From: a bacterium
Lineage (GTDB): Bacteria > UBA8248
DNA length: 64,000 nucleotides
Reading direction: 5' to 3'
Assembly: GCA_965213685.1 (NCBI GenBank)
Contig: CBDBZY010000003.1
Coordinates: 128,001 to 192,000, forward strand
Under the pieces are notes generated by a model. The model ran no database searches and was not told the DNA's origin. It was given only the letters and a program-made list of their open reading frames with translations. Positions within the stretch are counted from its first letter, which is position 1, and the number at the start of each line of letters is the position of its first letter. Positions 1-64,000 of this stretch are shown in pieces. The position numbers and the translations under genes were made by a program.

Positions 1-1
1 G

Positions 2-523
2 GAGGAGCCGGCCTGGTATCATCTGGTGGGCGTTGCGTTTGTGGTGGGCGGCATCGTTCTGCTCCTGTCCGGGAAGACGCAGGGGCGATGGAGCCGCTGG
101 GACGCGCGCTGGCCCGTGTTCGCGGCCATGATATCGGCGGTCGGCTCCATCTCGTGGAAAAAGGGCCTGGCCGCTTTCCCGAGCACCCTCGCCGCCTCGA
201 CGATAGGCGCGGCGGCCGCCCTCCTCGTGGTGGGCGCCTACGCCTGCCGCGCCTTGCGGGAGGAGGGCGCGGGCGACGTGCGTCGGGCGTTTTCGCCGTA
301 TATGCTGGGCGGCGTGGCGGCCGGCATGGGCATCTTCCTCTTCGCGTCTGCCCTGCGGGAGAGCGAGGTGTTCCGGGTGGTGCCGCTGGTGCAGACGAGT
401 CCCTTGTTCACCGTCTTGTTTAGCGTTATTTTTCTCCGGCGCATCGAGGCCATCACCTGGCGCGAGCCCGCCGGGGCGGCGATCACCGTGTGCGGCGTCG
501 TCCTCGTCGTCCTGCGCGCTTGA
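2..523 (+). CDS. DMT/EamA family transporter, C-terminal part (5' truncated by window edge)
   Basis: Multiple hydrophobic helices; EamA-like ending VVPLVQTSPLFTVLFSVIFLRRIE...GAAITVCGVVLV; the frame is open to the window start. Confidence 0.75.
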   Translation, partial: EEPAWYHLVGVAFVVGGIVLLLSGKTQGRWSRWDARWPVFAAMISAVGSISWKKGLAAFPSTLAASTIGAAAALLVVGAYACRALREEGAGDVRRAFSPYMLGGVAAGMGIFLFASALRESEVFRVVPLVQTSPLFTVLFSVIFLRRIEAITWREPAGAAITVCGVVLVVLRA

Positions 524-617
524 GGGGGGCGCGGCCGGATGGACTTCGGGCGCAAAAGCCAGTATATGGTCATCCTTTGAGGAATTCATGGGTTGAAGCC
601 CTCTTGGCCGTTCGCTC

Positions 618-695
618 GTCCCCATCGTCTAGCCTGGCCCAGGACACCGGCCTTTCACGCCGGCAACAGGGGTTCGAATCCCCTTGGGGACGCCA
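618..695 (+). tRNA. tRNA-Glu (TTC)
   Basis: GTCCCCA...TGGGGAC acceptor stem with GCCA end, anticodon arm CCGGC-CTTTCAC-GCCGG, T-loop GGTTCGAATCC. Confidence 0.97.
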
Positions 696-723
696 GCCGG
701 AGGCGCCGGGCTTGTGTTTTTTC
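695..723 (+). terminator. possible intrinsic terminator after tRNA-Glu
   Basis: Short GC hairpin AGCCGG-AGGCG-CCGGGCT followed by TGTGTTTTTT. Confidence 0.35.
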
Positions 724-796
724 TGCGGTTCCCATCAACGGGTTGTCCGCCTCGTCTGATGGGACGTGATTTGGAATGACAAGAAGGACACGCCGG

Positions 797-1786
797 ATGT
801 TTTCCTTTGATGGAAAATCGATTTTGGTGACCGGGGGAACGGGCTCGTTCGGCAGGAAATTCGCCGAGATATTCCTGGGGCGCTACAAGCCGAAAAAATA
901 CATTGTCTTCAGCCGGGATGAATTGAAGCAGCATGAGATGCGCCGGCAGTTTCCGGATTCGCCCACCTCGCCCCTGCGCTATTTTATCGGGGACGTCAGG
1001 GACAAGGACAGGATGTACAGGGCCTTTCACGAGGTGGATGTTGTCGTGCACGCGGCCGCGCTGAAGCAGGTGCCCGTCTGCGAGTACAATCCTTTTGAGG
1101 CGGTGAAAACAAACATTCATGGCGCGCAGAACGTGATTGACGCCGCCATCGACAACGGCGTCGAGCGGGTGATGGCCCTCAGTACGGACAAGGCGGTGAG
1201 CCCGGCCAATTTGTATGGGGCGACGAAACTGTGCGCGGAAAAAATGTTTGTCCATGGCAACAACTATTCCGGGGGCGCCCGGACGACGAGATTCGCGTGC
1301 GTGCGCTACGGGAACGTTGTGGGCAGCAGGGGGAGCGTTCTGCCCGTTTTCAACGAGCAGCGGCGGAGCGGGAAGATCACCGTGACGGATGAACGCATGA
1401 CCCGTTTCTGGCTTACTCTGGAGCAGGGCGTGGAGTTCGTCATTCGCTGTATCTCGCAGATGGAGGGGAGCGAGGTTTTCGTTCCCAAGGTTCCGAGCAT
1501 GAGCGTCATGGAGTTGGCCGAGGTGGTCGCTCCGGATTGCGCGATTGACATTGTCGGCATCCGGCCCGGCGAGAAATTGCACGAGGTGCTCATCTCGCCG
1601 GAGGAGGCCAGATATTCCGTTGAACGCGATGCCATGTATGTGATTCGGGGCAACCCCTTTTCCCGAAGCGGGAGAGCACCCGAGGAGGGCAGCCCCCTCC
1701 CGGATGGATTCAGCTACACGAGCGATGCGAACGCGCAATGGCTCAGCAAGGAAGAGTTGAAAAAGTGGATTCGCCTGGACGGGTGA
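797..1786 (+). CDS. pseB: UDP-N-acetylglucosamine 4,6-dehydratase (5-inverting), PseB/FlaA1
   Basis: TGGTGSFG, FSRDELKQHEM, HAAALKQVP, LSTDKA, YGATK, RYGNVVGSRGSV and GIRPGEKLHE motifs. Confidence 0.93.
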   Translation: MFSFDGKSILVTGGTGSFGRKFAEIFLGRYKPKKYIVFSRDELKQHEMRRQFPDSPTSPLRYFIGDVRDKDRMYRAFHEVDVVVHAAALKQVPVCEYNPFEAVKTNIHGAQNVIDAAIDNGVERVMALSTDKAVSPANLYGATKLCAEKMFVHGNNYSGGARTTRFACVRYGNVVGSRGSVLPVFNEQRRSGKITVTDERMTRFWLTLEQGVEFVIRCISQMEGSEVFVPKVPSMSVMELAEVVAPDCAIDIVGIRPGEKLHEVLISPEEARYSVERDAMYVIRGNPFSRSGRAPEEGSPLPDGFSYTSDANAQWLSKEELKKWIRLDG

Positions 1787-2029
1787 TCGGGCGTCGCCCG
1801 GGCACCAGCCGTTGATCTGGAAGCTACTACACCCGGATATATCCAGCGGATAGAGCCGGGGGCACTGCGTGGGCGGCGGATGACGCCTCCGTAGCACTCT
1901 GCAGCACTCTCTGGCCGGGCGGCCGCAGGAGGCGGTCCGCCCCGAGGCCGGGACGCCTTGTATTCTCGACGCCCCGGCCTTCTGTGTGTGCTCTGGTCTT
2001 TCATGATTTTCATGATTTGCTTGGAGAGG

Positions 2030-2734
2030 ATGGTGAGCCTGACCTGTCTGATACCGGCCCGCGGAGGCTCCAAAAGATTTCCTTCAAAGAACATCGCCCT
2101 GTTCAGAAACAAGCCGCTGATTGCGCATGCTATCGGGACGGCGGCCGCGTCCGGCTTGTTTGGGGAGATATGGGTTTCCACCGATGATGCGGCCATTGAG
2201 GAGGTTGCAAAAAGCGCGGGCGCGCGCATCCATGAACGCCCTCCCGAACTGGCGGATGATGCGACCACAGTCGCGCAGGTTTGTCTTGATTTTCTCGGCT
2301 GGCTGCGCGGCCAGAACAGGGAGATAGACGTTCTGTGCACCATTTTGCCGACCGCCGTCCTCCTGCAGCCGGGCGATCTTCGCGGAGGCCATGCGCTTTT
2401 TGAACGCGGAGAGTGCGATGTGGTAATGGCCGTGACGGAGTACTTCAAGCCGCCGTTTTGGGCGCTCGCCGAGGAGAACGGATTTTTGAAGCCCGCTTTC
2501 GGGCGGGAGTATTTTTTGAGAAACAGCCAGTTTTTGCCGGAAGTGTTTGCCGATAGCGGCTCATTTTATTTTGCGAGGACGGATGCGTTCGAGAGAGAGA
2601 AGATATTTTACGGGGGACGCCTGAAGGGCTACAAGATTCCGAAGACCCACGCCTTCGATATTGATGAGCCGATTCATTTGCACATCGCGGAGTCTTTGCG
2701 CGACTATCGGGAGAAGCATCCGGATGGCGGGTGA
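2030..2734 (+). CDS. acylneuraminate (nonulosonate) cytidylyltransferase, PseF/NeuA-like
   Basis: IPARGGSKRFPSKN, VSTDD, RPPELADD, DSGSFY and DIDEP motifs; GGAGAGG RBS before ATG 2030. Confidence 0.88.
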   Translation: MVSLTCLIPARGGSKRFPSKNIALFRNKPLIAHAIGTAAASGLFGEIWVSTDDAAIEEVAKSAGARIHERPPELADDATTVAQVCLDFLGWLRGQNREIDVLCTILPTAVLLQPGDLRGGHALFERGECDVVMAVTEYFKPPFWALAEENGFLKPAFGREYFLRNSQFLPEVFADSGSFYFARTDAFEREKIFYGGRLKGYKIPKTHAFDIDEPIHLHIAESLRDYREKHPDGG

Positions 2735-2832
2735 AGCCCTTCTCCCGTCGCTCCCGGAATGAGACGGGCGCTCCGTTTCCGTGCCGGCAACGATGCCGGC
2801 GCCCCGGAGGGGGGTGATTCCAGATTCAAAAG

Positions 2833-3768
2833 TTGCTTGTCACAGGCGCGAGTGGATTGTTGGGCGGCAATTTGGCTTGGCAAGCCTCCTGGCAGTATCG
2901 CGTATTCGGGGTGTCGCGCTCCGCTTCTGTCCGTTTTTCCCCCTGGAGCGGGGTGCAGTGCGATCTTGCGGAAAAAACATCCACCCATCGTTGTTTGAGC
3001 CGGATTGCGCCCGACGCCATCGTTCATGCTGCGGCGATGACCGATGTGGATGCGTGCGAGAAAGACCCTGGGTTGGCGATGGAGCAGAACGTGCTCGTGT
3101 CGTCAACGATTGCGGAGTGGGCGCATGCGCACAAGTCGTTTCTCCTCTACATATCTACGGATGCCGTTTTTGACGGCACAGAGGGGGGATATGCGGAGGA
3201 TGCGCACCCGAAGCCTCTGAACGCATATGCGCGCACCAAACTCATGGCCGAGGAGGCTGTACGCTCGATTTGTCCGGAGAGCTTGATCCTGAGGACAAGC
3301 CTATACGGGTGGAATTCCCGAGACAGACTCGGTTTCGGGGAATGGGTGCTGCGCGGGTTGCTGGAAAAAGAAAGAAGGACGATGTTCACGGACGTATATT
3401 TTTCGCCTCTGTATGCGGGCGATTTGGCTCGCGTGATTCTGGATTTGATACCGATGCGGGCAACGGGCGTATATCATGCGGGCGCCTCCGATGGCTGCTC
3501 GAAGTATGCGTTTGCTCATCTGTTGGCCGAGGTTTTCGGCCTGGATACAGAGCCGATAGTGCCGGTTTCCATAGAAGATGTGTCGTTGGCTGCGCAGCGG
3601 CCGAGGGATACGACCTTGCGCATCGGGAAGCTGCGGAATCTGCTGGGCCGACCCATGCCGACGATGGCCGAAGGCGTGCGGAGATTCCACGATTCTTTGC
3701 GAACGGGATTCGTGAAATCCTTGAAGGGAGAATTGCCGCCCTGGCTGGTGGGTTGCGGCGGTGGGTAG
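2833..3768 (+). CDS. RmlD-like NDP-4-keto-6-deoxysugar reductase (SDR)
   Basis: VTGASGLLG, HAAAMTDVDACE, YISTDAVFDG and YARTK (YxxxK). The true start is probably GTG 2814 after GGAGG, with one extra A in the run at 2828-2831. Confidence 0.85.
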   Translation: MLVTGASGLLGGNLAWQASWQYRVFGVSRSASVRFSPWSGVQCDLAEKTSTHRCLSRIAPDAIVHAAAMTDVDACEKDPGLAMEQNVLVSSTIAEWAHAHKSFLLYISTDAVFDGTEGGYAEDAHPKPLNAYARTKLMAEEAVRSICPESLILRTSLYGWNSRDRLGFGEWVLRGLLEKERRTMFTDVYFSPLYAGDLARVILDLIPMRATGVYHAGASDGCSKYAFAHLLAEVFGLDTEPIVPVSIEDVSLAAQRPRDTTLRIGKLRNLLGRPMPTMAEGVRRFHDSLRTGFVKSLKGELPPWLVGCGGG

Positions 3769-4876
3769 GATTCTCTACGTATCGCAAGGATATTCCACGC
3801 ACGACAGGAGATTTTTGGAAGAGCTGGGCAAATCCGAACACGCCGTCTGGTTCTTGCCTTTTGCGGAGGGTGCCTATCGCCTGGAGTCTCGCCCGCTTCC
3901 CGACGGGATACAGGCGCTTCCCCCGCTACTGAAAAACAAGGAGACGCCGAGCGTTCCGGACTGGCCGGCTCTCGTTCTGCGCTTTCGAAGACGCCTGCTC
4001 GAGGCGGCACCGGATATCGTTCATGCGGGACCGGTGCAGACGGGCGCCTTCCTGGCCGCGCTTTGCAAGACAGCACCTTTGCTTGTCATGTCCTGGGGGT
4101 CGGATATTCTGGTTGTTCCGGACAAGAATCGGTGGATGCGCCGCCTGACGACGTTCACGTTGGCGCGCGCGGATATGGTTCTGGGAGATTGCGCGGCCGT
4201 CCGGGAGCGCGTGTCGTGCCTGTCTGGTTTGCGGGACGATCAGATAGTGTGTTTTCCGTGGGGGATCGACGTCCGGAAGTTTATGCCCGGGAAATCAACG
4301 ATGGGCCTGCGAAAAAGGCTGGGCTGGGAGGATCGCTTCATCGTCATTGCCACAAGGGGTTTCGAGGCGATTCACGCACCCCTCGTTTTCCTCGAGGCTA
4401 TGAAACGGGTGGTGGCCTCTCGCCCTGACGTGGGGGCGATCATGATCGGCGATGGCGGTTTGCGGTCCCGAGCGGAGGAGTTTATCGATAGGAACGATCT
4501 CGCGGGCCACGTGTATTGCCCCGGCCGGATACCGAACCCGAACATGGCCGACCATTTCCATGAGGCGGATTTGTATGTGAGCACCACGCTCAGTGACGGC
4601 ACATCGGTCAGCATGCTGGAGGCCATGGGTTGCGGTCTTCCCGTGGCCGTTGTAGATGGCTACGGGAATCGCGAATGGGTGGTGCCGGAGAAGAATGGAT
4701 GGTTGTATCCGACCGGAGACGCCGAAGCCCTGAGCCGGGTGATTCTGGACGCCTGTCCAAAAGAACCGGAACGAATGAAAATGTCGCATCGCAACAGGAT
4801 GCTCGTCGAGGAGAGGGCGGACTGGAGCAAAAATATCGGGCAACTGTTTGACATCTATGAACGTCTATCGGGTTAG
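3761..4876 (+). CDS. glycosyltransferase family 4
   Basis: WGSDIL, PWGID and DGTSVSMLEAMGCGLP (GT4-type acceptor region); overlaps the upstream stop. Confidence 0.85.
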   Translation: MGRILYVSQGYSTHDRRFLEELGKSEHAVWFLPFAEGAYRLESRPLPDGIQALPPLLKNKETPSVPDWPALVLRFRRRLLEAAPDIVHAGPVQTGAFLAALCKTAPLLVMSWGSDILVVPDKNRWMRRLTTFTLARADMVLGDCAAVRERVSCLSGLRDDQIVCFPWGIDVRKFMPGKSTMGLRKRLGWEDRFIVIATRGFEAIHAPLVFLEAMKRVVASRPDVGAIMIGDGGLRSRAEEFIDRNDLAGHVYCPGRIPNPNMADHFHEADLYVSTTLSDGTSVSMLEAMGCGLPVAVVDGYGNREWVVPEKNGWLYPTGDAEALSRVILDACPKEPERMKMSHRNRMLVEERADWSKNIGQLFDIYERLSG

Positions 4877-4894
4877 GTTGCGGGGTTCTGCGAT

Positions 4895-5974
4895 ATGCCG
4901 AATTTTCAGATCGGGGATCGGTGGATTGGCGATGCCCACCCCACGTATTTCATAGCGGATATCGCCGCCAACCATGACGGCAGCCTGGAGCGGGCGAAGC
5001 GGCTTGTTCGGCTGGCGAAGGAAGCGGGGGCCGACGCCGCCAAGTTTCAGCATTTCAGCGCACCGAAGATCGTGAGCGAATACGGGTTTGGCGCCATGCG
5101 GGGCAAGTTGTCCCACCAGGCGGGGTGGGAAAAGTCGGTGTATGAGGTGTATGAGGACGCCTCCGTCCCCTGGGAATGGACGGAGGAGCTGAAAACCTGC
5201 TGCGATGAGGCGGGCATTGATTTCTTTTCGTCTCCGTATGATTTCGGGGCGGTGGATTTTCTGGAGCCGTATGTGGATGTCTACAAAATCGGCTCAGGCG
5301 ATATCACCTGGCATGAGATGCTTCGCAAAATCGCAGGCAAGGGCAAACCCGTTATCCTGGCGACCGGCTCCTCGGACCTGGGAGACGTCCAGCGGGCGGT
5401 CCGGTGTATTCTGCAGAGCAACGGAGAATTGGCGCTTCTTCAATGCAACACGAACTACACGGGCTCGGAGGAGAATTTTCGGCACATCCACTTGAACGTG
5501 CTGCGGACGTTTCGTATGCTCTACCCCTCCGTGGTGGTCGGCCTCTCCGACCATACGCCAGCCCATGCGACAGTTTTGGGGGCGATCGCCCTGGGGGGCA
5601 GGGTCGTGGAGAAGCATTTTACGGACGATGTCAATCGAAAAGGCCCCGATCATGCGTTTTCGATGACGCCCGACGCCTGGTGCGAGATGGTCGATAGGGC
5701 ACGGGAGCTGGAGGCGGCTCTGGGGGGAACGGAAAAAGCGGTAGGCGAGAACGAGCGCGACACGGTGGTCGTGCAGAGAAGGTGCCTGCGCGCGCGGTCG
5801 GACCTGGAGGCGGGAACGATCGTCGCGCGCGAGCATATCGAGATTCTCAGGCCCGCCCCCCCGGACTCCATCGCTCCATATGATGTGGAGAAAATCATCG
5901 GGAAACGAATCAGCCGACCGATGCGGGCGGGCCAGGAGTTCACGTGGGATGTGGTGGTGGGGGCAGTGGCGTAA
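4895..5974 (+). CDS. N-acetylneuraminate-synthase family (NeuB/PseI-like) nonulosonic acid synthase with C-terminal SAF domain
   Basis: FIADIAANHDG, ADAAKFQ, YKIGSGD, GLSDHT, EKHFT and GPDH motifs, plus a SAF-like tail. Confidence 0.92.
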   Translation: MPNFQIGDRWIGDAHPTYFIADIAANHDGSLERAKRLVRLAKEAGADAAKFQHFSAPKIVSEYGFGAMRGKLSHQAGWEKSVYEVYEDASVPWEWTEELKTCCDEAGIDFFSSPYDFGAVDFLEPYVDVYKIGSGDITWHEMLRKIAGKGKPVILATGSSDLGDVQRAVRCILQSNGELALLQCNTNYTGSEENFRHIHLNVLRTFRMLYPSVVVGLSDHTPAHATVLGAIALGGRVVEKHFTDDVNRKGPDHAFSMTPDAWCEMVDRARELEAALGGTEKAVGENERDTVVVQRRCLRARSDLEAGTIVAREHIEILRPAPPDSIAPYDVEKIIGKRISRPMRAGQEFTWDVVVGAVA

Positions 5975-6036
5975 TTTGCATGTAAATCACTGCGCGCACA
6001 TGGGTGGACGCGGCGCGTTTGATTGTGCGGGGACGC

Positions 6037-7923
6037 ATGAAGCAGTTAATTCTGACGGGAACGGATTCCATACAGAGTGCGCACGAAGCGGAGCATCTGG
6101 GCCCCTGGTCGCTTTCCGACGCCCAGTTTTTTCAGTGGGGATGGGAGAAGCGCGGAATCGGGCGCGCCGTCCGGCACGAGGACATTCTGCCCGTCTCGAG
6201 AAGTCTGGAGAGGGTTTGTGAATTTTATATCGCCCGCTTGAGTTGTCGGCAGAACGAGAGGCATCGCCGTTCTTACTCCAATCGGTATTGGCGCATGTTG
6301 CTGGTGTCATGGCTGCTTCGATTGGTCATGTCTTCTTTCGAGCGGTTTTTGCGAATCAGGAAGCGGATACAAGGCGGGACGCCGTATTTGGTGTATCTTG
6401 CCCCGCGGCTAGAGAGTTTCCCGTCCCTTGCGACCTCCCATTTTAATGCGCTGATGCTCGCCGATCCGCTGAACCGGCTTATTTTCAGCCGTTTTCTCCG
6501 CGCGTATCAGCCGGAGGGGTGGATCATGCGGGACGGTCCCCCTGCCGCAAGGGATGGATTCTCCCTTGGGGGGGTGCCCCGAAATGGCTCCGCACCGGAC
6601 CACCTCGCCAAATTCCGGAAGGTGCAAAGAAAGCTGGAAATGTATCAGTGGGCCAACATCCTGGCCTCCAACCTGGGATGCGTCCAGTTTCAGAGGGTAT
6701 ATGGCCTGAATCCGTTGGACAGCGTGTCCATCGCTCTCCGGATGCTGTTCCGCAACAGAAGGCGTTGGAGAAGTGCCGCAAAATCATTTCATCCAGAGTC
6801 CGGCGGAGAGAAGGAAAACATCTCGAAGGATGATGCGATGGGGGAAATCCGGTCGATTCAAGGGATAGATGCGAAAGAAGCCGGGATTTTCCTGGAGGTT
6901 GTGGACGGCCTCGTGGAGGAGACGATGCCGAAATCGTTCACGGACAATTTTCGCGAAAACGAGAAGAAGGCGTTGAGGAGGGTGAAGGCGACAGCCCCTT
7001 GGACGGACACCGTCGTCTGCGGCGGCCCCGTTTTCGGCGATGACGACCGGGAGAAGTTTTATATAGCCAGCCTGTTGGAGAGACGCCCGATAAAGCTGGC
7101 GATCAACCAGCACGGAGGAAATTACGGCCTCAGCGAGGCGACGCCGTGGCAAAGTCTCGTGGAGTATGAAACGGCGGACAGGTTCATATCATGGGGGTGG
7201 AAGCGTCAATCGGATTATCCGGTGACCGCCGTGCCGGCCTCCTCTCCCCTGCTTTCCAAAATGAAGAAAAGCCGAAAGCGCAATTCCTCCATCGTTTTGG
7301 TGGCCCCCGGCCTGCCTGCGTATTCGGGATTGCTGCATACGGAACATTTCCCTGAGGATGTTGCGCAGCATATGGCGGACAAGGCGAATTTCGTGCGTCA
7401 CCTCAACGACGCGCCGCGCTCCGTCCTGCTGTATAGACCACATATAACGAGTGCTAGCAGGCGGAACGCTGCGCTCTACATGGAGAGAAGTCTTGGCGTA
7501 GAAATTCTCCAGGGGAAATTGGTGGCACCCCTCTCGGGGCGGCTGTCCCCTGCGCTATCGCAGTGCGGGGTTTGCGTTCTGCAGTATCCGGGAACGACGG
7601 CCGCGTTCACGATGGCGGCGGGCATACCGACCGTCTTGTTCTGGGACAAGGATGTTTGGCGCTTTTCCCGGCAGGGGCGGGCCGCTCTGGAAAAACTGTC
7701 CGCGGCGAACGTCTATCACGCATCCCCGGAGAGTGCGGCGCGGCACCTGAACGCCGTCTGGCCGGATGTGGATGCGTGGTGGGAGGATGACGCGACGCAG
7801 GCAGCGGTGGGCGAATTTGCGAATCGCTACTACCGGAGCAGCAAGAACTGGCGCTCGGAGTGGGCGGACCTGCTCTCCTCGGCGGATTCGGAATTGTGGC
7901 GGGACGGGTCGGGGGCGCGCTGA
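6037..7923 (+). CDS. LIC12162-family putative transferase (surface glycan)
   Basis: LGPW at the N-terminus, LNxxHxxxYSxRYWRMLLxxWL-like segment, QHGGNYG, FISWGW, and C-terminal H.SPESAARHLN.VW..VDAWW resemble the Leptospira LIC12162 family. Confidence 0.7.
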   Translation: MKQLILTGTDSIQSAHEAEHLGPWSLSDAQFFQWGWEKRGIGRAVRHEDILPVSRSLERVCEFYIARLSCRQNERHRRSYSNRYWRMLLVSWLLRLVMSSFERFLRIRKRIQGGTPYLVYLAPRLESFPSLATSHFNALMLADPLNRLIFSRFLRAYQPEGWIMRDGPPAARDGFSLGGVPRNGSAPDHLAKFRKVQRKLEMYQWANILASNLGCVQFQRVYGLNPLDSVSIALRMLFRNRRRWRSAAKSFHPESGGEKENISKDDAMGEIRSIQGIDAKEAGIFLEVVDGLVEETMPKSFTDNFRENEKKALRRVKATAPWTDTVVCGGPVFGDDDREKFYIASLLERRPIKLAINQHGGNYGLSEATPWQSLVEYETADRFISWGWKRQSDYPVTAVPASSPLLSKMKKSRKRNSSIVLVAPGLPAYSGLLHTEHFPEDVAQHMADKANFVRHLNDAPRSVLLYRPHITSASRRNAALYMERSLGVEILQGKLVAPLSGRLSPALSQCGVCVLQYPGTTAAFTMAAGIPTVLFWDKDVWRFSRQGRAALEKLSAANVYHASPESAARHLNAVWPDVDAWWEDDATQAAVGEFANRYYRSSKNWRSEWADLLSSADSELWRDGSGAR

Positions 7924-9257
7924 TGGCCAGGGTATCGCTTGCGACAGGGCTGTTCGGCGATTTCGATGTGGCGGACGAGCAGCTGGCCGGCGTGTATGGC
8001 CCCGCCGCACCGAAGTGCGCGGGCCTGGATGACGGGGAGCTGCGGGCGCGGATTCGGAACCCGATTGGCACCCCCCCTCTGCGGAAGATGGCCGGGGGTG
8101 CGAGGAGGGTGCTGATCGTCACGGACGACAATACGCGCCATACCCCTCTGCATCGCGTGCTCCCGCCCATCCTGGAGGAACTCGCCGAGGCGGGCGTTCC
8201 GGATGCGTCCATCCGCATCCTGATCGGGTTGGGGACGCATCGCGCCATGACGGAGTCGGAGATACGGCGCAAATTCGGCGCCGATTTGGTCGCGCGGTTC
8301 CGGATTCGGAACCATGAGTGGGAAAACCCCCGGGCGCTGATTTCCCTGGGGCCCAGCGGGCTGGGCTTTGACGTGCGGATGAACAGGGAAGTTCTGGAGA
8401 CGGATTTCCTCATATCCGTCGGCAGCATCATCCCGCACGCGACCGCAGGGTTCTCCGGCGGGGCGAAGAGCGTCATGCCCGGCATTTGCGGGGAATCGAC
8501 GATAGAGGCCACCCATTGGGCGGCACTGGATTATGAGATGAGCGAGATTCTCGGCAATTTCGACAACAAGGTGCGGGAGGCGTGCGTGCGCGTCGCCCGC
8601 CAGGCCGGCGTCCGCTTTATGGTCAACACGATCATGATGGACGACGAAAGAATGTATGACGCGGTGGCGGGCGACGTGGAGTCCGCCCATCAGGTGGGAT
8701 GCGACCGGTGCCTGGAATTGTACGGGGTGCCGGTGGACGGGAAGGCGGAGGTGGTCGTGGCGGAGGCCTGGCCGTCCGACATTGATCTGCGCCAGGCCAT
8801 CAAGGCCGTCTGTTCGGCGGATGTTGTCTGCCGGGACGGGGGGGTTATCATACTGGCCGCGGATTGCCGCGAGGGCGTCTCTCCCCAGTTCCCGAACTTC
8901 GAACGCTACGGATTCCGGGACCCGGACGCCCTGTATCGCGCGGTGGAGGCGGGCGAATTTCGGGAGAAACTCCTCGCCTACACGCTGGTCGCGATTGGCA
9001 GAATCATCTCGAAGAGGGTGAAGGGCGTGCTCGTTTCTCCCCATATTCAGCGCGAGGAGGCGAACCGCATGGGGTTCGGCTGGTCCGGCTCCCTGCAGGC
9101 TGCGGTGGATGACGCCCTGGGGATGGCGGGCGCGGACGCGAAAGTGATGGCGCTTCGGCAGGCGGGGCAGATCATGCCCCTGATTCCGGGAGCTTCGAAA
9201 AAATGCGCATCTGACGATAGGCAGGAAGAACGTCCGACGAGAGGGGCAAAGAGATGA
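7923..9257 (+). CDS. larA: LarA-family nickel-pincer-dependent alpha-hydroxyacid racemase/epimerase
   Basis: NPIGTPPL, DDNTRHTP, GLGTHR, PHATAGFSGGAKSVMPG, ATH, RQAIKA and GGVIILAADC.EG motifs; TGATG overlap with the upstream gene and ATGA overlap with the downstream gene. Confidence 0.88.
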   Translation: MARVSLATGLFGDFDVADEQLAGVYGPAAPKCAGLDDGELRARIRNPIGTPPLRKMAGGARRVLIVTDDNTRHTPLHRVLPPILEELAEAGVPDASIRILIGLGTHRAMTESEIRRKFGADLVARFRIRNHEWENPRALISLGPSGLGFDVRMNREVLETDFLISVGSIIPHATAGFSGGAKSVMPGICGESTIEATHWAALDYEMSEILGNFDNKVREACVRVARQAGVRFMVNTIMMDDERMYDAVAGDVESAHQVGCDRCLELYGVPVDGKAEVVVAEAWPSDIDLRQAIKAVCSADVVCRDGGVIILAADCREGVSPQFPNFERYGFRDPDALYRAVEAGEFREKLLAYTLVAIGRIISKRVKGVLVSPHIQREEANRMGFGWSGSLQAAVDDALGMAGADAKVMALRQAGQIMPLIPGASKKCASDDRQEERPTRGAKR

Positions 9258-10846
9258 TAGTCGCCGTCATACCGGCCAAACGGCACTCCAGTCGACTGGA
9301 GGACAAGAACCTCTTGGAGATCAACGGCGCCTCTCTCGTCGCCCATGCGGTGCGCTACGCGAAGAGGTTCCGGAGCATCGAGAGGATCGTCGTATCGACC
9401 GATTCGGAGGAGATTGCCGGCATTGGCAGGCGATGCGGCGCGGACGTTCATTTTCGGGGCGAGGAGCTGGCCGGCGAGGCGCCCCTCATTGAGGTGTATC
9501 GGGCCGTCGCGGACGCCCTGGGCGGGGAGGAGGTCTCTTTCGTCGTCGGGATTCAGCCCGACAATCCGACCCGGAAAAGCGACGTCGACAGCCTGCTGCG
9601 GTATGTCAGAGACAACCAGATAGACGATCTGTGCACGGTGGGCCGGGATGGAAAGCGGAACGGGGCGCTGCGCATCATGAGCAGGAGGGCCTTGACGCTG
9701 ACCCCGCCCTTGTATCCGTCTGCCGTTCAGGATGACTGCATCAACATCCATTCCGCCTTTGACCTCGCCATGTCCGCGCACGAGATGAGTCCGTATTCCA
9801 GGGAAATTTCCGTCGGAAGCAAAATGGTGGGCGCGGGCCATCCCGCCTTTCTCATCGCGGAGGCCGCCTGCAACCACATGTGCGACATGGGGCTGGCCAG
9901 GGAGATGATAGACTCGGCCGCGGAGGCCGGGGCGGACGCGATCAAGTTCCAGACCTACAAGGCGGAGCGCCTGACCCGCAAGGAGGCCACGACCTACTGG
10001 AAGGGGAAGCGGATACCGCAAATAGAGTATTATCGCGCACTGGATCGTTTTGGCGCGCCCGAGTACGAGGAACTTTTCGCCTATGCCCTGGAGCGGAATA
10101 TCGTCCCCTTCTCCACGCCGTTCGACGTCGAGAGCGCCACGATGCTGAACGATCTCGGCATGTCGCTTTTCAAGATAGCCTCGTGCGATCTGCCCGACAG
10201 CCGGTTGTTGCGGTGCGTGGCCGGTTTCGGCAAGCCCGTCATCCTTTCGACCGGCGGATCAACGGTGGAGGAGGTGGAGCGGGCCGTCTCCACGATTCTC
10301 GCCACGGGCAACCACCAGCTCATGCTCATGGCCTGCATGCTGAGCTATCCCACGACGGACGAGGACGCGAACCTCCTGCGCGTGCGCGCCTTGCGGGAGA
10401 AATATCCTGGCCTCATCATTGGCCTGTCCGATCACACGGAGCCGGACGGGCACATGGTCATCCCCGCCCTGAGCGTGGCTCTCGGCGCGAAAGTCATTGA
10501 AAAGCACTATACGCTGGATCGGGAATTGACGGGTTCGGGACACTTTTTTTCGATGAATCCGAAGGACTTGCGGAAGATGGTGGAAAACGTTCGCCTCGCG
10601 GAGACCGTCCTGGGCAGCGACGCGCTTGGGGTCGCCGAGCGCGAGCGCGCCGCCCGCGACAGCGCGCGGCGCAGCATCGTCGCCGAGCGGGACATTCAGC
10701 CCGGCGAGAGGATAGAGTCCTCCATGCTGGGCATGAAGCGGCCCGCCGACGGTCTTCCGGGCTGGATGATCGACGAGTTGATCGGCAAGGAGGCGCGGGT
10801 GCGCATCCAGGCGGACGAGGCGCTCTCCCTGGATATGGTGGAGTAG
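9254..10846 (+). CDS. fusion: cytidylyltransferase (NeuA-like) N-terminal domain + NeuB-like nonulosonate synthase + SAF
   Basis: The N-terminus has IPAKRHSSRLEDKN, VSTDS and QPDNPTR. From about aa 185 it has LIAEAACNH, ADAIKFQTY, FKIASCD, GLSDHT and EKHYT. Confidence 0.88.
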   Translation: MIVAVIPAKRHSSRLEDKNLLEINGASLVAHAVRYAKRFRSIERIVVSTDSEEIAGIGRRCGADVHFRGEELAGEAPLIEVYRAVADALGGEEVSFVVGIQPDNPTRKSDVDSLLRYVRDNQIDDLCTVGRDGKRNGALRIMSRRALTLTPPLYPSAVQDDCINIHSAFDLAMSAHEMSPYSREISVGSKMVGAGHPAFLIAEAACNHMCDMGLAREMIDSAAEAGADAIKFQTYKAERLTRKEATTYWKGKRIPQIEYYRALDRFGAPEYEELFAYALERNIVPFSTPFDVESATMLNDLGMSLFKIASCDLPDSRLLRCVAGFGKPVILSTGGSTVEEVERAVSTILATGNHQLMLMACMLSYPTTDEDANLLRVRALREKYPGLIIGLSDHTEPDGHMVIPALSVALGAKVIEKHYTLDRELTGSGHFFSMNPKDLRKMVENVRLAETVLGSDALGVAERERAARDSARRSIVAERDIQPGERIESSMLGMKRPADGLPGWMIDELIGKEARVRIQADEALSLDMVE

Positions 10847-10888
10847 CCGTGACTTTTGCGCTCCTGGCGGCGGGTGGGTGCATTCGGC

Positions 10889-12330
10889 ATGCCTAAAATC
10901 ACGGTCTACATTCCCACGTACAACTATGCGCATTTCCTGGACGCCGCGATCCGCAGCGTGTTGAACCAGACCCTGGACGATTGGGAGCTGATCGTCATTG
11001 ACGACGGCTCGACCGACAACACTCCGGAGGTCTTGGAGGCGTATCGGGACCATCCCCAAATCCGCATTCTGGAACAAGAGAACAAGGGCCTGAATTTCAC
11101 GAACAACATCGCCTTGCGCATCGCGCGGGGCGAATATCTGATGCGCCTGGACGCGGATGATTTTCTGGACGAGAACATTCTAAAGGTTCTCGCCGACGTC
11201 CTCGACGCGAAGCCGGACGTGGGCCTGGTGTTTCCGGATTATTATCGGGTGGACGAGGCCGGGGAGGTTATCGACCTCGTTCGCTGCCAGAAGATAGGGG
11301 AGGAGGTCGAGCTGCTGGACCTCCCGGCCCATGGCGCGTGCACCATGATCCGCAAGGAAGTGCTGGTCGAAATCGGGGGATATTTCGAGGAGTTCAACCG
11401 GCAGGACGGCTACGGCATGTGGCTGAAATTCATTCAGCGGCACCGCCCCTACAACGTGAACTTGCCCCTGTTTTACTATCGGCAGCATGGCGACAGCCTC
11501 TCGAAGTCGCGGAAGCTTATCCTGGAAACGCGCCGCAAGATCAAAAGGCGGGTCGTGGAGGAGATGAACCTCTATCGCCCACCCAGGGTTCTCGGGCTCG
11601 TTCCCGTCGTCGTGGACGCGGAATTCACCCTCGGGAATCCGTTCACGGAATTTCTGGGCAAACCGCTGCTGGAGCGGACGCTGGAGCAAATCCGGGAGGC
11701 GGGCACCATCGAGAGGATAGCCGTATCCTCCAACGATGCGGACGTGCTGGGGTATGTCGGCGGACTGGAGGGGGTGGACGCCATCACCCGGCCCCCGGCG
11801 TTGACGAGACGCACCTCCAGAATCTCGGACATAGCGTCCCACGCCTTGCGGACGATGGCCGGGGAGTGCGCGTATGTCCCCGCGACGCCGTTTGCATATG
11901 CCACATCAACACCCCCTTCCGGAGGGGGCGGCATATCGACAAGGCCGTGGACACCATGACCATTTTCGGCGTGGATTCGGTGATATCCATCGCCGAGGAC
12001 ACCTCTTTTTTCTACCATCACGGGAAGAACGGGCTCGTCCCCGTCAATGGTTCCCACCAGCGGACTGTGCGCCTGGAGAGAAAAGCGTTGTTCAAGGAAA
12101 ACGGGGCGATTTACCTCACCCGGTCGGATTGGATACAGGCGGGAAAATTCTTCGGAGAGAAGATAGGGCATATCACGATGCTTCCCGAGGAGAGCGTCAA
12201 GATTCGCTCGGAGTATGAATTCTGGCTGGCCGAGAAAATCGCGGCGGACTGGATGGGCATGGGGGGAGCCGACGGCTCTCCCGGCAAGAAAAATCCGCGA
12301 GGCCCGCTCCGCCAGAGCGCGAAAATCTAG
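10889..12330 (+). pseudogene. GT2 glycosyltransferase - cytidylyltransferase fusion, frameshifted near 11880 (possibly a sequencing error)
   Basis: GT2 motifs IPTYN, IDDGSTD and RLDADD in ORF 10856..11959. The CTP-transferase half GKPLL, VSSND continues in another frame as NTPFR...DSVISI...ENGAIY...ESVKI to the stop at 12330. Confidence 0.8.
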
Positions 12331-12340
12331 GGGAAGGGCG

Positions 12341-14254
12341 GTGTTCCAACCGAAGGCGTCTAGGATAGACGTCCTTTTTTTTGAGAGCTATTCATTCTCG
12401 AAAGTCATCCTGCATGCGAAGAGCATCAGGAACGCGAAGGTTGTCCTGATTTTTCGGGACACCTACCTCGGGGATCGGCACTACGAATCCGCAAGGCAAA
12501 AATCCGTCCGCAGATTGGTGAGTTGGATCAATCCCGGGGCACAGGTGCGCGCCATTCGGATGGAGGAAGTGGCGGCGCGCCTTTTTGGCGCGAGTGCGGA
12601 GGCGGTAGAGCTGCTCGAGGCGGAAAAAGACCGCATCCGGACAACGGCGTCATACAGGCTGCTGTATGGCGTCGTGCGCAGCGAACGCATCGTCAAATTC
12701 TATCAGATGTGGCTGGTGCGGAGGCTTCCCTACAGGTATGTGGGCGCCAAGCTTTGCGAGGTGCTGAGGGAGGAAAACGAAAACGTTGTCGCCGTTTCGG
12801 ATGGGAGCATGGAGTTTTGGAGAGGTGCGCATCCGCTGTTGCGCGGCCTCGGCGATGACGGCGTTTCGGCCTGGTCGCGTTTTGTGGCGAGGGCAACGAA
12901 CATGCTCCGGGCGCATGGCTGGCGCCTGGCGTCCCTGCTCCTGCCTGGCGTCCTTTTCTTGCGGCATATCAGAAATGGCCGGGTTTCCTCCGCATCCCCG
13001 CGCTACGCATTGGCCATGCCCGTGATGCACGGCGTTTTCGATGGGGGCAAGGTGCGCACCAGGGATATCCGAACCCAGCAGGACGACGCGTATTTGTATG
13101 GCCACGGGTTTCGGCCCGGGGAGATCGTTCATGTGTTTGGCGGTTGGAAGTTCCCGCCGAAGGTCAAAAAAGAATTTGCGGGGGAAATGCGAAGGCGAGG
13201 CTACCCCTATGTGGACAAAGACGGCTATGGCGTGAATCTGGCGCTACTTCGCTTTACCTTGGCGTGCACATGGCGCATCGCAAAGAGCCTCGCGCGCGCA
13301 CCGGGTGCCAGCTGGTTGTCGGCGACGATGGAGAAAGCGACCACAAAGGCACTGTATCACTATATCCTGAAACAATACGAGATGGAGAACGTGAAGTACG
13401 ACGTCGAGCTGGTTCGGGATGAATACAACGCAGGCCACGTCCTGGAATCCATCGTTGCGAATCGAGATGGCAGAAAGAGAATTGGCGTAGTGCATTCGGG
13501 AACCATCCACAGCAAACCGGAAAACAGCTTTGTTCACCTGGACAAGCTGATGGTTCTGTGCAGGCTGCATGCGAAGACCTTCTCCCCGCATTGGAAGGGC
13601 ATGGCGTTGGAGGAAGTGGGAAGACACACCATGGATTCCCTGCTCGCGGAATCCGGGAACCGGGGAAAAATCGTCGCGGACATACACCGCCTCCATGGGA
13701 AGCGGAGGTGGGTGATCACCATTCTTCTTCCCGGAGTCGGCGCCCACAACATGCTGGAGCAATGGGACAAGCTGTTCGAGGCTTTGGTGAATTTTCAGCA
13801 CCAAAGGCTGGATTGCCACGTATTCATCCGTTTCAGACGATTCGATGATGCGAAAAGCGCCAGGCATATCAGTCGATTTTTCGACCTCCCTGAGGTAGAT
13901 TCTCGGTTCATCATCGAGCATGAGAGGTGGAACACGCACCAGTTGATGGTTGGCAGCGATCTCGTGATCACGCCGAGCTCCTCCTGGGGAATCAATGAGG
14001 CTTCCGTTGTGGGGGCCCGGGTATTTACTTTTTTGTTTATCGGCATGGAGCCTTACAATTTCAGGGACTATGGATCGGATTTCGTTCTTCGGGACGCCAA
14101 GGACGTGCTCGACGCCTTTCAGGGACTGGAGTCCGGTTTCGAGGGGTTCGATTGTGCCTGGGAGCGCTTGCGGATGGATTCGGACTACCATTTCGACGGC
14201 AAAAACACCGGGCGCATGGCAAGCGTATTGAGACGGGAGATGCAAGCCTCTTGA
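12341..14254 (+). CDS. hypothetical surface-glycan protein, possible GT-B fold transferase
   Basis: Long ORF in the operon with GTG start after GGAAGG; the C-terminal SDLVITPSSSWGINEASVVG resembles a GT-B nucleotide-binding segment; family not recognised. Confidence 0.55.
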   Translation: MFQPKASRIDVLFFESYSFSKVILHAKSIRNAKVVLIFRDTYLGDRHYESARQKSVRRLVSWINPGAQVRAIRMEEVAARLFGASAEAVELLEAEKDRIRTTASYRLLYGVVRSERIVKFYQMWLVRRLPYRYVGAKLCEVLREENENVVAVSDGSMEFWRGAHPLLRGLGDDGVSAWSRFVARATNMLRAHGWRLASLLLPGVLFLRHIRNGRVSSASPRYALAMPVMHGVFDGGKVRTRDIRTQQDDAYLYGHGFRPGEIVHVFGGWKFPPKVKKEFAGEMRRRGYPYVDKDGYGVNLALLRFTLACTWRIAKSLARAPGASWLSATMEKATTKALYHYILKQYEMENVKYDVELVRDEYNAGHVLESIVANRDGRKRIGVVHSGTIHSKPENSFVHLDKLMVLCRLHAKTFSPHWKGMALEEVGRHTMDSLLAESGNRGKIVADIHRLHGKRRWVITILLPGVGAHNMLEQWDKLFEALVNFQHQRLDCHVFIRFRRFDDAKSARHISRFFDLPEVDSRFIIEHERWNTHQLMVGSDLVITPSSSWGINEASVVGARVFTFLFIGMEPYNFRDYGSDFVLRDAKDVLDAFQGLESGFEGFDCAWERLRMDSDYHFDGKNTGRMASVLRREMQAS

Positions 14255-14390
14255 GCGGGTTCGGGGGCGACGTGGGCGATTGCGCGGATGCCGGCAGGCC
14301 GCATGCGCAGCGGGGCAGCGACCGGAGGCGCTTCGTTTGCCCTGTGCCGTCTGGACGTGCGGGGAATCCCCTCCTCCGGTGAAAGAACAT

Positions 14391-16154
14391 ATGCGGAACG
14401 AAAAACTGAAACATATCCTCTACCTCGCCCGGAACGACAAGGGTTTCCTGCTCTTGTATTTTCTTATCCTTGTTTTGGCGACGATGTTCGAGAGCATGGG
14501 GCTGGGCATGCTGATGCCCATATTTCAATCCATGGGAGGAGCCGAGACGAACCACTTCTTTACGGCATACGCCATGTGGGGATTCGGATTGGTGGGCCTG
14601 GAGTATTCGTTCACGAACCTCATCCTCGTCTTCTCCGCCGCAACGCTTGTCAAATACGCCCTGGTCGCGGTTTCCATGCGCTGCGCGCGGTTGATCAGCT
14701 CGAGAGCCACATACGATCTGAGGGAGAGAGCCTTTCGGAACCTCATGAATCTTCCGCTCTCGTTTTTTTACTCCCAGAAGGTGGGCGACCTTGTCGCCGT
14801 CCAGTTTACCTCTGCGAACAATGCCGGCGTGATTCTGGAATATGCGATGCTCATCATGAGCGGCATTTTTTTCTGCACCCTGTATTTGGCGATGAATTTG
14901 ATGGTGTCCTTCTGGCTGACCGTCATCGTCGTTGGCCTGTCGGCCGTCTCGTATCTTTTCCTGCTCCCGCGTTTTCAAAGCGCATATGGAGGAGGGAAGA
15001 AGGAATCGCAAGGCATGGAGAACATCAATTCCTATCTCTATGACGTCTTCTCCGGAATCAAAACGGTAAAGGTGTTCGGAAACGCCAGGCACCACGTCGA
15101 TAATTACGGACGCCACGCGGACGATTATCGTCGGGTCTGCATCCAGATCATGGACAACAGGATTATCGCGTCATTGTTTCACGAGCCGCTGTTTTTTATT
15201 TTCATGGTTCTTTGTCTGGTTCTGTCCGTTCAATTTCTGGAGCTCCCCTTCGTCACCCTTGCCGTGTTCCTCGTCATCTTCTTGCAGGTCATTCCCAAGC
15301 TGAAGGTGATATGCAACCAGTGGGTCAAGGTCAACGAACTCATCCCGCACCTGTTGCTCATCCTCGAATGCGGGGAAAGGAAGCGCAAGACGTATTTGCC
15401 GGAGGGATGCGCTCCCCTTGGCGTCCTGGAGAAGGGAGTGCGGTTTGAGGACGTCTCGTTTTCGTATCCCGGGGTGCAAAACAGCACGCTGAGCGGGATA
15501 AGCGTCTTGGTCGAGCAAGGCAAGACAACGGCCCTCGTCGGCTCCTCCGGAGGCGGGAAAACCACGCTTGTCGATCTGTTCCTGCGTCTTCACGACCCCT
15601 CGCGCGGGGTCATCTATGTGGATGACGTGGATTTGCGGGATGTTCCCCTGGCGGAATGGCGAAGTCGAATCGGGGTGGTGGAGCAGGAGCCGCATCTTTT
15701 TCACGATACGGTGTATAACAACATCCGCTATGGAAATCTCGACGCGGACGAGGGGCAAGTGCGCAAGGCCGCGGAAACCGCATGTGCCCATGCATACATA
15801 GAAAAGCTGCCGGAAGGATACGAGACGATCATCGGCAACCGGGGGTTCAGGTTGTCCGGAGGCCAAAAACAGCGTCTGGCACTCGCAAGAGCCCTGGTCC
15901 GCTCTCCCCAGATACTGGTTCTGGACGAGGCGACGAGTTCGCTCGACAGCGAGTCCGAGCATCTCATCCAGACGGCTGTGCAGGAGCTCAGCGGGCGGAT
16001 GACCATCCTGATCGTCGCCCATCGTCTTTCTACGATAAGGAATGCGGACAGGATTTTCGTTCTCGATGGCGGCCGAGTCGTTCAGGAGGGCGACCATGCG
16101 GCTCTCATCGGGGGGGAAGGCCGATACAGGGAATTCATGGAATTGCAGTCTTGA
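14391..16154 (+). CDS. ABC transporter permease/ATPase (MsbA/PglK-like glycan flippase)
   Basis: N-terminal TM domain; Walker A GSSGGGKTT, signature LSGGQKQR, Walker B ILVLDEATSSLD, and IVAHRLST. Confidence 0.9.
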   Translation: MRNEKLKHILYLARNDKGFLLLYFLILVLATMFESMGLGMLMPIFQSMGGAETNHFFTAYAMWGFGLVGLEYSFTNLILVFSAATLVKYALVAVSMRCARLISSRATYDLRERAFRNLMNLPLSFFYSQKVGDLVAVQFTSANNAGVILEYAMLIMSGIFFCTLYLAMNLMVSFWLTVIVVGLSAVSYLFLLPRFQSAYGGGKKESQGMENINSYLYDVFSGIKTVKVFGNARHHVDNYGRHADDYRRVCIQIMDNRIIASLFHEPLFFIFMVLCLVLSVQFLELPFVTLAVFLVIFLQVIPKLKVICNQWVKVNELIPHLLLILECGERKRKTYLPEGCAPLGVLEKGVRFEDVSFSYPGVQNSTLSGISVLVEQGKTTALVGSSGGGKTTLVDLFLRLHDPSRGVIYVDDVDLRDVPLAEWRSRIGVVEQEPHLFHDTVYNNIRYGNLDADEGQVRKAAETACAHAYIEKLPEGYETIIGNRGFRLSGGQKQRLALARALVRSPQILVLDEATSSLDSESEHLIQTAVQELSGRMTILIVAHRLSTIRNADRIFVLDGGRVVQEGDHAALIGGEGRYREFMELQS

Positions 16155-16248
16155 CGCGCCTCGGGAGCCGTCCGGGGCATCGAGCCGGCCTTGCATCAGG
16201 ATGGACGGGCGAGACATACGCCGATTTTGCAGATAGAGGGGTCTAGGC

Positions 16249-18207
16249 ATGGAAGTCGTGGAACGCATCAGCTTGGAAGAAATCGCGAACGTGCTGAAGA
16301 GGCACTGGTTGTGGTTTGTCGTTTGTCCCGCCGTATTGATGGCGCTTTTGTCCGCCGTCAGCTTTTCCCGAACGAAAGAATATCGATCCACAGCGACCCT
16401 GCTCTTCAGTCGCTCGCCACTGGTGGGAGGGCGCGGGGATGGAAATCCGGCAGCCGATGTGCAGGCGGCCGTGGGGATTCTACCGGGACTTGCGCCTTCC
16501 AGGCAGGTGATGCAGAAGCTTAAGCGTGGCGCCGCTTCCCGCAACATGTCGGCCGATGGTTTGTGGAACAAGGTTCTGCATGCAGCGAAAGGCAAGCAGG
16601 CAAACATCATTCGCGTGTCCGCCACGACGCTGTCTCCCGCATTGTCAAGAGATTTGGCGAATGCCGCCGCCGACTTGGCAGTAAGGAACTACCAGCAGGA
16701 TTATGGTAGGTTTGCCCCTTTGGAAGAGAGAAAAGAGCTGGAACAGGAGCGGGATATCGCGCAGAAGCGCCTGGATGACGTCAAAGAGAAGCTGGTGAAA
16801 TTCGGTTTACTCCCATCCGGCGAGCGGGAGATAAATGATAGAATCAATACGTTGCGGCTGCGCCGGAGGCAATTACTCGGAAGGGATGCGCATATCTTTC
16901 ACGAAATGCAGAATATCAAGCATCTTTATAAAGACGCCGGCAAGTTGCGGGAAAGGACTGTGAAACTGCTTGCGGGGAAAGACAAAGACAGCGACATGTG
17001 GACCCTGAGCCTGGATGTCAACAAGCTCGACGCCTTGCTAGCGTCTCATCGTGCCCTGGTAGCAGATATGTTGGAAGCGGAAGGCGAGTTGGCCGCCCTG
17101 TTTAAAAGGCAAGGGGCAGGCAGTGCCTTGAACGTGGATGCGGCGGCGAAAACTCCTGCGGTTGTAGCCGGTGCCCAGACTCCTTCCGGGCTGGAAAAAA
17201 TTCAAGCCGCGAAAGAATCGTTGGAGAATGAAAAAAAGGAAATCTTGAGCGCCTTGCCCGATCTTGGGGGCAGGTTGCAGGTTTCCATGGCGAGGTTGAA
17301 ATCGCTGCAGACGCAGATGAGCGACATGGAGAAAGCGAGACGGGGCAGGGCGGCCTCCGGGAGTGCGCAAACTCTCCCGGGCGCGCCGGGTAAAAACCCG
17401 GTCGCGCATGACGGGAAGGGGGACAACGATCTATACGGCGCCGCGATGGCAAAAATGATGGATGAGAAGCTGCGCTTGCAGGAGATGGAGGGGGAAAAAG
17501 CCTGGTATCGTGACAGACTCGCCAGGATTGATGCGAAATTGTCGGAGCAAAGGGAGAAATTCCGGGAGCATCGCGTCAAGGATTTGCGCGAGAAAATTTC
17601 CGGGATGCGGGATGAAATAAAAAACGTCGAGTCCAGAGTTTTCGCGCAGCAGACGAGAATCGGCGAGCTGGTTCTTGCAAGGCCGGACGCACTTGGGATG
17701 TTGTCGCCGGACCTGAGCGCATTGAGAATTTCCCCCGGAGTCGGCGTCTCTGTAGACGAAAAAGAAGAAATGAAGCCGAGCGATTTCCTGGTGAACGTCT
17801 TGCTGAAAAAATGGATATTCTATACTAAAATACTTGAGAGAATGGAGCAAATGAGGGAAACAAGGGCCCTCCTGGTTGTCAAGCTGGAAGAAGTATGGAA
17901 TAGCCTGCGCGAGCAATGGGCCCGCAAGGGGCGTTTGCTGGCTCAGCGCGACAAGCTAGAGAAGGAAGTTTCCGTGGCGCAGAGGGATTATAAAGTCGCT
18001 TCCCGGGAATATCGCAGGGCGATAAGGCGCGGCGCGAGTTTGAGGGTTATCGTTCCCGCGACACTGCCCGCTGGCCCGGCTCCCATCTATTGGAAAGCCT
18101 CGGCGACGCTGGGCCTTGTCGCTGGCCTGTTTCTCGCCATATGCGCGGTGCTGTTTCTGGAATTCCGGAAAGCGGCTTCTGCGCGAAAAGAACCGGATGG
18201 CGCGTAG
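16249..18207 (+). CDS. Wzz/GumC-like polysaccharide co-polymerase (no kinase domain)
   Basis: ISLEEIANVLKRHW + TM + YRSTATL at the N-terminus, a long coiled coil, then Pro-rich VIVPATLPAGP before the C-terminal TM. Confidence 0.75.
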   Translation: MEVVERISLEEIANVLKRHWLWFVVCPAVLMALLSAVSFSRTKEYRSTATLLFSRSPLVGGRGDGNPAADVQAAVGILPGLAPSRQVMQKLKRGAASRNMSADGLWNKVLHAAKGKQANIIRVSATTLSPALSRDLANAAADLAVRNYQQDYGRFAPLEERKELEQERDIAQKRLDDVKEKLVKFGLLPSGEREINDRINTLRLRRRQLLGRDAHIFHEMQNIKHLYKDAGKLRERTVKLLAGKDKDSDMWTLSLDVNKLDALLASHRALVADMLEAEGELAALFKRQGAGSALNVDAAAKTPAVVAGAQTPSGLEKIQAAKESLENEKKEILSALPDLGGRLQVSMARLKSLQTQMSDMEKARRGRAASGSAQTLPGAPGKNPVAHDGKGDNDLYGAAMAKMMDEKLRLQEMEGEKAWYRDRLARIDAKLSEQREKFREHRVKDLREKISGMRDEIKNVESRVFAQQTRIGELVLARPDALGMLSPDLSALRISPGVGVSVDEKEEMKPSDFLVNVLLKKWIFYTKILERMEQMRETRALLVVKLEEVWNSLREQWARKGRLLAQRDKLEKEVSVAQRDYKVASREYRRAIRRGASLRVIVPATLPAGPAPIYWKASATLGLVAGLFLAICAVLFLEFRKAASARKEPDGA

Positions 18208-18310
18208 CGTGTGCCCGGCGGACTTCGGCGGCGCCTCATCGCAGAGGTGGATGGGAGAGGGCATGCGCGTTGACGCGACGCTCCGGTGCAAGGTTGCTGC
18301 CATATAAACG

Positions 18311-19807
18311 ATGAGCGAATCGGCGGCGGCCCAGAATAATCCGGATATGCCTGACGAACGAGGGATGGACGCCCCTCCCGCCCGGAGAGAAAAGAGGTTT
18401 TCTCCTTTCTGGCTCACCAATGCGGTCATCTCTCTCCACGCGGTCCACCTCCTCATTCCCCGGGCGTTCGTCCCCTACTTTCCGGGACATCTGCTGGGTC
18501 CGTATAAAGTCTACATGCTCCTTTTCTGCTTGCTGTGCGTTGCATGGGCGATAGAGGCGGTTCGGTACGGGGTGAGAAAGCCGACGCCGGCGTTCGGGGT
18601 CTTCACCCTCTGGTTCTGGGCGATATTCTGGGGCGGAGTGCTTCATGCCTACATCGCAGGCGATCCGGTCAAAACGCTCGTGCCTGTGTATCAGCCCCTC
18701 GTTGACGCCGTCCCGTATATCGATGGGATGCTCGTATGGTATCTGATTTGGAACAACGGGTGGGACAGGAGCGAGTTTGAAAGCGTCCTGAAAGTCGTGT
18801 TCTGGGTCGTCCTGGTTGTGGGCGTCGAGTGCATCCTGTTTTTTTATCTGGCGATTCCCAACCCCTGGTCGCTGGATATCAAAGGGCGAGTTTTCATCAG
18901 CATGTTCCCGCGGCACATTGTCGACCCCGGCCGCCTCGGATTGATATTGACGGGCGTTGGCCTCTACCTGTTCCTGAGAAAAAGGGGGGGCTGGTTGTAT
19001 CTTTGTGCGTCATTGTCCGGAGTGCTGATGCTTTTCTCCACGATGAGGCGCTCCCCGCTGTTCGGTTTGCTGCTGGGCGCATGGCTCTTCTGCGCGTTCT
19101 TGTTGAAATGCAGGAGGCGATCGCGCGGCAAAAAGATGCGCCTCACCCGGCCCTTCCGTTTTCTCGCGCCCCTGGTTGTCGTTTTGGTGTTTTCCGCCGG
19201 GGCGCTGCTGGTGAGCGGGAAGGTGAGAGGAGGAACAAGAGCAGAATTTGCGGGGATAAGTAGTTTCGAGCATGGCGTCAAGGCGCGGGGCTTCAACTAC
19301 ACGCGCGCGGCGGATGTGTTTCTTGCGCGGCCTTTTCTCGGGGGTGGCCCCCGGCAGGGAGTTTTGTATGCGTATTCCGCGGATGTGCCGCCCGTGGTGA
19401 CGGAATATTTTTTCGGGGATGTCCGCCAGGAGTTTCAGCTCGGAGGAATGGCGCGGTTCAATGTGCTTCGGCATGACCCGAGGAGCGGCGAAGTGAGTAC
19501 GATACACAGCACCCCGATGAACCTCATCGCGGACTTGGGACTGCTGGGACTGGTCTTGCTGATTGTCATGGCCGCGACGGGCGTGCGGTATTTCTGGGAT
19601 GTCATGCTCTTGCGGCCTGCTGAGAATTCATTTGCCGTGGTCATGCCTTTCGCCGCCATGTTTTGCACCGCCGTCGCCTTGCTCATCAGCGTTTCCTCCA
19701 CGTCGAAATTTTATCCGTTCTGGCTGTTCGCCATCCTCCTGTGTTTTATCCGCTACCTGTATCGTGAGATACTAGCGACTTCCGCTTCGGCTGCGCCGGA
19801 GGGGTAA
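18311..19807 (+). CDS. O-antigen ligase / Wzy-like polymerase family membrane protein
   Basis: About 11-12 TM segments, STMRRS, R...RPFLGGG and IHSTPMNLIADLGLLG (Wzy_C-type H motif). Confidence 0.75.
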   Translation: MSESAAAQNNPDMPDERGMDAPPARREKRFSPFWLTNAVISLHAVHLLIPRAFVPYFPGHLLGPYKVYMLLFCLLCVAWAIEAVRYGVRKPTPAFGVFTLWFWAIFWGGVLHAYIAGDPVKTLVPVYQPLVDAVPYIDGMLVWYLIWNNGWDRSEFESVLKVVFWVVLVVGVECILFFYLAIPNPWSLDIKGRVFISMFPRHIVDPGRLGLILTGVGLYLFLRKRGGWLYLCASLSGVLMLFSTMRRSPLFGLLLGAWLFCAFLLKCRRRSRGKKMRLTRPFRFLAPLVVVLVFSAGALLVSGKVRGGTRAEFAGISSFEHGVKARGFNYTRAADVFLARPFLGGGPRQGVLYAYSADVPPVVTEYFFGDVRQEFQLGGMARFNVLRHDPRSGEVSTIHSTPMNLIADLGLLGLVLLIVMAATGVRYFWDVMLLRPAENSFAVVMPFAAMFCTAVALLISVSSTSKFYPFWLFAILLCFIRYLYREILATSASAAPEG

Positions 19808-21022
19808 AGGCTCCTCCGCCCGGCCCCCTTGCGGGCTCGCCACGGCCTCCTGCCGCGCGTCGTCTCGCCCCCCCTCTCCCCCGCGTTTCATTGCAGCGCC
19901 GCTTATCCGGTCGTACAACGCAAAAATCTGTCGCACGACGATGGTGTCGGAAAATTCTGTTTCCACGATTTGCCGTCCAGCCTCGCCCATTTTTCGCCTG
20001 ATCCCGGCGTCCTGGGCCAGCGTCCCGATGGCGTCGGCCAGGCGTTCGGGATCCCTCGGGGGAACGCAAAGTCCATTTGTCCCGTCCCGGACGACCTCCC
20101 GGCAGCCGGGAGCGTCGGTGGCCACCAGCGGGCGCCCGCACGCCGCCGCCTCCAGCAGGCTTTTCGGGAGTCCTTCCCGATACGATGGCAAAACGGCGAT
20201 GTGGCAGCCTCGCCACACTTCCGGCATATCTTCCCTGTAGCCCCACCATTCGACCGCGCCGTCGCGGTGCCACTTCGAGAGCGTGCTCTCCGGGATGGAG
20301 CGCGGATTTTTGGGGTCTGGCTTGCCCGCTAGCGCCATGCGAACCTGCACGTTCCGCTTTTTCAAGAGGGCTGCCGCTTCCACGAATTCGTGGATCCCCT
20401 TGTCCGCCAGCATCCGGGAGGCGAGGACCGCCAGGGGCGCGCCCGGCGGCTCCGGCGAGGGCTGAAAGGCCCGGGTGTCAACGCCCGAGCCGCGAATCAT
20501 GGTCAGGCGGGGAGCGTGGGTGAGCGCGTTTTTCAGGAGCGTCTCTTTGTCGGCGCCATTCTGTGCGATGACCCAGGTGTTCTTCCGCATCTGAAAGCGC
20601 CGGAGCAAGGACACCACGATCCTTCTCCACAGGTTCAGCTTGAAAGAGCCGGAGGTGAACAGCGCGCCCAGCCCAACGTATGAATGCACGACGGCTGGCG
20701 TATGGGCCAGCCAGGCGGCGATGGCTCCGTGCAGGAGGCTCCGCACGCCGAAATGATGGGCGATTTGGGGACGATGCGCCCGATAGACGCGAACGATCCT
20801 GCAGAGAGCCTGCAATTCCCGAAACAGGCTGAAGCCCTCCCTGTAGGCGCCCAGGACAACGCACTCGAAACCCTCCGCCCGAATCCGATCCGCATATTCT
20901 CCGCCCATCATCACGCATACGCGGACGCGATAGCCCGCGTCCCTGGCGGCGACGGCGAGCGAATGCCTGTGGGTCAAAAAATGCCTGTCCTCCAGATCCA
21001 GCAACAGCAACGTTGTCCCCAT
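19772..21022 (-). CDS. glycosyltransferase family 4 (PglA-like)
   Basis: FLTHR, GLG, IRGSGVD, SRMLADKG and LPSYREGLPKSLLEAAACGRP. Confidence 0.9.
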   Translation of the reverse strand: MGTTLLLLDLEDRHFLTHRHSLAVAARDAGYRVRVCVMMGGEYADRIRAEGFECVVLGAYREGFSLFRELQALCRIVRVYRAHRPQIAHHFGVRSLLHGAIAAWLAHTPAVVHSYVGLGALFTSGSFKLNLWRRIVVSLLRRFQMRKNTWVIAQNGADKETLLKNALTHAPRLTMIRGSGVDTRAFQPSPEPPGAPLAVLASRMLADKGIHEFVEAAALLKKRNVQVRMALAGKPDPKNPRSIPESTLSKWHRDGAVEWWGYREDMPEVWRGCHIAVLPSYREGLPKSLLEAAACGRPLVATDAPGCREVVRDGTNGLCVPPRDPERLADAIGTLAQDAGIRRKMGEAGRQIVETEFSDTIVVRQIFALYDRISGAAMKRGGEGGRDDARQEAVASPQGGRAEEPLPLRRSRSGSR

Positions 21023-21023
21023 T

Positions 21024-22967
21024 TCATTTCCTCTGCGCGTCTTGCCATGATTGAAACATCAGGATACACCACAGGGCGGACTCCCAGTTTCCTTTGCCGG
21101 CCAGGTGATGCTCCCATATCCGGCGGATCGGTTTCGCCTGAAAAAAGCCCTCTCGCACGAGGCGCGACTCTTCGAGCAAGTCCTCCGCCCAGTCGCGGAG
21201 CGTTCCCCGCAGCCACACGCCAATCGGCATGTAAAACCCGCTTTTGGGTCTTTCGGTCAGGGAGGCGGGAACGTAGCGGGACAGCAATCGCTTCAAAATC
21301 CATTTTCCTTCCGATTTCCGCACCTTGTATCCCAACGGCAGGCCCCACGCGAACTCCACGACACGGTGGTCCAGATACGGCGCGCGCACCTCGAGGCCCA
21401 CGCCCATGCTCGCCCTGTCCACCTTGACCAGAAGGTCGTCGGGCAGATAGTCTCGCAGGTCGCGGTACATCATCTGCTCGGCGGAGTGGAGGCCGTCCGG
21501 CACCGGGTCGGGAGAAAGAGAACCTTCCAGGTGCCGGTCCTGGCGGACGCAGGTATCCGCCCAGTGCGTGCGGAGATTCTCGTATACTTCATCGAGACGC
21601 GACGTGCGGAGCAGGCGCCCCAGTTTCTGAATCTTCTCCTCGGACATCTCGAACCGGTAGCGCATGGGCAGCATGGGGGACAGCTTCTGATAGAAATTCG
21701 CGAGCGCCGGTCGCCAGGCCAGCAGTCCGCGGGCGGCGCATTTTCTCGACCACTCCGGCAGCCAGCGGCTCGCATTCCACATGGCGATCACCCGGTTATG
21801 GCGGTTGTAGCCGCCGAAGAGCTCATCCCCCCCGTCTCCCGAGAGGCTGACGGTCACATGCTCCCGCGCGAGGGCGGCCACGAGAGACGTGGGAATCTGG
21901 GAGGAATCCGCAAACGGCTCATCGTAGAGTTGCGGCAGGTGCGGAATGACCTGGAGCGCTTCTTTCGGGCTGACGTAGAGTTCCGAATGATCCGTCTGGA
22001 GATGGCGGGCGACCTCGGCCGCATGGCGCGCCTCGTTGTAGCCCGCCTCGTGGAATCCAATGGAGAACGTGCGCGCGGTGGCGCTGCTCTCCGCCTGCAT
22101 CAGCGCGACCAGGAGGGAGGAGTCGATTCCGCCGGAGAGAAACGCGCCGACCGGCACGTCCGCCCGCAGGCACTGGCGCACCGAGCGCCTCAACGCCTTG
22201 TCCAGTTGATCGATCGCCTCGTCGTCCGACGGCGCGCGTCGGTTGGGCAGAGCGTCCTGTATCACCTCCTGCGCGCACCAGTAGGCGGAAGGCTCCGGCA
22301 GATGGCCGGGCGCGTCAGAGGTGCGGAGGCGGAGGATGGCGCCGGGGGCCAGTTTCCGGATTCCCCGGTAGATCGAATGCGGGCAGGGCACGTAGCCGCG
22401 CTTCGTGTACCAAACCAGGGCGCGGGTCGAAATTTCTCCCTCCCAGTCGGGGTGCGCGCGCAAGGCTTTCAGCTCCGATCCAAAGAGAAAGCACTTGCCG
22501 CACCAACCGTAGTAGAGCGGTTTCTCGCCTATCCGGTCGCGCGCCAGGCACAGCGTTTTCTCCTGGCGATCCCACAGGGCGAAGGCGAACATCCCGACGA
22601 ATCGCCGAACCGCCGCCTCCAGCCCCCAGGCCTCCACGGCGGCGAGCATCACCTCCGTGTCCGAGCCTCCCCGGAACTGTGTCCCCCCGCCCGCCAGCTC
22701 CTCGCGCAGTTCGAGAAAATTATACACTTCTCCGTTGTAGGCGATGACGTATCGCCCGCTGTGCGAGATCATGGGCTGGTGGCCGTCCATGCTCAAATCG
22801 ATGATGGAGAGCCTCCGGTGCCCGATGGCGACTCCCGCAGCCTCATCGACCCAGCTTCCCGCATCGTCCGGCCCCCGGTGGCGGAGGCACTCCGCCATCC
22901 TCGAGACGACGCGCCGGGCGTCATCCATCTCCCGATGCGTGAAGAGGAATCCCGCGACTCCGCACAT
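21024..22967 (-). CDS. asnB: asparagine synthase (glutamine-hydrolysing) family amidotransferase, WbpS-like
   Basis: N-terminal MCGVAG (Ntn Cys), HRGPD, HRRLSIIDLS, NGEVYN, FLSGGIDSS, SGDGGDELFGGY and KVDRASM. Confidence 0.93.
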   Translation of the reverse strand: MCGVAGFLFTHREMDDARRVVSRMAECLRHRGPDDAGSWVDEAAGVAIGHRRLSIIDLSMDGHQPMISHSGRYVIAYNGEVYNFLELREELAGGGTQFRGGSDTEVMLAAVEAWGLEAAVRRFVGMFAFALWDRQEKTLCLARDRIGEKPLYYGWCGKCFLFGSELKALRAHPDWEGEISTRALVWYTKRGYVPCPHSIYRGIRKLAPGAILRLRTSDAPGHLPEPSAYWCAQEVIQDALPNRRAPSDDEAIDQLDKALRRSVRQCLRADVPVGAFLSGGIDSSLLVALMQAESSATARTFSIGFHEAGYNEARHAAEVARHLQTDHSELYVSPKEALQVIPHLPQLYDEPFADSSQIPTSLVAALAREHVTVSLSGDGGDELFGGYNRHNRVIAMWNASRWLPEWSRKCAARGLLAWRPALANFYQKLSPMLPMRYRFEMSEEKIQKLGRLLRTSRLDEVYENLRTHWADTCVRQDRHLEGSLSPDPVPDGLHSAEQMMYRDLRDYLPDDLLVKVDRASMGVGLEVRAPYLDHRVVEFAWGLPLGYKVRKSEGKWILKRLLSRYVPASLTERPKSGFYMPIGVWLRGTLRDWAEDLLEESRLVREGFFQAKPIRRIWEHHLAGKGNWESALWCILMFQSWQDAQRK

Positions 22968-23098
22968 GACGTCCTTCCGACTCCCGTTCGATGGGCGGAG
23001 TGTCCCGGCGGGCACATGCCGCCGCGTCCCGCGAAAGGCGGGGCGCATTCGTCCGTCCGCGCGCTTGCCGGACGGGAGGGATCTCCGGACGCCGCTCC

Positions 23099-23854
23099 TC
23101 AGATTTTGCGAAGCGCGACGCTGAAAGTCTCCGCCGCCCGCTCTTTTGCGAAAAGGTGGAAAGCACACAGCCAAACTCGCCAGAGAATGTGAAGGGGCGT
23201 GAAAAAGCGGAAATACTCGCTGGAATAATAGGCCCGTTTCTCCAGTACCGCGAACCCCTTCTCCCCCGCGATTTTCTCGAACTCCGCCAGGGTGCAACAG
23301 TCGTAATAGCTCGGAAAGCCGGCCTTCCCCTCCAGTTCGGGGTGGAGGAAATGCAGGATTTTCCGCTTCAGATTCTCGGGCATCATGAGGTTGATGCGCG
23401 CGTAGACCGCGTTCCGGGAGGGGGCGAAGAGCAACGCCCGGCCGCCCGTTTTCAGAACGCTCGCGACGCCGGCGAAGGCGGAGGGGGTGTCCGCCACGTG
23501 TTCGAGAAGTGCCTGGCAAATCGCCACGTCAGCGTCTCCGCGTCCGCAGTATTCCGTGATGTCGGCGCGAATCGCCTCATCATACGCCCCGAGCGGCGCG
23601 CGCATCAATTCCTCCTCGTCGATGTCGAGTCCCACGACCCGCAGCTTCCGCCGCGCCTTCTCCTCGGGCGAGAGGAAGGGGCGCTTCCCCCCGCCGACAT
23701 CATACACCAGCGCACCCTCGGGGATGTGGGACAGCGCGAACCGCTCCTGAAAATGCATGTTCCCGTCGATCCGAAATTTCTCGGGCAGCAGGTCATCGAA
23801 GCGTTGGGAAAGATATTTCTGGAAACCGATGAACCGGAACAGCAGAGCGCGCAT
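23099..23854 (-). CDS. class I SAM-dependent methyltransferase
   Basis: VYDVGGG motif I, GLDID, ADIT, and LLEHV...LKTGG. Confidence 0.85.
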   Translation of the reverse strand: MRALLFRFIGFQKYLSQRFDDLLPEKFRIDGNMHFQERFALSHIPEGALVYDVGGGKRPFLSPEEKARRKLRVVGLDIDEEELMRAPLGAYDEAIRADITEYCGRGDADVAICQALLEHVADTPSAFAGVASVLKTGGRALLFAPSRNAVYARINLMMPENLKRKILHFLHPELEGKAGFPSYYDCCTLAEFEKIAGEKGFAVLEKRAYYSSEYFRFFTPLHILWRVWLCAFHLFAKERAAETFSVALRKI

Positions 23855-24145
23855 GGATGCGGGTGTTCCTTCATCGTGGAGGAGGGGCGCATGGAGACGC
23901 GGGGCGCACAGATATGCTTCTGTTCTCGCTTTACTGTCCCCATTCTACCAGAGGAGCGCGGGCGGGTGAAGCGGAGGATGCGCGGCGAACCGCTACCGGG
24001 ACCGCTGCAAACGGCCTACCGGCCGGGGGAGGCGTCCATGCGCACTTCCCGCCCGCATTCCGCCGTCGGTCGCGGCTCGCGCGCCCGCCCCCTCCCTCTC
24101 TCCTTTCGCGCGCGCTCTCGTCCGCGCACCGCCCGGCAACGCTGC

Positions 24146-25030
24146 CTAGCCCAGCTTCTCCCGGAAAAAGCGAATCGTGCGCTTCCAGGCGAGTTCCGCC
24201 GCGGCCTTGTCGTAGCGCGGCGTGGTGTCGTTGTGAAAGCCGTGGTTGGCCTTCGGGTAGAAATGGGCGATGTATTCCTTGCCGTGTTTCCGGAGGGCGG
24301 CCTCATAGGCGGGCCACCCCTTGTTGATGCGCGGGTCGAATTCGCCGAAGTGGAGCAGCAGGGGGGCCTGTATCCGCGGAACGTCGGCGGCCCGGGGCTG
24401 GCGCCCGTAGAAGGGGACGGCCGCCGCCAGGTCGGGCTTGTGGACGGCCATGGCGTTCGAGACGCCGCCGCCATAGCAGAAGCCGACCACGCCGACCTTG
24501 CCGTTTCCGTTCGCGTCGGCCTTGAGATGATCGAAGGCGGACAGGAAATCCTGCAACAGTTTTCCTTTATCGAGCTTGCGCTGCATGACCCTGCCGTCCG
24601 CGTCGTTGCCGGGGTATCCGCCCAGCGGAGTGAGTCCGTCGGGCGCAAGGGCGGTGAAGCCCGCCACGGCCACGCGCCGGGCGACGTCGGCGATGTAGGG
24701 GTTCAGCCCCCTGTTCTCGTGCACGACGACCACGCCGCCGCGCTTCCCCCCGCCGGCGGGACGGACGAGATAGGCCTTGATGGCGCCATGGCCCCTGGGC
24801 GAGGGGTATTCAACGGTCGTGCCCTGGATGCGCGCGTCGTTCTCCTCGACCTGCCTGGCGAGGGCGTAGTCGGGCGAGAGCGCGTCTAGCAGGGCGGCGG
24901 CGGTGACGCCGCCGACGGCGAACCTCGCCGCCTTGTCGAGAAACTCCCTGCGCTCGATGACGCCGTGCACGTATTCATCAAACAGATGCAGCAACCCCTG
25001 ATCGAAATCGCTCGCTCGTTTGCGCTCCAT
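24146..25030 (-). CDS. dienelactone hydrolase family protein (YghX-like)
   Basis: [21 protein letters not shown] nucleophile and [12 protein letters not shown]. Confidence 0.92.
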
Positions 25031-25295
25031 CGGCCTCCCCTCCCGCGTGGAGAAAACGGGACGAAACCCTGCGTCCCGCGTGAAAAACCGGCGGCGGTGC
25101 TCAGCATGTTCGCAATCGCCCCGCAGATCAAGCCCCCTCCTCCATGCGGACATGCGGAACCGCGCAGGCGGAGGGGGCGGTCGATCGCAACATGGGGAGA
25201 GATATTGGGGGGAGTGGATGAGCCGCGACGGCGGGACGCGCCAGGGGAAAACGCAAAGCGCCGATGGCCTCCCGGCGCAGGCGGCGGAGAAGGCG

Positions 25296-26459
25296 CTATC
25301 CCCGGGCGGGGGCGAGCTTCTCCTTCAGCCAACGGAAGGATTCCGGTGCCCATTGCGCAAAGTGCCGGAAGGCGCAATGCCCGTCGTCCGGATAGATTCT
25401 CGCCTCCTTGCCCAGCACCGGCCCGTGCTCCAGCATATAGTAGATGTTCCCGATCGGGGCGAGGTGATCCTGCTTGCCGTTTATCATCAGGATCGGACAG
25501 ACGATTTTTTCCACCAGCCCCAGCTCGCTGAGCGCCCATCGGCGGAAGAGTTCTTCTTCTTTCTCGGCCGTGGTTTCCGGAAAGGAGGGGCCGTCCCCCG
25601 GCGCGCCGAAAACGTAGGCGGAGCGCTTGTTTCTGTTGTCCACGAAATTCGCCATCTCCGCCTCTGTCATGCGGTAGCCGAAATGATGGCCGGCGCTGGC
25701 GACGGCCGCCCGCACCTTCCCGGGACAGGAGCCGGCGAGCAGCATCACGGAATGGCCGCCCCTGCTGATGCCAAACGCGCCGATGCGCCCGGCGTCCACC
25801 TCGGGGCGGGCGGCCAGGTAGTCGACCGCCGCCTCCCAGGCGATGACGGAGCGCGGTTCGTAGGGGAAGGGGTTCTCGCCCGTGCCGGGCCCGTCCATCA
25901 CCAGCGTGGCCAGGCCGTGGGTCATGGCCATCTCGCCGGCCCACCCGCGATCCTCTTTGAACATGTCCCCGCCGCACATGACGAGCGCGGCGGGCGCGGG
26001 GTTTTCCGCACGCGCGCCGGCTGGCGCGCGAAAGTGGCAGGTGATGGACTTTCCCTCGCATTCCACCCCGACCGTCTCCAGCGGCGGGTCGAGAGATTCG
26101 CATGATTTCAGATACGCGCGGATGCAATCGCGGCTCGCCTGCTCCTTGAGCGGGGTGAGGGGGCGCGGAAAGCGGGCGATGCTGTAATAGGTTTTGGCCT
26201 GGAGGAATTTTTCCCGGGCGGCGGAAGCGTTCCCCGCACCGGCGAGGCGCTCCGCCTGTTTTTCGTAGCGTTTGCCGATCTCGCTCCAGACGGGCACCCA
26301 GAGGTCGTCGGTCGTTCCCCGGAGGGAGGCCACGGCTCTCCGGAGCTCCCCGACGTCTTCGACCATGTGGAGCCATCGCCGGTAGAATCCGCCGTGCTCC
26401 ACGGTGAACGGGTCTTCGCTGGGCGCGAACGGAAGATTCTCGATAGCGGAGTCGTTCAT
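25296..26459 (-). CDS. alpha/beta hydrolase (FrsA / 2,6-dihydroxypseudooxynicotine hydrolase-like)
   Basis: [21 protein letters not shown] nucleophile elbow, NGKQD and DDGHC. Confidence 0.8.
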
Positions 26460-26511
26460 CGCGCGCTCTTCATCGGAAACGGGATTGGGCCGGAGGGGGC
26501 GCTGACGCTGA

Positions 26512-26952
26512 TCACGAACCTGCCGCAGCGTCGAGGTGCTCGTAGATTTCAACGATCATGCCGCCTTTGACGACGCCGTCGCTCAGGTGTCCCGCCAGGA
26601 CTTTTTCCGGCTCGCCCGGGCCGCCGCTGATGGCCATGTGCACGTGGACGTAGGGCTGCGGCTCCTCCCAGCGCACGTCGCCGAGGGCCGGGGGCGCCTC
26701 CGCAGGCCAGGTGATGTTTCCCAGGGCGACGAGCTCGCGCCAGCCCTCGAAGTGGAGGCGGTCGACGTCGTATCCCTCCATGCTCCGAAAGCCGGAGATC
26801 ATGTCGGTCTCCGAGAGTGCGCCGATGAGGAAGACCGACCCCGCCCGAATGTTCTTCTCCTTGACGAACGCGCTGAGGTTCCCATAAAAACTATCCCCGG
26901 CCTCCAGCGTGACGCGAAAGATGCGGCCCAGCTTTTTTTCTTCTGTTTTCAT
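26512..26952 (-). CDS. PPC/DUF296 domain protein
   Basis: IGAL, ELVALGNI, YVHVH and AGHL motifs. Confidence 0.8.
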   Translation of the reverse strand: MKTEEKKLGRIFRVTLEAGDSFYGNLSAFVKEKNIRAGSVFLIGALSETDMISGFRSMEGYDVDRLHFEGWRELVALGNITWPAEAPPALGDVRWEEPQPYVHVHMAISGGPGEPEKVLAGHLSDGVVKGGMIVEIYEHLDAAAGS

Positions 26953-26988
26953 CTGCGCTTCCTTCCCCCGTGATGGAGAGTGCGAACC

Positions 26989-27849
26989 CTAGCGCTCCGA
27001 GGCGACTTCGTCATACAAACGCTCCAGGCCCTCGCGGAAGGTGTCCTTCCTCTGCGCGAGCCAGTATGCGCCGAGCGAGGAGTCCGCGTGAAAGTATTTC
27101 AGGAATTTCGGCTCCGCGACGGCCTCCGCCTTCCCTTTGCCGGCGGCGACGGCGCCGGTCATGATGTCCATCATTCCGCCGAGGCGCTCCCGCAGCTCCG
27201 TGGCCACCTCCTTGCCGCATATCTCGCCGTGTCCCGGGACGATGGCGTCGACCTCCAGCCCCTCCACCCAGGCGAGCGCTTCTATCCACTCGCCCACGCG
27301 GGCGTCGCGCATGCCGGCGGAGGGGCCGTTGATGACGACGTCTCCGGCGAACAGAACGCCCTCCTCGGGCACGAGGACGGACGTGCACGCGGGGGAGTGG
27401 CCGCCCTTACGGTATATCTCGAACGTAAGCGGCGGCAGGTGCAGGGTGAGGCTGTCGCGGAAGCAAAACCGGGGGAGCGGGACCGCGGCGTTGGCGATTT
27501 CGTCCGCCTCCTCCGCATGCCCCTGATCCCGGAGGGTCTCCACGAATATCTCCTTGGAGAAGGCGTTTCCGCCCCGGGATATTTCCTCATAGACGTATCG
27601 GGGGGCGATGAAGTGCACATCCCCTTCGATGAACGACGCGCCCGTGGTATGATCGCCGTGGTAATCCGTGGCGATGAGATAGCGCGCGCCCAGAGGGCTG
27701 AGGCGGGAGACTTCCCTTTGCCATGCGCGCGAATCCGTCGGCCGCACCGGACAATCGAGGAGGAGGACGCCGCCATCCGTGACGGCGGCGCCCACGTTCG
27801 CCCAATCGTAGGCGGTCTCGGCATACAGGTGCTCGGACAAGCGGCGCAT
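26989..27849 (-). CDS. MBL-fold metallo-hydrolase (cyclase-like)
   Basis: ANVGA, TDYHGDH, GGHS, FAGD and VPGHG; start ATG 27849 after GGAGG. Confidence 0.82.
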   Translation of the reverse strand: MRRLSEHLYAETAYDWANVGAAVTDGGVLLLDCPVRPTDSRAWQREVSRLSPLGARYLIATDYHGDHTTGASFIEGDVHFIAPRYVYEEISRGGNAFSKEIFVETLRDQGHAEEADEIANAAVPLPRFCFRDSLTLHLPPLTFEIYRKGGHSPACTSVLVPEEGVLFAGDVVINGPSAGMRDARVGEWIEALAWVEGLEVDAIVPGHGEICGKEVATELRERLGGMMDIMTGAVAAGKGKAEAVAEPKFLKYFHADSSLGAYWLAQRKDTFREGLERLYDEVASER

Positions 27850-27960
27850 GCGGGAGCCTCCTCCTGTGGTTGGGCGCGCGCAATCGTTCCGGGAGGGTGA
27901 AAGAATACCCCCCGGCGGCGCGCCCTGGCAAGCCGCGAGCCGAGGGCGGGGGAGCGCGTT

Positions 27961-28776
27961 TTGGAACTCATACTCCTGGGCGTGGGCGCGCCGCCGCCGA
28001 CTCCCGAGAAAAGCGGTCCGTGCAACGCCATCGTCCAGGGAGGGAGGCTCTATCTGGTCGATGCCGCTCGCGGTGCCGCGACCCAGATAGTGCGGGCAGG
28101 CTTTCGCGTCCAGAGCGTGGATCACCTGTTTTTTACGCATTTCCATTCCGACCACTACACGGGCTTCGGCGAATTTTTCCTCTCCCGGTGGATCATGGGC
28201 GCCACGACGCCGCTGCGCGTCTATGGCCCGTCGCCCGTTCAGGAGATCGTGGAGCGCATGCTGCATTATTACGCGTACGACATCGACCTCCGCGTGAATG
28301 AGGGCAAGCCCGCGAACGGGACCGAAGTCGAGGCGTCCGTGCTTGCCCCCGGCGATTCGCTCGACGTGGACGGCGTCTCCATCCGCGTGGAGGCCGGCAC
28401 GCGCCACGGCAACGTGGATGCGATTCTCTCCTATTCCTTCGCGGCGGAGGACAGAAAAATCGTCATCGCGAGCGATGGCAGCCCTACGGAGAGGCTCGTC
28501 CCCTTCGCGCGGGGTGCGGACCTTCTGGTGATGCACCCCTGCATCCCGGAGTTGATCGATGAGGAATTCGGCGGATTCCGGGGCACGGCGAAAATCGTGG
28601 CGGCCCACCACGCCACGGCGGCGGAGGTCGGAAAAACGGCCGCGCGCGCCGGCGTCGCCAGGCTCGTCTTCTCCCATGTGGTTCCCCCCCTCGCGCCGAA
28701 TGAGAGGGTGCGCGAAGCGATAGCCCCGCATTTCGACGGCCCCATCGTCGCCGGCGAGGATTTGATGCGGCTTTGA
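27961..28776 (+). CDS. MBL-fold hydrolase, RNase Z/arylsulfatase-like
   Basis: LLGVGAP, THFHSDH, VYGP, ASD, HH...VGKTA and LVFSH. Confidence 0.82.
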   Translation: MELILLGVGAPPPTPEKSGPCNAIVQGGRLYLVDAARGAATQIVRAGFRVQSVDHLFFTHFHSDHYTGFGEFFLSRWIMGATTPLRVYGPSPVQEIVERMLHYYAYDIDLRVNEGKPANGTEVEASVLAPGDSLDVDGVSIRVEAGTRHGNVDAILSYSFAAEDRKIVIASDGSPTERLVPFARGADLLVMHPCIPELIDEEFGGFRGTAKIVAAHHATAAEVGKTAARAGVARLVFSHVVPPLAPNERVREAIAPHFDGPIVAGEDLMRL

Positions 28777-28975
28777 TTCCGCACCCTCATGCGAAGCCGG
28801 GGCGAGCGGGCGGACCCGGTGGCGGAGATCGGTGGATGGGGATTGGGTTTTCGTCCGCCGGATGCGCCGCAGGCCGCGTCTGTGGTATGCTTCCCTCATC
28901 CAGTTCGGAGGGAAATCCATCGTTGCCTGTCAGCGGAAGATTCTGCCCTTCCATTTTCCGAGAGGAGGAAACGGG

Positions 28976-29986
28976 ATGAGAAAGCTGTTTGGTTTTCTGG
29001 GTCTGGCTCTTGTTCTGGGTTTCACGCCCGTGGGTTTCGGCGCCATGGACGCGCAGGCGGCCAAGTTCCGCATCGGAATGCATCGCCAGACGTTCGGCTC
29101 CTTCACGGCGGTCGCCATGGGGATGGGCTATTTCGACGAGGAATTTGGAAAGGGCAACTGGTCGGTCAAGGTATTCGCGCAGGGCAAGCTCGTCATCGAG
29201 GCGCTGCTCTCCCGCAGTCTCGACGTGGGCCACGGCGCCACGCGGCCCTTTGTGGACGGCGTGGCGAAAAAAGCGGGCCTGACGATGATCTCCGTCAGCT
29301 CCTCCTGGTGCAAGTCCATCTCCATATGGGTGCCGCTCGACTCCCCGATCAAGACGGTGGCCGACCTCCGGGGCAAGACCATCGCCGAGAAGAAGGGCAC
29401 GTCCACCCACTTCGTTCTGGACAACGGCATCCTGCCCGCGTTCGGCATGAAGCCGCGCGACCTCAAGATCATGAACACCACGACGGCGGAGCGCCTCTCC
29501 GCCTATCGGGCGAAGGTGGTTTCCGCCATGGTCATCGGCGCGCCCACGTCGTTCCGCCTCACGGACAAGAAATGGGGCCGGCCCATCGTTGATTACTGCA
29601 AATACGACAACCCGCCGGCCATGATCTTCATCGAGCTGGCGAATCCCCGAACGCTGAAGAGCAACCCGGATGGGGTCGTCAAGTATCTGCGCGCCTACCT
29701 CAAATCCGCCCAGCTCTGGAAAAAGGACCCGGACAAGTTCGCCAAGGTCTACCACAAGTGGCTCATAGCCAAGGGACGCAAGGTCGATTACTCCATCGCC
29801 AGGCGCGCCATCAACGTGGTGCGGCCGCTCTACAAGATCACCCCGCGCATCATCAACGCGCTCAACGCGACGGCCAAGGTGCAGAAGGGCCGGGGCAAGA
29901 TTCGCCGCCTGCCGGATTTCGCGGGCGGCGAGGGCATCGCCGGCGAGGCGCTCAAGAAGGCGCTGGCCAGCATGAATATGAACTAG
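28976..29986 (+). CDS. ABC-type substrate-binding protein (SsuA/TauA/NMT1-like)
   Basis: Signal peptide ending AQA, GYFDEE, EALLSRSLDV and SPIKTVADLRGKTIA..KGTSTH. Confidence 0.8.
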   Translation: MRKLFGFLGLALVLGFTPVGFGAMDAQAAKFRIGMHRQTFGSFTAVAMGMGYFDEEFGKGNWSVKVFAQGKLVIEALLSRSLDVGHGATRPFVDGVAKKAGLTMISVSSSWCKSISIWVPLDSPIKTVADLRGKTIAEKKGTSTHFVLDNGILPAFGMKPRDLKIMNTTTAERLSAYRAKVVSAMVIGAPTSFRLTDKKWGRPIVDYCKYDNPPAMIFIELANPRTLKSNPDGVVKYLRAYLKSAQLWKKDPDKFAKVYHKWLIAKGRKVDYSIARRAINVVRPLYKITPRIINALNATAKVQKGRGKIRRLPDFAGGEGIAGEALKKALASMNMN

Positions 29987-30096
29987 GTCATTCGCGGCGG
30001 GGGGCTTGCTCCCCGGGCTGCGGAGGCGTTCTTTCGGGGGCCTCCGCAGCCTTTGTTGTTTGGTTCGGCGGAGCGAAATTCCACGGGGCGCGGCCG

Positions 30097-31182
30097 GTGG
30101 CGAGACTCAAAATTGCGGGAATAGAGGCCAAGTCGGCCCGGGTGCCCCTCGCCCGGGCGATAGGGAGTGCGAACAGCACGAAGTCGGTGCTCGATTATTT
30201 GCTGGTTTTTCTGCACACCGAGAATGGTCCGACGGGCTGCGGCTTCGTGATGGGACTGGGCGGGGAGACTTCGCGCACGCTGGTTCCCTATGTCGAGAAC
30301 GAGCTCGCCCCGCTGGCGGTCGGGCAGGATGCGCTCGCACCGGAGGCGCTTTGGCGGCGACTCTGGGGTCCCAACAAGGCGAGGATGCGGGGCGGCCTCG
30401 GCGTCCAGGCGCTGTCCGCCGTGGATACCGCCTGCTGGGACGCGCTCGCCAAGGCGGCGGGAATGCCGCTCTGCCGAATCCTGGGCGGCTTCCGGAGCAG
30501 GATGCCGGTATACGGCAGCGGCGGCTGGCTCACGTTCACGGACGCCGAGATGGTGAGCGAATGCCAGGGGTTCATGGAGAAGGGCATCCGCGCCTACAAA
30601 CTGAAGCTGGGCACCCGTCGCGACGAGGAGCGCATCCGCATCCTGCGAAAAGAGGCGGGCGAGGCGGTCGTCCTGTTCGCGGACTCGAACCAGAAGTACA
30701 ACGTGGCCGAAGCCCTGGAGGTGGCCGCGATGCTCGCCGAATATGACGTGAAATGGTTCGAGGAGCCGGTGCTGGCGGACTCCGTGGACGATCTGCAGGA
30801 GGTGGCCCGGAGGAGCCCGACGCCGATCGCGGCGGGAGAAAACGCCTATATGCGCTGGGGCTTTCGGGAGATTTGCGAGAGGAGGGCGGCGGCGTTCCTC
30901 CAGCCCGACGTGGGCCGCTGCGGCGGCGTGACGGAGTTCCGCAAGGCGGCCCACCTGGCGGAGGCCCACCGTCTTTCCCTGTGCAGCCATTTGCTGCAGG
31001 AGGTGTCCGTGAGCCTCCTCGCCGCCACCCCGAGCGGGTACATGGTGGAGTATGTGGAGATGCTGCCCCCGGACGCCCTGACGCGGGATTTCCCCGTTGT
31101 GGACGGCTGCATGGAGGTTCCCGACGCACCCGGACACGGGATGGAGTTTGCGGAGCGTGCGATGCGAAAGTATTGCGCTTGA
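30097..31182 (+). CDS. mandelate racemase/muconate lactonizing (enolase superfamily) enzyme
   Basis: SAVDTACWD, YKLK (KxK), DSNQ, FEEP, GEN, QPD, SH and PDAPGHG. Confidence 0.88.
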   Translation: MARLKIAGIEAKSARVPLARAIGSANSTKSVLDYLLVFLHTENGPTGCGFVMGLGGETSRTLVPYVENELAPLAVGQDALAPEALWRRLWGPNKARMRGGLGVQALSAVDTACWDALAKAAGMPLCRILGGFRSRMPVYGSGGWLTFTDAEMVSECQGFMEKGIRAYKLKLGTRRDEERIRILRKEAGEAVVLFADSNQKYNVAEALEVAAMLAEYDVKWFEEPVLADSVDDLQEVARRSPTPIAAGENAYMRWGFREICERRAAAFLQPDVGRCGGVTEFRKAAHLAEAHRLSLCSHLLQEVSVSLLAATPSGYMVEYVEMLPPDALTRDFPVVDGCMEVPDAPGHGMEFAERAMRKYCA

Positions 31183-31194
31183 GGAGGAGCGGGT

Positions 31195-32079
31195 TTGGCG
31201 AAGAGAATCGCGTTTCTGGGTCTGGGCAACATGGGCGGTGCCCTCGCCGCGAACCTGGTGAAGGCCGGCTTCGAGGTGCGGGGCCATGACCCGAGCCCGA
31301 CGGCGCGGGAGGCGGCGGAAAAAGCGGGCGTCCGCGTTTTCGATTCTCCCGCCGAGGCGGCCCAAGGGGCGGAGTATGTGTGCAGCTCGGTTCCCGCAGG
31401 AGCGCACGTGCGGGATGCCTACCTCGGCGAGAGAGGCGCGCTGCTCACGGCGGCGGCGGGCGCCGTCTGCTTTGATTTCTCCACCATCCTGCCCGAGGAG
31501 AGCATCGCCATCGCCGAGGAGGCCGGGGAGCGCGGCTTTCATTTTCTGGACACCCCCGTCAGCGGAAACGCGCTCATCGCGCGCGATGCGAAAATCGGCC
31601 TCATGGTGGGAGGTGACAAGGGGGTGCTGGACGCGCACCGGTCGGTGCTGGACGGCGTGTGCGCGCTGCTGGATTATTTCGGCCCCAACGGCGCGGGCCT
31701 GCGGATGAAGCTGATAACGAACCAGCTGGTGGCGTGCCAGCTGTGCGCCCTGGCGGAAGGATTGACCCTGGGCGTGAAATCGGGCCTCGATCCGGATCAG
31801 ATGATGGCGTATCTCTATTCGAGCACGGTGTTTCGCGTCATGCGCACGCGCGGCTGGGGACTGAGAAAAAAAGAGTATGAACCCGTGAAATTCGCCCTCG
31901 CCCTCATGCACAAGGACCTGGACCTCATTCAGCGCTTCGCTCGCACAAACGGCGCGCCCCTGCCGCTCACCGACGCGGTGCGAGAGGCGTATCAAGGGGC
32001 GATGGACATGGGACTTGGCGATCGGGACCAGGGCGTCATACGCGAATGGTTCGAGCGCGAGGCGGGGCTTGGCGGCTAG
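31195..32079 (+). CDS. beta-hydroxyacid dehydrogenase (3-hydroxyisobutyrate/tartronate semialdehyde reductase family)
   Basis: FLGLGNMG, DFST, DTPVSG, MVGG, KLITN and KDL. Confidence 0.9.
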   Translation: MAKRIAFLGLGNMGGALAANLVKAGFEVRGHDPSPTAREAAEKAGVRVFDSPAEAAQGAEYVCSSVPAGAHVRDAYLGERGALLTAAAGAVCFDFSTILPEESIAIAEEAGERGFHFLDTPVSGNALIARDAKIGLMVGGDKGVLDAHRSVLDGVCALLDYFGPNGAGLRMKLITNQLVACQLCALAEGLTLGVKSGLDPDQMMAYLYSSTVFRVMRTRGWGLRKKEYEPVKFALALMHKDLDLIQRFARTNGAPLPLTDAVREAYQGAMDMGLGDRDQGVIREWFEREAGLGG

Positions 32080-32124
32080 GTGGAGACGTCTCGCCGCCAA
32101 GCCGCTCGGGAGGGGGGAGGTTCA

Positions 32125-33000
32125 GTGGAGCGACTGACGGAAAGCGTTTTTTATTATGATTGCTATCCGACGGTGGGGATGGTGGTCACCGAGGAGGGCG
32201 TCATCGCCGTGGATGGTCCCATGCGGCCCTCTGAAGCTATCGCCTGGCGTGATTTTATCAGAGAGAAGGGCCCGCTTCGCTACCTCGTCAACACGGAGCA
32301 TCACCAGGATCACATCGCGGGCAACTGGTTCCTGCAGCCGGAGAAGATCATATCCAGCGAAATCGTGTATGCGGATTTCTACGCCTCCATCGCCACGGCG
32401 GAGGAGGGCAAGGAGCGGATGCTCCGCTACGACCCCGGCAGCGCGGCGCTGCTCGAAGGCTTTGCGCTCCTGCCTCCCGACATTACCTACAAGGAGCGGA
32501 TGACGATTCGCCTGGGCGGCAAAACCTTCGTGCTCATCCACTCCGCCGGCCACACGCGGGGGCAAACCATCGTGCACGCGGTGGAGGATCGCGTCGCCTT
32601 CACGGCCGACAACCTGACGCCCGCCTACAACGTGGCGTTTCACTCGGCCGACGTGTGGGGCTGGTTCCGATCCCTGGGAATGCTCGAGGCACTGGACGTG
32701 GACTGGTACGTTCCCGGGCACGGACGGCCCTGCGGGAGGGACGAGATACCGCGCCAGCGGGAGAAGCTCCATGCGCTGGTGGACAGGATACGGGACTGGA
32801 AGAGGGAGGGCTTGAGCCGGGAGCAGGTGCAGGATCGCGTCCGGGAAGTCTATGCGACGGACCTCAAGAGCAACGATCACATGGGAGAGCGCCTCACCAT
32901 GCTGCGAAAAGGGGGGCTGGGCAACATCTATGATTATCTGGAGGAGCACCCCTCCGGCCCGCTGAACAATCGCACCGACCCGGTATGGCCCCACATGTGA
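32125..33000 (+). CDS. MBL-fold metallo-hydrolase (cyclase-like)
   Basis: NTEHHQDHIAGN, GHT, FTAD and VPGHG. Confidence 0.82.
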   Translation: MERLTESVFYYDCYPTVGMVVTEEGVIAVDGPMRPSEAIAWRDFIREKGPLRYLVNTEHHQDHIAGNWFLQPEKIISSEIVYADFYASIATAEEGKERMLRYDPGSAALLEGFALLPPDITYKERMTIRLGGKTFVLIHSAGHTRGQTIVHAVEDRVAFTADNLTPAYNVAFHSADVWGWFRSLGMLEALDVDWYVPGHGRPCGRDEIPRQREKLHALVDRIRDWKREGLSREQVQDRVREVYATDLKSNDHMGERLTMLRKGGLGNIYDYLEEHPSGPLNNRTDPVWPHM

Positions 33001-33046
33001 TGCGGCTCCACGCCCCCGCATCACCCCGCATGGGAGAGCGCCACGC

Positions 33047-34504
33047 ATGGAGCCGATGAACCTGCTCATCATCATGTCGGATGAGCACAACGTCCGGACG
33101 CTGGGTTGCTATGGGCACCCGATGGTGCAAACGCCGAACATCGACCGCCTGGCGGCCTCGGGCGCGAGGTTTGGGAGCGCGTATACGAATTCCCCGATCT
33201 GCACGGCTGCGCGGGCGAGCTTCGCCACGGGCCGCTACGTCCATGAAATCGGCAACTGGGACAACGCGAGCCCCTACGCGGGGGAGCCCCCGGGCTGGGG
33301 GCACCGCCTGCAGGCCGGGGGCCACCGCGTCACCTCCATCGGCAAGCTGCACTACAGAAACTCCTCCGACCCCACCGGTTTTGACGAGCAGATAGTCCCC
33401 ATGCACGCGCGCGACGGGGGCGTGGGCAGCGTGCTGGGGTCCATCCGGGACGAACTGGTCGTGCAGAAGGCGGACAGGCTGGCGCGCGAGATCGGCCCGG
33501 GCGAGACGAGTTATTCCCGCTACGACGCCGACATCGCCGAGAGGGCGTGCGCCTGGCTGGAAAACGACGCCCGAAAATACCGGGACAGGCCCTGGGTGAC
33601 GTTCGTCTCCTTCGTCTCGCCCCATTTCCCCCTGATGGCACCCCAGGCGTATTTTGACATGTACCCGCCCGAGTCCGTGCCTAGTCCTAAGCCGCACGCC
33701 CTCGACGGCCGCCCCCGGCACCCGTGGATAGAGGCGTATCGAAAATACGTGCCCTCGGACAGCTTCTTCGACGAGGAGAAAAGGCGCGTCGCCATCGCCT
33801 CGTATTTCGGTCTGTGCACGTTCCTCGACGCCCAGGTCGGCCGCGTGCTGGAGAGCCTGGAGAGGGCGGGCCTTCAGGGTCGCACCCGCGTCTTCTTCAC
33901 GAGCGATCACGGGGAGAACCTCGGGGCGCGGGGCACCTGGGGCAAGGGCACGATGTATGAAGAGTCGGCCGCGGTGCCGCTCATCATGGCGGGGCCGGGC
34001 GTGGAGCCGGGGGCGGTGGTGGAAACGCCCGTGTCGCTCCTGGATTTCTACCCCACGATCCTCGAGTCCGTCGGGGCGACGCCCAACGAGGAGGAAGGGC
34101 AAAGGGCGGGCCGCTCGCTGTATGAGGTTGCCCGCGCGCCCACCGATGCGGAGCGGGTCGTTTTCAGCGAATACCACGCATCGGGGGCGGAGACGGCGGC
34201 CTATCTCGTTCGCAGGGGGCGCATGAAGTACATCCACTATGTGGGCTATCCGCCCGAGCTGTACGATTTGGAAAGCGACCCGGAGGAGCAGGACAACCTG
34301 GCCGGACGGCCGGAGAGTGCGGCGATCCTGGATGAACTGGAGAGGGCGTTGCGCGGAATTCTCGACCCCGAGGAGGTGGACAGGCGGGCGAAACGGGATC
34401 AGGCGGCGTTGATCGCGCGCCTCGGCGGACGCTCGCACGTCATCGAGACGGCCAGGACGGGCGCCACGCCCACGCCGGGCGCATACGCCGATGACGGCTA
34501 CTGA
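33047..34504 (+). CDS. formylglycine-type sulfatase (choline-sulfatase-like)
   Basis: NLLIIMSDEH, SPICTAARAS (CxAxR), GKLH, PHFP, TSDHG and KGTMYEES. Confidence 0.9.
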   Translation: MEPMNLLIIMSDEHNVRTLGCYGHPMVQTPNIDRLAASGARFGSAYTNSPICTAARASFATGRYVHEIGNWDNASPYAGEPPGWGHRLQAGGHRVTSIGKLHYRNSSDPTGFDEQIVPMHARDGGVGSVLGSIRDELVVQKADRLAREIGPGETSYSRYDADIAERACAWLENDARKYRDRPWVTFVSFVSPHFPLMAPQAYFDMYPPESVPSPKPHALDGRPRHPWIEAYRKYVPSDSFFDEEKRRVAIASYFGLCTFLDAQVGRVLESLERAGLQGRTRVFFTSDHGENLGARGTWGKGTMYEESAAVPLIMAGPGVEPGAVVETPVSLLDFYPTILESVGATPNEEEGQRAGRSLYEVARAPTDAERVVFSEYHASGAETAAYLVRRGRMKYIHYVGYPPELYDLESDPEEQDNLAGRPESAAILDELERALRGILDPEEVDRRAKRDQAALIARLGGRSHVIETARTGATPTPGAYADDGY

Positions 34505-34637
34505 TGCGCCAACAAGGAAGAAGAGGCTGCGCGAAGGCTCAGGCGAAGCTGGATGACGCAATAGAAGCCTAGGGACTACTGGCATAAATGCCGCCCGGGT
34601 TGAGAGGCTCGGGCGCATTTTACGTGAGGGCATTTGC

Positions 34638-35012
34638 GTGCAAACGTCATACTACAAGAAGTCATGGGATGCGTCCGGTGCGGTGGGAATATCGAGAGGA
34701 ACAGCGAGGTTTGTGAGGCGGAAGTTGCCTCGTTTGATGGATCTGGCTCCGTCCTGGTCGATGCTGAAAATGCCGAGGCCAGAGTATGACAGGTTGTTTC
34801 GAGAAATTTTGTCGAAGCTGGAGCCGGACGACATGTGGGAGAGGGCGCATCGGTTGGCACATCCGCATGAGCCCGTGCTGTTGTGTTTTGAGCCTCCGTT
34901 CCAGTGGTGTCACCGGAGAATGGTTGCTGAGTGGTTTGAGGCGGCGGGACACGGTCCTGTCTGCGAGCTGGGATACGGGGAAGATTATCCCGGCTATGCT
35001 GATTTGGAGTAA
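34638..35012 (+). CDS. DUF488-like protein (short type usually seen in phages)
   Basis: TSYY, ISRG, LAPS and LLCFE...CHRRMVAEW motifs; AT-richer than its neighbours. Confidence 0.72.
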   Translation: MQTSYYKKSWDASGAVGISRGTARFVRRKLPRLMDLAPSWSMLKMPRPEYDRLFREILSKLEPDDMWERAHRLAHPHEPVLLCFEPPFQWCHRRMVAEWFEAAGHGPVCELGYGEDYPGYADLE

Positions 35013-35016
35013 ACAG

Positions 35017-35066
35017 AGCGGGATTCAGGAGTCGAACCTGTCTCCGATGAGGAATCGGCTACCCGC
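35017..35066 (-). other. truncated tRNA-like element (no D-arm)
   Basis: The minus strand reads GCGGG-TAG-CCGAT-TCCTC-ATCGG-AGA-CAGG-TTCGACT-CCTG-AAT-CCCGC-T: a T-arm with TTCGA loop, an anticodon-like hairpin and a closing stem. Confidence 0.5.
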
Positions 35067-36399
35067 ATATCCGCCGGGCGGACGCAAGCAGCCGCTCCTT
35101 GGCTTTCGCGATCCTGCCCGGGTCGACCAGCAGCCTTTTGCCCTCTTTCACCTTCTTGCCGGCGATGAATACCGCCTCCACGTTGGAGCGCTCCGCGTGG
35201 AAGACGACGGCGCTCGCCGCATCCTCCGCCGGCGCCATGTTGAGGTCGTCTTTGCGGATCAGGATCAGGTCGGCCTGCTTGCCGGGCGTGATGGAGCCGA
35301 TGGCGTCCGCCATGCCCATCGCGTGCGCGTTGTTGATGGTGGCCCAGGCGAGCGCGTCGCGCGCCGAGAAGGAGAGGGCGGGCGCCCTGTATGTGGCCGC
35401 ATCCAGGCGCTGGTTGTCGAATATCCTTTGCACCTGCAGGGCGTGCCGCGCGGCGTGCAGCATGTTGCCGGCCACGTAGGTTTCCAGATCGACGCCGATG
35501 GAGGGCCTCCCCCCCAGTGCGCTTACGCGGCCGCAGACCGACGCGCCCCTGTTCGTCTGCATCTCGGCTGCGGGCGTGGCGGTGATGGACGCGCCGGCGT
35601 CCAGAATCACGCGCAGCTCCTCGTCCGCCACGTAGTTGCAGTGCACCAGGTTGTGGTCGGCGCCCAGCACCCCCTCCCTCGCCAGCGCGCGGTAGCCCCC
35701 CGGCGTCTTCCTGCGCGCGTCTCCCCAGATGTGGGCGCTCGAGAGGAGGCCGTATTCACGCGCCAGGCGCATGTCGTGCAGCGTGATTTCGAGGGGGGAG
35801 TAATCGGCCCCCAAAATGGCCATCGCCAGCGTGACGCGGCCGTCGTCATCCGACAGGCGCCCCGTTCGCAATCGTTTGACCTCGCTTCTCGGGTGCGGGA
35901 TTTGCGAATAGTGGGGCGCGCCCGCCCTCGGTTTCGGCTTGGGCGTTCCGTGTCCGAAGAGGGCGCGAATCCCCGAATCGAACAGGGCGTCTACGCTGGC
36001 GTCGGTGTGCGCAGGCGTGGGATTGTTGTGACACCAGTCGAACAGCGTCGTGACGCCGGCCTCCATCTGCCCCCAGGCGCCCACGAGCGTGGCGACGTAC
36101 ATGTCCTCCGGGCGGTAGCGCGGGGCCAGGGTCTCATGGACGATCTCGAAATACGCGCGTCCGCCCCAGTTGCCGCCCAGCCCGCGAAGCGCGGTTTGCC
36201 AGGTGTGCATGTGCGCGTTGATGAGGCCGGGCAGGAGGATCGTCCCCCGGGCGTCGATGGTTTCCGCATCCGTCGCGTCGAGGTTCTCGCCCACCGCGGA
36301 AATCCGTCGCCCCTCTATCAGGACGTCGCCGCCCGCGACCTCCCCGATGCGGGGATCCATCGAGAGGATCGTCGCGTTCCGGATGAGCGTTCTCGTCAT
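35059..36399 (-). CDS. amidohydrolase superfamily deaminase/chlorohydrolase (SsnA/AtzA-like)
   Basis: PGLINAHMH (HxH), GVTT, SAH, VHCN, GVD, ATINNA and GSITPGKQADL. Confidence 0.88.
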   Translation of the reverse strand: MTRTLIRNATILSMDPRIGEVAGGDVLIEGRRISAVGENLDATDAETIDARGTILLPGLINAHMHTWQTALRGLGGNWGGRAYFEIVHETLAPRYRPEDMYVATLVGAWGQMEAGVTTLFDWCHNNPTPAHTDASVDALFDSGIRALFGHGTPKPKPRAGAPHYSQIPHPRSEVKRLRTGRLSDDDGRVTLAMAILGADYSPLEITLHDMRLAREYGLLSSAHIWGDARRKTPGGYRALAREGVLGADHNLVHCNYVADEELRVILDAGASITATPAAEMQTNRGASVCGRVSALGGRPSIGVDLETYVAGNMLHAARHALQVQRIFDNQRLDAATYRAPALSFSARDALAWATINNAHAMGMADAIGSITPGKQADLILIRKDDLNMAPAEDAASAVVFHAERSNVEAVFIAGKKVKEGKRLLVDPGRIAKAKERLLASARRICG

Positions 36400-37058
36400 G
36401 CGGGCCGCTCCCCGTCACCGGCCTCCGGGAACGCATCCGGCCAGTCGGCCAGCAGCCCCTCCACATACGCCTTGAGGTCTTCGGGTCGTTTTCGGCGCAC
36501 CTTGTTCTTGTCGATCTCCTCTTGCGACTCGATGGGAATCCGCAGCGCGTCGTTGAACTTGTTTCGCATGTCGAAATAGGTGATGACCATGGTGAGCTCG
36601 ACGATTTCCGCGTCGGTGAAGTGTCGCCTGAGCCGGTCGAACACGTCGTCTCTCTCCCTGGCCGTGCCCATCGTCACGTGCTCCGCCCAGAGCAGGACGG
36701 CGCCCTCCCGCTCGGGGAATCCCGCGTAATCGCCCGCGCGGATGGCCGCGAGCTGGGCTTCCGTGATTCCGGCCGATTGACCAACCGGCGTGTTGTGCGC
36801 CAGTCAGTAGGCGCAGTCGTTGAGTTGGCTGGTCTTGAGGATCGCCAGCGCTTTCGTTTTCGTGCCCAGCATCGAACCCAGCCCCTGGCGCAGGAGCGAC
36901 GCGGTGAGCGGCAGCATGAACTTCGCGAGGAAGGGCTGGTTCGCCATGACGCGCCAGGCGTTGGGGATGCGGTTCAGAAGAACGCTGGCATGGTCGAGCA
37001 GGCGGTTCACGGCGGGGTCGTCGTCGGCTCCGGATTCCAGCATGGGGATTCGGGACAC
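36396..37058 (-). CDS. AhpD/carboxymuconolactone decarboxylase family selenoprotein (CxxU; in-frame TGA at 36804-36806)
   Basis: ORFs 36804..37127 and 36396..36677 are in one frame. Read-through gives TSQLNDCAY(U)LAHNTPVGQSAGITEAQLAAI...EIVELT...NKFNDAL. RBS AAAGGAG lies before GTG 37058, and a SECIS-like hairpin follows the TGA. Confidence 0.88.
36772..36789 (-). promoter_or_regulatory. bacterial SECIS-like hairpin
   Basis: The mRNA reads UGA-CUGGCGCACAACAC-GCCGGUU-GGUC-AAUCGGC: a 7-bp stem with a G-led apical loop starting 21 nt after the UGA. Confidence 0.75.
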
Positions 37059-37223
37059 GGGGTGCGCTCCTTTTATCGGGGGATGGCCGCTCGCGGGAAT
37101 GCGGCCATTGTCCGACGAAACGCGCATCTTGAAAACCGCCGCGACCTTTGATTGGCGGGCCGCGCGGTGCTAGGCTTGCGGAATCGACCCGGAATTCATA
37201 CGCCCCCGTGCAGGTGACCCCGC

Positions 37224-38339
37224 ATGACATCCCCGGCGGAGAGAAGAACGCCCATCGGCCTGGCCGTGGTGGGATGCGGCAAGATTGGACGCATCCGCGC
37301 GGAATTCGCTCGGCAGAACGCCGCGGTGCAATGGATGGGGCTGTGCGACCTCGACGAGGGGGTCGGCAGAAGGCTCGCGGAGGATGTGGGTGCCGATTTT
37401 TTCACCACCGACTACCGGGCGCTCCTGCGGCGCGAAGAGGTGAACAGCGTCGTTTTGGCCACGTATGCGAGTGAGCGGCTCGAACCCGTCCTGCTCGGCG
37501 CGGAGCGCGGCCACCGGATGCTGATCGAAAAACCCCTGGCCGTGGACGCCGCCGTGTCCGCCCGTCTGGTGAAGGCCATCGAAGATGCGGGCGTCGACGC
37601 CGTCCTGGGCTACACGCAAAGGTTCCGCCGCCGCTTTCTGGTGGCGAAGGAGAAAATTCGCTCCGGCGCGCTGGGCGAAATCTCCTCCGTCACGGGCCGC
37701 GCCTTTTTGAACCGCATGAACCCGGTGGCGAATTCCACCAAGACGGAGTTCCCCACGAAATTCACGCCCATGGTCATCTCGGGAACCCATGGCGTGGACT
37801 TGTGCTCCTGGTTTCTCGAGGGGCTGCGCCCGGTGGAGGTGTATGCGCGCTCGGTGGACAAGGCGATGGCACCCTATCTCACCAAGGACTCCACCTTCGC
37901 CATCGTCACCCACGCGGACGGGACGATATGGAGCATGAACGTGAGCTGGGCACTGCCGCGCGTCTGGCCGGCGGAGGTGTATTCGCTCGAGCTGGGCGTC
38001 GTGGGAACGGGGGGCGTGCTCACGATAGACGATACGCACCGCGACATGGTGTTCGCCACCGAGGAGGCGCACGAGTCGGCGCGCCTGCGGCAGGAGCGGA
38101 ACGTGAGCTTTTTGACGAGCTATCCGCCGGGGGACGTGGTCTTCGGCCAGCTCTGGGGCCCGATGCGCGAGGAGACGCGCTCCTGGTTCGACAGGATTTA
38201 CCTGGGCGTCCCCACGCCGCACGCCACCGCGCGGGAAGCCCATGAGAACCTGATGCTGTGTCTGGCGATGGACCATTCGGCCCAGACGGGCCGGGCGGTG
38301 TCCCTTCCGATCTCGCCGGAGGATTTCGGGCGCGGGTAG
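37224..38339 (+). CDS. Gfo/Idh/MocA family oxidoreductase
   Basis: VVGCGKIG, IEKP, GYTQRF and SGTHGVD. Confidence 0.88.
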   Translation: MTSPAERRTPIGLAVVGCGKIGRIRAEFARQNAAVQWMGLCDLDEGVGRRLAEDVGADFFTTDYRALLRREEVNSVVLATYASERLEPVLLGAERGHRMLIEKPLAVDAAVSARLVKAIEDAGVDAVLGYTQRFRRRFLVAKEKIRSGALGEISSVTGRAFLNRMNPVANSTKTEFPTKFTPMVISGTHGVDLCSWFLEGLRPVEVYARSVDKAMAPYLTKDSTFAIVTHADGTIWSMNVSWALPRVWPAEVYSLELGVVGTGGVLTIDDTHRDMVFATEEAHESARLRQERNVSFLTSYPPGDVVFGQLWGPMREETRSWFDRIYLGVPTPHATAREAHENLMLCLAMDHSAQTGRAVSLPISPEDFGRG

Positions 38340-38450
38340 GCGCGCGCCGCTTGCCCGGGGCCGGCTGTCCGCGCCGCCGCCGCGCCGTGGGAGCGGAGCC
38401 CCCTGCGTTTTTTCCCGTGCGAAGGGACGGGAATGCCTGACTAGGAGAGC

Positions 38451-39584
38451 GTGATGGCGGTTTCGGAAACCGGGAATCGACCGATTGGCCTGGCGATAGT
38501 CGGCTGCGGGCGGGTGGGGCGCATTCGCGCGCGGTGTGCCAGGGAGTATCCGGGCACGGAGTGGCTCGGCTGCTGCGACGTGGATACGAAGAAGGGCAGG
38601 GCCATGGCGGAGGAGTTCGGCGCTGATTTTTTCACCGCCGATTTTTCGGAGCTGATCGCCAGACCGGAGGTCAACGCCGTCATCATCGCCACGGACGAGG
38701 AGTGGCACGCGAGGCCGCTGTGGGAGGCGATAGCCCGGGGGCACAGGATACTGGTGGAGAAGCCGCTGGCCACGAGCGTGACGGAGTCGGCGAGAATCGT
38801 GGAGGCGGCGGAGTCAGCGGGCGTGGAGCTGCTGGTGGGCTATACCCAGCGCTTCCGCAGGCGGTGGCTCACGGCGAGGGAGCACGTGCAGTCCGGGATT
38901 CTGGGCGAGATCACCTCCGCGACGACGCGCGCCCTGCTCAACCGCCAGGTCGGCATCACCCGCCTGGGGCGGAACGAGGATCGCTCCATGCTGACGCCCA
39001 TGGTCATATCCGGGACCCATGCGCTCGACGTCATGCTGTTCGTGATGGGGCCGGGGAAGCGTCCCGTGGAGGTGGTCTCGCGCTCGATATCGAGGGTGAT
39101 GGCGGGCGTCGGCACCCAGGACGCCACCTTCAGCATCTTCACCTTCGACGATGGCACCATCTGGAGCATGGAGTGCAGCTGGGGGATGCCCACCATCTGG
39201 CCCGCATCGACGTATGGCCTCGCCATCAGCGTGGTGGGCACCGAGGGCGCACTCACCATCGACGACACCCACGCCGATTTCATCATGGCGTCCGAGAATC
39301 CCCTGGCCTCCCACCGGGGGGAGGAGCGCCACGTGCACCTGCTCGGCAGCTATCCGGCGGGGGACATGTCCAGGGGCCGGTTCTGGGGTCCGATGCGCGA
39401 CGAGTCCATCGCCTGGCTCGCGCACCTCTACACGGGGGCGGACATGCCCCACGCCACGGGGGCGGAGGGACACCGCAACCTCATGCTCTGCATGGCGTGC
39501 GACCTGTCGGCGAGGCGGGGGGAAGCCGTCCAACTGCCCATCGCACCGGAGGCGCTGCACGCGGGACTCCAGGCGAGAGCCTAG
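38451..39584 (+). CDS. Gfo/Idh/MocA family oxidoreductase (paralog of upstream gene)
   Basis: IVGCGRVG, VEKP, GYTQRF and SGTHALD; shares TPMVISGTH and WGPMR with the upstream gene. Confidence 0.88.
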   Translation: MMAVSETGNRPIGLAIVGCGRVGRIRARCAREYPGTEWLGCCDVDTKKGRAMAEEFGADFFTADFSELIARPEVNAVIIATDEEWHARPLWEAIARGHRILVEKPLATSVTESARIVEAAESAGVELLVGYTQRFRRRWLTAREHVQSGILGEITSATTRALLNRQVGITRLGRNEDRSMLTPMVISGTHALDVMLFVMGPGKRPVEVVSRSISRVMAGVGTQDATFSIFTFDDGTIWSMECSWGMPTIWPASTYGLAISVVGTEGALTIDDTHADFIMASENPLASHRGEERHVHLLGSYPAGDMSRGRFWGPMRDESIAWLAHLYTGADMPHATGAEGHRNLMLCMACDLSARRGEAVQLPIAPEALHAGLQARA

Positions 39585-39931
39585 TCCATCGTCGCACTCG
39601 GCGGAGGCCAGTCCGCCGACTTGTTCTTGAACGAGAGGTAGATGAATTCGCCGTCTCCCCCGTTCCGGAACTCGTGCTCCACCCCTTCGGGGATGTGGAT
39701 GATGTCGCCCGCCGTGACGGTCTTCTCCTCATCCCCCACGCGGAACCACGCCGCTCCCTCGACGACGTTGATGATCTGCTCGCAGCCGTGCGTGTGCGGG
39801 CGCGCCAGCTTGCCGGGCTGGCTCACCGACCGGTTCAGCGTGACGTGCTCGCCGATGATGATGCTGCCCTCCGAATCCGAGGGCCTGGCCAGGTTCTTGC
39901 GCCTCATCTCCTCCCAACGGTAAAACGGCAT
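39581..39931 (-). CDS. cupin domain protein
   Basis: PHTHGCEQ...VVEG and GDIIHIPEGVEH cupin motifs; GAGGAG RBS. Confidence 0.88.
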   Translation of the reverse strand: MPFYRWEEMRRKNLARPSDSEGSIIIGEHVTLNRSVSQPGKLARPHTHGCEQIINVVEGAAWFRVGDEEKTVTAGDIIHIPEGVEHEFRNGGDGEFIYLSFKNKSADWPPPSATMD

Positions 39932-40286
39932 GGTTTGGCTCCTCTTCAGGTTCAGGCGTTTCCTGTTCCGGGACGCGACAAATCCGCGTCCGTCCCCCAT
40001 CATTTGTTGACACCCCAACGCTCCCGTCTGTAAGATTTCCCCAAGCATACATCAAAGAGCGTGGGCGGGGGAGCGAGAAGCACCAGGATGCATCCCCGCC
40101 GGTATGCTTCTGTTGTCGCCGGCGGCTTCTCATGCCGCGGATTTTGGCGGGAAACCGGGCGGGCGGGGAGAGGGGAGTATGTTCCGTCGCGCCTCCCCCG
40201 GGAAACGGGCATGATGCGCCAGAGCAGGTCCAGCACTGAAAATGTTGCCGAAACGCCAGTCACCTTTATTATCAGGGAGAGGAAAA

Positions 40287-41270
40287 ATGAAAAAAATCAC
40301 CATGATGTTCGGAGTCTTGGCCTTGGTCCTGCCGTTCCTGGCGGTGGGCGACGCCTGGAGTGCGCCCGCGAAATACGACCTGGCGGTCGGCAGCCTGCGC
40401 GGCACCATGGGCAGGCTGGGTGCGGGCCTCACCGAGATTTTCAACAAGAGGCAGAACAAGGCCATCATCAGCGTGGTGCCCGGCGGCGGCCGCGCCAACC
40501 CCGCGCGCCTCGGAACGGGCGGTGCGGATTTCGCCTATTCGTTCTCGAATTTCGCCAGCGCGGCGATCGCCGGCAAGACGCCCTACAAGAAAGCGTACAA
40601 GGACATCCGGGGCGTCGCCACGTTCTGGGCCTCTTGCTACCACCAGTATGCGGCCAAGGAGCGGTATGACGCAGGCGTCAAGACCTGGGGGGACATCATC
40701 AAGTCGAAGACGCCCCTGAAGCTGGCGCCTGCGAAAAAGGGCACCAGCTCGGAATACGTGGCGAGCCTGATCGTCAAGCACTACGGAACGAGCTACCGCG
40801 CGCTCACGAAGCGGGGCTACAAGCTCACCTTTCCGGGCGCCGGCGGCATGTCGCGCGCGATCCGGGCGCGCCAGATTGACTTCTACTTCCACAATTCGGG
40901 TGACCCCAACGGCGCGGGCATCCAGGCGGCACTAGGCAGGAATCTCGTATTCCTGGACATGGCCGACGAGGTGAAGAAAATGCTCGCGGGCCATGGGTTC
41001 ACGCCCTGCCAGATTCCGGGCGGCATCTACAAGGGAACCGACAAGCCGAAGGATTCGATGGGGCTTTCCGGCGTGCTGCTCACCACGACCAAGATGAACC
41101 CCGACGTGGTGTATTCGATTCTCAAGACGGCGCAGAGAGAGAAGAAGTTCCTCTCGAACGTCCACAAGATTTATAAAAGATGGGACCCCAAGAAGGCGGG
41201 CATGAACATCGGAGCGCCCCTGCACGAGGGCGCGAAGCGCTTCTACAAGGAGATCGGCGCGTCGAACTAG
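40287..41270 (+). CDS. TAXI family TRAP transporter substrate-binding protein
   Basis: Signal peptide, PGGG..N, IPGGIYKG and PLHEGAKRFYKEIG; next to a 4TM/12TM permease. Confidence 0.88.
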   Translation: MKKITMMFGVLALVLPFLAVGDAWSAPAKYDLAVGSLRGTMGRLGAGLTEIFNKRQNKAIISVVPGGGRANPARLGTGGADFAYSFSNFASAAIAGKTPYKKAYKDIRGVATFWASCYHQYAAKERYDAGVKTWGDIIKSKTPLKLAPAKKGTSSEYVASLIVKHYGTSYRALTKRGYKLTFPGAGGMSRAIRARQIDFYFHNSGDPNGAGIQAALGRNLVFLDMADEVKKMLAGHGFTPCQIPGGIYKGTDKPKDSMGLSGVLLTTTKMNPDVVYSILKTAQREKKFLSNVHKIYKRWDPKKAGMNIGAPLHEGAKRFYKEIGASN

Positions 41271-41312
41271 CCGGATTTCGGACGGGTTCCCAAGGAGAAA
41301 GAGGCGACAGGG

Positions 41313-43289
41313 ATGATGGATGGGAAAGAAAGGACTCCACTGGACTGGCTCGTTCTGGCGATAGCGGTCGGCATGTCCGTCTTTCACATCCAGGTGGCCT
41401 ATACGGGAGGGTATGAGCCGCTCTACCAGCGGGCGCTTTCCTACCTGTTCGGCATGTCCCTGATATTCATCGTCTACAGAAAACCGGCCGGGGGAGGGTG
41501 GCGCGCCGTCGCGGCGGCCGCCATCTTCCTCCTGGCGGTGCTCTCGGTCGCCTATCCGATATGGAACATCGACTATTTTCTGGACCGTCTGTATTACGTG
41601 GACCCGCTGGGTCCCGTGGACATGATCCTCGGCACGGCGGTTCTGGTGCTCACCTTCGAGGCGGCGCGAAGGACCATCAACCTGGCGCTGCCGATGATTT
41701 CGCTCTTCTTCATCGTCTATTCGTATTTCGGCCCCTATTTCCCCTGGTATCTGGCGCACAAGGGCGCCTCCTACATGCACATCGTGGATCACCAGTACAT
41801 GACCTACGACGGTCTCTGGACGGCGCCGCTGAGCGTTTTCTCGGTCTACATCTTTCTTTTCATCCTGTTCGGCGCGTTCCTGGACCGCATGGGGGCAGCC
41901 GATTTCTACGTGAAGCTCTCCGTGTCGGTCGCGGGCAAGCTGCGGGGCGGGCCGGCGAAGGCGTCGGTCTTCGCCAGCGCCATGACGGGAACCATCATGG
42001 GCAGCGCCAACGCCAACGTGGTCACCACGGGGTCGTTCACCATACCGATGATGAAGCGCACGGGATTCCGTCCGGAGATAGCGGCGGCGATCGAGACGGC
42101 GGCCTCCACGGGGGGGCAAATCATGCCGCCCGTCATGGGGGCTTCCGCGTTCCTGATAGTGGAGTTCACGGGCATATCCTACTGGGAAATCGTGAAGGTA
42201 TCGATTCTGCCGGCCGTTCTCTACTTCTTCTCCGTCTACGCCATCGTGCACCTGGAGGCCAGGAAGGAAGGCCTTGTGGGCATGTCCCGGGAGTTGATAC
42301 CCCCCCTGGGGCCCATCATGAGGGACGGGTGGTTCTACCTCCTCCCCCCCCTGGTGATTCTGGCGATCCTCATGACGGGCAGGAGCGTTCCCTATGCGGG
42401 CCTCGCCGGCATCCTGTCCGTCGTGCTTCTGGCGGGGCTGAAGGGCGCCCTCGACTTGCGGGAAAAGGCCAGGAGGGAGGGCACGAGCGTAGGCGAGGTC
42501 GCGCGCGAGGTGGGCAGGGGGCTTTGGAACATCGTCCTGGCACTGGAGAAAGGGGCGGTGCAGTCGCTCCCCATATGCGCGGCCGTGGGCGCGGTGGGCA
42601 TCATCATGGGCGCCTTGTTTCAAACCGGCCTGGGCCTGAAGTTCTCCTCCCTGGTCACGAACCTGGCGAATGACAACCTGTTTCTGGGGATTCTCCTGGT
42701 GGGCGTGGCCTCGTTCGTGCTCGGCATGGGCCTGCCGACGAGTGCGGCCTACATCGTCTTGTCGGTCATGGCGGTGCCCGCACTCCTGGAGCTGGGAGAG
42801 CCATACAAGCTCTCGCTTCTCTCCGCCCATCTCATCGTGTTCTGGTATAGCCTGGACAGTTGCTTCACGCCCCCGGTATGCGTGCCGGCCTATACGGCGG
42901 CGGGCATAGCGGACGCCAATCCGGGGAAGGCCGCCTGGGCGTCTTTCCGTACGGCCAAGGGCATGTACATCCTGCCCATGATGTTCGCCTTCACCCCGAT
43001 TCTGCTGATTCGCCAGCCCTGGTTGTCGCTGGAGACCTTCGCCGCCGCCCTGCTCGGCTTCCAGGCACTGGCCGCCGCCATGGTCGGGTTCATGTATTTT
43101 TCCTTCTCCGGGCCGGTGCGCGCACTCCTTTTCCTCTCGGCGGGGCTCTTGTTCTGGCCGGGGTATGCGAACCACCTGGCCGGTGCAATCCTGCTGGGCG
43201 CGGTGTTCCTCACGCAGCGCAGACGCCTCGCGAGAGAGGGAGAACCCGCCCCCGCCGCCGTCGCCGCCGGGCAGGCGGGCTCCGTATAG
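41313..43289 (+). CDS. TRAP transporter fused 4TM/12TM permease
   Basis: GGPAK, GSANANVVTTG, ASTGGQIMPPVMG, LGMGLPT and TPPV. Confidence 0.92.
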   Translation: MMDGKERTPLDWLVLAIAVGMSVFHIQVAYTGGYEPLYQRALSYLFGMSLIFIVYRKPAGGGWRAVAAAAIFLLAVLSVAYPIWNIDYFLDRLYYVDPLGPVDMILGTAVLVLTFEAARRTINLALPMISLFFIVYSYFGPYFPWYLAHKGASYMHIVDHQYMTYDGLWTAPLSVFSVYIFLFILFGAFLDRMGAADFYVKLSVSVAGKLRGGPAKASVFASAMTGTIMGSANANVVTTGSFTIPMMKRTGFRPEIAAAIETAASTGGQIMPPVMGASAFLIVEFTGISYWEIVKVSILPAVLYFFSVYAIVHLEARKEGLVGMSRELIPPLGPIMRDGWFYLLPPLVILAILMTGRSVPYAGLAGILSVVLLAGLKGALDLREKARREGTSVGEVAREVGRGLWNIVLALEKGAVQSLPICAAVGAVGIIMGALFQTGLGLKFSSLVTNLANDNLFLGILLVGVASFVLGMGLPTSAAYIVLSVMAVPALLELGEPYKLSLLSAHLIVFWYSLDSCFTPPVCVPAYTAAGIADANPGKAAWASFRTAKGMYILPMMFAFTPILLIRQPWLSLETFAAALLGFQALAAAMVGFMYFSFSGPVRALLFLSAGLLFWPGYANHLAGAILLGAVFLTQRRRLAREGEPAPAAVAAGQAGSV

Positions 43290-43461
43290 GGCGAACGCCG
43301 CGCGCACGCGCCCCTCGTGGAGGAGAAGCGGGGCTTTTCCGCCGCCCCGCCGGACGTGGGTCGCGTCGTGGAATGTGGAATACGGCGCGGCGGCGCCGGG
43401 AGCCATGGGGAGGGGCCGGACGAGAGCGTTTCGGACGTGTCCGCATCCAGGAGTTTTGCGC

Positions 43462-44370
43462 TTGGCCATCACGTTGCTGGAGAACTTTCGCGCCGTTTTC
43501 TACGCGCCGTTTTACGCCGCCTTCGCACTCGGAGCCTACGAGGAGGAGGGGGTGGACGTTCGTCTGGCGCAATCCCCCGACCCCTCCCAGACCGCGAACG
43601 TCCTGATGTCCGGTGCGGCCCACGTCAGCTGGGGCGGCCCCATGCGCGTCATGGTGGCCTATGATCGGGTGCCCGCGTGCGATCTCCGGATCTTCTGCGA
43701 GGTCGTTTGCCGGGATCCGTTCTTTCTGGTCGCCAGGGAGCCGAACCCCCGGTTTCGGTTGCGCGATCTGCTGGGCAAAAGGGTGGCCACGGTGAGCGAG
43801 GTGCCCACCCCCTGGATGTGCCTCCAGCACGATTTGCGCCTGACGGGACTCGACCCGGGGGTGCTGGATAGAATTCCGGATCGCGCGATGGGGGAGAACG
43901 CGGCGGCCCTGCGCGCAGGCGACGCGGACGTCGTCCAGGTGTTTCAGCCCTTGGCGGAGGAGTTGGTCGAGGAGGGCGCCGGCCACGTCTGGTATGCGGC
44001 GGCGGCGCGGGGCTTGACGACGTATACGGCGTTTTACGCGACGGGCGAATTCTTGCGCGACGAGCCGGAGGCCGCCCTCGGCATGACGCGGGCGATGGGC
44101 AGGACGCAACGCTGGCTCGCCGGGAACGACGCAGAGGAGGTCGCCCGGCTCGTGAGGCCCTATTTTGGGGACGCTCCCCCGGAGCTTCTGGCGAGGGCGA
44201 TCGCGCGATACCAGAAAATCGGCCTCTGGAACCAAAAAAGCCCCCGCCTGGCGCGCGCGAGTTTCGAGTGGCTGCAGGCCGCCTGCCTGAGCGGCGGGCT
44301 CATCCAGACGGGCGTCCCCTATGAGCGGGCGGTGGATATGCGCTTCGTGGATGCGGCGGCCGCCGCGTAG
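43462..44370 (+). CDS. NMT1/THI5-like substrate-binding protein
   Basis: ENFRAVFYAPFY, SWGGPMR, RDPFFLV, EVPTPW and FQP; no obvious signal peptide; start position uncertain. Confidence 0.75.
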   Translation: MAITLLENFRAVFYAPFYAAFALGAYEEEGVDVRLAQSPDPSQTANVLMSGAAHVSWGGPMRVMVAYDRVPACDLRIFCEVVCRDPFFLVAREPNPRFRLRDLLGKRVATVSEVPTPWMCLQHDLRLTGLDPGVLDRIPDRAMGENAAALRAGDADVVQVFQPLAEELVEEGAGHVWYAAAARGLTTYTAFYATGEFLRDEPEAALGMTRAMGRTQRWLAGNDAEEVARLVRPYFGDAPPELLARAIARYQKIGLWNQKSPRLARASFEWLQAACLSGGLIQTGVPYERAVDMRFVDAAAAA

Positions 44371-44552
44371 GAGCCTCAAAACGCCCCCGCTGCAGACTCC
44401 CCGCAGCCGGGGACGCGCGGGCGCGTCCGCAAGGGCGGATGTGAGGCGGGCTTGCGGGTTTTGGGAAAAAACCGGATGATGAAGCGTCATTCCCGGGCGG
44501 AGGAAGGGGCGTTCTCTCGATTTCCTGAAACGAGGAGAGGAGCGAAGAAACC

Positions 44553-44885
44553 ATGAGCGGCGAACTTGCGGCCAAAGAATGCGTGCCTTGCAAAGGGGGC
44601 GTGCCTCCCCTGGAAGGGGATGCGCTTTCCGCCCTGCAGGAGCAGCTGGGCGGCGACTGGCGCGTGGTGGACGGGCATCACCTGGAGAAGGAATACCGGT
44701 TTCCCGACTTTCAGACGGCTCTCGACTTCACGAACCGCGTGGGCGAGATGGCCGAGGCGCAGGGCCACCACCCCGACATCCATCTGGCGTGGGGGAAGGT
44801 GAAGGTCGTCGTCTGGACGCACAAGATAGATGGCTTGACGGAGAGCGACTTCGTTTTCGCGGCCAAATCGGACCAGGCGCTGTAG
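44553..44885 (+). CDS. phhB: pterin-4-alpha-carbinolamine dehydratase
   Basis: CVPC.GG, AEAQGHHPDI and WTHKIDGLTESDFVFAAK. Confidence 0.92.
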   Translation: MSGELAAKECVPCKGGVPPLEGDALSALQEQLGGDWRVVDGHHLEKEYRFPDFQTALDFTNRVGEMAEAQGHHPDIHLAWGKVKVVVWTHKIDGLTESDFVFAAKSDQAL

Positions 44886-44948
44886 GCGGGACGTCTTCAT
44901 CGGCGGGCGCGGGTCCGCGCACGCGCCTCTGCGCTGCGGGGAGAGAAC

Positions 44949-46025
44949 TTGCGGGTCGCTTTTCTGAACTCCTGGATGCTCGACGCGGCGCGAGGCTCGG
45001 GCACGGCGGCGGCCATCACGGGGCTGGCCGGCGGGCTGGAATCCGGCGGGCACGCGGTGGAGATCGTCGGCCCCCAGGAGCGCGCCTCCAGCCTTCTGCT
45101 CCAGCGGCTCCTGTATAACCTGGAGCTGGGCGGGCGCGCGTCGTTTGACGATTTCCACCTCGTCGTGGGCTTCGACATCGACGGCTTCGACCTGCGCCTC
45201 CGGGCGCCCTTCATCGTCTTCCTGCACGGGATCGCCGCCGACGAGATGCGCTTCGAGCGGGGCGCTCCACGCCAGTATCTGCGCGCCCTCTCCCACCTGG
45301 AGCGCGCCAACGCGCGCCGCGCCGACAGGGTCATCGTCACCAGCGCATACAGCCGGGAGGTGGCCTGCGAGGCGTATGGCCTGCCGGCGGAGAAGGTCGG
45401 CGTCGTGCCGAACGGGATATGGCCGCCCGACTGGGAGCGCGTGCGGGGGATGCGGAAATCGTCGGGCCAGACCATCCTCTCCGTGGCGCGGCAATACCCC
45501 CGAAAAAACACCAGGCGCCTGATTCACGCCATGCCGCGCGTGCGCGCGCGCCTGCCGGGTGCGCGGCTGCGCGTCGTGGGCGGCGGGCCCTGCCTCCGCG
45601 CCCTGGAGAAGCAGACCCGAAGCCTGGGCCTGGACGACGCCGTGACGCTCCTGGGCGAAGTGCCCGGGGATGAGGTTGTGCGCCGGGAATACGCGGCGGC
45701 GGATGTCTTCTGCCTGCCCTCGCTGCAGGAGGGCTTCGGCATCGCGTTTCTGGAGGCGATGGCGGCGGGCCTGCCCGTGGTCGGGCTACGGACGGCCGCG
45801 ACGCCTGAGGTCGTGCGCGATGCGGGGGTGCTGCTGCCGCCGGAGGAAGCCGCCATCCCCGAGGGTGGAGGGAGCGAGGACGCCCTGGCCGACGCGCTCG
45901 TCGCCCTGCTCGGCGATGCGGCGCACCGCGAGCGGATCGGCCGCCGGGGGGTCGCGCGCGCGGCGTCTTTTGGCTGGCCCGCCGTGGCCGAACGCTTCAT
46001 GGCCGAGGCGTCGGGCTGCCTCTAG
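44949..46025 (+). CDS. glycosyltransferase family 4
   Basis: VVPNG, RQYPRKN and LPSLQEGFGIAFLEAMAAGLP. Confidence 0.88.
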   Translation: MRVAFLNSWMLDAARGSGTAAAITGLAGGLESGGHAVEIVGPQERASSLLLQRLLYNLELGGRASFDDFHLVVGFDIDGFDLRLRAPFIVFLHGIAADEMRFERGAPRQYLRALSHLERANARRADRVIVTSAYSREVACEAYGLPAEKVGVVPNGIWPPDWERVRGMRKSSGQTILSVARQYPRKNTRRLIHAMPRVRARLPGARLRVVGGGPCLRALEKQTRSLGLDDAVTLLGEVPGDEVVRREYAAADVFCLPSLQEGFGIAFLEAMAAGLPVVGLRTAATPEVVRDAGVLLPPEEAAIPEGGGSEDALADALVALLGDAAHRERIGRRGVARAASFGWPAVAERFMAEASGCL

Positions 46026-46050
46026 CGATTCCGTCTCTCTCCCTTGACGC

Positions 46051-46100
46051 TGACGGGAGGAGCGGGCGTGGAGGGGGAGGCGACTCCGCTCCCCCCGTCA
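46051..46100. terminator. long GC-rich hairpin between convergent genes
   Basis: TGACGGGAGGAGCGG ... CCGCTCCCCCCGTCA imperfect inverted repeat. Confidence 0.45.
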
Positions 46101-46184
46101 AGAGAAATCGAAATCGCTTCCCTTACAACACAACGAGGCGCGCGATACGGGAGGCATCTCCCCCTCCCCTCCCCCCGCTGCGGC

Positions 46185-48050
46185 TCAGAAGGCGGTGCGC
46201 AAGACGATCGCCAGCCGGTGGCTGCGGCGCGACCCGTCGCCGAAGCGGCCGGCGTAATCCGCCAGGAGGCTCGCGCGCTCGCCCATCTTCGCGCTCAGGC
46301 CGAGGTGCGCGCTCACCGACTGGCCCGGCGGCTCGAAACCCGGGAGGGTAAAGCGTCCGGGCATGGTGTTCGAACCGGCGGAGACGAGGACGGGCTCGTC
46401 CCGCAACTCCCGCTCGTAGGCGACGCGGGCGTAGGGGCGAATCTCCCCCGCGCCCGCCCCGATCCGCCCGGCGTACTGGTAGCCCGCGCGCGCGATGAGG
46501 GAATCGTGGTCGAAGTCCAGAAAATTCATCGCGGTGGAGGAGCGTCCGCTCTCCCGGTAGCCCCGGACCTCCTGGTCGACGTAGGACACGCCGAGGAAGG
46601 GGCCGTGCCGGAGCCCCGCGCGCTCGCCGAAGAGCCAGCCGAGGCCGAGGTCGCCGCCGAACTGGGCGGCGGTGGTGTCGCCGCCCTCGGAGCGTGTCGC
46701 CGTCCCCGCCAGGGGAACCGTGCGGCTGACCTCCACGGACGTTCCGCCCAAGCGCAGGGCGCCGTGCAGATAGAGGGCGCCGCGCCGCCAGGTGCCGTGC
46801 ATCGAGCCGAGCGCCACGGTGCTGTCCAGGTTCGCGCCCGAGAGGTCGCTGTCGTGGCGGGCGACGCTCACCGCCGCGCCCCAGTCGAGGTCGGCCCCCG
46901 CGCGGTGGCTGGCGCCCAGGGTGATCATCCGCATGTCGGTCCGGGTTTCGCCGAGGCGCGCGAGGACGTCGACGTCCTCCTTGCCGACGCGCCCGGTCGC
47001 GTAGGCGCGCCAGCTCCCGATGGGCCGATCCTGCGCGAAGTCCAGGCTCCGCTGCGCGGCCACGGCGTCGCGGTGCGCCTCCGCCGCGTCGAGTCCCGCC
47101 TTGCCGGCGAGCGAGACCTGGAGCGGCGCCGCGAGCGCGGAGACGACCATGCCGGCGATGATCGCCTGGCCCGCCCCGCTCGGGTGGCTGCGGTCCGCGA
47201 ACAGATACCTCTGGTTGTCGCCGGGGGCGTAGGTGACGGCATAGCCGGAGCCCTCCGGGCCGCAGGTGACCGCGTTCGCGCCGAAGGGGCGGCAGGCCGT
47301 TCCGGCCACGTGGGTGATGCCGTGCCCCTCCGGGTCCGCGGCGATCTCCTCTATCGCGCCGGAGATGTTGATGGGGATGATTCCCTCCTCGCGCCCGCGC
47401 AGGCCGGCGCGGAGGCGCTCGTTGTAGGCTTTGCTCAGCGCGCTCAGCACGGCCCGGGTGGTTGCGGGAAAGGTGGCGGCGAAAGGCGTCAGGCCGATGT
47501 TGGGCAGGTTGTACACCACAATGTGGCGGGCGCCGGCCTCCTGGAGGCGTCGTATCTGTGCGGCGGCGACATCGGCGGCCGCCAGCGTGTGGGACTGCGC
47601 GTTGGCCGTGCCCAGGAGGAGGTCCGCCGTCGCAGCCGCGTCAATGTCGTTCACCCCGCCCCAGACGAGGTATAGCGCACGGGAGTCGGCGCGCCCGCCC
47701 GGCCGCGCGGAGAGGTAGCCGTCTATCTGTTCCGGGATCGTCGGCACCGCCTCCTGCAGGCAGGGGCCGTCCGGATTCATGCAGGCTCCGCCCCAGGCGT
47801 GGTTCGGCCCGCCGGCCAGCGAGTTCTTGCTCGACGCGCCGAAGGTGCGCGCGATGATCGCGGCGGAGATCGGGTCGGGGTTGGTGGTGAAGCTGCTGCC
47901 CGCCGGCAGGTTTAGCTGCTGGGCCACGTTGCCGGTGTCGCTCAGGCTGTCGCCGAACACGACGACGTCGCCAAAGCTCTGGGCCGACGCGCTCCCCGCG
48001 AGGCCGAGGAGGAGGAGAAAGACGCCGATTGCGGGAAAATGACGGGACAT
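46185..48050 (-). CDS. GDSL esterase autotransporter (EstA-like)
   Basis: Signal peptide, FGDSLSD, GVND, ADRSHP, and a beta-barrel domain ending in Phe (LRTAF). Confidence 0.9.
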   Translation of the reverse strand: MSRHFPAIGVFLLLLGLAGSASAQSFGDVVVFGDSLSDTGNVAQQLNLPAGSSFTTNPDPISAAIIARTFGASSKNSLAGGPNHAWGGACMNPDGPCLQEAVPTIPEQIDGYLSARPGGRADSRALYLVWGGVNDIDAAATADLLLGTANAQSHTLAAADVAAAQIRRLQEAGARHIVVYNLPNIGLTPFAATFPATTRAVLSALSKAYNERLRAGLRGREEGIIPINISGAIEEIAADPEGHGITHVAGTACRPFGANAVTCGPEGSGYAVTYAPGDNQRYLFADRSHPSGAGQAIIAGMVVSALAAPLQVSLAGKAGLDAAEAHRDAVAAQRSLDFAQDRPIGSWRAYATGRVGKEDVDVLARLGETRTDMRMITLGASHRAGADLDWGAAVSVARHDSDLSGANLDSTVALGSMHGTWRRGALYLHGALRLGGTSVEVSRTVPLAGTATRSEGGDTTAAQFGGDLGLGWLFGERAGLRHGPFLGVSYVDQEVRGYRESGRSSTAMNFLDFDHDSLIARAGYQYAGRIGAGAGEIRPYARVAYERELRDEPVLVSAGSNTMPGRFTLPGFEPPGQSVSAHLGLSAKMGERASLLADYAGRFGDGSRRSHRLAIVLRTAF

Positions 48051-48321
48051 GTGCGGGACTCCTTTGGTTCCGGGGAGAGCGTGACGCGAATGGGTCGGGC
48101 CTGTCCTCTGGCTTGGGCCGCAAGATATCGGGTCACGCCGCGCGCGGCAAGCGCAGCGTCCTCTCGCGCAGCTCCCCCCATCCGGGGGAGGGGAGACCCC
48201 GCATCGGCGTTTTCCGGGAGCGGGAGGGGAGGCGGGAGAGTGAAAGGCCGGTGCGATGGCCGCGCAGAAATGGTATGGTGGTGCGTCTGTTCTCATAGCG
48301 CGATCAAAGATGGGGTGCCGC

Positions 48322-48585
48322 ATGGCGGATGGGCTGGCCGGATTCAGGGAGCGGATCGATGCGTGCGATGAGGCGATAATCCGCCTCATCAACGAACGGC
48401 TCCGGATATGTCTCGAGGTGGGCGAATACAAAAGCGCGCGGGGTATCGCCGTGAAGGACGCAGCGCGCGAGAGCGAGGTCATCGCCAGGGTGCTGGGCAA
48501 CAACGCGGGCCCGTGTCCGCCCGACGCCGTGGAGCGGATCTATCGCGTCCTGATAGACACCGCCGTGCGCCTCGAGGAGGAATGA
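48322..48585 (+). CDS. chorismate mutase (AroQ type, standalone)
   Basis: R.RID..D..II.LINER, VG.YK and D..RE..V motif pattern. Confidence 0.85.
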   Translation: MADGLAGFRERIDACDEAIIRLINERLRICLEVGEYKSARGIAVKDAARESEVIARVLGNNAGPCPPDAVERIYRVLIDTAVRLEEE

Positions 48586-48750
48586 CGCCCAGGGACCGAC
48601 GCCGCCGCGTCCCCCGAAAAAGGACGGGAATCGTGCGCCCCTCCGCTCCGACGGGAGGGGTTTTTTCGCCACGCCGCGCAGGATAGGCCTGGAGGGTTTT
48701 TCAGGCTCCGCCCCGCGCTGGAATCATCGTCGCAGAGGGAGAATCCCCGC

Positions 48751-50085
48751 ATGGAAAATTTCTGGCTCCCCGCCCTGGGGGCCGCGCTCCTCACGGGGTG
48801 CGTCTGGTTCGTCTGGAGGTCGCGCGCATCGGGGCTGGAGAAGATGCTGGCGAAAGCCGAGGAGGAGGCGGCGAGAGCCGGGGCGTCGCTGGCCGCCGAG
48901 CGGGAGAAGAGCGCGACGCTGGCCGCCGCGTGCGCGCGCATGGAGTCCGACCTGGCGCACGAGCGGGAATCGGCGCAAGAGAAAATCGGCCTCCTGCGCC
49001 GCGCGGAGAGGGAGATGCGCGAGAGCTTCAGCGCACTGAGTGCCGATGCGCTCAAGAGCAACAACGCCTCTTTTCTGGAGTTGGCCACGACGACGCTCGA
49101 AAAATTCCAGAGCGAGGCCAAGGGCGACCTCGCATTGAGCCAGAAGGCGGTGGAGAGCCTGGTCGCCCCCATCCACGAGTCGCTCGAGAAGGTGAAAGGG
49201 CATGGGGATGCGCTGGAAAAAGCCAGGCGGGAGGCCTATGGCGCGCTCACCGAGCAGGTCAAATCCCTGATGGGAGCACAGGAGAAGCTCCGCTCCGAGA
49301 CGGGAAACCTCGTCAAGGCCCTGCGCGCCCCGCAGGTGCGCGGACGCTGGGGGGAGATGCAGCTTCGCCGCGTGGTGGAGATGGCCGGCATGGTCGCCCA
49401 TTGCGATTTCGTGGAGCAGCAGACGCTCGACGCGGACGGCGCGCGTCTGCGCCCCGACCTCATCGTCCAGCTCCCGGGCGGGAAGAACGTGGTGGTGGAC
49501 GCCAAGGCGCCGCTCGACGCCTACCTCAACTCGGTGGAGGCGGAGGATGAGGACGCGCGCCGCGCGCACCTCGGAGAGCACGCCCGCCAGATTCGGGACC
49601 ACATCAAGACGCTCAGCTCCAAGGAGTATTGGAATCGGTGCGGCGCGACGCCCGAGTTCGTGGCGATGTTCCTCCCCGGGGAGAGTCTGTTCAGCGCGGC
49701 ACTCGAGCAGGACCCCGGCCTGATAGAGGAGGGGGTGAGCCAGCAGGTGATACTGACCACGCCCACGACGCTCATCGCCTTGTTGCGCGCGGTGGCCTAC
49801 GGCTGGCGGCAAGAGAAGGTGGCCGAAAACGCCCAGGCGGTGAGCGCGTTGGGGCAGGCGCTGTGCGAGCGGCTCCACACGCTGGCGAAGCATTTCGTGA
49901 AGATGGGCGAAAGTCTGGACAAAGCGGTGGACTACTACAACAAGGCGGTGGGTTCCTACGAATCGCGGGTGCTGGTCTCCGCGCGGAGGTTCAGCGACTA
50001 CGGAATCGCCTCGGCTGACGACATGGAGGTGATGCGTCCCGTCGAGAAAACCCCGCGCGCCCTGCGGGGAGTGCCCGACTCCTGA
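48751..50085 (+). CDS. rmuC: DNA recombination protein RmuC
   Basis: N-terminal TM and coiled coil, then RGRWGEMQL, RPD, VVDAKAP, MFLPGE, TPTTLIALL and GSYESRVL. Confidence 0.93.
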   Translation: MENFWLPALGAALLTGCVWFVWRSRASGLEKMLAKAEEEAARAGASLAAEREKSATLAAACARMESDLAHERESAQEKIGLLRRAEREMRESFSALSADALKSNNASFLELATTTLEKFQSEAKGDLALSQKAVESLVAPIHESLEKVKGHGDALEKARREAYGALTEQVKSLMGAQEKLRSETGNLVKALRAPQVRGRWGEMQLRRVVEMAGMVAHCDFVEQQTLDADGARLRPDLIVQLPGGKNVVVDAKAPLDAYLNSVEAEDEDARRAHLGEHARQIRDHIKTLSSKEYWNRCGATPEFVAMFLPGESLFSAALEQDPGLIEEGVSQQVILTTPTTLIALLRAVAYGWRQEKVAENAQAVSALGQALCERLHTLAKHFVKMGESLDKAVDYYNKAVGSYESRVLVSARRFSDYGIASADDMEVMRPVEKTPRALRGVPDS

Positions 50086-50145
50086 TTCGCATCCCCGCGC
50101 GTCCCCGCCCGGCGGAGGCTGACCCCTGTCTTCGCTCCCCCCCGC

Positions 50146-50661
50146 CTAGAGGCGTCTGAGATAGGGGTGCTTTCTTCGCATCCCGTCCTGCAACCAGCGC
50201 GGGTAGTCCCCCCAGCATGCCTCGACGTGGTCGAGATCGTCCGCGTCGGGGTCCAGGTCGTTGAGGCGGAGCGTGGGCGGAAGCCGCAGGGGGATGGCGA
50301 TGGTCTCGCCCCGGAGCGCCAGGATTTTGCGGGCGCCTATGAGGCGCCACCGACCGTCTTCCGCCTCTTCGGTGGCGTGAAAGCCCTTGACCACCTGATG
50401 GAGATAGCGGCTGAAGACCGCCAGGTTTTCCTCGAACTCCTCCAGGGGCGCGACGCTTTCGGCCTCGAAATGGAGGCGCCCCTCGCGGATTTTTCGGACG
50501 ATCTCCCAGATGGGCATCTGCGCGGTGAGTGGCAGGTATTCGTCCACGACGCAGTCGGCGAGGTTGTATTTGTCCGCGCCCCGGAGGGTGAGGTCGAAAT
50601 AATAGCGGTGCTGGCACAAGGGCAGGTCCCTCTTGGCGGCCCGGCGGCTATCCCCGCGCAA
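50146..50661 (-). CDS. hypothetical protein
   Basis: Protein-like composition and GC3-rich codons; no family recognised; start uncertain. Confidence 0.6.
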   Translation of the reverse strand: MRGDSRRAAKRDLPLCQHRYYFDLTLRGADKYNLADCVVDEYLPLTAQMPIWEIVRKIREGRLHFEAESVAPLEEFEENLAVFSRYLHQVVKGFHATEEAEDGRWRLIGARKILALRGETIAIPLRLPPTLRLNDLDPDADDLDHVEACWGDYPRWLQDGMRRKHPYLRRL

Positions 50662-50797
50662 AAGTCCGGCTTGCGGTGGATTTTGTCAAGACATGGGTTC
50701 ATAATCCCCTGGAATCAGAGCGGAGGCGCGCGGTGCGCGTCCGCCGCCGCGCATGCGTGGGATTCTGGTGAACACGGCCATGAAGGAGAGATGAGAG

Positions 50798-51091
50798 ATG
50801 CGCAGGACCCTCGGTGTGGGATGGGCGCTTCTCGGCGCGCTCCTCGTTTTGGGCGGGTGCGGCGATATGGTGCCGCGAGGCGTGGAGGTGATCACGGAGC
50901 CGCCGGGCGCCACGGTCAGGCTCGGGGAGGAGAGGATAGGCGAATCGCCCGTCCTCATCCCATGGAAGAAGATCAAGGATCATTACGCGGATACGTTCAC
51001 GGTGGAGATACGCAAGGAAGGATACCATTCCGAGCATCTGGTGGCCGCGCAGTATGGGGGAACCATACGGGTGGCGCTCCGCAAGAAGTAG
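50798..51091 (+). CDS. PEGA-domain lipoprotein
   Basis: Lipobox LGGC, then ITEPPGATV...IGESP...VEIRKEGY. Confidence 0.75.
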   Translation: MRRTLGVGWALLGALLVLGGCGDMVPRGVEVITEPPGATVRLGEERIGESPVLIPWKKIKDHYADTFTVEIRKEGYHSEHLVAAQYGGTIRVALRKK

Positions 51092-51130
51092 CGCAGGTTC
51101 TCCCTTTTATCTCGCAGGAAAAGAGCAGAG

Positions 51131-51799
51131 GTGGTTGTGCGCACACATGGCATGGGCCTGCTTGCCGAGTTGTTTGAATTTGAAGAGGGCGCGGAAGACG
51201 ATGCGCGGGAATGGCTCGATGCGGTGCGCCTCTCGCGGATGCTCGACGTCGCGGGGACGACTGGAGGGGCGGGCTATGAGGCGCTCGAGGGCGCGCCCCG
51301 CTTCCTGAATCTCGTGGAGGCGCGGAGCGTGCACGTGTTCTACGGCGCGGAGTTCTGCGCGCTCATGGAGTCCGCCGACATGCGCTTTTCTCCTCCTCCC
51401 CCGCAGCGCATTCGCCTCGTTTGCGCGCAGGTCTATCCCGGTCTGCCGGCGTTTTCCCGCCACTTCCCGACGGTGGAGGCCGCCGGCCTCGCCCCCCTCG
51501 TGCAGTTCGGAAGAATTCACGTGCCCGAGGAGAGGCTCGCGGATTTCAACGGCTGGTACGCCCAGGATCGCGCGCCCCTTTCCGAGGAGGTCCCGGGGCT
51601 GCGGCGCATTCGCCGCTACAGCCCCGTGGAGGGGGAGAGGCTGATGGTCGTGCTCTACGAGATGGAGGATGCGTCCGTGCGCGAGACGCCGGAGTGGAGG
51701 GAGATGAACGCCTCCGAGTGGACGGGGCGCGTGCGGAGCTACTACCGCCAGGCGCCAGGCTCCCCCGGCGTCTATCGGCGCAGGGGCTACCCCCGCTAG
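51131..51799 (+). CDS. hypothetical protein with EthD/DUF4286-like dimeric alpha-beta barrel repeats
   Basis: DFNGWY....P....VPG...RRY and VLYE...EW pattern in the C-terminal half. Confidence 0.6.
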   Translation: MVVRTHGMGLLAELFEFEEGAEDDAREWLDAVRLSRMLDVAGTTGGAGYEALEGAPRFLNLVEARSVHVFYGAEFCALMESADMRFSPPPPQRIRLVCAQVYPGLPAFSRHFPTVEAAGLAPLVQFGRIHVPEERLADFNGWYAQDRAPLSEEVPGLRRIRRYSPVEGERLMVVLYEMEDASVRETPEWREMNASEWTGRVRSYYRQAPGSPGVYRRRGYPR

Positions 51800-52000
51800 A
51801 CGCAACCGGAGGCCTCTCCCCTCCACGCATCGCACCGCCCCGGAGCGCCCTTTCCCTCTTTCTTTTCCATCCCTCGCCCAGCCAAACCGCCCTGTCCATG
51901 CCCCTGTTCTGGACGCTCTCCCCGGGCGTGCGGGGGCCGCCCCTCGGAATCCAGGCGACAGGAAACGCCGCGCGGCTTGCCGCCCTCCACTCCGCCTCCC

Positions 52001-52783
52001 CTAGCGGGGGAAGCGGCTGAAATCGGGCGGCCTTTTCTCCTTGAATGCGTTCATGCCCTCGACGGACTGCTCGTTGTTCCACACGGCGTTCAGGAGTTCG
52101 CTGCCGTGCATCCAGGAGGGATAGTGGAGGTCGCCCAGGAAGTTGATGTTTGTTTTCATGTACCGCAGCGTGGCCGGTGCGTGCGAGTTGATTTTGGCGC
52201 ACCACTCCTCCGTCGCTTTTTCGAGTTCCCCGTCCGGCACGACTTCGTTGATCAGGCCGACTTCCTTGGCTTCTTGCGCGGAGTAGCGCTTGGCCAGGAA
52301 CAGCATCTCGCGCGCCCTGCGGTCGCCCATGAGCAGGGGCAGGTATTGCGTGGCGCCCACCACCGGCAGCGCGCCCACGCGGGCGCCCGACTGCCCGAAC
52401 TGCGCGTTTTCACTCGCGATGCACAGGTCGCAATACAGCTGCCATTCGTTGCCTCCGCCGATGCACCAGCCGCGCACCATGGCGATGGTGGGCTTGCCGG
52501 AGTTTCGGAGCGTCATGCACAGGCGGCGCATCTTGTTGTTCCAGATGTGGCCCGTCTGGTAGTTCAGCCCCAGCATCATGTCCATGTCGCCGCCCGAGGA
52601 GAAGTTCCCGTTCAGGCCATACAGGACGCCCACGCCGATGTCGGGGTCCTCGTCGAGCCGCGTGAAGGCCTCGATGACCTCGTTGATCATCTGAAAATTC
52701 ATGGCGTTCAGCGTTTTGGGGCGGTTGAGTCCCACCCAGAGGGTTCTGTCCTTCACTTCTACGACGGTGACTCTCTCCGACAT
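52001..52783 (-). CDS. crotonase family enzyme, MenB/BadI-like (ring-opening CoA hydrolase or DHNA-CoA synthase-like)
   Basis: LNRP..LNA, FSSGGD, GWCIGGG, FGQSGARVG and EGMNAFKEKRPPDF. Confidence 0.82.
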   Translation of the reverse strand: MSERVTVVEVKDRTLWVGLNRPKTLNAMNFQMINEVIEAFTRLDEDPDIGVGVLYGLNGNFSSGGDMDMMLGLNYQTGHIWNNKMRRLCMTLRNSGKPTIAMVRGWCIGGGNEWQLYCDLCIASENAQFGQSGARVGALPVVGATQYLPLLMGDRRAREMLFLAKRYSAQEAKEVGLINEVVPDGELEKATEEWCAKINSHAPATLRYMKTNINFLGDLHYPSWMHGSELLNAVWNNEQSVEGMNAFKEKRPPDFSRFPR

Positions 52784-52911
52784 GTTCCGAATCTCCTTCT
52801 TGCCCGCTGGCGCGTGCCGTTATGATGGAATGGGAGCGGTGGAGCGCATTGTTTTCCCCCGTGTCTGCATTCTCGCACGGGATGCGCGGATTTGCCAGAC
52901 GGATTCGGGAT

Positions 52912-53752
52912 TCATCGCATCCATGCGAGCGCCCCCTTGTAGAGGAGCTGCAGGGAGACGAGCGTGAGCAGCACCGCCAGAATGCGCGTGAGCGTGGTGG
53001 ATTTCACCTGGTTCGAGATGGCGGCTCCGAGTTGTGCGCCCGCGATGGTTCCGACCGCCAGGGGGAGAATCACGTTCGTCAACGCATGGAGGTTCCCGTG
53101 GAGGAAGTGCACCATCACGGCGAGAGCGGTGGTGAGGAGGAGCTCGCACTGCGACGTGGCGGTGGCGATGTGGGGCGGGATACGCAGGATTCTTATCATC
53201 ACCGGCACGTGGATCGGACCGCCCCCGATGCCCAGAAAGCTCGCCAGAAAGCCCACGATGGAGCTCAGGAAGACGCCGAGCCGAAAGCGGAAGGCATATT
53301 CGTAGACGCGGCCCCGGCTGTCGACGATTCGCCGCCGCGCGAGGGCGCCCAGCCCGCCCGTGCGCTCCCGCTTCTCCTCCTCCAGGGGGGGCGGGGGGTT
53401 GATGATGGAGACGCACAGGCCCAGCAGGGCGAGGCCCAGGAGGATGTCGAACGGCCCGCGCGCGACCCTCGCTCGTGGCGTAGACGCCGATGACCACCCA
53501 GGGCGAGCCGGCGAGGGCGAAACAGGCGCTGGTCTTGAGGTCGATTCGCCCCATCCGGTAATAGGCGAGCGAACCGGAGAGGGCGTTCAGGCAGACCACG
53601 CTGAGCGAGGTGGCGGCGATGATCTCGGACGGCTGATCGGTGAAGATCAGCAGGAGCAGGGGCGTGAGTATGAATCCCCCGCCCGCGCCCACCAGCGTGC
53701 CCAGCAGGCCGATCCCCAGGCCCATCGCCAGAAATGAAATGAAAAAAAGCAT
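52912..53752 (-). pseudogene. sulfite exporter TauE/SafE (TSUP) family protein, frameshifted near 53470
   Basis: The N-half has GTLVGAGGGFILTP. The C-half is in another frame with SFLGIGGGPIHVP and ATATS. Removing one base at AGC-G-AGG restores ...YATS-RVARGPFDILLG. Confidence 0.8.
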
Positions 53753-54057
53753 GGAGGGAATCCTTATCGCCCGGCGGAGGCGCGCGACGCCATGGAGGGG
53801 CGCTTTTCTTCACACGTCGGCATGTTTGTTTGCTGGCGCACGCGCCCAATTCTAGTATAGACGGAAGGGGAAGGAAAGAGGTTTGGGGGTTGGCGGGAAT
53901 GATGACGCGCGGAGCGTTGCGCGGGCCCCGCCCTGGCCGGGGAGTGCGTGGAGCCGTCCCCCGGCGGGGGAGGCTGCCCTCCCGATGCGTGGTTTCGCAA
54001 AATCGCCCGGAGGGGGTAAGATGCGCTTCCGGTTGTCCTCTTGATGGGGAGAGAGAA

Positions 54058-55138
54058 ATGATCGTTCCACTCGACACGCCGGTGGTTGCCCGGGCGCGGA
54101 ATTTCCGGAACGTGCTGGATCGCGGGGAGGCGGCCGCCTACCGGGCGTTGCAGGAGACGAAGCAGGAGTATCGGCAGGCGCAGCCGCCGCCCCTTCGCCC
54201 GCCGCGCCTGAGAAGGGACGGCAAGAGCCTCGTGGCGATGGTTCGGGGGGAGACGCGCGATGAGGCCATACGCCTGGGGGTGGAGAAACTCGGCGGGATC
54301 CGGCGCATCATCGATTCTCCCGCGCCTGCGCTCCTCAAGCCCAACTTCAACTCCGCCGACCCCTTTCCGGCCTCGACGCATCCGGAGACGCTCGAAACCA
54401 TCGTCGCGCTCCTGCGGGAGGCGGGTTGCGACGGATTTGGCGGTGGGCGAGATGGGCGGCCTCCTCTCCCTGCCCGCGCGCGATAATTTCGAGCGCTGGG
54501 GGATGGGCGATTTTCAGAAGAAGACGGGCGTGGCCGTTTTGCGCTTCGATGAGGAGCCCTGGGTCAAGGCCCGCGTTCCGGAGGCGATTCGCTGGGGCGG
54601 GTGGGTGCACTGCGTGGAGCGCCTGCTGCGGCCTGGCCAGCACGTCGTCAACCTGCCCACGATGAAGAGCCACGGCGGCGGGCCGCGCTTCAGCCTGTCG
54701 CTCAAGAACGTGTACGGATTCGTGCATCCCAGGGACCGCGTTCGCGCCCATTTCGTCTCCCAGATGGCCGAGATGATCATGGAGACGAACCTGTTGTATT
54801 CCCCCTCCCTGATCGTGCTGGATGGCCGAAAATGCTGGATATCGGGCGGGCCCTACACGGGGGAGGAGCGCGCGCCTGACGTGATGATCCTCGGCGACGA
54901 TCGCATCGCCGTCGACGTCGTGGGCGCCTCCGTGGTGCGGGCGATGGGCGCCCCGCTCCTGCGCGATTATCCCGTCTGGTCGCATCGGCAGATCAGGCGC
55001 GCGGCGGCGCTGGGGCTCGGCGCGCGCGGACCGGAGGAGGTGGAGGTTCTGGCGGAGGACGCGACGGGCGGCTCGGGTTTCGCCGCACTGGCCGAGCGGG
55101 TGCGGGAGTTCGTCCGGGAGCGGGACCCGGGCGGATGA
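54058..55138 (+). pseudogene. DUF362 family protein, frameshifted near 54430
   Basis: LLKPNFN...STHPE...LREAG, then in a shifted frame VGE, VNLPTMKSH, FSLSLKN, LDG and D.IAVD. One extra G at TGC-G-ACG explains the shift. Confidence 0.8.
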
Positions 55139-55166
55139 GGGAATGCGCGACCCGCGCCGGCCTCCG

Positions 55167-55196
55167 TTGACGGGGGGGTGCGGTTTCCGCTACATT
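55167..55196 (+). promoter_or_regulatory. sigma70-like promoter for tRNA-Ala
   Basis: TTGACG - 18 nt - TACATT, about 50 nt upstream of the tRNA. Confidence 0.55.
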
Positions 55197-55244
55197 CCTC
55201 CGCACCCTTCGGGGTTTGCCGCAAAAAAAGCTTCCTCGCGCCAA

Positions 55245-55320
55245 GGGGCTGTAGCTCAGCTGGGAGAGCGCATGACTGGCAGTCATGAGGTCAGGGGTTC
55301 GATCCCCCTCAGCTCCACCA
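55245..55320 (+). tRNA. tRNA-Ala (GGC)
   Basis: GGGGCTG...CAGCTCC-ACCA acceptor with G3:U70, anticodon arm CATGA-CTGGCAG-TCATG, and GGTTCGATCC. Confidence 0.97.
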
Positions 55321-55522
55321 GGTGCCCCTCTTCATGCGCAGTCTTCCGGCTCGCCGCCTCCTGACCACCTGTTACTGCCCGGCGTCTCCGCCGCCGGCGG
55401 GGGGTGCCCGTCCCGGCGTTTTTGCGGGGAAGCCGCGAGAAGTGCTACTAATGGAGAACGCCTGCAAATTGCAGCCCGGCGCTTGATGCGCGCGCCTTTT
55501 CCGGAGGTGGGGACTTGACGCC

Positions 55523-56491
55523 ATGAACGACGCGGAAAACTTTCATTTTGGCTACCTGCTGCCCACGCGCGGCGTCGTCGTGCAGGCCGCAGGCGGGGCG
55601 CCGGACGCCCAGCCCATCTTCTCCCTCGCCAGGGAGGCGGAGAATCTGGGACTCGATTCGGTGTGGCTCGGCGACAGCGTGCTGGCCAAGCCCCGCATGG
55701 AGAGCTTCACGACCTGGGCGGCGGTTCTCGCGTTGACCGAGCGCGTTCAGGTGGGCACGGCGGTCATGCTCGCGGCGCTGCGGCATCCGGTGATGCTCGC
55801 GCAATCGGTGAGCACGCTCGACTGCATGTTCCCCGGGCGCGTCCTCCCCGGGCTGGGCGTCGGGCGCACGGACCTCCGGTTCGAGTTCGAAACGCTGAGG
55901 GTGCCGCTCCGAGAGCGCGCGCGCCGCTTCTCCGAGACAGTGGAGATACTCCGGCTGCTCCTGCGGGAGCCCCGGGCGAGCTATGGGGGGAAACATTTCG
56001 CTTTCGAGGGCGTGGCGCTCGAGCCGAGGCCGCGAACCCCCGGCGGCCCCCCGATTTGGCTGTCGAGCAACCTGGTGGACTCCGGGCTCAGGCGCGTGGC
56101 GCGCCTCGCCGACGGCTGGATAACAAACTCCATCACGCCGAGCCTCTACCGGCAGTGCTGGGAGAAAATATGCGCCTATGCGGAGGAGGCCGGCAGGGGC
56201 GAGGCGATAGGGAAAATCCCCCAGTGCCTCTACGTCACGATGAACGTGAACCCGGACGGGCGGAAGGCCGAAGCGCAGTGCGGGGAGTTCCTCTCCAGAT
56301 ACTACCACAAGACGTTCGAGGAGGTGCGGAAGCAGCTCCTCGTCATCGCGGGAGATGGGGATCGGGTGGAGGCGGCGCTCCGCGAGTATGCGCGCGAGGG
56401 AACGCGCGCCTTCGTCGTTCGCTTCGCGGGCGGCAGCCAGGAGGAGCAGCTGGAGAATTTCGTCTCCGAGATTTTGCCGAGGTTCAGGTAG
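55523..56491 (+). CDS. LLM-class flavin-dependent oxidoreductase
   Basis: GLDSVWLGDS, TERVQVGTAV, LRHP, GLGVG, PPIW and RVARLADGW. Confidence 0.88.
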   Translation: MNDAENFHFGYLLPTRGVVVQAAGGAPDAQPIFSLAREAENLGLDSVWLGDSVLAKPRMESFTTWAAVLALTERVQVGTAVMLAALRHPVMLAQSVSTLDCMFPGRVLPGLGVGRTDLRFEFETLRVPLRERARRFSETVEILRLLLREPRASYGGKHFAFEGVALEPRPRTPGGPPIWLSSNLVDSGLRRVARLADGWITNSITPSLYRQCWEKICAYAEEAGRGEAIGKIPQCLYVTMNVNPDGRKAEAQCGEFLSRYYHKTFEEVRKQLLVIAGDGDRVEAALREYAREGTRAFVVRFAGGSQEEQLENFVSEILPRFR

Positions 56492-56493
56492 GG

Positions 56494-57678
56494 ATGGTTC
56501 TCGAAAACGGAACGGGCGCCTCGAAAGAGGAGACCCGACAGAGGATTTCGGCCGCGCGCGGGCTCATGCGGGATCGGGGGCTGGACGTTCTTCTCGTCAT
56601 CGGCCGCTCCTTTTATGACCGCATGGGGAGTCTGGCCTACCTCACCAACCATTTTCCGCCGTTTCCTCCCGGGGCGTTCAGCGACGCCGTTCGCGGCATG
56701 GGGCACGGGGTGCTCGTCCTGCCGCTCGAGGAGGAGCCGCTGCTCTTCGTGGATCACCGGAACTATCGCCGCGAGATGGTGCACGTCGAGAACGTGCGGG
56801 TGGAGGCCAACATTTCCGCGGCGCTCGTCGCCTGCATCGAGCGCCTGGGCGCCGCGCGCGCGCGGTTGGGGGTCGCCGGGGAGGACATCATGCCGGCGAC
56901 GATGTATATCGACCTCGCCTCGGCGCTGCCCGCCGCGCGATTCTCGAACGCGAACGCCCTGGTGGAGCGGCTGCGCGCCAGCAAGAGCGAGACCGAGGTC
57001 GCCTACCTGAGGCGCGCGGCGCAAATCGTCGAGGCGGGCTACGCCGCCATTTTCGAGGCGGTGCGCCCCGGGGTGAGCGAGAGCGACCTGTGCGCCGAGG
57101 GCCATGCGGCGGGGATGCGCGCGGGTGCGGATTTCGTGCGCTACGTCCGCGTTCACAGCGGTCCGTGGGCGAGCTGGGGTTCGCGCTGGCCCCAGGCGAC
57201 CCGGAGGAGGCTGGAGGCGGGCGACCTGATTCGCTTCGACTATGTGGGCGCGGTGGAAGGCTACGGGTTTGACGTCAACCGCACCGCCGTGGTCCCCGGC
57301 AAGGGGCTGGAGCGGGGCGTGGAGGAGATGCTGGAGCTGACCATCGCCACCTCGGAGGCGGCGATGGGCGCCGTTCGCGCGGGCGCGACGGCGGCGGGGG
57401 TGCATGCCGCCGCCAGCCGGTTCCTCGACGATAACGCGGACGGAGCGGGGCAGTATCTCTTTCCCATGGCGGGCCATGGCATCGGACTCGAAACCGTGGA
57501 GGCGCCCATCATCCGGCCGGACAACGAGACGATCCTGGAGCGGAACATGGTGCTCTGCGTCGAGCCCCAGTTCGTGCTGCCCGAGGTGGGCGGCACCAAC
57601 ATCGAGCAGATGGTGCTCGTGACCGCCGATGGGCATGAGCTTCTCACGAAGACCACCACGCGCCCCTGGGCGGCGTGA
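56494..57678 (+). CDS. M24 family (Xaa-Pro peptidase/creatinase-like) hydrolase
   Basis: KSETE, FD...GYGFDVNRT, GHGIGL, VEP and IEQ metal-ligand pattern. Confidence 0.85.
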   Translation: MVLENGTGASKEETRQRISAARGLMRDRGLDVLLVIGRSFYDRMGSLAYLTNHFPPFPPGAFSDAVRGMGHGVLVLPLEEEPLLFVDHRNYRREMVHVENVRVEANISAALVACIERLGAARARLGVAGEDIMPATMYIDLASALPAARFSNANALVERLRASKSETEVAYLRRAAQIVEAGYAAIFEAVRPGVSESDLCAEGHAAGMRAGADFVRYVRVHSGPWASWGSRWPQATRRRLEAGDLIRFDYVGAVEGYGFDVNRTAVVPGKGLERGVEEMLELTIATSEAAMGAVRAGATAAGVHAAASRFLDDNADGAGQYLFPMAGHGIGLETVEAPIIRPDNETILERNMVLCVEPQFVLPEVGGTNIEQMVLVTADGHELLTKTTTRPWAA

Positions 57679-57882
57679 CGCCCCTCATGCGCCGGCGATG
57701 CGCGCGCGCGACCGCTGCAGGCGGCGGTTGCCGGACGCCCGGGCGACGCCTTGCGGTTTCAGCGCCTGGGGGAGGGGGGAAATGGTGTCGGCGGATGGAG
57801 CGGATTCCTGGAGATTTCCTGACGTTTTGACATGTCCCCGGTCGCTTTCGGAAAAACGCCTCATCCTGGGGATGGAGTTTCT

Positions 57883-59745
57883 ATGAAGCGGTTTCTGAAC
57901 CCGGTCGCCATCCTGGCCATCGTCTGGGCGGTCATCCAGCTCTACTGGGCCTTCTTCGGCATGCTGCACGTCTTTACCTCCAGACCCCTTCATCTGAGCT
58001 TCGCCCTGGGGATCATCTTTCTCACCAAACCGTTCCGCAAGGCGGGCCGCGTCGGCGTGGTCGACTACCTCCTGACCGTCGTCGTCATGGGCGTCGCGCT
58101 GCTGTATCTGTGGGAGTGGAACTTCCTGAACGAGCGCATCCGCGATTTGGACCCCGTTCCCGCGCGCTACGTCTATCTGGGCCTCGCCTATATCCTCCTG
58201 ACCGTGGAGGCCTCCAGGCGGTATCTCGGCTGGGGGGTGACCTCGGTGGCCGTCGTCGCGCTCGCCTACAACTTTCTGGGCCACCTGATCCCGGGCGCCC
58301 TGGGGCACCGCTTCATAGAGCTTCCCACCTTCATTGAATTTCAAATCCTGAGCGTGGAGGGGCTGTTGGGCGTTCCCCTCGGCGTGAGCACCGAGGTGGT
58401 GTTCTACTTCGTCCTGTTCTCGGCGGCACTCGAGGTTTCCGGCGGCGGGCGCATGTTCATCGATCTGGCCATCCGCCTGACGGGCTCCTTCCGGGGCGGT
58501 CCCGCCAAGGCGGCGATCGTGAGCAGCAGCCTGATGGGCACCATCAGCGGGAGTGCCACGGCGAACGTCGTGGGGACCGGCATCTTCACCATCCCGCTGA
58601 TGAAGCGCCTCGGCTTCGCCCCCCACTACGCGGGCGCGGTGGAGGCGGTGGCCTCCACGGGCGGGCAGCTCATGCCGCCCATCATGGGCGCCGGGGCCTT
58701 CATCCTCGCCGACATGACGGGCACCCCCTATCTGCGGGTGGCGGGCGCGGCGGCCATTCCGGCGGTCATCTACTACGTCTCCCTGTTCTTCATGGTGGAC
58801 CTCGAGGCGAAGAAGCTGCGCCTGCAGGGACTCCGCAAGGAAGAGATGCCGCAGCTCAAGGGCATTCTCCTGGATCGCGGCCTTCTGCTTTTGCCGATCA
58901 TCCTGGTGGTGGGGTATATGGTCGCCGGCTATACGCTGATGTGGTCTGCCACCTCGGCGGCCATCGGCGTCGTGGTGCTGAGCTGGGCGCGCAAGACGAC
59001 GCGCATGGGGCTGGAGAAGATACTGGAGGCACTGGAGAAGGCGGGACGCATGACGGTCGCCGTCGCCGTTCCCTGCGCGGTCGCCGGCATCGTGGTCGGC
59101 GTGGTGGACGACACGGGCATCGGACTGAAGTTCTCCGGCCTCATCGTCAACATCTCGGGCGGGATGATCCTGCCCGCGCTGGCCTTGACGCTCATCGGCT
59201 GTATCATCATGGGCATGGGCATGCCCACGGCCGCCGCCTACATCATGGCGGGCACCCTTCTGGGCCCCGCCCTCGCCAAGCTGGGGCTTCCCGTTCTGGC
59301 GGCGCACATGTTCATCTACTATTTCGCGATTCTCTCGATGCTGACGCCGCCCGTGGCGCTGTCGGCCTACGTCGCCTCCGGCGTCGCCGAATCGGATTTG
59401 AGCGCCACGGGCTGGAAGGCGTTTCAGTTGTCCCTGGCGGGCTTCCTTGTTCCTTTCGCGTTCATATATAATCCGTCCATGCTCTTTATCGGGACGGTCG
59501 GCGAGGCGCTTTGGGTGTCGCTCACCTGCGTCATCGGCGTGGCGGCTTTGGCGGCGGCGCTTACCGGGCACATATCGCTTCCCCTGTCGGTCTGGGAGCG
59601 CGGGGTTTTCTTTTTCTGCTCATTGGGGCTGATCGTTCCGGAGAAGTGGACGGACGCGGCCGGTTCCGCTTTGCTGCTTGTCGTTTTCTGGCGCCACCTT
59701 TTGCGCGCGAGAAGGGGCGGGGTCGCCGCGGATTCGGCGCCCTAG
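57883..59745 (+). CDS. TRAP transporter fused 4TM/12TM permease
   Basis: GGPAK, GSATANVVGTG, ASTGGQLMPPIMG, MGMGMPT and TPPVAL. Confidence 0.92.
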   Translation: MKRFLNPVAILAIVWAVIQLYWAFFGMLHVFTSRPLHLSFALGIIFLTKPFRKAGRVGVVDYLLTVVVMGVALLYLWEWNFLNERIRDLDPVPARYVYLGLAYILLTVEASRRYLGWGVTSVAVVALAYNFLGHLIPGALGHRFIELPTFIEFQILSVEGLLGVPLGVSTEVVFYFVLFSAALEVSGGGRMFIDLAIRLTGSFRGGPAKAAIVSSSLMGTISGSATANVVGTGIFTIPLMKRLGFAPHYAGAVEAVASTGGQLMPPIMGAGAFILADMTGTPYLRVAGAAAIPAVIYYVSLFFMVDLEAKKLRLQGLRKEEMPQLKGILLDRGLLLLPIILVVGYMVAGYTLMWSATSAAIGVVVLSWARKTTRMGLEKILEALEKAGRMTVAVAVPCAVAGIVVGVVDDTGIGLKFSGLIVNISGGMILPALALTLIGCIIMGMGMPTAAAYIMAGTLLGPALAKLGLPVLAAHMFIYYFAILSMLTPPVALSAYVASGVAESDLSATGWKAFQLSLAGFLVPFAFIYNPSMLFIGTVGEALWVSLTCVIGVAALAAALTGHISLPLSVWERGVFFFCSLGLIVPEKWTDAAGSALLLVVFWRHLLRARRGGVAADSAP

Positions 59746-59806
59746 CGAGAAACACGTTCGGGCTGGAGATACATTCTTGTTTTTTCCAACAGAGGAGTTT
59801 GCGGAC

Positions 59807-60784
59807 ATGAAACGCACATCGTGGAAAGCGGGTTTCGTTCTGGCGATGGCCATCGGGGTTTTCCTCGCCGTTCAGGTCGAGGCGGCCAGCCGCCTCACCA
59901 TGGGGAGCTGGCGGAAGGGCAGTGGCTGGCACGTGTATTCGGCCACCATGGCGAACATCGTGAACAACGCGAAAGTCGGCGTCCAGATCGACGCCCTCTC
60001 GAAGGGCGGCGGCGTGGGCAACCCCGTGAACGTCGGAACCGACAAATTCAACACGGCGCTCACCTTCAGCGTGGCGGCGGCCTGGGCCTATCAGGGGAAG
60101 GTGGCGTACAAGAAGCCATACAAGAACCTGCGCGGGCTGATCGGCGGGCTGGATCAATACTACCTGGGCATCGTCACCACGAACCCCAAGGTGAACGCCA
60201 TCAACGACCTCAAGAAGGTGCCCGTGAACTATGTGACGGTCCCGCGCGGCGGGCTGGGCCAGTGGGCCACGCGCGCCATGCTCGGCGCCCACGGCATCAC
60301 CTACGAGCAGATCAAGAAGATGGGCGGTTCGGTCACGCACACCGGCTTCGGCGCCATCAAGAGCCGGATGAAGGACGGGCAGGCCGACATGCTGAGCCAC
60401 ACCGTGAACGCCGGGCATCCGGCGCTCACCTCGATCGCGGTGCAGAAGAAGCTGAAATTCCTGGACGTCGGCGATGAATACCGGAACAAGCTCCTGGGCA
60501 TCGGCTTCCTGAAGGCCACCATGCCGGCGGACACGTTCCCGGGGCAGGCGAAGCCGAAGAACACCTTTGGCTTCACCACGGCGGTCATCGCGTCCACCGC
60601 CATGGACAACGACACGGCCTACAAGATCGTGAAGGCACTGCTCGACAAGGTGGACGACCTGCGGGCGGGGCACAAGGGCCTCCAGAACTTCGACCCGGCG
60701 AAAACGGGCTGCAAGGAATCGCAGATGGGCGTGCCGCTTCACGGGGGTGCCGCGCGCTACTGCAAGGAGAAGGGCTGGAACTAG
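59807..60784 (+). CDS. TAXI family TRAP transporter substrate-binding protein
   Basis: Signal peptide, GGGVGN, MPADTFPG and VPLHGGAARY.KEKG. Confidence 0.88.
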   Translation: MKRTSWKAGFVLAMAIGVFLAVQVEAASRLTMGSWRKGSGWHVYSATMANIVNNAKVGVQIDALSKGGGVGNPVNVGTDKFNTALTFSVAAAWAYQGKVAYKKPYKNLRGLIGGLDQYYLGIVTTNPKVNAINDLKKVPVNYVTVPRGGLGQWATRAMLGAHGITYEQIKKMGGSVTHTGFGAIKSRMKDGQADMLSHTVNAGHPALTSIAVQKKLKFLDVGDEYRNKLLGIGFLKATMPADTFPGQAKPKNTFGFTTAVIASTAMDNDTAYKIVKALLDKVDDLRAGHKGLQNFDPAKTGCKESQMGVPLHGGAARYCKEKGWN

Positions 60785-60874
60785 CGGAAATCCCGCTCCC
60801 GCCGGCCATCTCTCCCGGTGGCCGGCGGGGGAGGCTTCATCGTCCAAGCCGGCTATTCCGTAGAGGGGGGAGCC

Positions 60875-61666
60875 ATGCCGTACCGTTTCGTCGATCTGAC
60901 GCTCACCGTGGACCCGAAGGACACCTATGTGCAGTTCCCGCGCGACGAAATTTACGACAAGCCCGCACCGGGCACGACCATCACCCCCATCGCGACGCTG
61001 GACGTGGACCACATCTGCAATTTCGGCTTCGCCACCACCACGCAGAGCTACACGCACTACGACGCGCCCTATCATTTTTTTCACGACGGCCTGAAAAACG
61101 ACGAGGTGCCGCTCGACCACCTCTGTGGCGACGCCTGCGTGCTGCGGGTGCCGGGCAAGGGCAACTCCGAGGCGGTGACGGCGGCGGATCTCGAGGCGGC
61201 GGGAGTGGAGGTGCGCCCCGGCGACATCGCCATCGTCAGCACGGAATGGACCGACCGCATGTGGGGGTCGCGCGACTTTTGGGAGCACATGGTCTATTTG
61301 TCGACCGATGCGGCCGATTGGCTCATCGGCAAGGGGATCAAGGCGCTCGTCCAGGACTTCATGACGTGCGACTCGCCGCTCCATCCGCCGGAGGATCGGA
61401 AATGGCCCGCCCCGGACTGGAGCCCCAACCACGTCAAGTTTCTGGAGCGGGGCATATGCCTCATCGAGTGGTGCACCAACATGGGCGCCATCCGCAAGGA
61501 GCGCGTCCTGCTGGTGACGGGCGCGATGAAGCTCAAGGACACCGAGGGCGCGCCCGCCCGCGTCATCGCGGTGGAGTTCTGGGATGAAGAACCGCCCCGC
61601 GAGGGCGCCCCGCCCCTGCCTCCCATCGAAAATCCGTATTCGGACCGCGGCTCCTGGGCAAGGTAG
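60875..61666 (+). CDS. cyclase family (kynurenine formamidase-like) metal-dependent hydrolase
   Basis: VDLT, QSYTHYDAPYHF (variant of HxGTHxDxPxH), H..L, IE and GAPARVIA. Confidence 0.82.
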   Translation: MPYRFVDLTLTVDPKDTYVQFPRDEIYDKPAPGTTITPIATLDVDHICNFGFATTTQSYTHYDAPYHFFHDGLKNDEVPLDHLCGDACVLRVPGKGNSEAVTAADLEAAGVEVRPGDIAIVSTEWTDRMWGSRDFWEHMVYLSTDAADWLIGKGIKALVQDFMTCDSPLHPPEDRKWPAPDWSPNHVKFLERGICLIEWCTNMGAIRKERVLLVTGAMKLKDTEGAPARVIAVEFWDEEPPREGAPPLPPIENPYSDRGSWAR

Positions 61667-61678
61667 GGGAATCGCGAC

Positions 61679-63064
61679 ATGACCGACCCGCAAAGCCTGC
61701 GCGGCTTTCTGGAGATGGTGGAGAGGAGCCACCCCGAAGAGTTGGTGCGCATCCGCGAACCCGTCGGGAGGGAGGACATCACGCCGGCGGTCTTCGAGTT
61801 CGAGCGCGCGGGGAGGCACCCCGTCCTCATCTTCGAGCGCGTGGAGGGCTTCGCGGGCGCCGTCGTCACCAACACCGCCGCCAACCGGAACCTCCTCGCG
61901 GCGTGTCTCCGGGTGGCGCCCGGCGATTTGCCGACGGCGTATAAGGATCGCTGCCAGAACTACCGGCCCGTGGAGGTGGTGGACGAGGCCCCCTGGCGGG
62001 AGATCGTCATGGAAGGCGAAGCTGTGGACCTGAACAGGCTCCCCATCCCCTTTCATTTTCCCGTGGATGCGGCCCCCTACATCACGGCGGGCCAAATCGT
62101 CGCGCGGGACCCGGAGACGGGCGTGGACACCACCGGTTTCCATCGCCTCCAGCTCAAGGGGAAGAACAGGCTCGGCGTCTCCCTGCACTCCCGGCGGCGG
62201 ATGTATCATTTTCACCGAAAAGCCGAGGAGGCGGGCGACGCCCTTCCCGCGGCGGTCGTCATCGGGGTCCACCCGGTGCATTACATGGGTTCGATGGCGT
62301 ATCACTACCCGCCGGGGGTGCGCAAGTATGAGGTGATCGGCGCCTTGTTCGGCGAGCCGTATCGCGTCGCCAAATGCGGGACGGCGGACCTGGAGGCGCC
62401 CGCGGGGGCCGAAATCGTGCTGGAGGGCGAGATTCTCGCCGGCGTGCGCGAGCCGGAGGGCCCCTTTGGCGAGTTCACTGGCTATGCGTCCTACCGCAGC
62501 ACGCAGAACGTGTTCCTCGTGAAGCGCGTGCGGATGCGCGGGGACGCCATGCTGCACAGCGTGGCCTCGGGCATGTCGGCGGATCACATCCTCATATCCT
62601 GCGTCAGCCGCGAGGCGGAGATGCTCAACACGCTGCGGCGCAATTTGCCGGGCGTCTCGGCCGTGCACGTTCCGCCGAATACGGCGGGGGCGCTCCTGGC
62701 GATCGTGCAGATGGAGAAAACGGCGGAGGGCCAGCCGCAGCAGGCCGTCATGGCGGCGCTGGGAACCGAGTTTTACTGCAAATGCGTGGTCGTCGTCGAT
62801 GCGGACGTGGACATCTTCAACCTCTCGGACGTGGCCTGGGCGGTCATCACGAGAACGCGCGCGGACAAGGACATCAACTTCCTCCACGGGGCGATGGGCG
62901 CCATCCTGGACCCGACTTCGGACCCGGAGAACCACACCCTGACGAAAGTGGGAATCGACGCCACGAAGCCCCAGGGACGCGATTTCGCGGAGCGTCTCCA
63001 CATACCGGATGCGCGGCGCGCGCGCGTGCGCGGCATCCTGGAGAGCGCGGGCGTTCGCCTGTAG
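61679..63064 (+). CDS. UbiD family prFMN-dependent (de)carboxylase
   Basis: DL..LP, D...YI, HRLQ, AEIVLEG, EPEGPFGEFTGY, VVVDADVDIF and GIDAT. Confidence 0.93.
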   Translation: MTDPQSLRGFLEMVERSHPEELVRIREPVGREDITPAVFEFERAGRHPVLIFERVEGFAGAVVTNTAANRNLLAACLRVAPGDLPTAYKDRCQNYRPVEVVDEAPWREIVMEGEAVDLNRLPIPFHFPVDAAPYITAGQIVARDPETGVDTTGFHRLQLKGKNRLGVSLHSRRRMYHFHRKAEEAGDALPAAVVIGVHPVHYMGSMAYHYPPGVRKYEVIGALFGEPYRVAKCGTADLEAPAGAEIVLEGEILAGVREPEGPFGEFTGYASYRSTQNVFLVKRVRMRGDAMLHSVASGMSADHILISCVSREAEMLNTLRRNLPGVSAVHVPPNTAGALLAIVQMEKTAEGQPQQAVMAALGTEFYCKCVVVVDADVDIFNLSDVAWAVITRTRADKDINFLHGAMGAILDPTSDPENHTLTKVGIDATKPQGRDFAERLHIPDARRARVRGILESAGVRL

Positions 63065-63079
63065 GCGCCTCCCCTCCCG

Positions 63080-64000
63080 ATGAGCGAGAGAAAAGTCAAA
63101 CTCGGCGTCCTTCTTCCCACGCGCGGAGTCCTGCTCTGGAACGACGGCGTCCCGCAGGCGGGCCCCGTCATCGACCTCGCCGTGTGCGCGGAGGCACTCG
63201 GCTACGACTCGGTGTTCGTGGGGGATTCCGTCCTGGCCAAGCCGAGACTCGAGGCACTCTCCGTGCTCTCCGCCGTCGCCGCGAGAACGAAGCGCGTCCG
63301 GCTCGGCACCGCCGTTTTTCTGCCCTGTCTCCGCGACCCCGTCTTTCTAGCCTATCAGGTGGCGACGCTCGACGTCATCTCGGGCGGCCGCGTGATCCTC
63401 GGCGTTGGCATCGGCCCGCCCAGGCCGCGGGAGTGCGAGCATGAGTTCGAGACCCTGGGCGTGCCGTTCCGAAAGCGCATGTTCTACATGCAGGAGCACA
63501 TGACGCTGATGCGGAGGCTCTGGACGGAGGAGAACGTGACCTTTCAGGGCAGGTACTACCAGGTGCGCGGCGTGACGCTGCCCCACAAGCCCATCCAGCC
63601 CACCGTGCCCATGTGGATCGCCTCCGCCGTGGTGGACAGCGCGTGGCGGCGGGTGGCCAGGTATGGGGACGGGTGGTTCCCGAACCGCGTGACGCCGGAG
63701 GAGTTTCGGGAAACCTGGGGCAAGATCGCCCGTCTCGCCCGGGAGAACGGGCGCGACCCCGGAACCCCCGCATGGTACATGACGACCTGCATCGACGACG
63801 ACAGGGAGTCCGCCATGCGAAATGGCGAGGCGTTTCTGCTCGATTACTACTACACCCCCTTCTGGGGCGATTCCATCGAGAAGTGGGGCACGTATGGCCC
63901 GGCGGAGGACTTGATAGCGCGGATCAACGCCTTCATCGAGGCGGGGGCGGAGCACATCTCCCTGCGCTTCACCCACAAGGATCAGATGGGACAGCTGGAG
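63080..64000 (+). CDS. LLM-class flavin-dependent oxidoreductase (3' truncated; absent from ORF track)
   Basis: ATG 63080 gives MSERKVKLGVLLPTRG...GYDSVFVGDSVLAKPRLE...RVRLGTAV...RVARYGDGW, open to the window end; paralog of 55523..56491. Confidence 0.85.
   Translation, partial: MSERKVKLGVLLPTRGVLLWNDGVPQAGPVIDLAVCAEALGYDSVFVGDSVLAKPRLEALSVLSAVAARTKRVRLGTAVFLPCLRDPVFLAYQVATLDVISGGRVILGVGIGPPRPRECEHEFETLGVPFRKRMFYMQEHMTLMRRLWTEENVTFQGRYYQVRGVTLPHKPIQPTVPMWIASAVVDSAWRRVARYGDGWFPNRVTPEEFRETWGKIARLARENGRDPGTPAWYMTTCIDDDRESAMRNGEAFLLDYYYTPFWGDSIEKWGTYGPAEDLIARINAFIEAGAEHISLRFTHKDQMGQLE

Follow-up and report, generated by a model that had tools for sequence, protein, structure and literature searches.

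The closest described relatives of the gene considered here are the lactate racemase LarA and its homologues, whose reported reactions, as set out in a 2026 paper (PMC13524815), are all racemisations or epimerisations of hydroxy acids. [quoted passage not shown] The subfamilies differ in their pockets, for which section 6 of PMC11770544 gives F175, F176 and W358 as the lactate racemase rule, H/Q and K at the W358/T359 positions for malate racemases, E,V,A,H for the D-gluconate 2-epimerases (GntE) and Y,F,H/Q,T for the 2-hydroxyglutarate racemases (HGR); the same source shows, with GntE, that a LarA homologue can act on a polyhydroxy sugar acid at its C2. In the LarA literature surveyed, no GntE enzyme, nor any other LarA member, was reported from a glycan locus. 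The second group of systems to be compared comprises the canonical pathways to Neu5Ac (NeuC-NeuB-NeuA), legionaminic acid (LegB/C/H/G/I/F) and pseudaminic acid (PseB/C/H/G/I/F), which share with the present locus a NeuB-type synthase and a cytidylyltransferase. Neither a LarA enzyme nor an intermediate that is an alpha-hydroxy acid figures in any described nonulosonate pathway known to us, and no link between the two appeared in literature pairing 'lactate racemase' with 'nonulosonic' or 'neuraminic'.

In the window, the 64,000-nucleotide stretch of bacterial DNA analysed here, an open reading frame on the forward strand (7923-9257, ATG to TGA, 444 aa, no internal stop) encodes a LarA-family alpha-hydroxy-acid epimerase/racemase homologue, identified by Pfam, alignment to 5HUQ, an AF2 model and a tree. 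As the initial annotation had observed, and as direct reading of the sequence bears out, it overlaps both of its neighbours: the TGA (7921-7923) of the preceding gene shares one base with its ATG (7923-7925; 'cTGATGg', a TGATG overlap at 7921-7925, + strand), and the ATG (9254-9256) of the following gene overlaps its TGA (9255-9257; ATGA, 9254-9257, + strand). The same 1-nt and 4-nt overlaps recur in the relative L008 (ORFs at 8094-10001, 10001-11296 and 11293-12885). The preceding gene (6004-7923, +, 639 aa) belongs to the LIC12162 family (TIGR04331, 272 bits, cut-off 225) and is a candidate nonulosonate transferase; it immediately precedes the LarA homologue in L047 and in 14 of the 33 loci compared below, these 14 all belonging to the group of the window. 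The following gene (9254-10846, +, 530 aa) joins a short (~190 aa) cytidylyltransferase-like domain to a NeuB-type synthase and a SAF domain (Pfam CTP_transf_3, NeuB, SAF); this 'NeuB2 type' is of the PEP-condensing kind and reaches neither the NeuB nor the PseI equivalog cut-off.

Next on the same strand comes a fusion of a GT2 glycosyltransferase with a full-length NeuA-like (cytidylyltransferase-like) domain (10856-12258, +), recognised by tblastn and by Pfam on its relatives, which carry Glycos_transf_2 and CTP_transf_3 (36-40 bits, cut-off 22.6); the NeuA-like domain gives a profile match to residues 6-225 of 1EYR. In the window the fusion occupies two frames split near 11881, with a probable start at ATG 10889; tblastn with full-length relatives places the frame change at about 11880-11890, and the two extra letters at 11881 are missing from the contigs of three public runs. 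This fusion is a third conserved partner, which the initial annotation overlooked. It is followed by a 679-aa protein of no known family (12215-14254, +; no Pfam or NCBIfam match), a 30%-identical homologue of which lies directly 3' of the LarA homologue in another genome (G027, L047 10504-12387). Upstream is a second sugar gene set of pseudaminic type (776-5974, +, by Pfam/NCBIfam), made up of PseB (776-1786), a PseF-like gene (1958-2734), an RmlD-like gene (2833-3768), a GT4 (3761-4876) and NeuB1 (4895-5974), all on the + strand. Downstream, Pfam identifies a polysaccharide export and assembly block on both strands (14280-23519), with an ABC exporter (14280-16154, +), a Wzz-like gene (16249-18207, +), a Wzy_C/O-antigen-ligase-like gene (18311-19807, +), a GT4 (19772-21022, -) and an AsnB-type amidotransferase (21024-23519, -), the last of which is found 3' of the cassette in 12 related loci. 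The locus resembles canonical nonulosonate loci in its surface-polysaccharide setting with candidate transferases (of the LIC12162 family here, and BFO_1060-like candidate nonulosonate transferases in the loci of other phyla), and departs from them in the low scores of its synthase and in the lack of NeuC/LegG-type genes in the genus.

The homologue matches both LarA domains (Lar_N, 5e-55, 186 bits; LarA_C, 3.4e-9, 37 bits), and its AF2 model (pLDDT 95, pTM 0.92) shares the two-domain fold of L. plantarum LarA (5HUQ/6C1W) and of the broad-spectrum Isosphaera pallida enzyme (9EIA/9EID), with Foldseek TM values of 0.85-0.89 to 5HUQ/9EID at only 28-29% sequence identity. Aligned to 5HUQ/6C1W, it presents D69-N-T-R72 (R75 in L. 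plantarum LarA), G-T-H106 (H108), P-H172-A173-T174...S178-G-G-A-K182 (H174, F175, F176 and K184), H198 (H200), R290-Q291...K294 (Y294, Q295 and K298) and Y353/T354 (W358/T359), so that the tethering Lys, the nickel-ligand His, both catalytic His and the Arg/Gln/Lys clamp, that is, all residues for NPN, nickel and the substrate carboxylate and 2-OH, are retained. The pocket is where the two part: A173, T174, R290, Y353 and T354 stand in place of the F, F, Y, W and T of lactate racemase. Both the retained LarA pattern and the replacements of PHFF by PHAT and of YQ by RQ, which had been read from the sequence initially, are correct. At position 290 the nearest sister sequences have W, not Y, and the contrast is therefore between R and W/Y.

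None of the characterised LarA subfamilies claims the protein, since it reaches no curated NCBIfam cut-off: its best score is for the malate racemase LarAH6 (NF052593, 292 bits, cut-off 500), followed by lactate racemase LarA (NF033504, 271, cut-off 460), LarAH10 (258, cut-off 540) and LarAH5 (NF052595, 222, cut-off 462), and the sole hexonate-epimerase model gives 73 bits (cut-off 500). Lactate racemase proper was rejected on this score and on A173, T174 and Y353 in place of F175, F176 and W358. Mar2/LarAH6 malate racemase (6D6Z, 7S91) is the best-scoring characterised relative, both in the PDB search (185 bits) and by Foldseek E-value; here too the LarAH6 and LarAH5 scores fall short, Y353 and T354 replace H/Q and K, and the clade has its extra positive charge at position 290 instead. 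D-gluconate 2-epimerase and 2-hydroxyglutarate racemase were rejected on the A,T,Y,T signature, of which the last position alone fits HGR and which matches none of the LAR, GntE, HGR and MAR signatures given in section 6 of PMC11770544. Judged by profile and pocket, then, the homologue falls outside the described types of lactate, malate, 2-hydroxyglutarate and gluconate enzyme, and its smaller, polar and cationic pocket residues, invariant in the clade, fit a larger, polyhydroxylated or anionic acid.

The clade itself is sharply delimited. All 16 of its rows in the tree are monophyletic (SH-aLRT 100, stem 0.49), and bit scores among 50%-identity representatives fall from 489 to 390 to 328. 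The full signature (R72, H106, H172, A173, T174, K182, H198, R290, Q291, K294, Y353, T354) occurs in 116 of 117 full-length close homologues. This count is independent of the peptide patterns, containing PHAT and LRQ, that retrieved the 33 loci and so make the invariance of these residues there partly a matter of construction. The nearest sisters are uncharacterised, and the ten scanned all fall below every LarA-subfamily cut-off; one sister sequence, L037 (41% identity, signature G-T-R-Y-T), has a sugar ABC permease nearby and no glycan genes on its 13.8-kb contig.

The homologue is found not beside larBCE or lactate metabolism, but in a glycan-biosynthesis cassette, and its clade keeps regular company with such genes. 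Of the 33 loci, which come from many phyla, 30 encode a NeuB2-type synthase on the strand of the LarA gene and no more than 10 kb from it, at 50-85% identity and mostly fused to the short cytidylyltransferase; the GT2 and cytidylyltransferase-like fusion is equally close, and again on that strand, in 30/33. The order of the three genes is shuffled between phyla and they mostly abut, and neither partner adjoins any of the seven non-clade LarA loci of the window's phylum that served as a control, so the adjacency to nonulosonate genes first seen in the window holds for the clade. Across the 51 genomes surveyed in the phylum, the LarA clade and the NeuB2-type synthase occur together in 22 and are both absent from 28, none has LarA alone and one, a fragmented MAG, has the synthase alone; in this last genome (G051, 91% complete, 510 contigs) the synthase and the GT2 fusion were found and no LarA homologue was. 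Three congeners that are 95-99% complete have neither gene.

The cofactor pathway is also present in the window's genome, as it would need to be for an enzyme that shares the dependence of LarA on larB, larC and larE: a check for these genes, proposed at the outset, located a larE-larB-larC operon on contig C29 (25479-28269), all above the curated cut-offs (LarE 340 bits, cut-off 150; LarB 288, 175; LarC 464, 22). The homologue is the sole Lar_N match in this genome and in 5/5 complete relatives. Fifteen other carrier genomes were tested for LarC, which was found in 12; the three where it was not found are MAGs. Carriers in other phyla have one to six LarA-family matches, and NPN is therefore not retained there for the clade enzyme alone. 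Because its homologues lie in glycan loci, and because larE-larB-larC accompany a sole LarA, the initial view of the gene as hard-wired into a glycan operon and anabolic is well supported by comparative genomics.

That view had left the choice between a hydroxyacyl decoration and a sugar-acid precursor of the second NeuB, and here the supply of the synthase is informative. A search covering Epimerase_2, GlcNAc_2-epim and PseB-type genes found no NeuC/LegG-type Epimerase_2 and no GlcNAc 2-epimerase in the 23 genomes of the genus, and a PseB-type gene in two; the feed of NeuB2, the only NeuB homologue in 17 of 19 cassette-carrying congeners, is therefore not canonical. Nucleotide-sugar 6-dehydrogenases occur in 23/23. 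Since this uncharacterised NeuB clade does not appear to be fed by the Neu, Leg or Pse routes in the genus, a new ulosonic acid or substituent is likely, and the co-distribution, together with the missing precursor epimerases, moves some weight to the link with the second NeuB.

From these observations we infer an activity, a substrate class and a role: the homologue is probably an NPN-dependent enzyme that epimerises a polar alpha-hydroxy acid at C-alpha and is reserved for the synthesis of a non-canonical ulosonic-acid glycan. It would invert C-alpha (C2) of a free alpha-hydroxy carboxylic acid by proton-coupled hydride transfer to NPN, with H106 and H172 as the acid/base pair, K182 tethering NPN, H198 ligating nickel, and R72, Q291 and K294 gripping the substrate carboxylate; with the NeuB2-type synthase and the GT2/NeuA-like fusion it would form a horizontally mobile cassette for making a non-canonical ulosonic-acid unit and adding it to a surface polysaccharide. 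As for the substrate, we tentatively favour a uronic-type aldehydo-acid, which alone among alpha-hydroxy acids might also undergo condensation with PEP; alternatively, the site of action would be the carboxyl terminus of the dicarboxylic ulosonic acid that results. The homologue would then fix one stereocentre in the sugar made by NeuB2. In its most explicit form, which is somewhat more doubtful, a free hexuronic-type aldehydo-acid would be epimerised beside its carboxylate, at C5 (C8 of the product), and joined to PEP by the special NeuB. The product, a dicarboxylic 'nonulosaric' acid of nine carbons, would receive CMP from the fused short cytidylyltransferase before its incorporation into the polysaccharide, and the adjacent AsnB-type enzyme would amidate the extra carboxyl in some lineages. 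A uronic-type substrate has points against it: an enzyme to release the uronic acid from its nucleotide is not apparent, we know of no dicarboxylic ulosonic acid with nine carbons, and the Omnitrophota and Planctomycetia loci contain a NeuC-like Epimerase_2.

A role in substituent supply is on balance unlikely, although it accounts for part of the data. Here a small free hydroxy acid (glycerate-, lactate- or malate-like) would be racemised for decoration of the nonulosonate or a neighbouring sugar, the enantiomer serving as an N- or O-acyl group or as the aglycone or acceptor of the GT2 domain, and neighbouring methyltransferases might methylate it. N-glyceroyl and 2,3-di-O-methylglyceroyl pseudaminic acids exist, their genes being described in PMC5378307 as unidentified, and glycerate is the preferred substrate of some LarA homologues according to PMC11770544. 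Among 129 non-core ORFs of 13 loci, SAM methyltransferases are commonest (14), followed by radical SAM proteins (10, eight with a B12-binding domain), and genes for a deacetylase and a formyltransferase-like protein occur within some cassettes. The clade has, however, no conserved association with any acyl-activating enzyme or acyltransferase, a pocket that has lost two Phe and a Trp and gained an Arg suggests an acid larger or more anionic than lactate, and substituent supply explains neither why the clade tracks one synthase type nor how NeuB2 is fed without NeuC/LegG-type, AGE and (mostly) PseB-type genes.

An ordinary metabolic racemase, acting on lactate, malate or another central hydroxy acid and merely located in a glycan locus, is improbable: public records do name close homologues 'nickel-dependent lactate racemase', and the best profile matches are the malate and lactate racemase models, but the scores lie far below both cut-offs, the residues that define those pockets are replaced, and such an enzyme would hardly recur with the same two partners on the same strand across many phyla, or share its presence and absence with the synthase, when other LarA loci lack these neighbours. 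Equally hard to sustain, and if anything slightly less probable, is a substrate other than a free alpha-hydroxy acid, such as a nonulosonate-bound hydroxyacyl amide, or a net redox or isomerase reaction on the ulosonic acid; hydride transfer between sugars is known for NPN enzymes with a different fold (PMC13524815), and R290 might bind a large sugar substrate through its carboxylate, but the catalytic His pair and the clamp, which in the solved complexes holds the substrate's own carboxylate (PMC11851776), are invariant, and C2 of a 2-ulosonic acid bears no hydrogen. That the gene is a non-catalytic or decaying relic, as the seemingly frameshifted GT2 fusion beside it might hint, is extremely unlikely given its intact ORF, the 12 functional residues retained almost throughout the clade, the highly confident model, the intact cofactor operon and the lack of that frameshift in the other runs.

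Four or five genes in a heterologous host would suffice for a direct test of the dedicated epimerase that we prefer, and the sequence evidence points to an undescribed nickel-dependent step in cell-surface glycan synthesis. If this is true, the nickel-pincer cofactor would gain an anabolic role at the cell surface, sialic-acid-like surface glycans would depend on nickel, and the retention of a three-gene cofactor pathway in the window's genus, despite a single LarA homologue, would be explained; should the 'nonulosaric' route hold, glycan biosynthesis would have its first LarA-family enzyme and its first step that depends on nickel.

The gene at 7923-9257 (+) of the window reads as a single unbroken open reading frame of 444 codons, and its product matches the Pfam profiles Lar_N (5e-55) and LarA_C (3.4e-9). 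As the initial annotation had stated, it overlaps both of its neighbours: the start codon shares one base with the upstream TGA in a TGATG (7921-7925, +), and the ATG of the next gene lies over its own TGA in an ATGA (9254-9257, +). The neighbours are likewise those that had been named, namely a LIC12162-family transferase upstream (6004-7923, +; TIGR04331, 272 bits against a cut-off of 225) and, downstream (9254-10846, +), a fusion protein in which profile matches identify cytidylyltransferase, NeuB synthase and SAF domains and whose synthase is referred to here as NeuB2.

Alignment to the lactate racemase of L. plantarum (5HUQ/6C1W) places R72, H106, H172, K182, H198, Q291, and K294 of the window protein at R75, H108, H174, K184, H200, Q295, and K298, respectively, and thus bears out the earlier claim that the LarA catalytic and cofactor pattern is kept. 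In solved structures of the I. pallida enzyme with bound substrate, as described in the available part of PMC11851776, an arginine, a glutamine, a lysine, and the two catalytic histidines grip the carboxylate of the substrate, His107 and Tyr294 contact its 2-hydroxyl, and the substituent on C-alpha is read by the C-terminal domain; specificity is predicted from positions F175, F176, W358, and T359 in the available part of PMC11770544. The window protein carries A173, T174, Y353, and T354 at these four positions and Arg290 in place of Tyr294, which agrees with the reported PHAT for PHFF and RQ for YQ. This A,T,Y,T combination differs from the signatures given in that same portion of PMC11770544 for lactate racemases (F,F,W,E/Q), gluconate epimerases (E,V,A,H), and 2-hydroxyglutarate racemases (Y,F,H/Q,T), as well as from the malate racemases, which have H/Q and K at the last two positions where the window protein has Y and T. 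The protein also falls short of the curated cut-offs of all NCBIfam LarA subfamilies (292/500, 271/460, 258/540, and 222/462 bits), and its AlphaFold2 model, built from a 78-sequence alignment, predicts with very high confidence (pLDDT 95, pTM 0.92) a fold close to known LarA structures (TM 0.85-0.89).

Among representatives at 50% identity, the bit score is 489 at 56% identity, drops to 390 at 45%, and does not exceed 328 thereafter. A maximum likelihood tree of 78 sequences (IQ-TREE quick search, with SH-aLRT support only) recovers all 16 A-T-R-Y-T rows (A173, T174, R290, Y353, and T354) as monophyletic, with a support of 100 and a long stem of 0.49; together with two more R290 sequences they form a group of 18 (support 99), and position 290 is W in all remaining rows save three with Y or I. 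All twelve functional residues are common to 116 of the 117 full-length close homologues found by a word-based search. Since the ten nearest outgroup representatives scanned likewise fall under all LarA-subfamily cut-offs, the clade occupies an uncharacterised region of the LarA superfamily. A sister homologue, 41% identical and with the signature G-T-R-Y-T, has no companion gene on its strand at L037, a 13.8-kb contig of a Planctomycetota metagenome-assembled genome (MAG) that holds no glycan gene; one of its neighbours has no PDB relative, and the other resembles sugar ABC permeases, a weak hint. The R290 feature may be older than recruitment to glycan loci.

Scanning one genome per species yielded 33 loci of this clade, and because they were retrieved by peptide patterns that included PHAT and LRQ, the signature within the 33 is partly so by construction, while neighbouring genes played no part in the selection. 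As labelled in their records, they span Nitrospinota, Cytophagia, Candidatus Anammoxibacter, Pirellulales, Planctomycetia, Verrucomicrobiota, Deltaproteobacteria, Desulfobacterales, Thermodesulfobacteriota, Candidatus Zymogenus, and Candidatus Omnitrophota. By tblastn, homologues of the NeuB2-type synthase part of 9254-10846 occur at 30/33 loci (50-85% identity to the window protein) and homologues of the window GT2 gene also at 30/33 (46-72%), always in the same orientation as the LarA homologue and usually directly adjoining it. The misses comprise a contig of just 3.2 kb (L020), a contig that begins within the LarA gene and does hold the GT2 gene (L038), a locus that stops directly after a synthase 8.4 kb off (L007), and the sister at L037. 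The check that the initial annotation had proposed, whether this clade lies consistently beside neuA/neuB, thus came out in its favour. The gene order varies by phylum, being LIC12162 - LarA - NeuA/NeuB - GT2, NeuA/NeuB - LarA - GT2, or GT2 - LarA - ... - NeuA/NeuB, and all-against-all clustering of ORFs left LarA, the NeuB2-type synthase, and the GT2 fusion as the only families common to 16-18 lineages. A B12-type radical SAM enzyme or a methyltransferase was ruled out as a universal partner, the B12 type being present in 6 of the 35 sequences searched. Relatives (~610 aa) of the BFO_1060 glycosyltransferase family come after the synthase in Omnitrophota and Planctomycetia, and no relative of the clade LarA was among 11 pattern matches on viral contigs.

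Both conserved partners carry cytidylyltransferase-like domains. The synthase is fused to a cytidylyltransferase domain at 28 of the 30 loci that have it; this domain is short (~190 aa; 9254-9830 in the window) and keeps the IPAK..S.RL..KN and QPDxPxR motifs, with N-I-H aligned at the presumed place of the NeuA metal motif, which we take to be D-I-D. The 'GT2' protein of the relatives is ~455-470 aa long and joins a GT2 domain to a full-length NeuA-like domain behind it; the latter scores 36-40 bits with Pfam CTP_transf_3 (cut-off 22.6), and the profile covers residues 6-225 of the CMP-Neu5Ac synthetase 1EYR. Because the nucleotide-binding loop at its N terminus differs from lineage to lineage, we doubt that the NeuA-like domain would be an active cytidylyltransferase. 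The best PDB match of the GT2 domain is chondroitin polymerase (150 bits), in what is presumably its glucuronyl-transferring domain; this is not counted as evidence. The window copy (10856-12258) shifts frame near 11881, where contigs of three public runs (one study, word depth ~17-21) lack exactly two letters, without which the gene reads in frame as in its homologues, and the split probably reflects faulty assembly of the window record, or at most a variant. GT2 and CTP_transf_3 fusions of ~430-440 aa also occur in ESM Atlas clusters near the protein at 12925-14322 of L008, a related locus, that are 97-100% viral (Uroviricota) according to their records.

LarA loci outside the clade served as controls. 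Lar_N matches occur in 25 of the 51 species genomes in the window's phylum, and seven control LarA loci from three of them (G023, G062, and G065), with just 29-36% identity to the query, show no homologue of NeuB, NeuA, GT2, or LIC12162 over ~9 kb on either side, one of them lying on a contig of only 5.3 kb. The clade type is carried by the window genome (G000), 19 of its 22 congeners, G027, and G056, and full-length matches to the fused synthase (at least 63% identity) occur in the same 22 genomes and in G051, a 510-contig MAG with the synthase and GT2 fusion on an 8.3-kb contig that has no LarA gene; three congeners at 95-99% completeness have neither, and all of these counts come from related, non-independent genomes. 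G027 has its synthase and GT2 fusion 11.5 kb downstream of the LarA gene, which is flanked by a LIC12162-family gene and, directly after it (L047 10516-12543), by a ~675-aa, 30%-identical homologue of the 679-aa protein of the window (12215-14254), itself devoid of Pfam or NCBIfam matches and of BLAST similarity to LIC12162 or BFO_1060-like proteins. Among 201 sampled Omnitrophota genomes, the clade LarA and fused synthase occur only in the starting genome, G009, which agrees with the co-distribution but, at n=1, carries no information; there are ten further LarA matches at 29-33% identity, and 108/201 genomes have NeuB homologues, the best being 47% identical and unfused.

The cofactor genes whose presence the initial annotation had made a check were found: larE, larB, and larC adjoin on contig C29 of the window genome, all above curated cut-offs, and the only Lar_N match of that genome is the window gene. 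All five complete single-contig relatives have LarC and, as their sole Lar_N match, the glycan-locus gene, and LarC is present in 7/10 carrier genomes of other phyla; five carrier genomes of this kind have 1-6 Lar_N matches each. The window assembly measures 7.97 Mb in 71 contigs (94% complete, 3.7% marker contamination), the 22 congeners measure 2.9-4.6 Mb, and the assembly may mix more than one genome.

How NeuB2 is supplied was surveyed in 23 genomes of the genus, of which 13 are of high quality and several are single-contig. Epimerase_2, the family comprising NeuC, LegG, and WecB, has no match in any of the 23 (11/14 well-known genomes were positive as a control), nor has GlcNAc 2-epimerase; strong PseB-type matches (~330 bits) occur in two, the window genome and G040, the rest reaching at most 59 bits, and the NeuB2 type is the sole NeuB homologue (E <= 1e-20) in 17/19 cassette-bearing congeners. 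Because of this gene content, NeuB2 in this genus cannot draw on the known Neu5Ac or legionaminic routes, and for most species the pseudaminic route is excluded as well. Nucleotide-sugar 6-dehydrogenases are present in 23/23 genomes, none adjoining the cassette. The window has a second, pseudaminic-type set upstream (776-5974: PseB, PseF-like, RmlD-like, GT4, and NeuB1, a further NeuB synthase), which looks like a recent addition, since the PseB-type gene is found in just one other genome of the genus.

Outside the genus, the flanks are those of typical decorated-glycan loci. In 129 non-core ORFs from 13 loci, SAM methyltransferases are commonest (14), followed by radical SAM proteins (10, 8 of them with a B12-binding domain), SDR epimerases and GT2 (7 each), and Polysacc_synt_2, Epimerase_2, and hexapeptide transferases (5 each). 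At six loci (L023, L024, L030, L031, L033, and L036), class-I SAM methyltransferases and radical SAM enzymes of the B12-binding kind lie within or beside the cassette, which points to C- or O-methylated sugars. Directly 5' of the cassette at L034 (1948-8599), and also at L030 and L033, lie genes for a HexNAc(A) 6-dehydrogenase, a WbpE-like 3-aminotransferase, a GFO/IDH/MocA oxidoreductase, a hexapeptide acetyltransferase, and an Epimerase_2 protein, a set resembling the WbpA/B/E/D/I route, which we take to be the 2,3-diacetamido-mannuronic acid pathway. That acid was rejected as a NeuB2 substrate on chemical grounds, as its C3 nitrogen would sit where the ring-closing oxygen is needed.

According to a 2026 paper (PMC13524815), LarA-family reactions are confined to racemisation and epimerisation of hydroxy acids. 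Our searches of the literature on LarA or the nickel pincer and sialic acid found no connection between them, those on lactate racemase and nonulosonic or neuraminic acid found the topics treated separately, and the main text of the two LarA-superfamily papers contains no neuraminic/sialic, glycosyl, polysaccharide, cytidylyl, or NeuB term (the supplements of PMC7583248 and PMC11770544 may list context). Because the carboxylate clamp is complete and both histidines are kept, we argue that the substrate would be a free alpha-hydroxy acid bearing a C-alpha hydrogen. We slightly prefer, as a tentative reading, a uronic-type acid, or the far carboxyl end of the product, as the substrate; to our knowledge no other class of alpha-hydroxy acids also offers an aldehyde on which a NeuB enzyme could act, and this would account for the way the clade tracks the NeuB2 clade, for the lack of a canonical feed, for the polar, cationic pocket, and perhaps for a nearby AsnB-type amidotransferase, but no enzyme that releases the uronic acid from its nucleotide is evident, and we know of no example of such a sugar. 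It is slightly less probable, and likewise tentative, that the enzyme furnishes one enantiomer of a small hydroxy acid that serves as substituent or aglycone: methyltransferases are plentiful in the cassette flanks, and glyceroyl and di-O-methylglyceroyl nonulosonates exist whose genes are described as unknown in the available part of PMC5378307, but the clade has no conserved acyl-activating enzyme as a companion. The proposal that the LarA homologue is anabolic and wired into glycan synthesis, which preceded this work, is strongly supported by the synteny, the co-distribution, the controls, and the cofactor genes. We know of no canonical nonulosonate intermediate that would suit as such a substrate, because 2-ulosonic acids lack a hydrogen on C2, and the LarA homologue therefore adds a step foreign to the described nonulosonate pathways.
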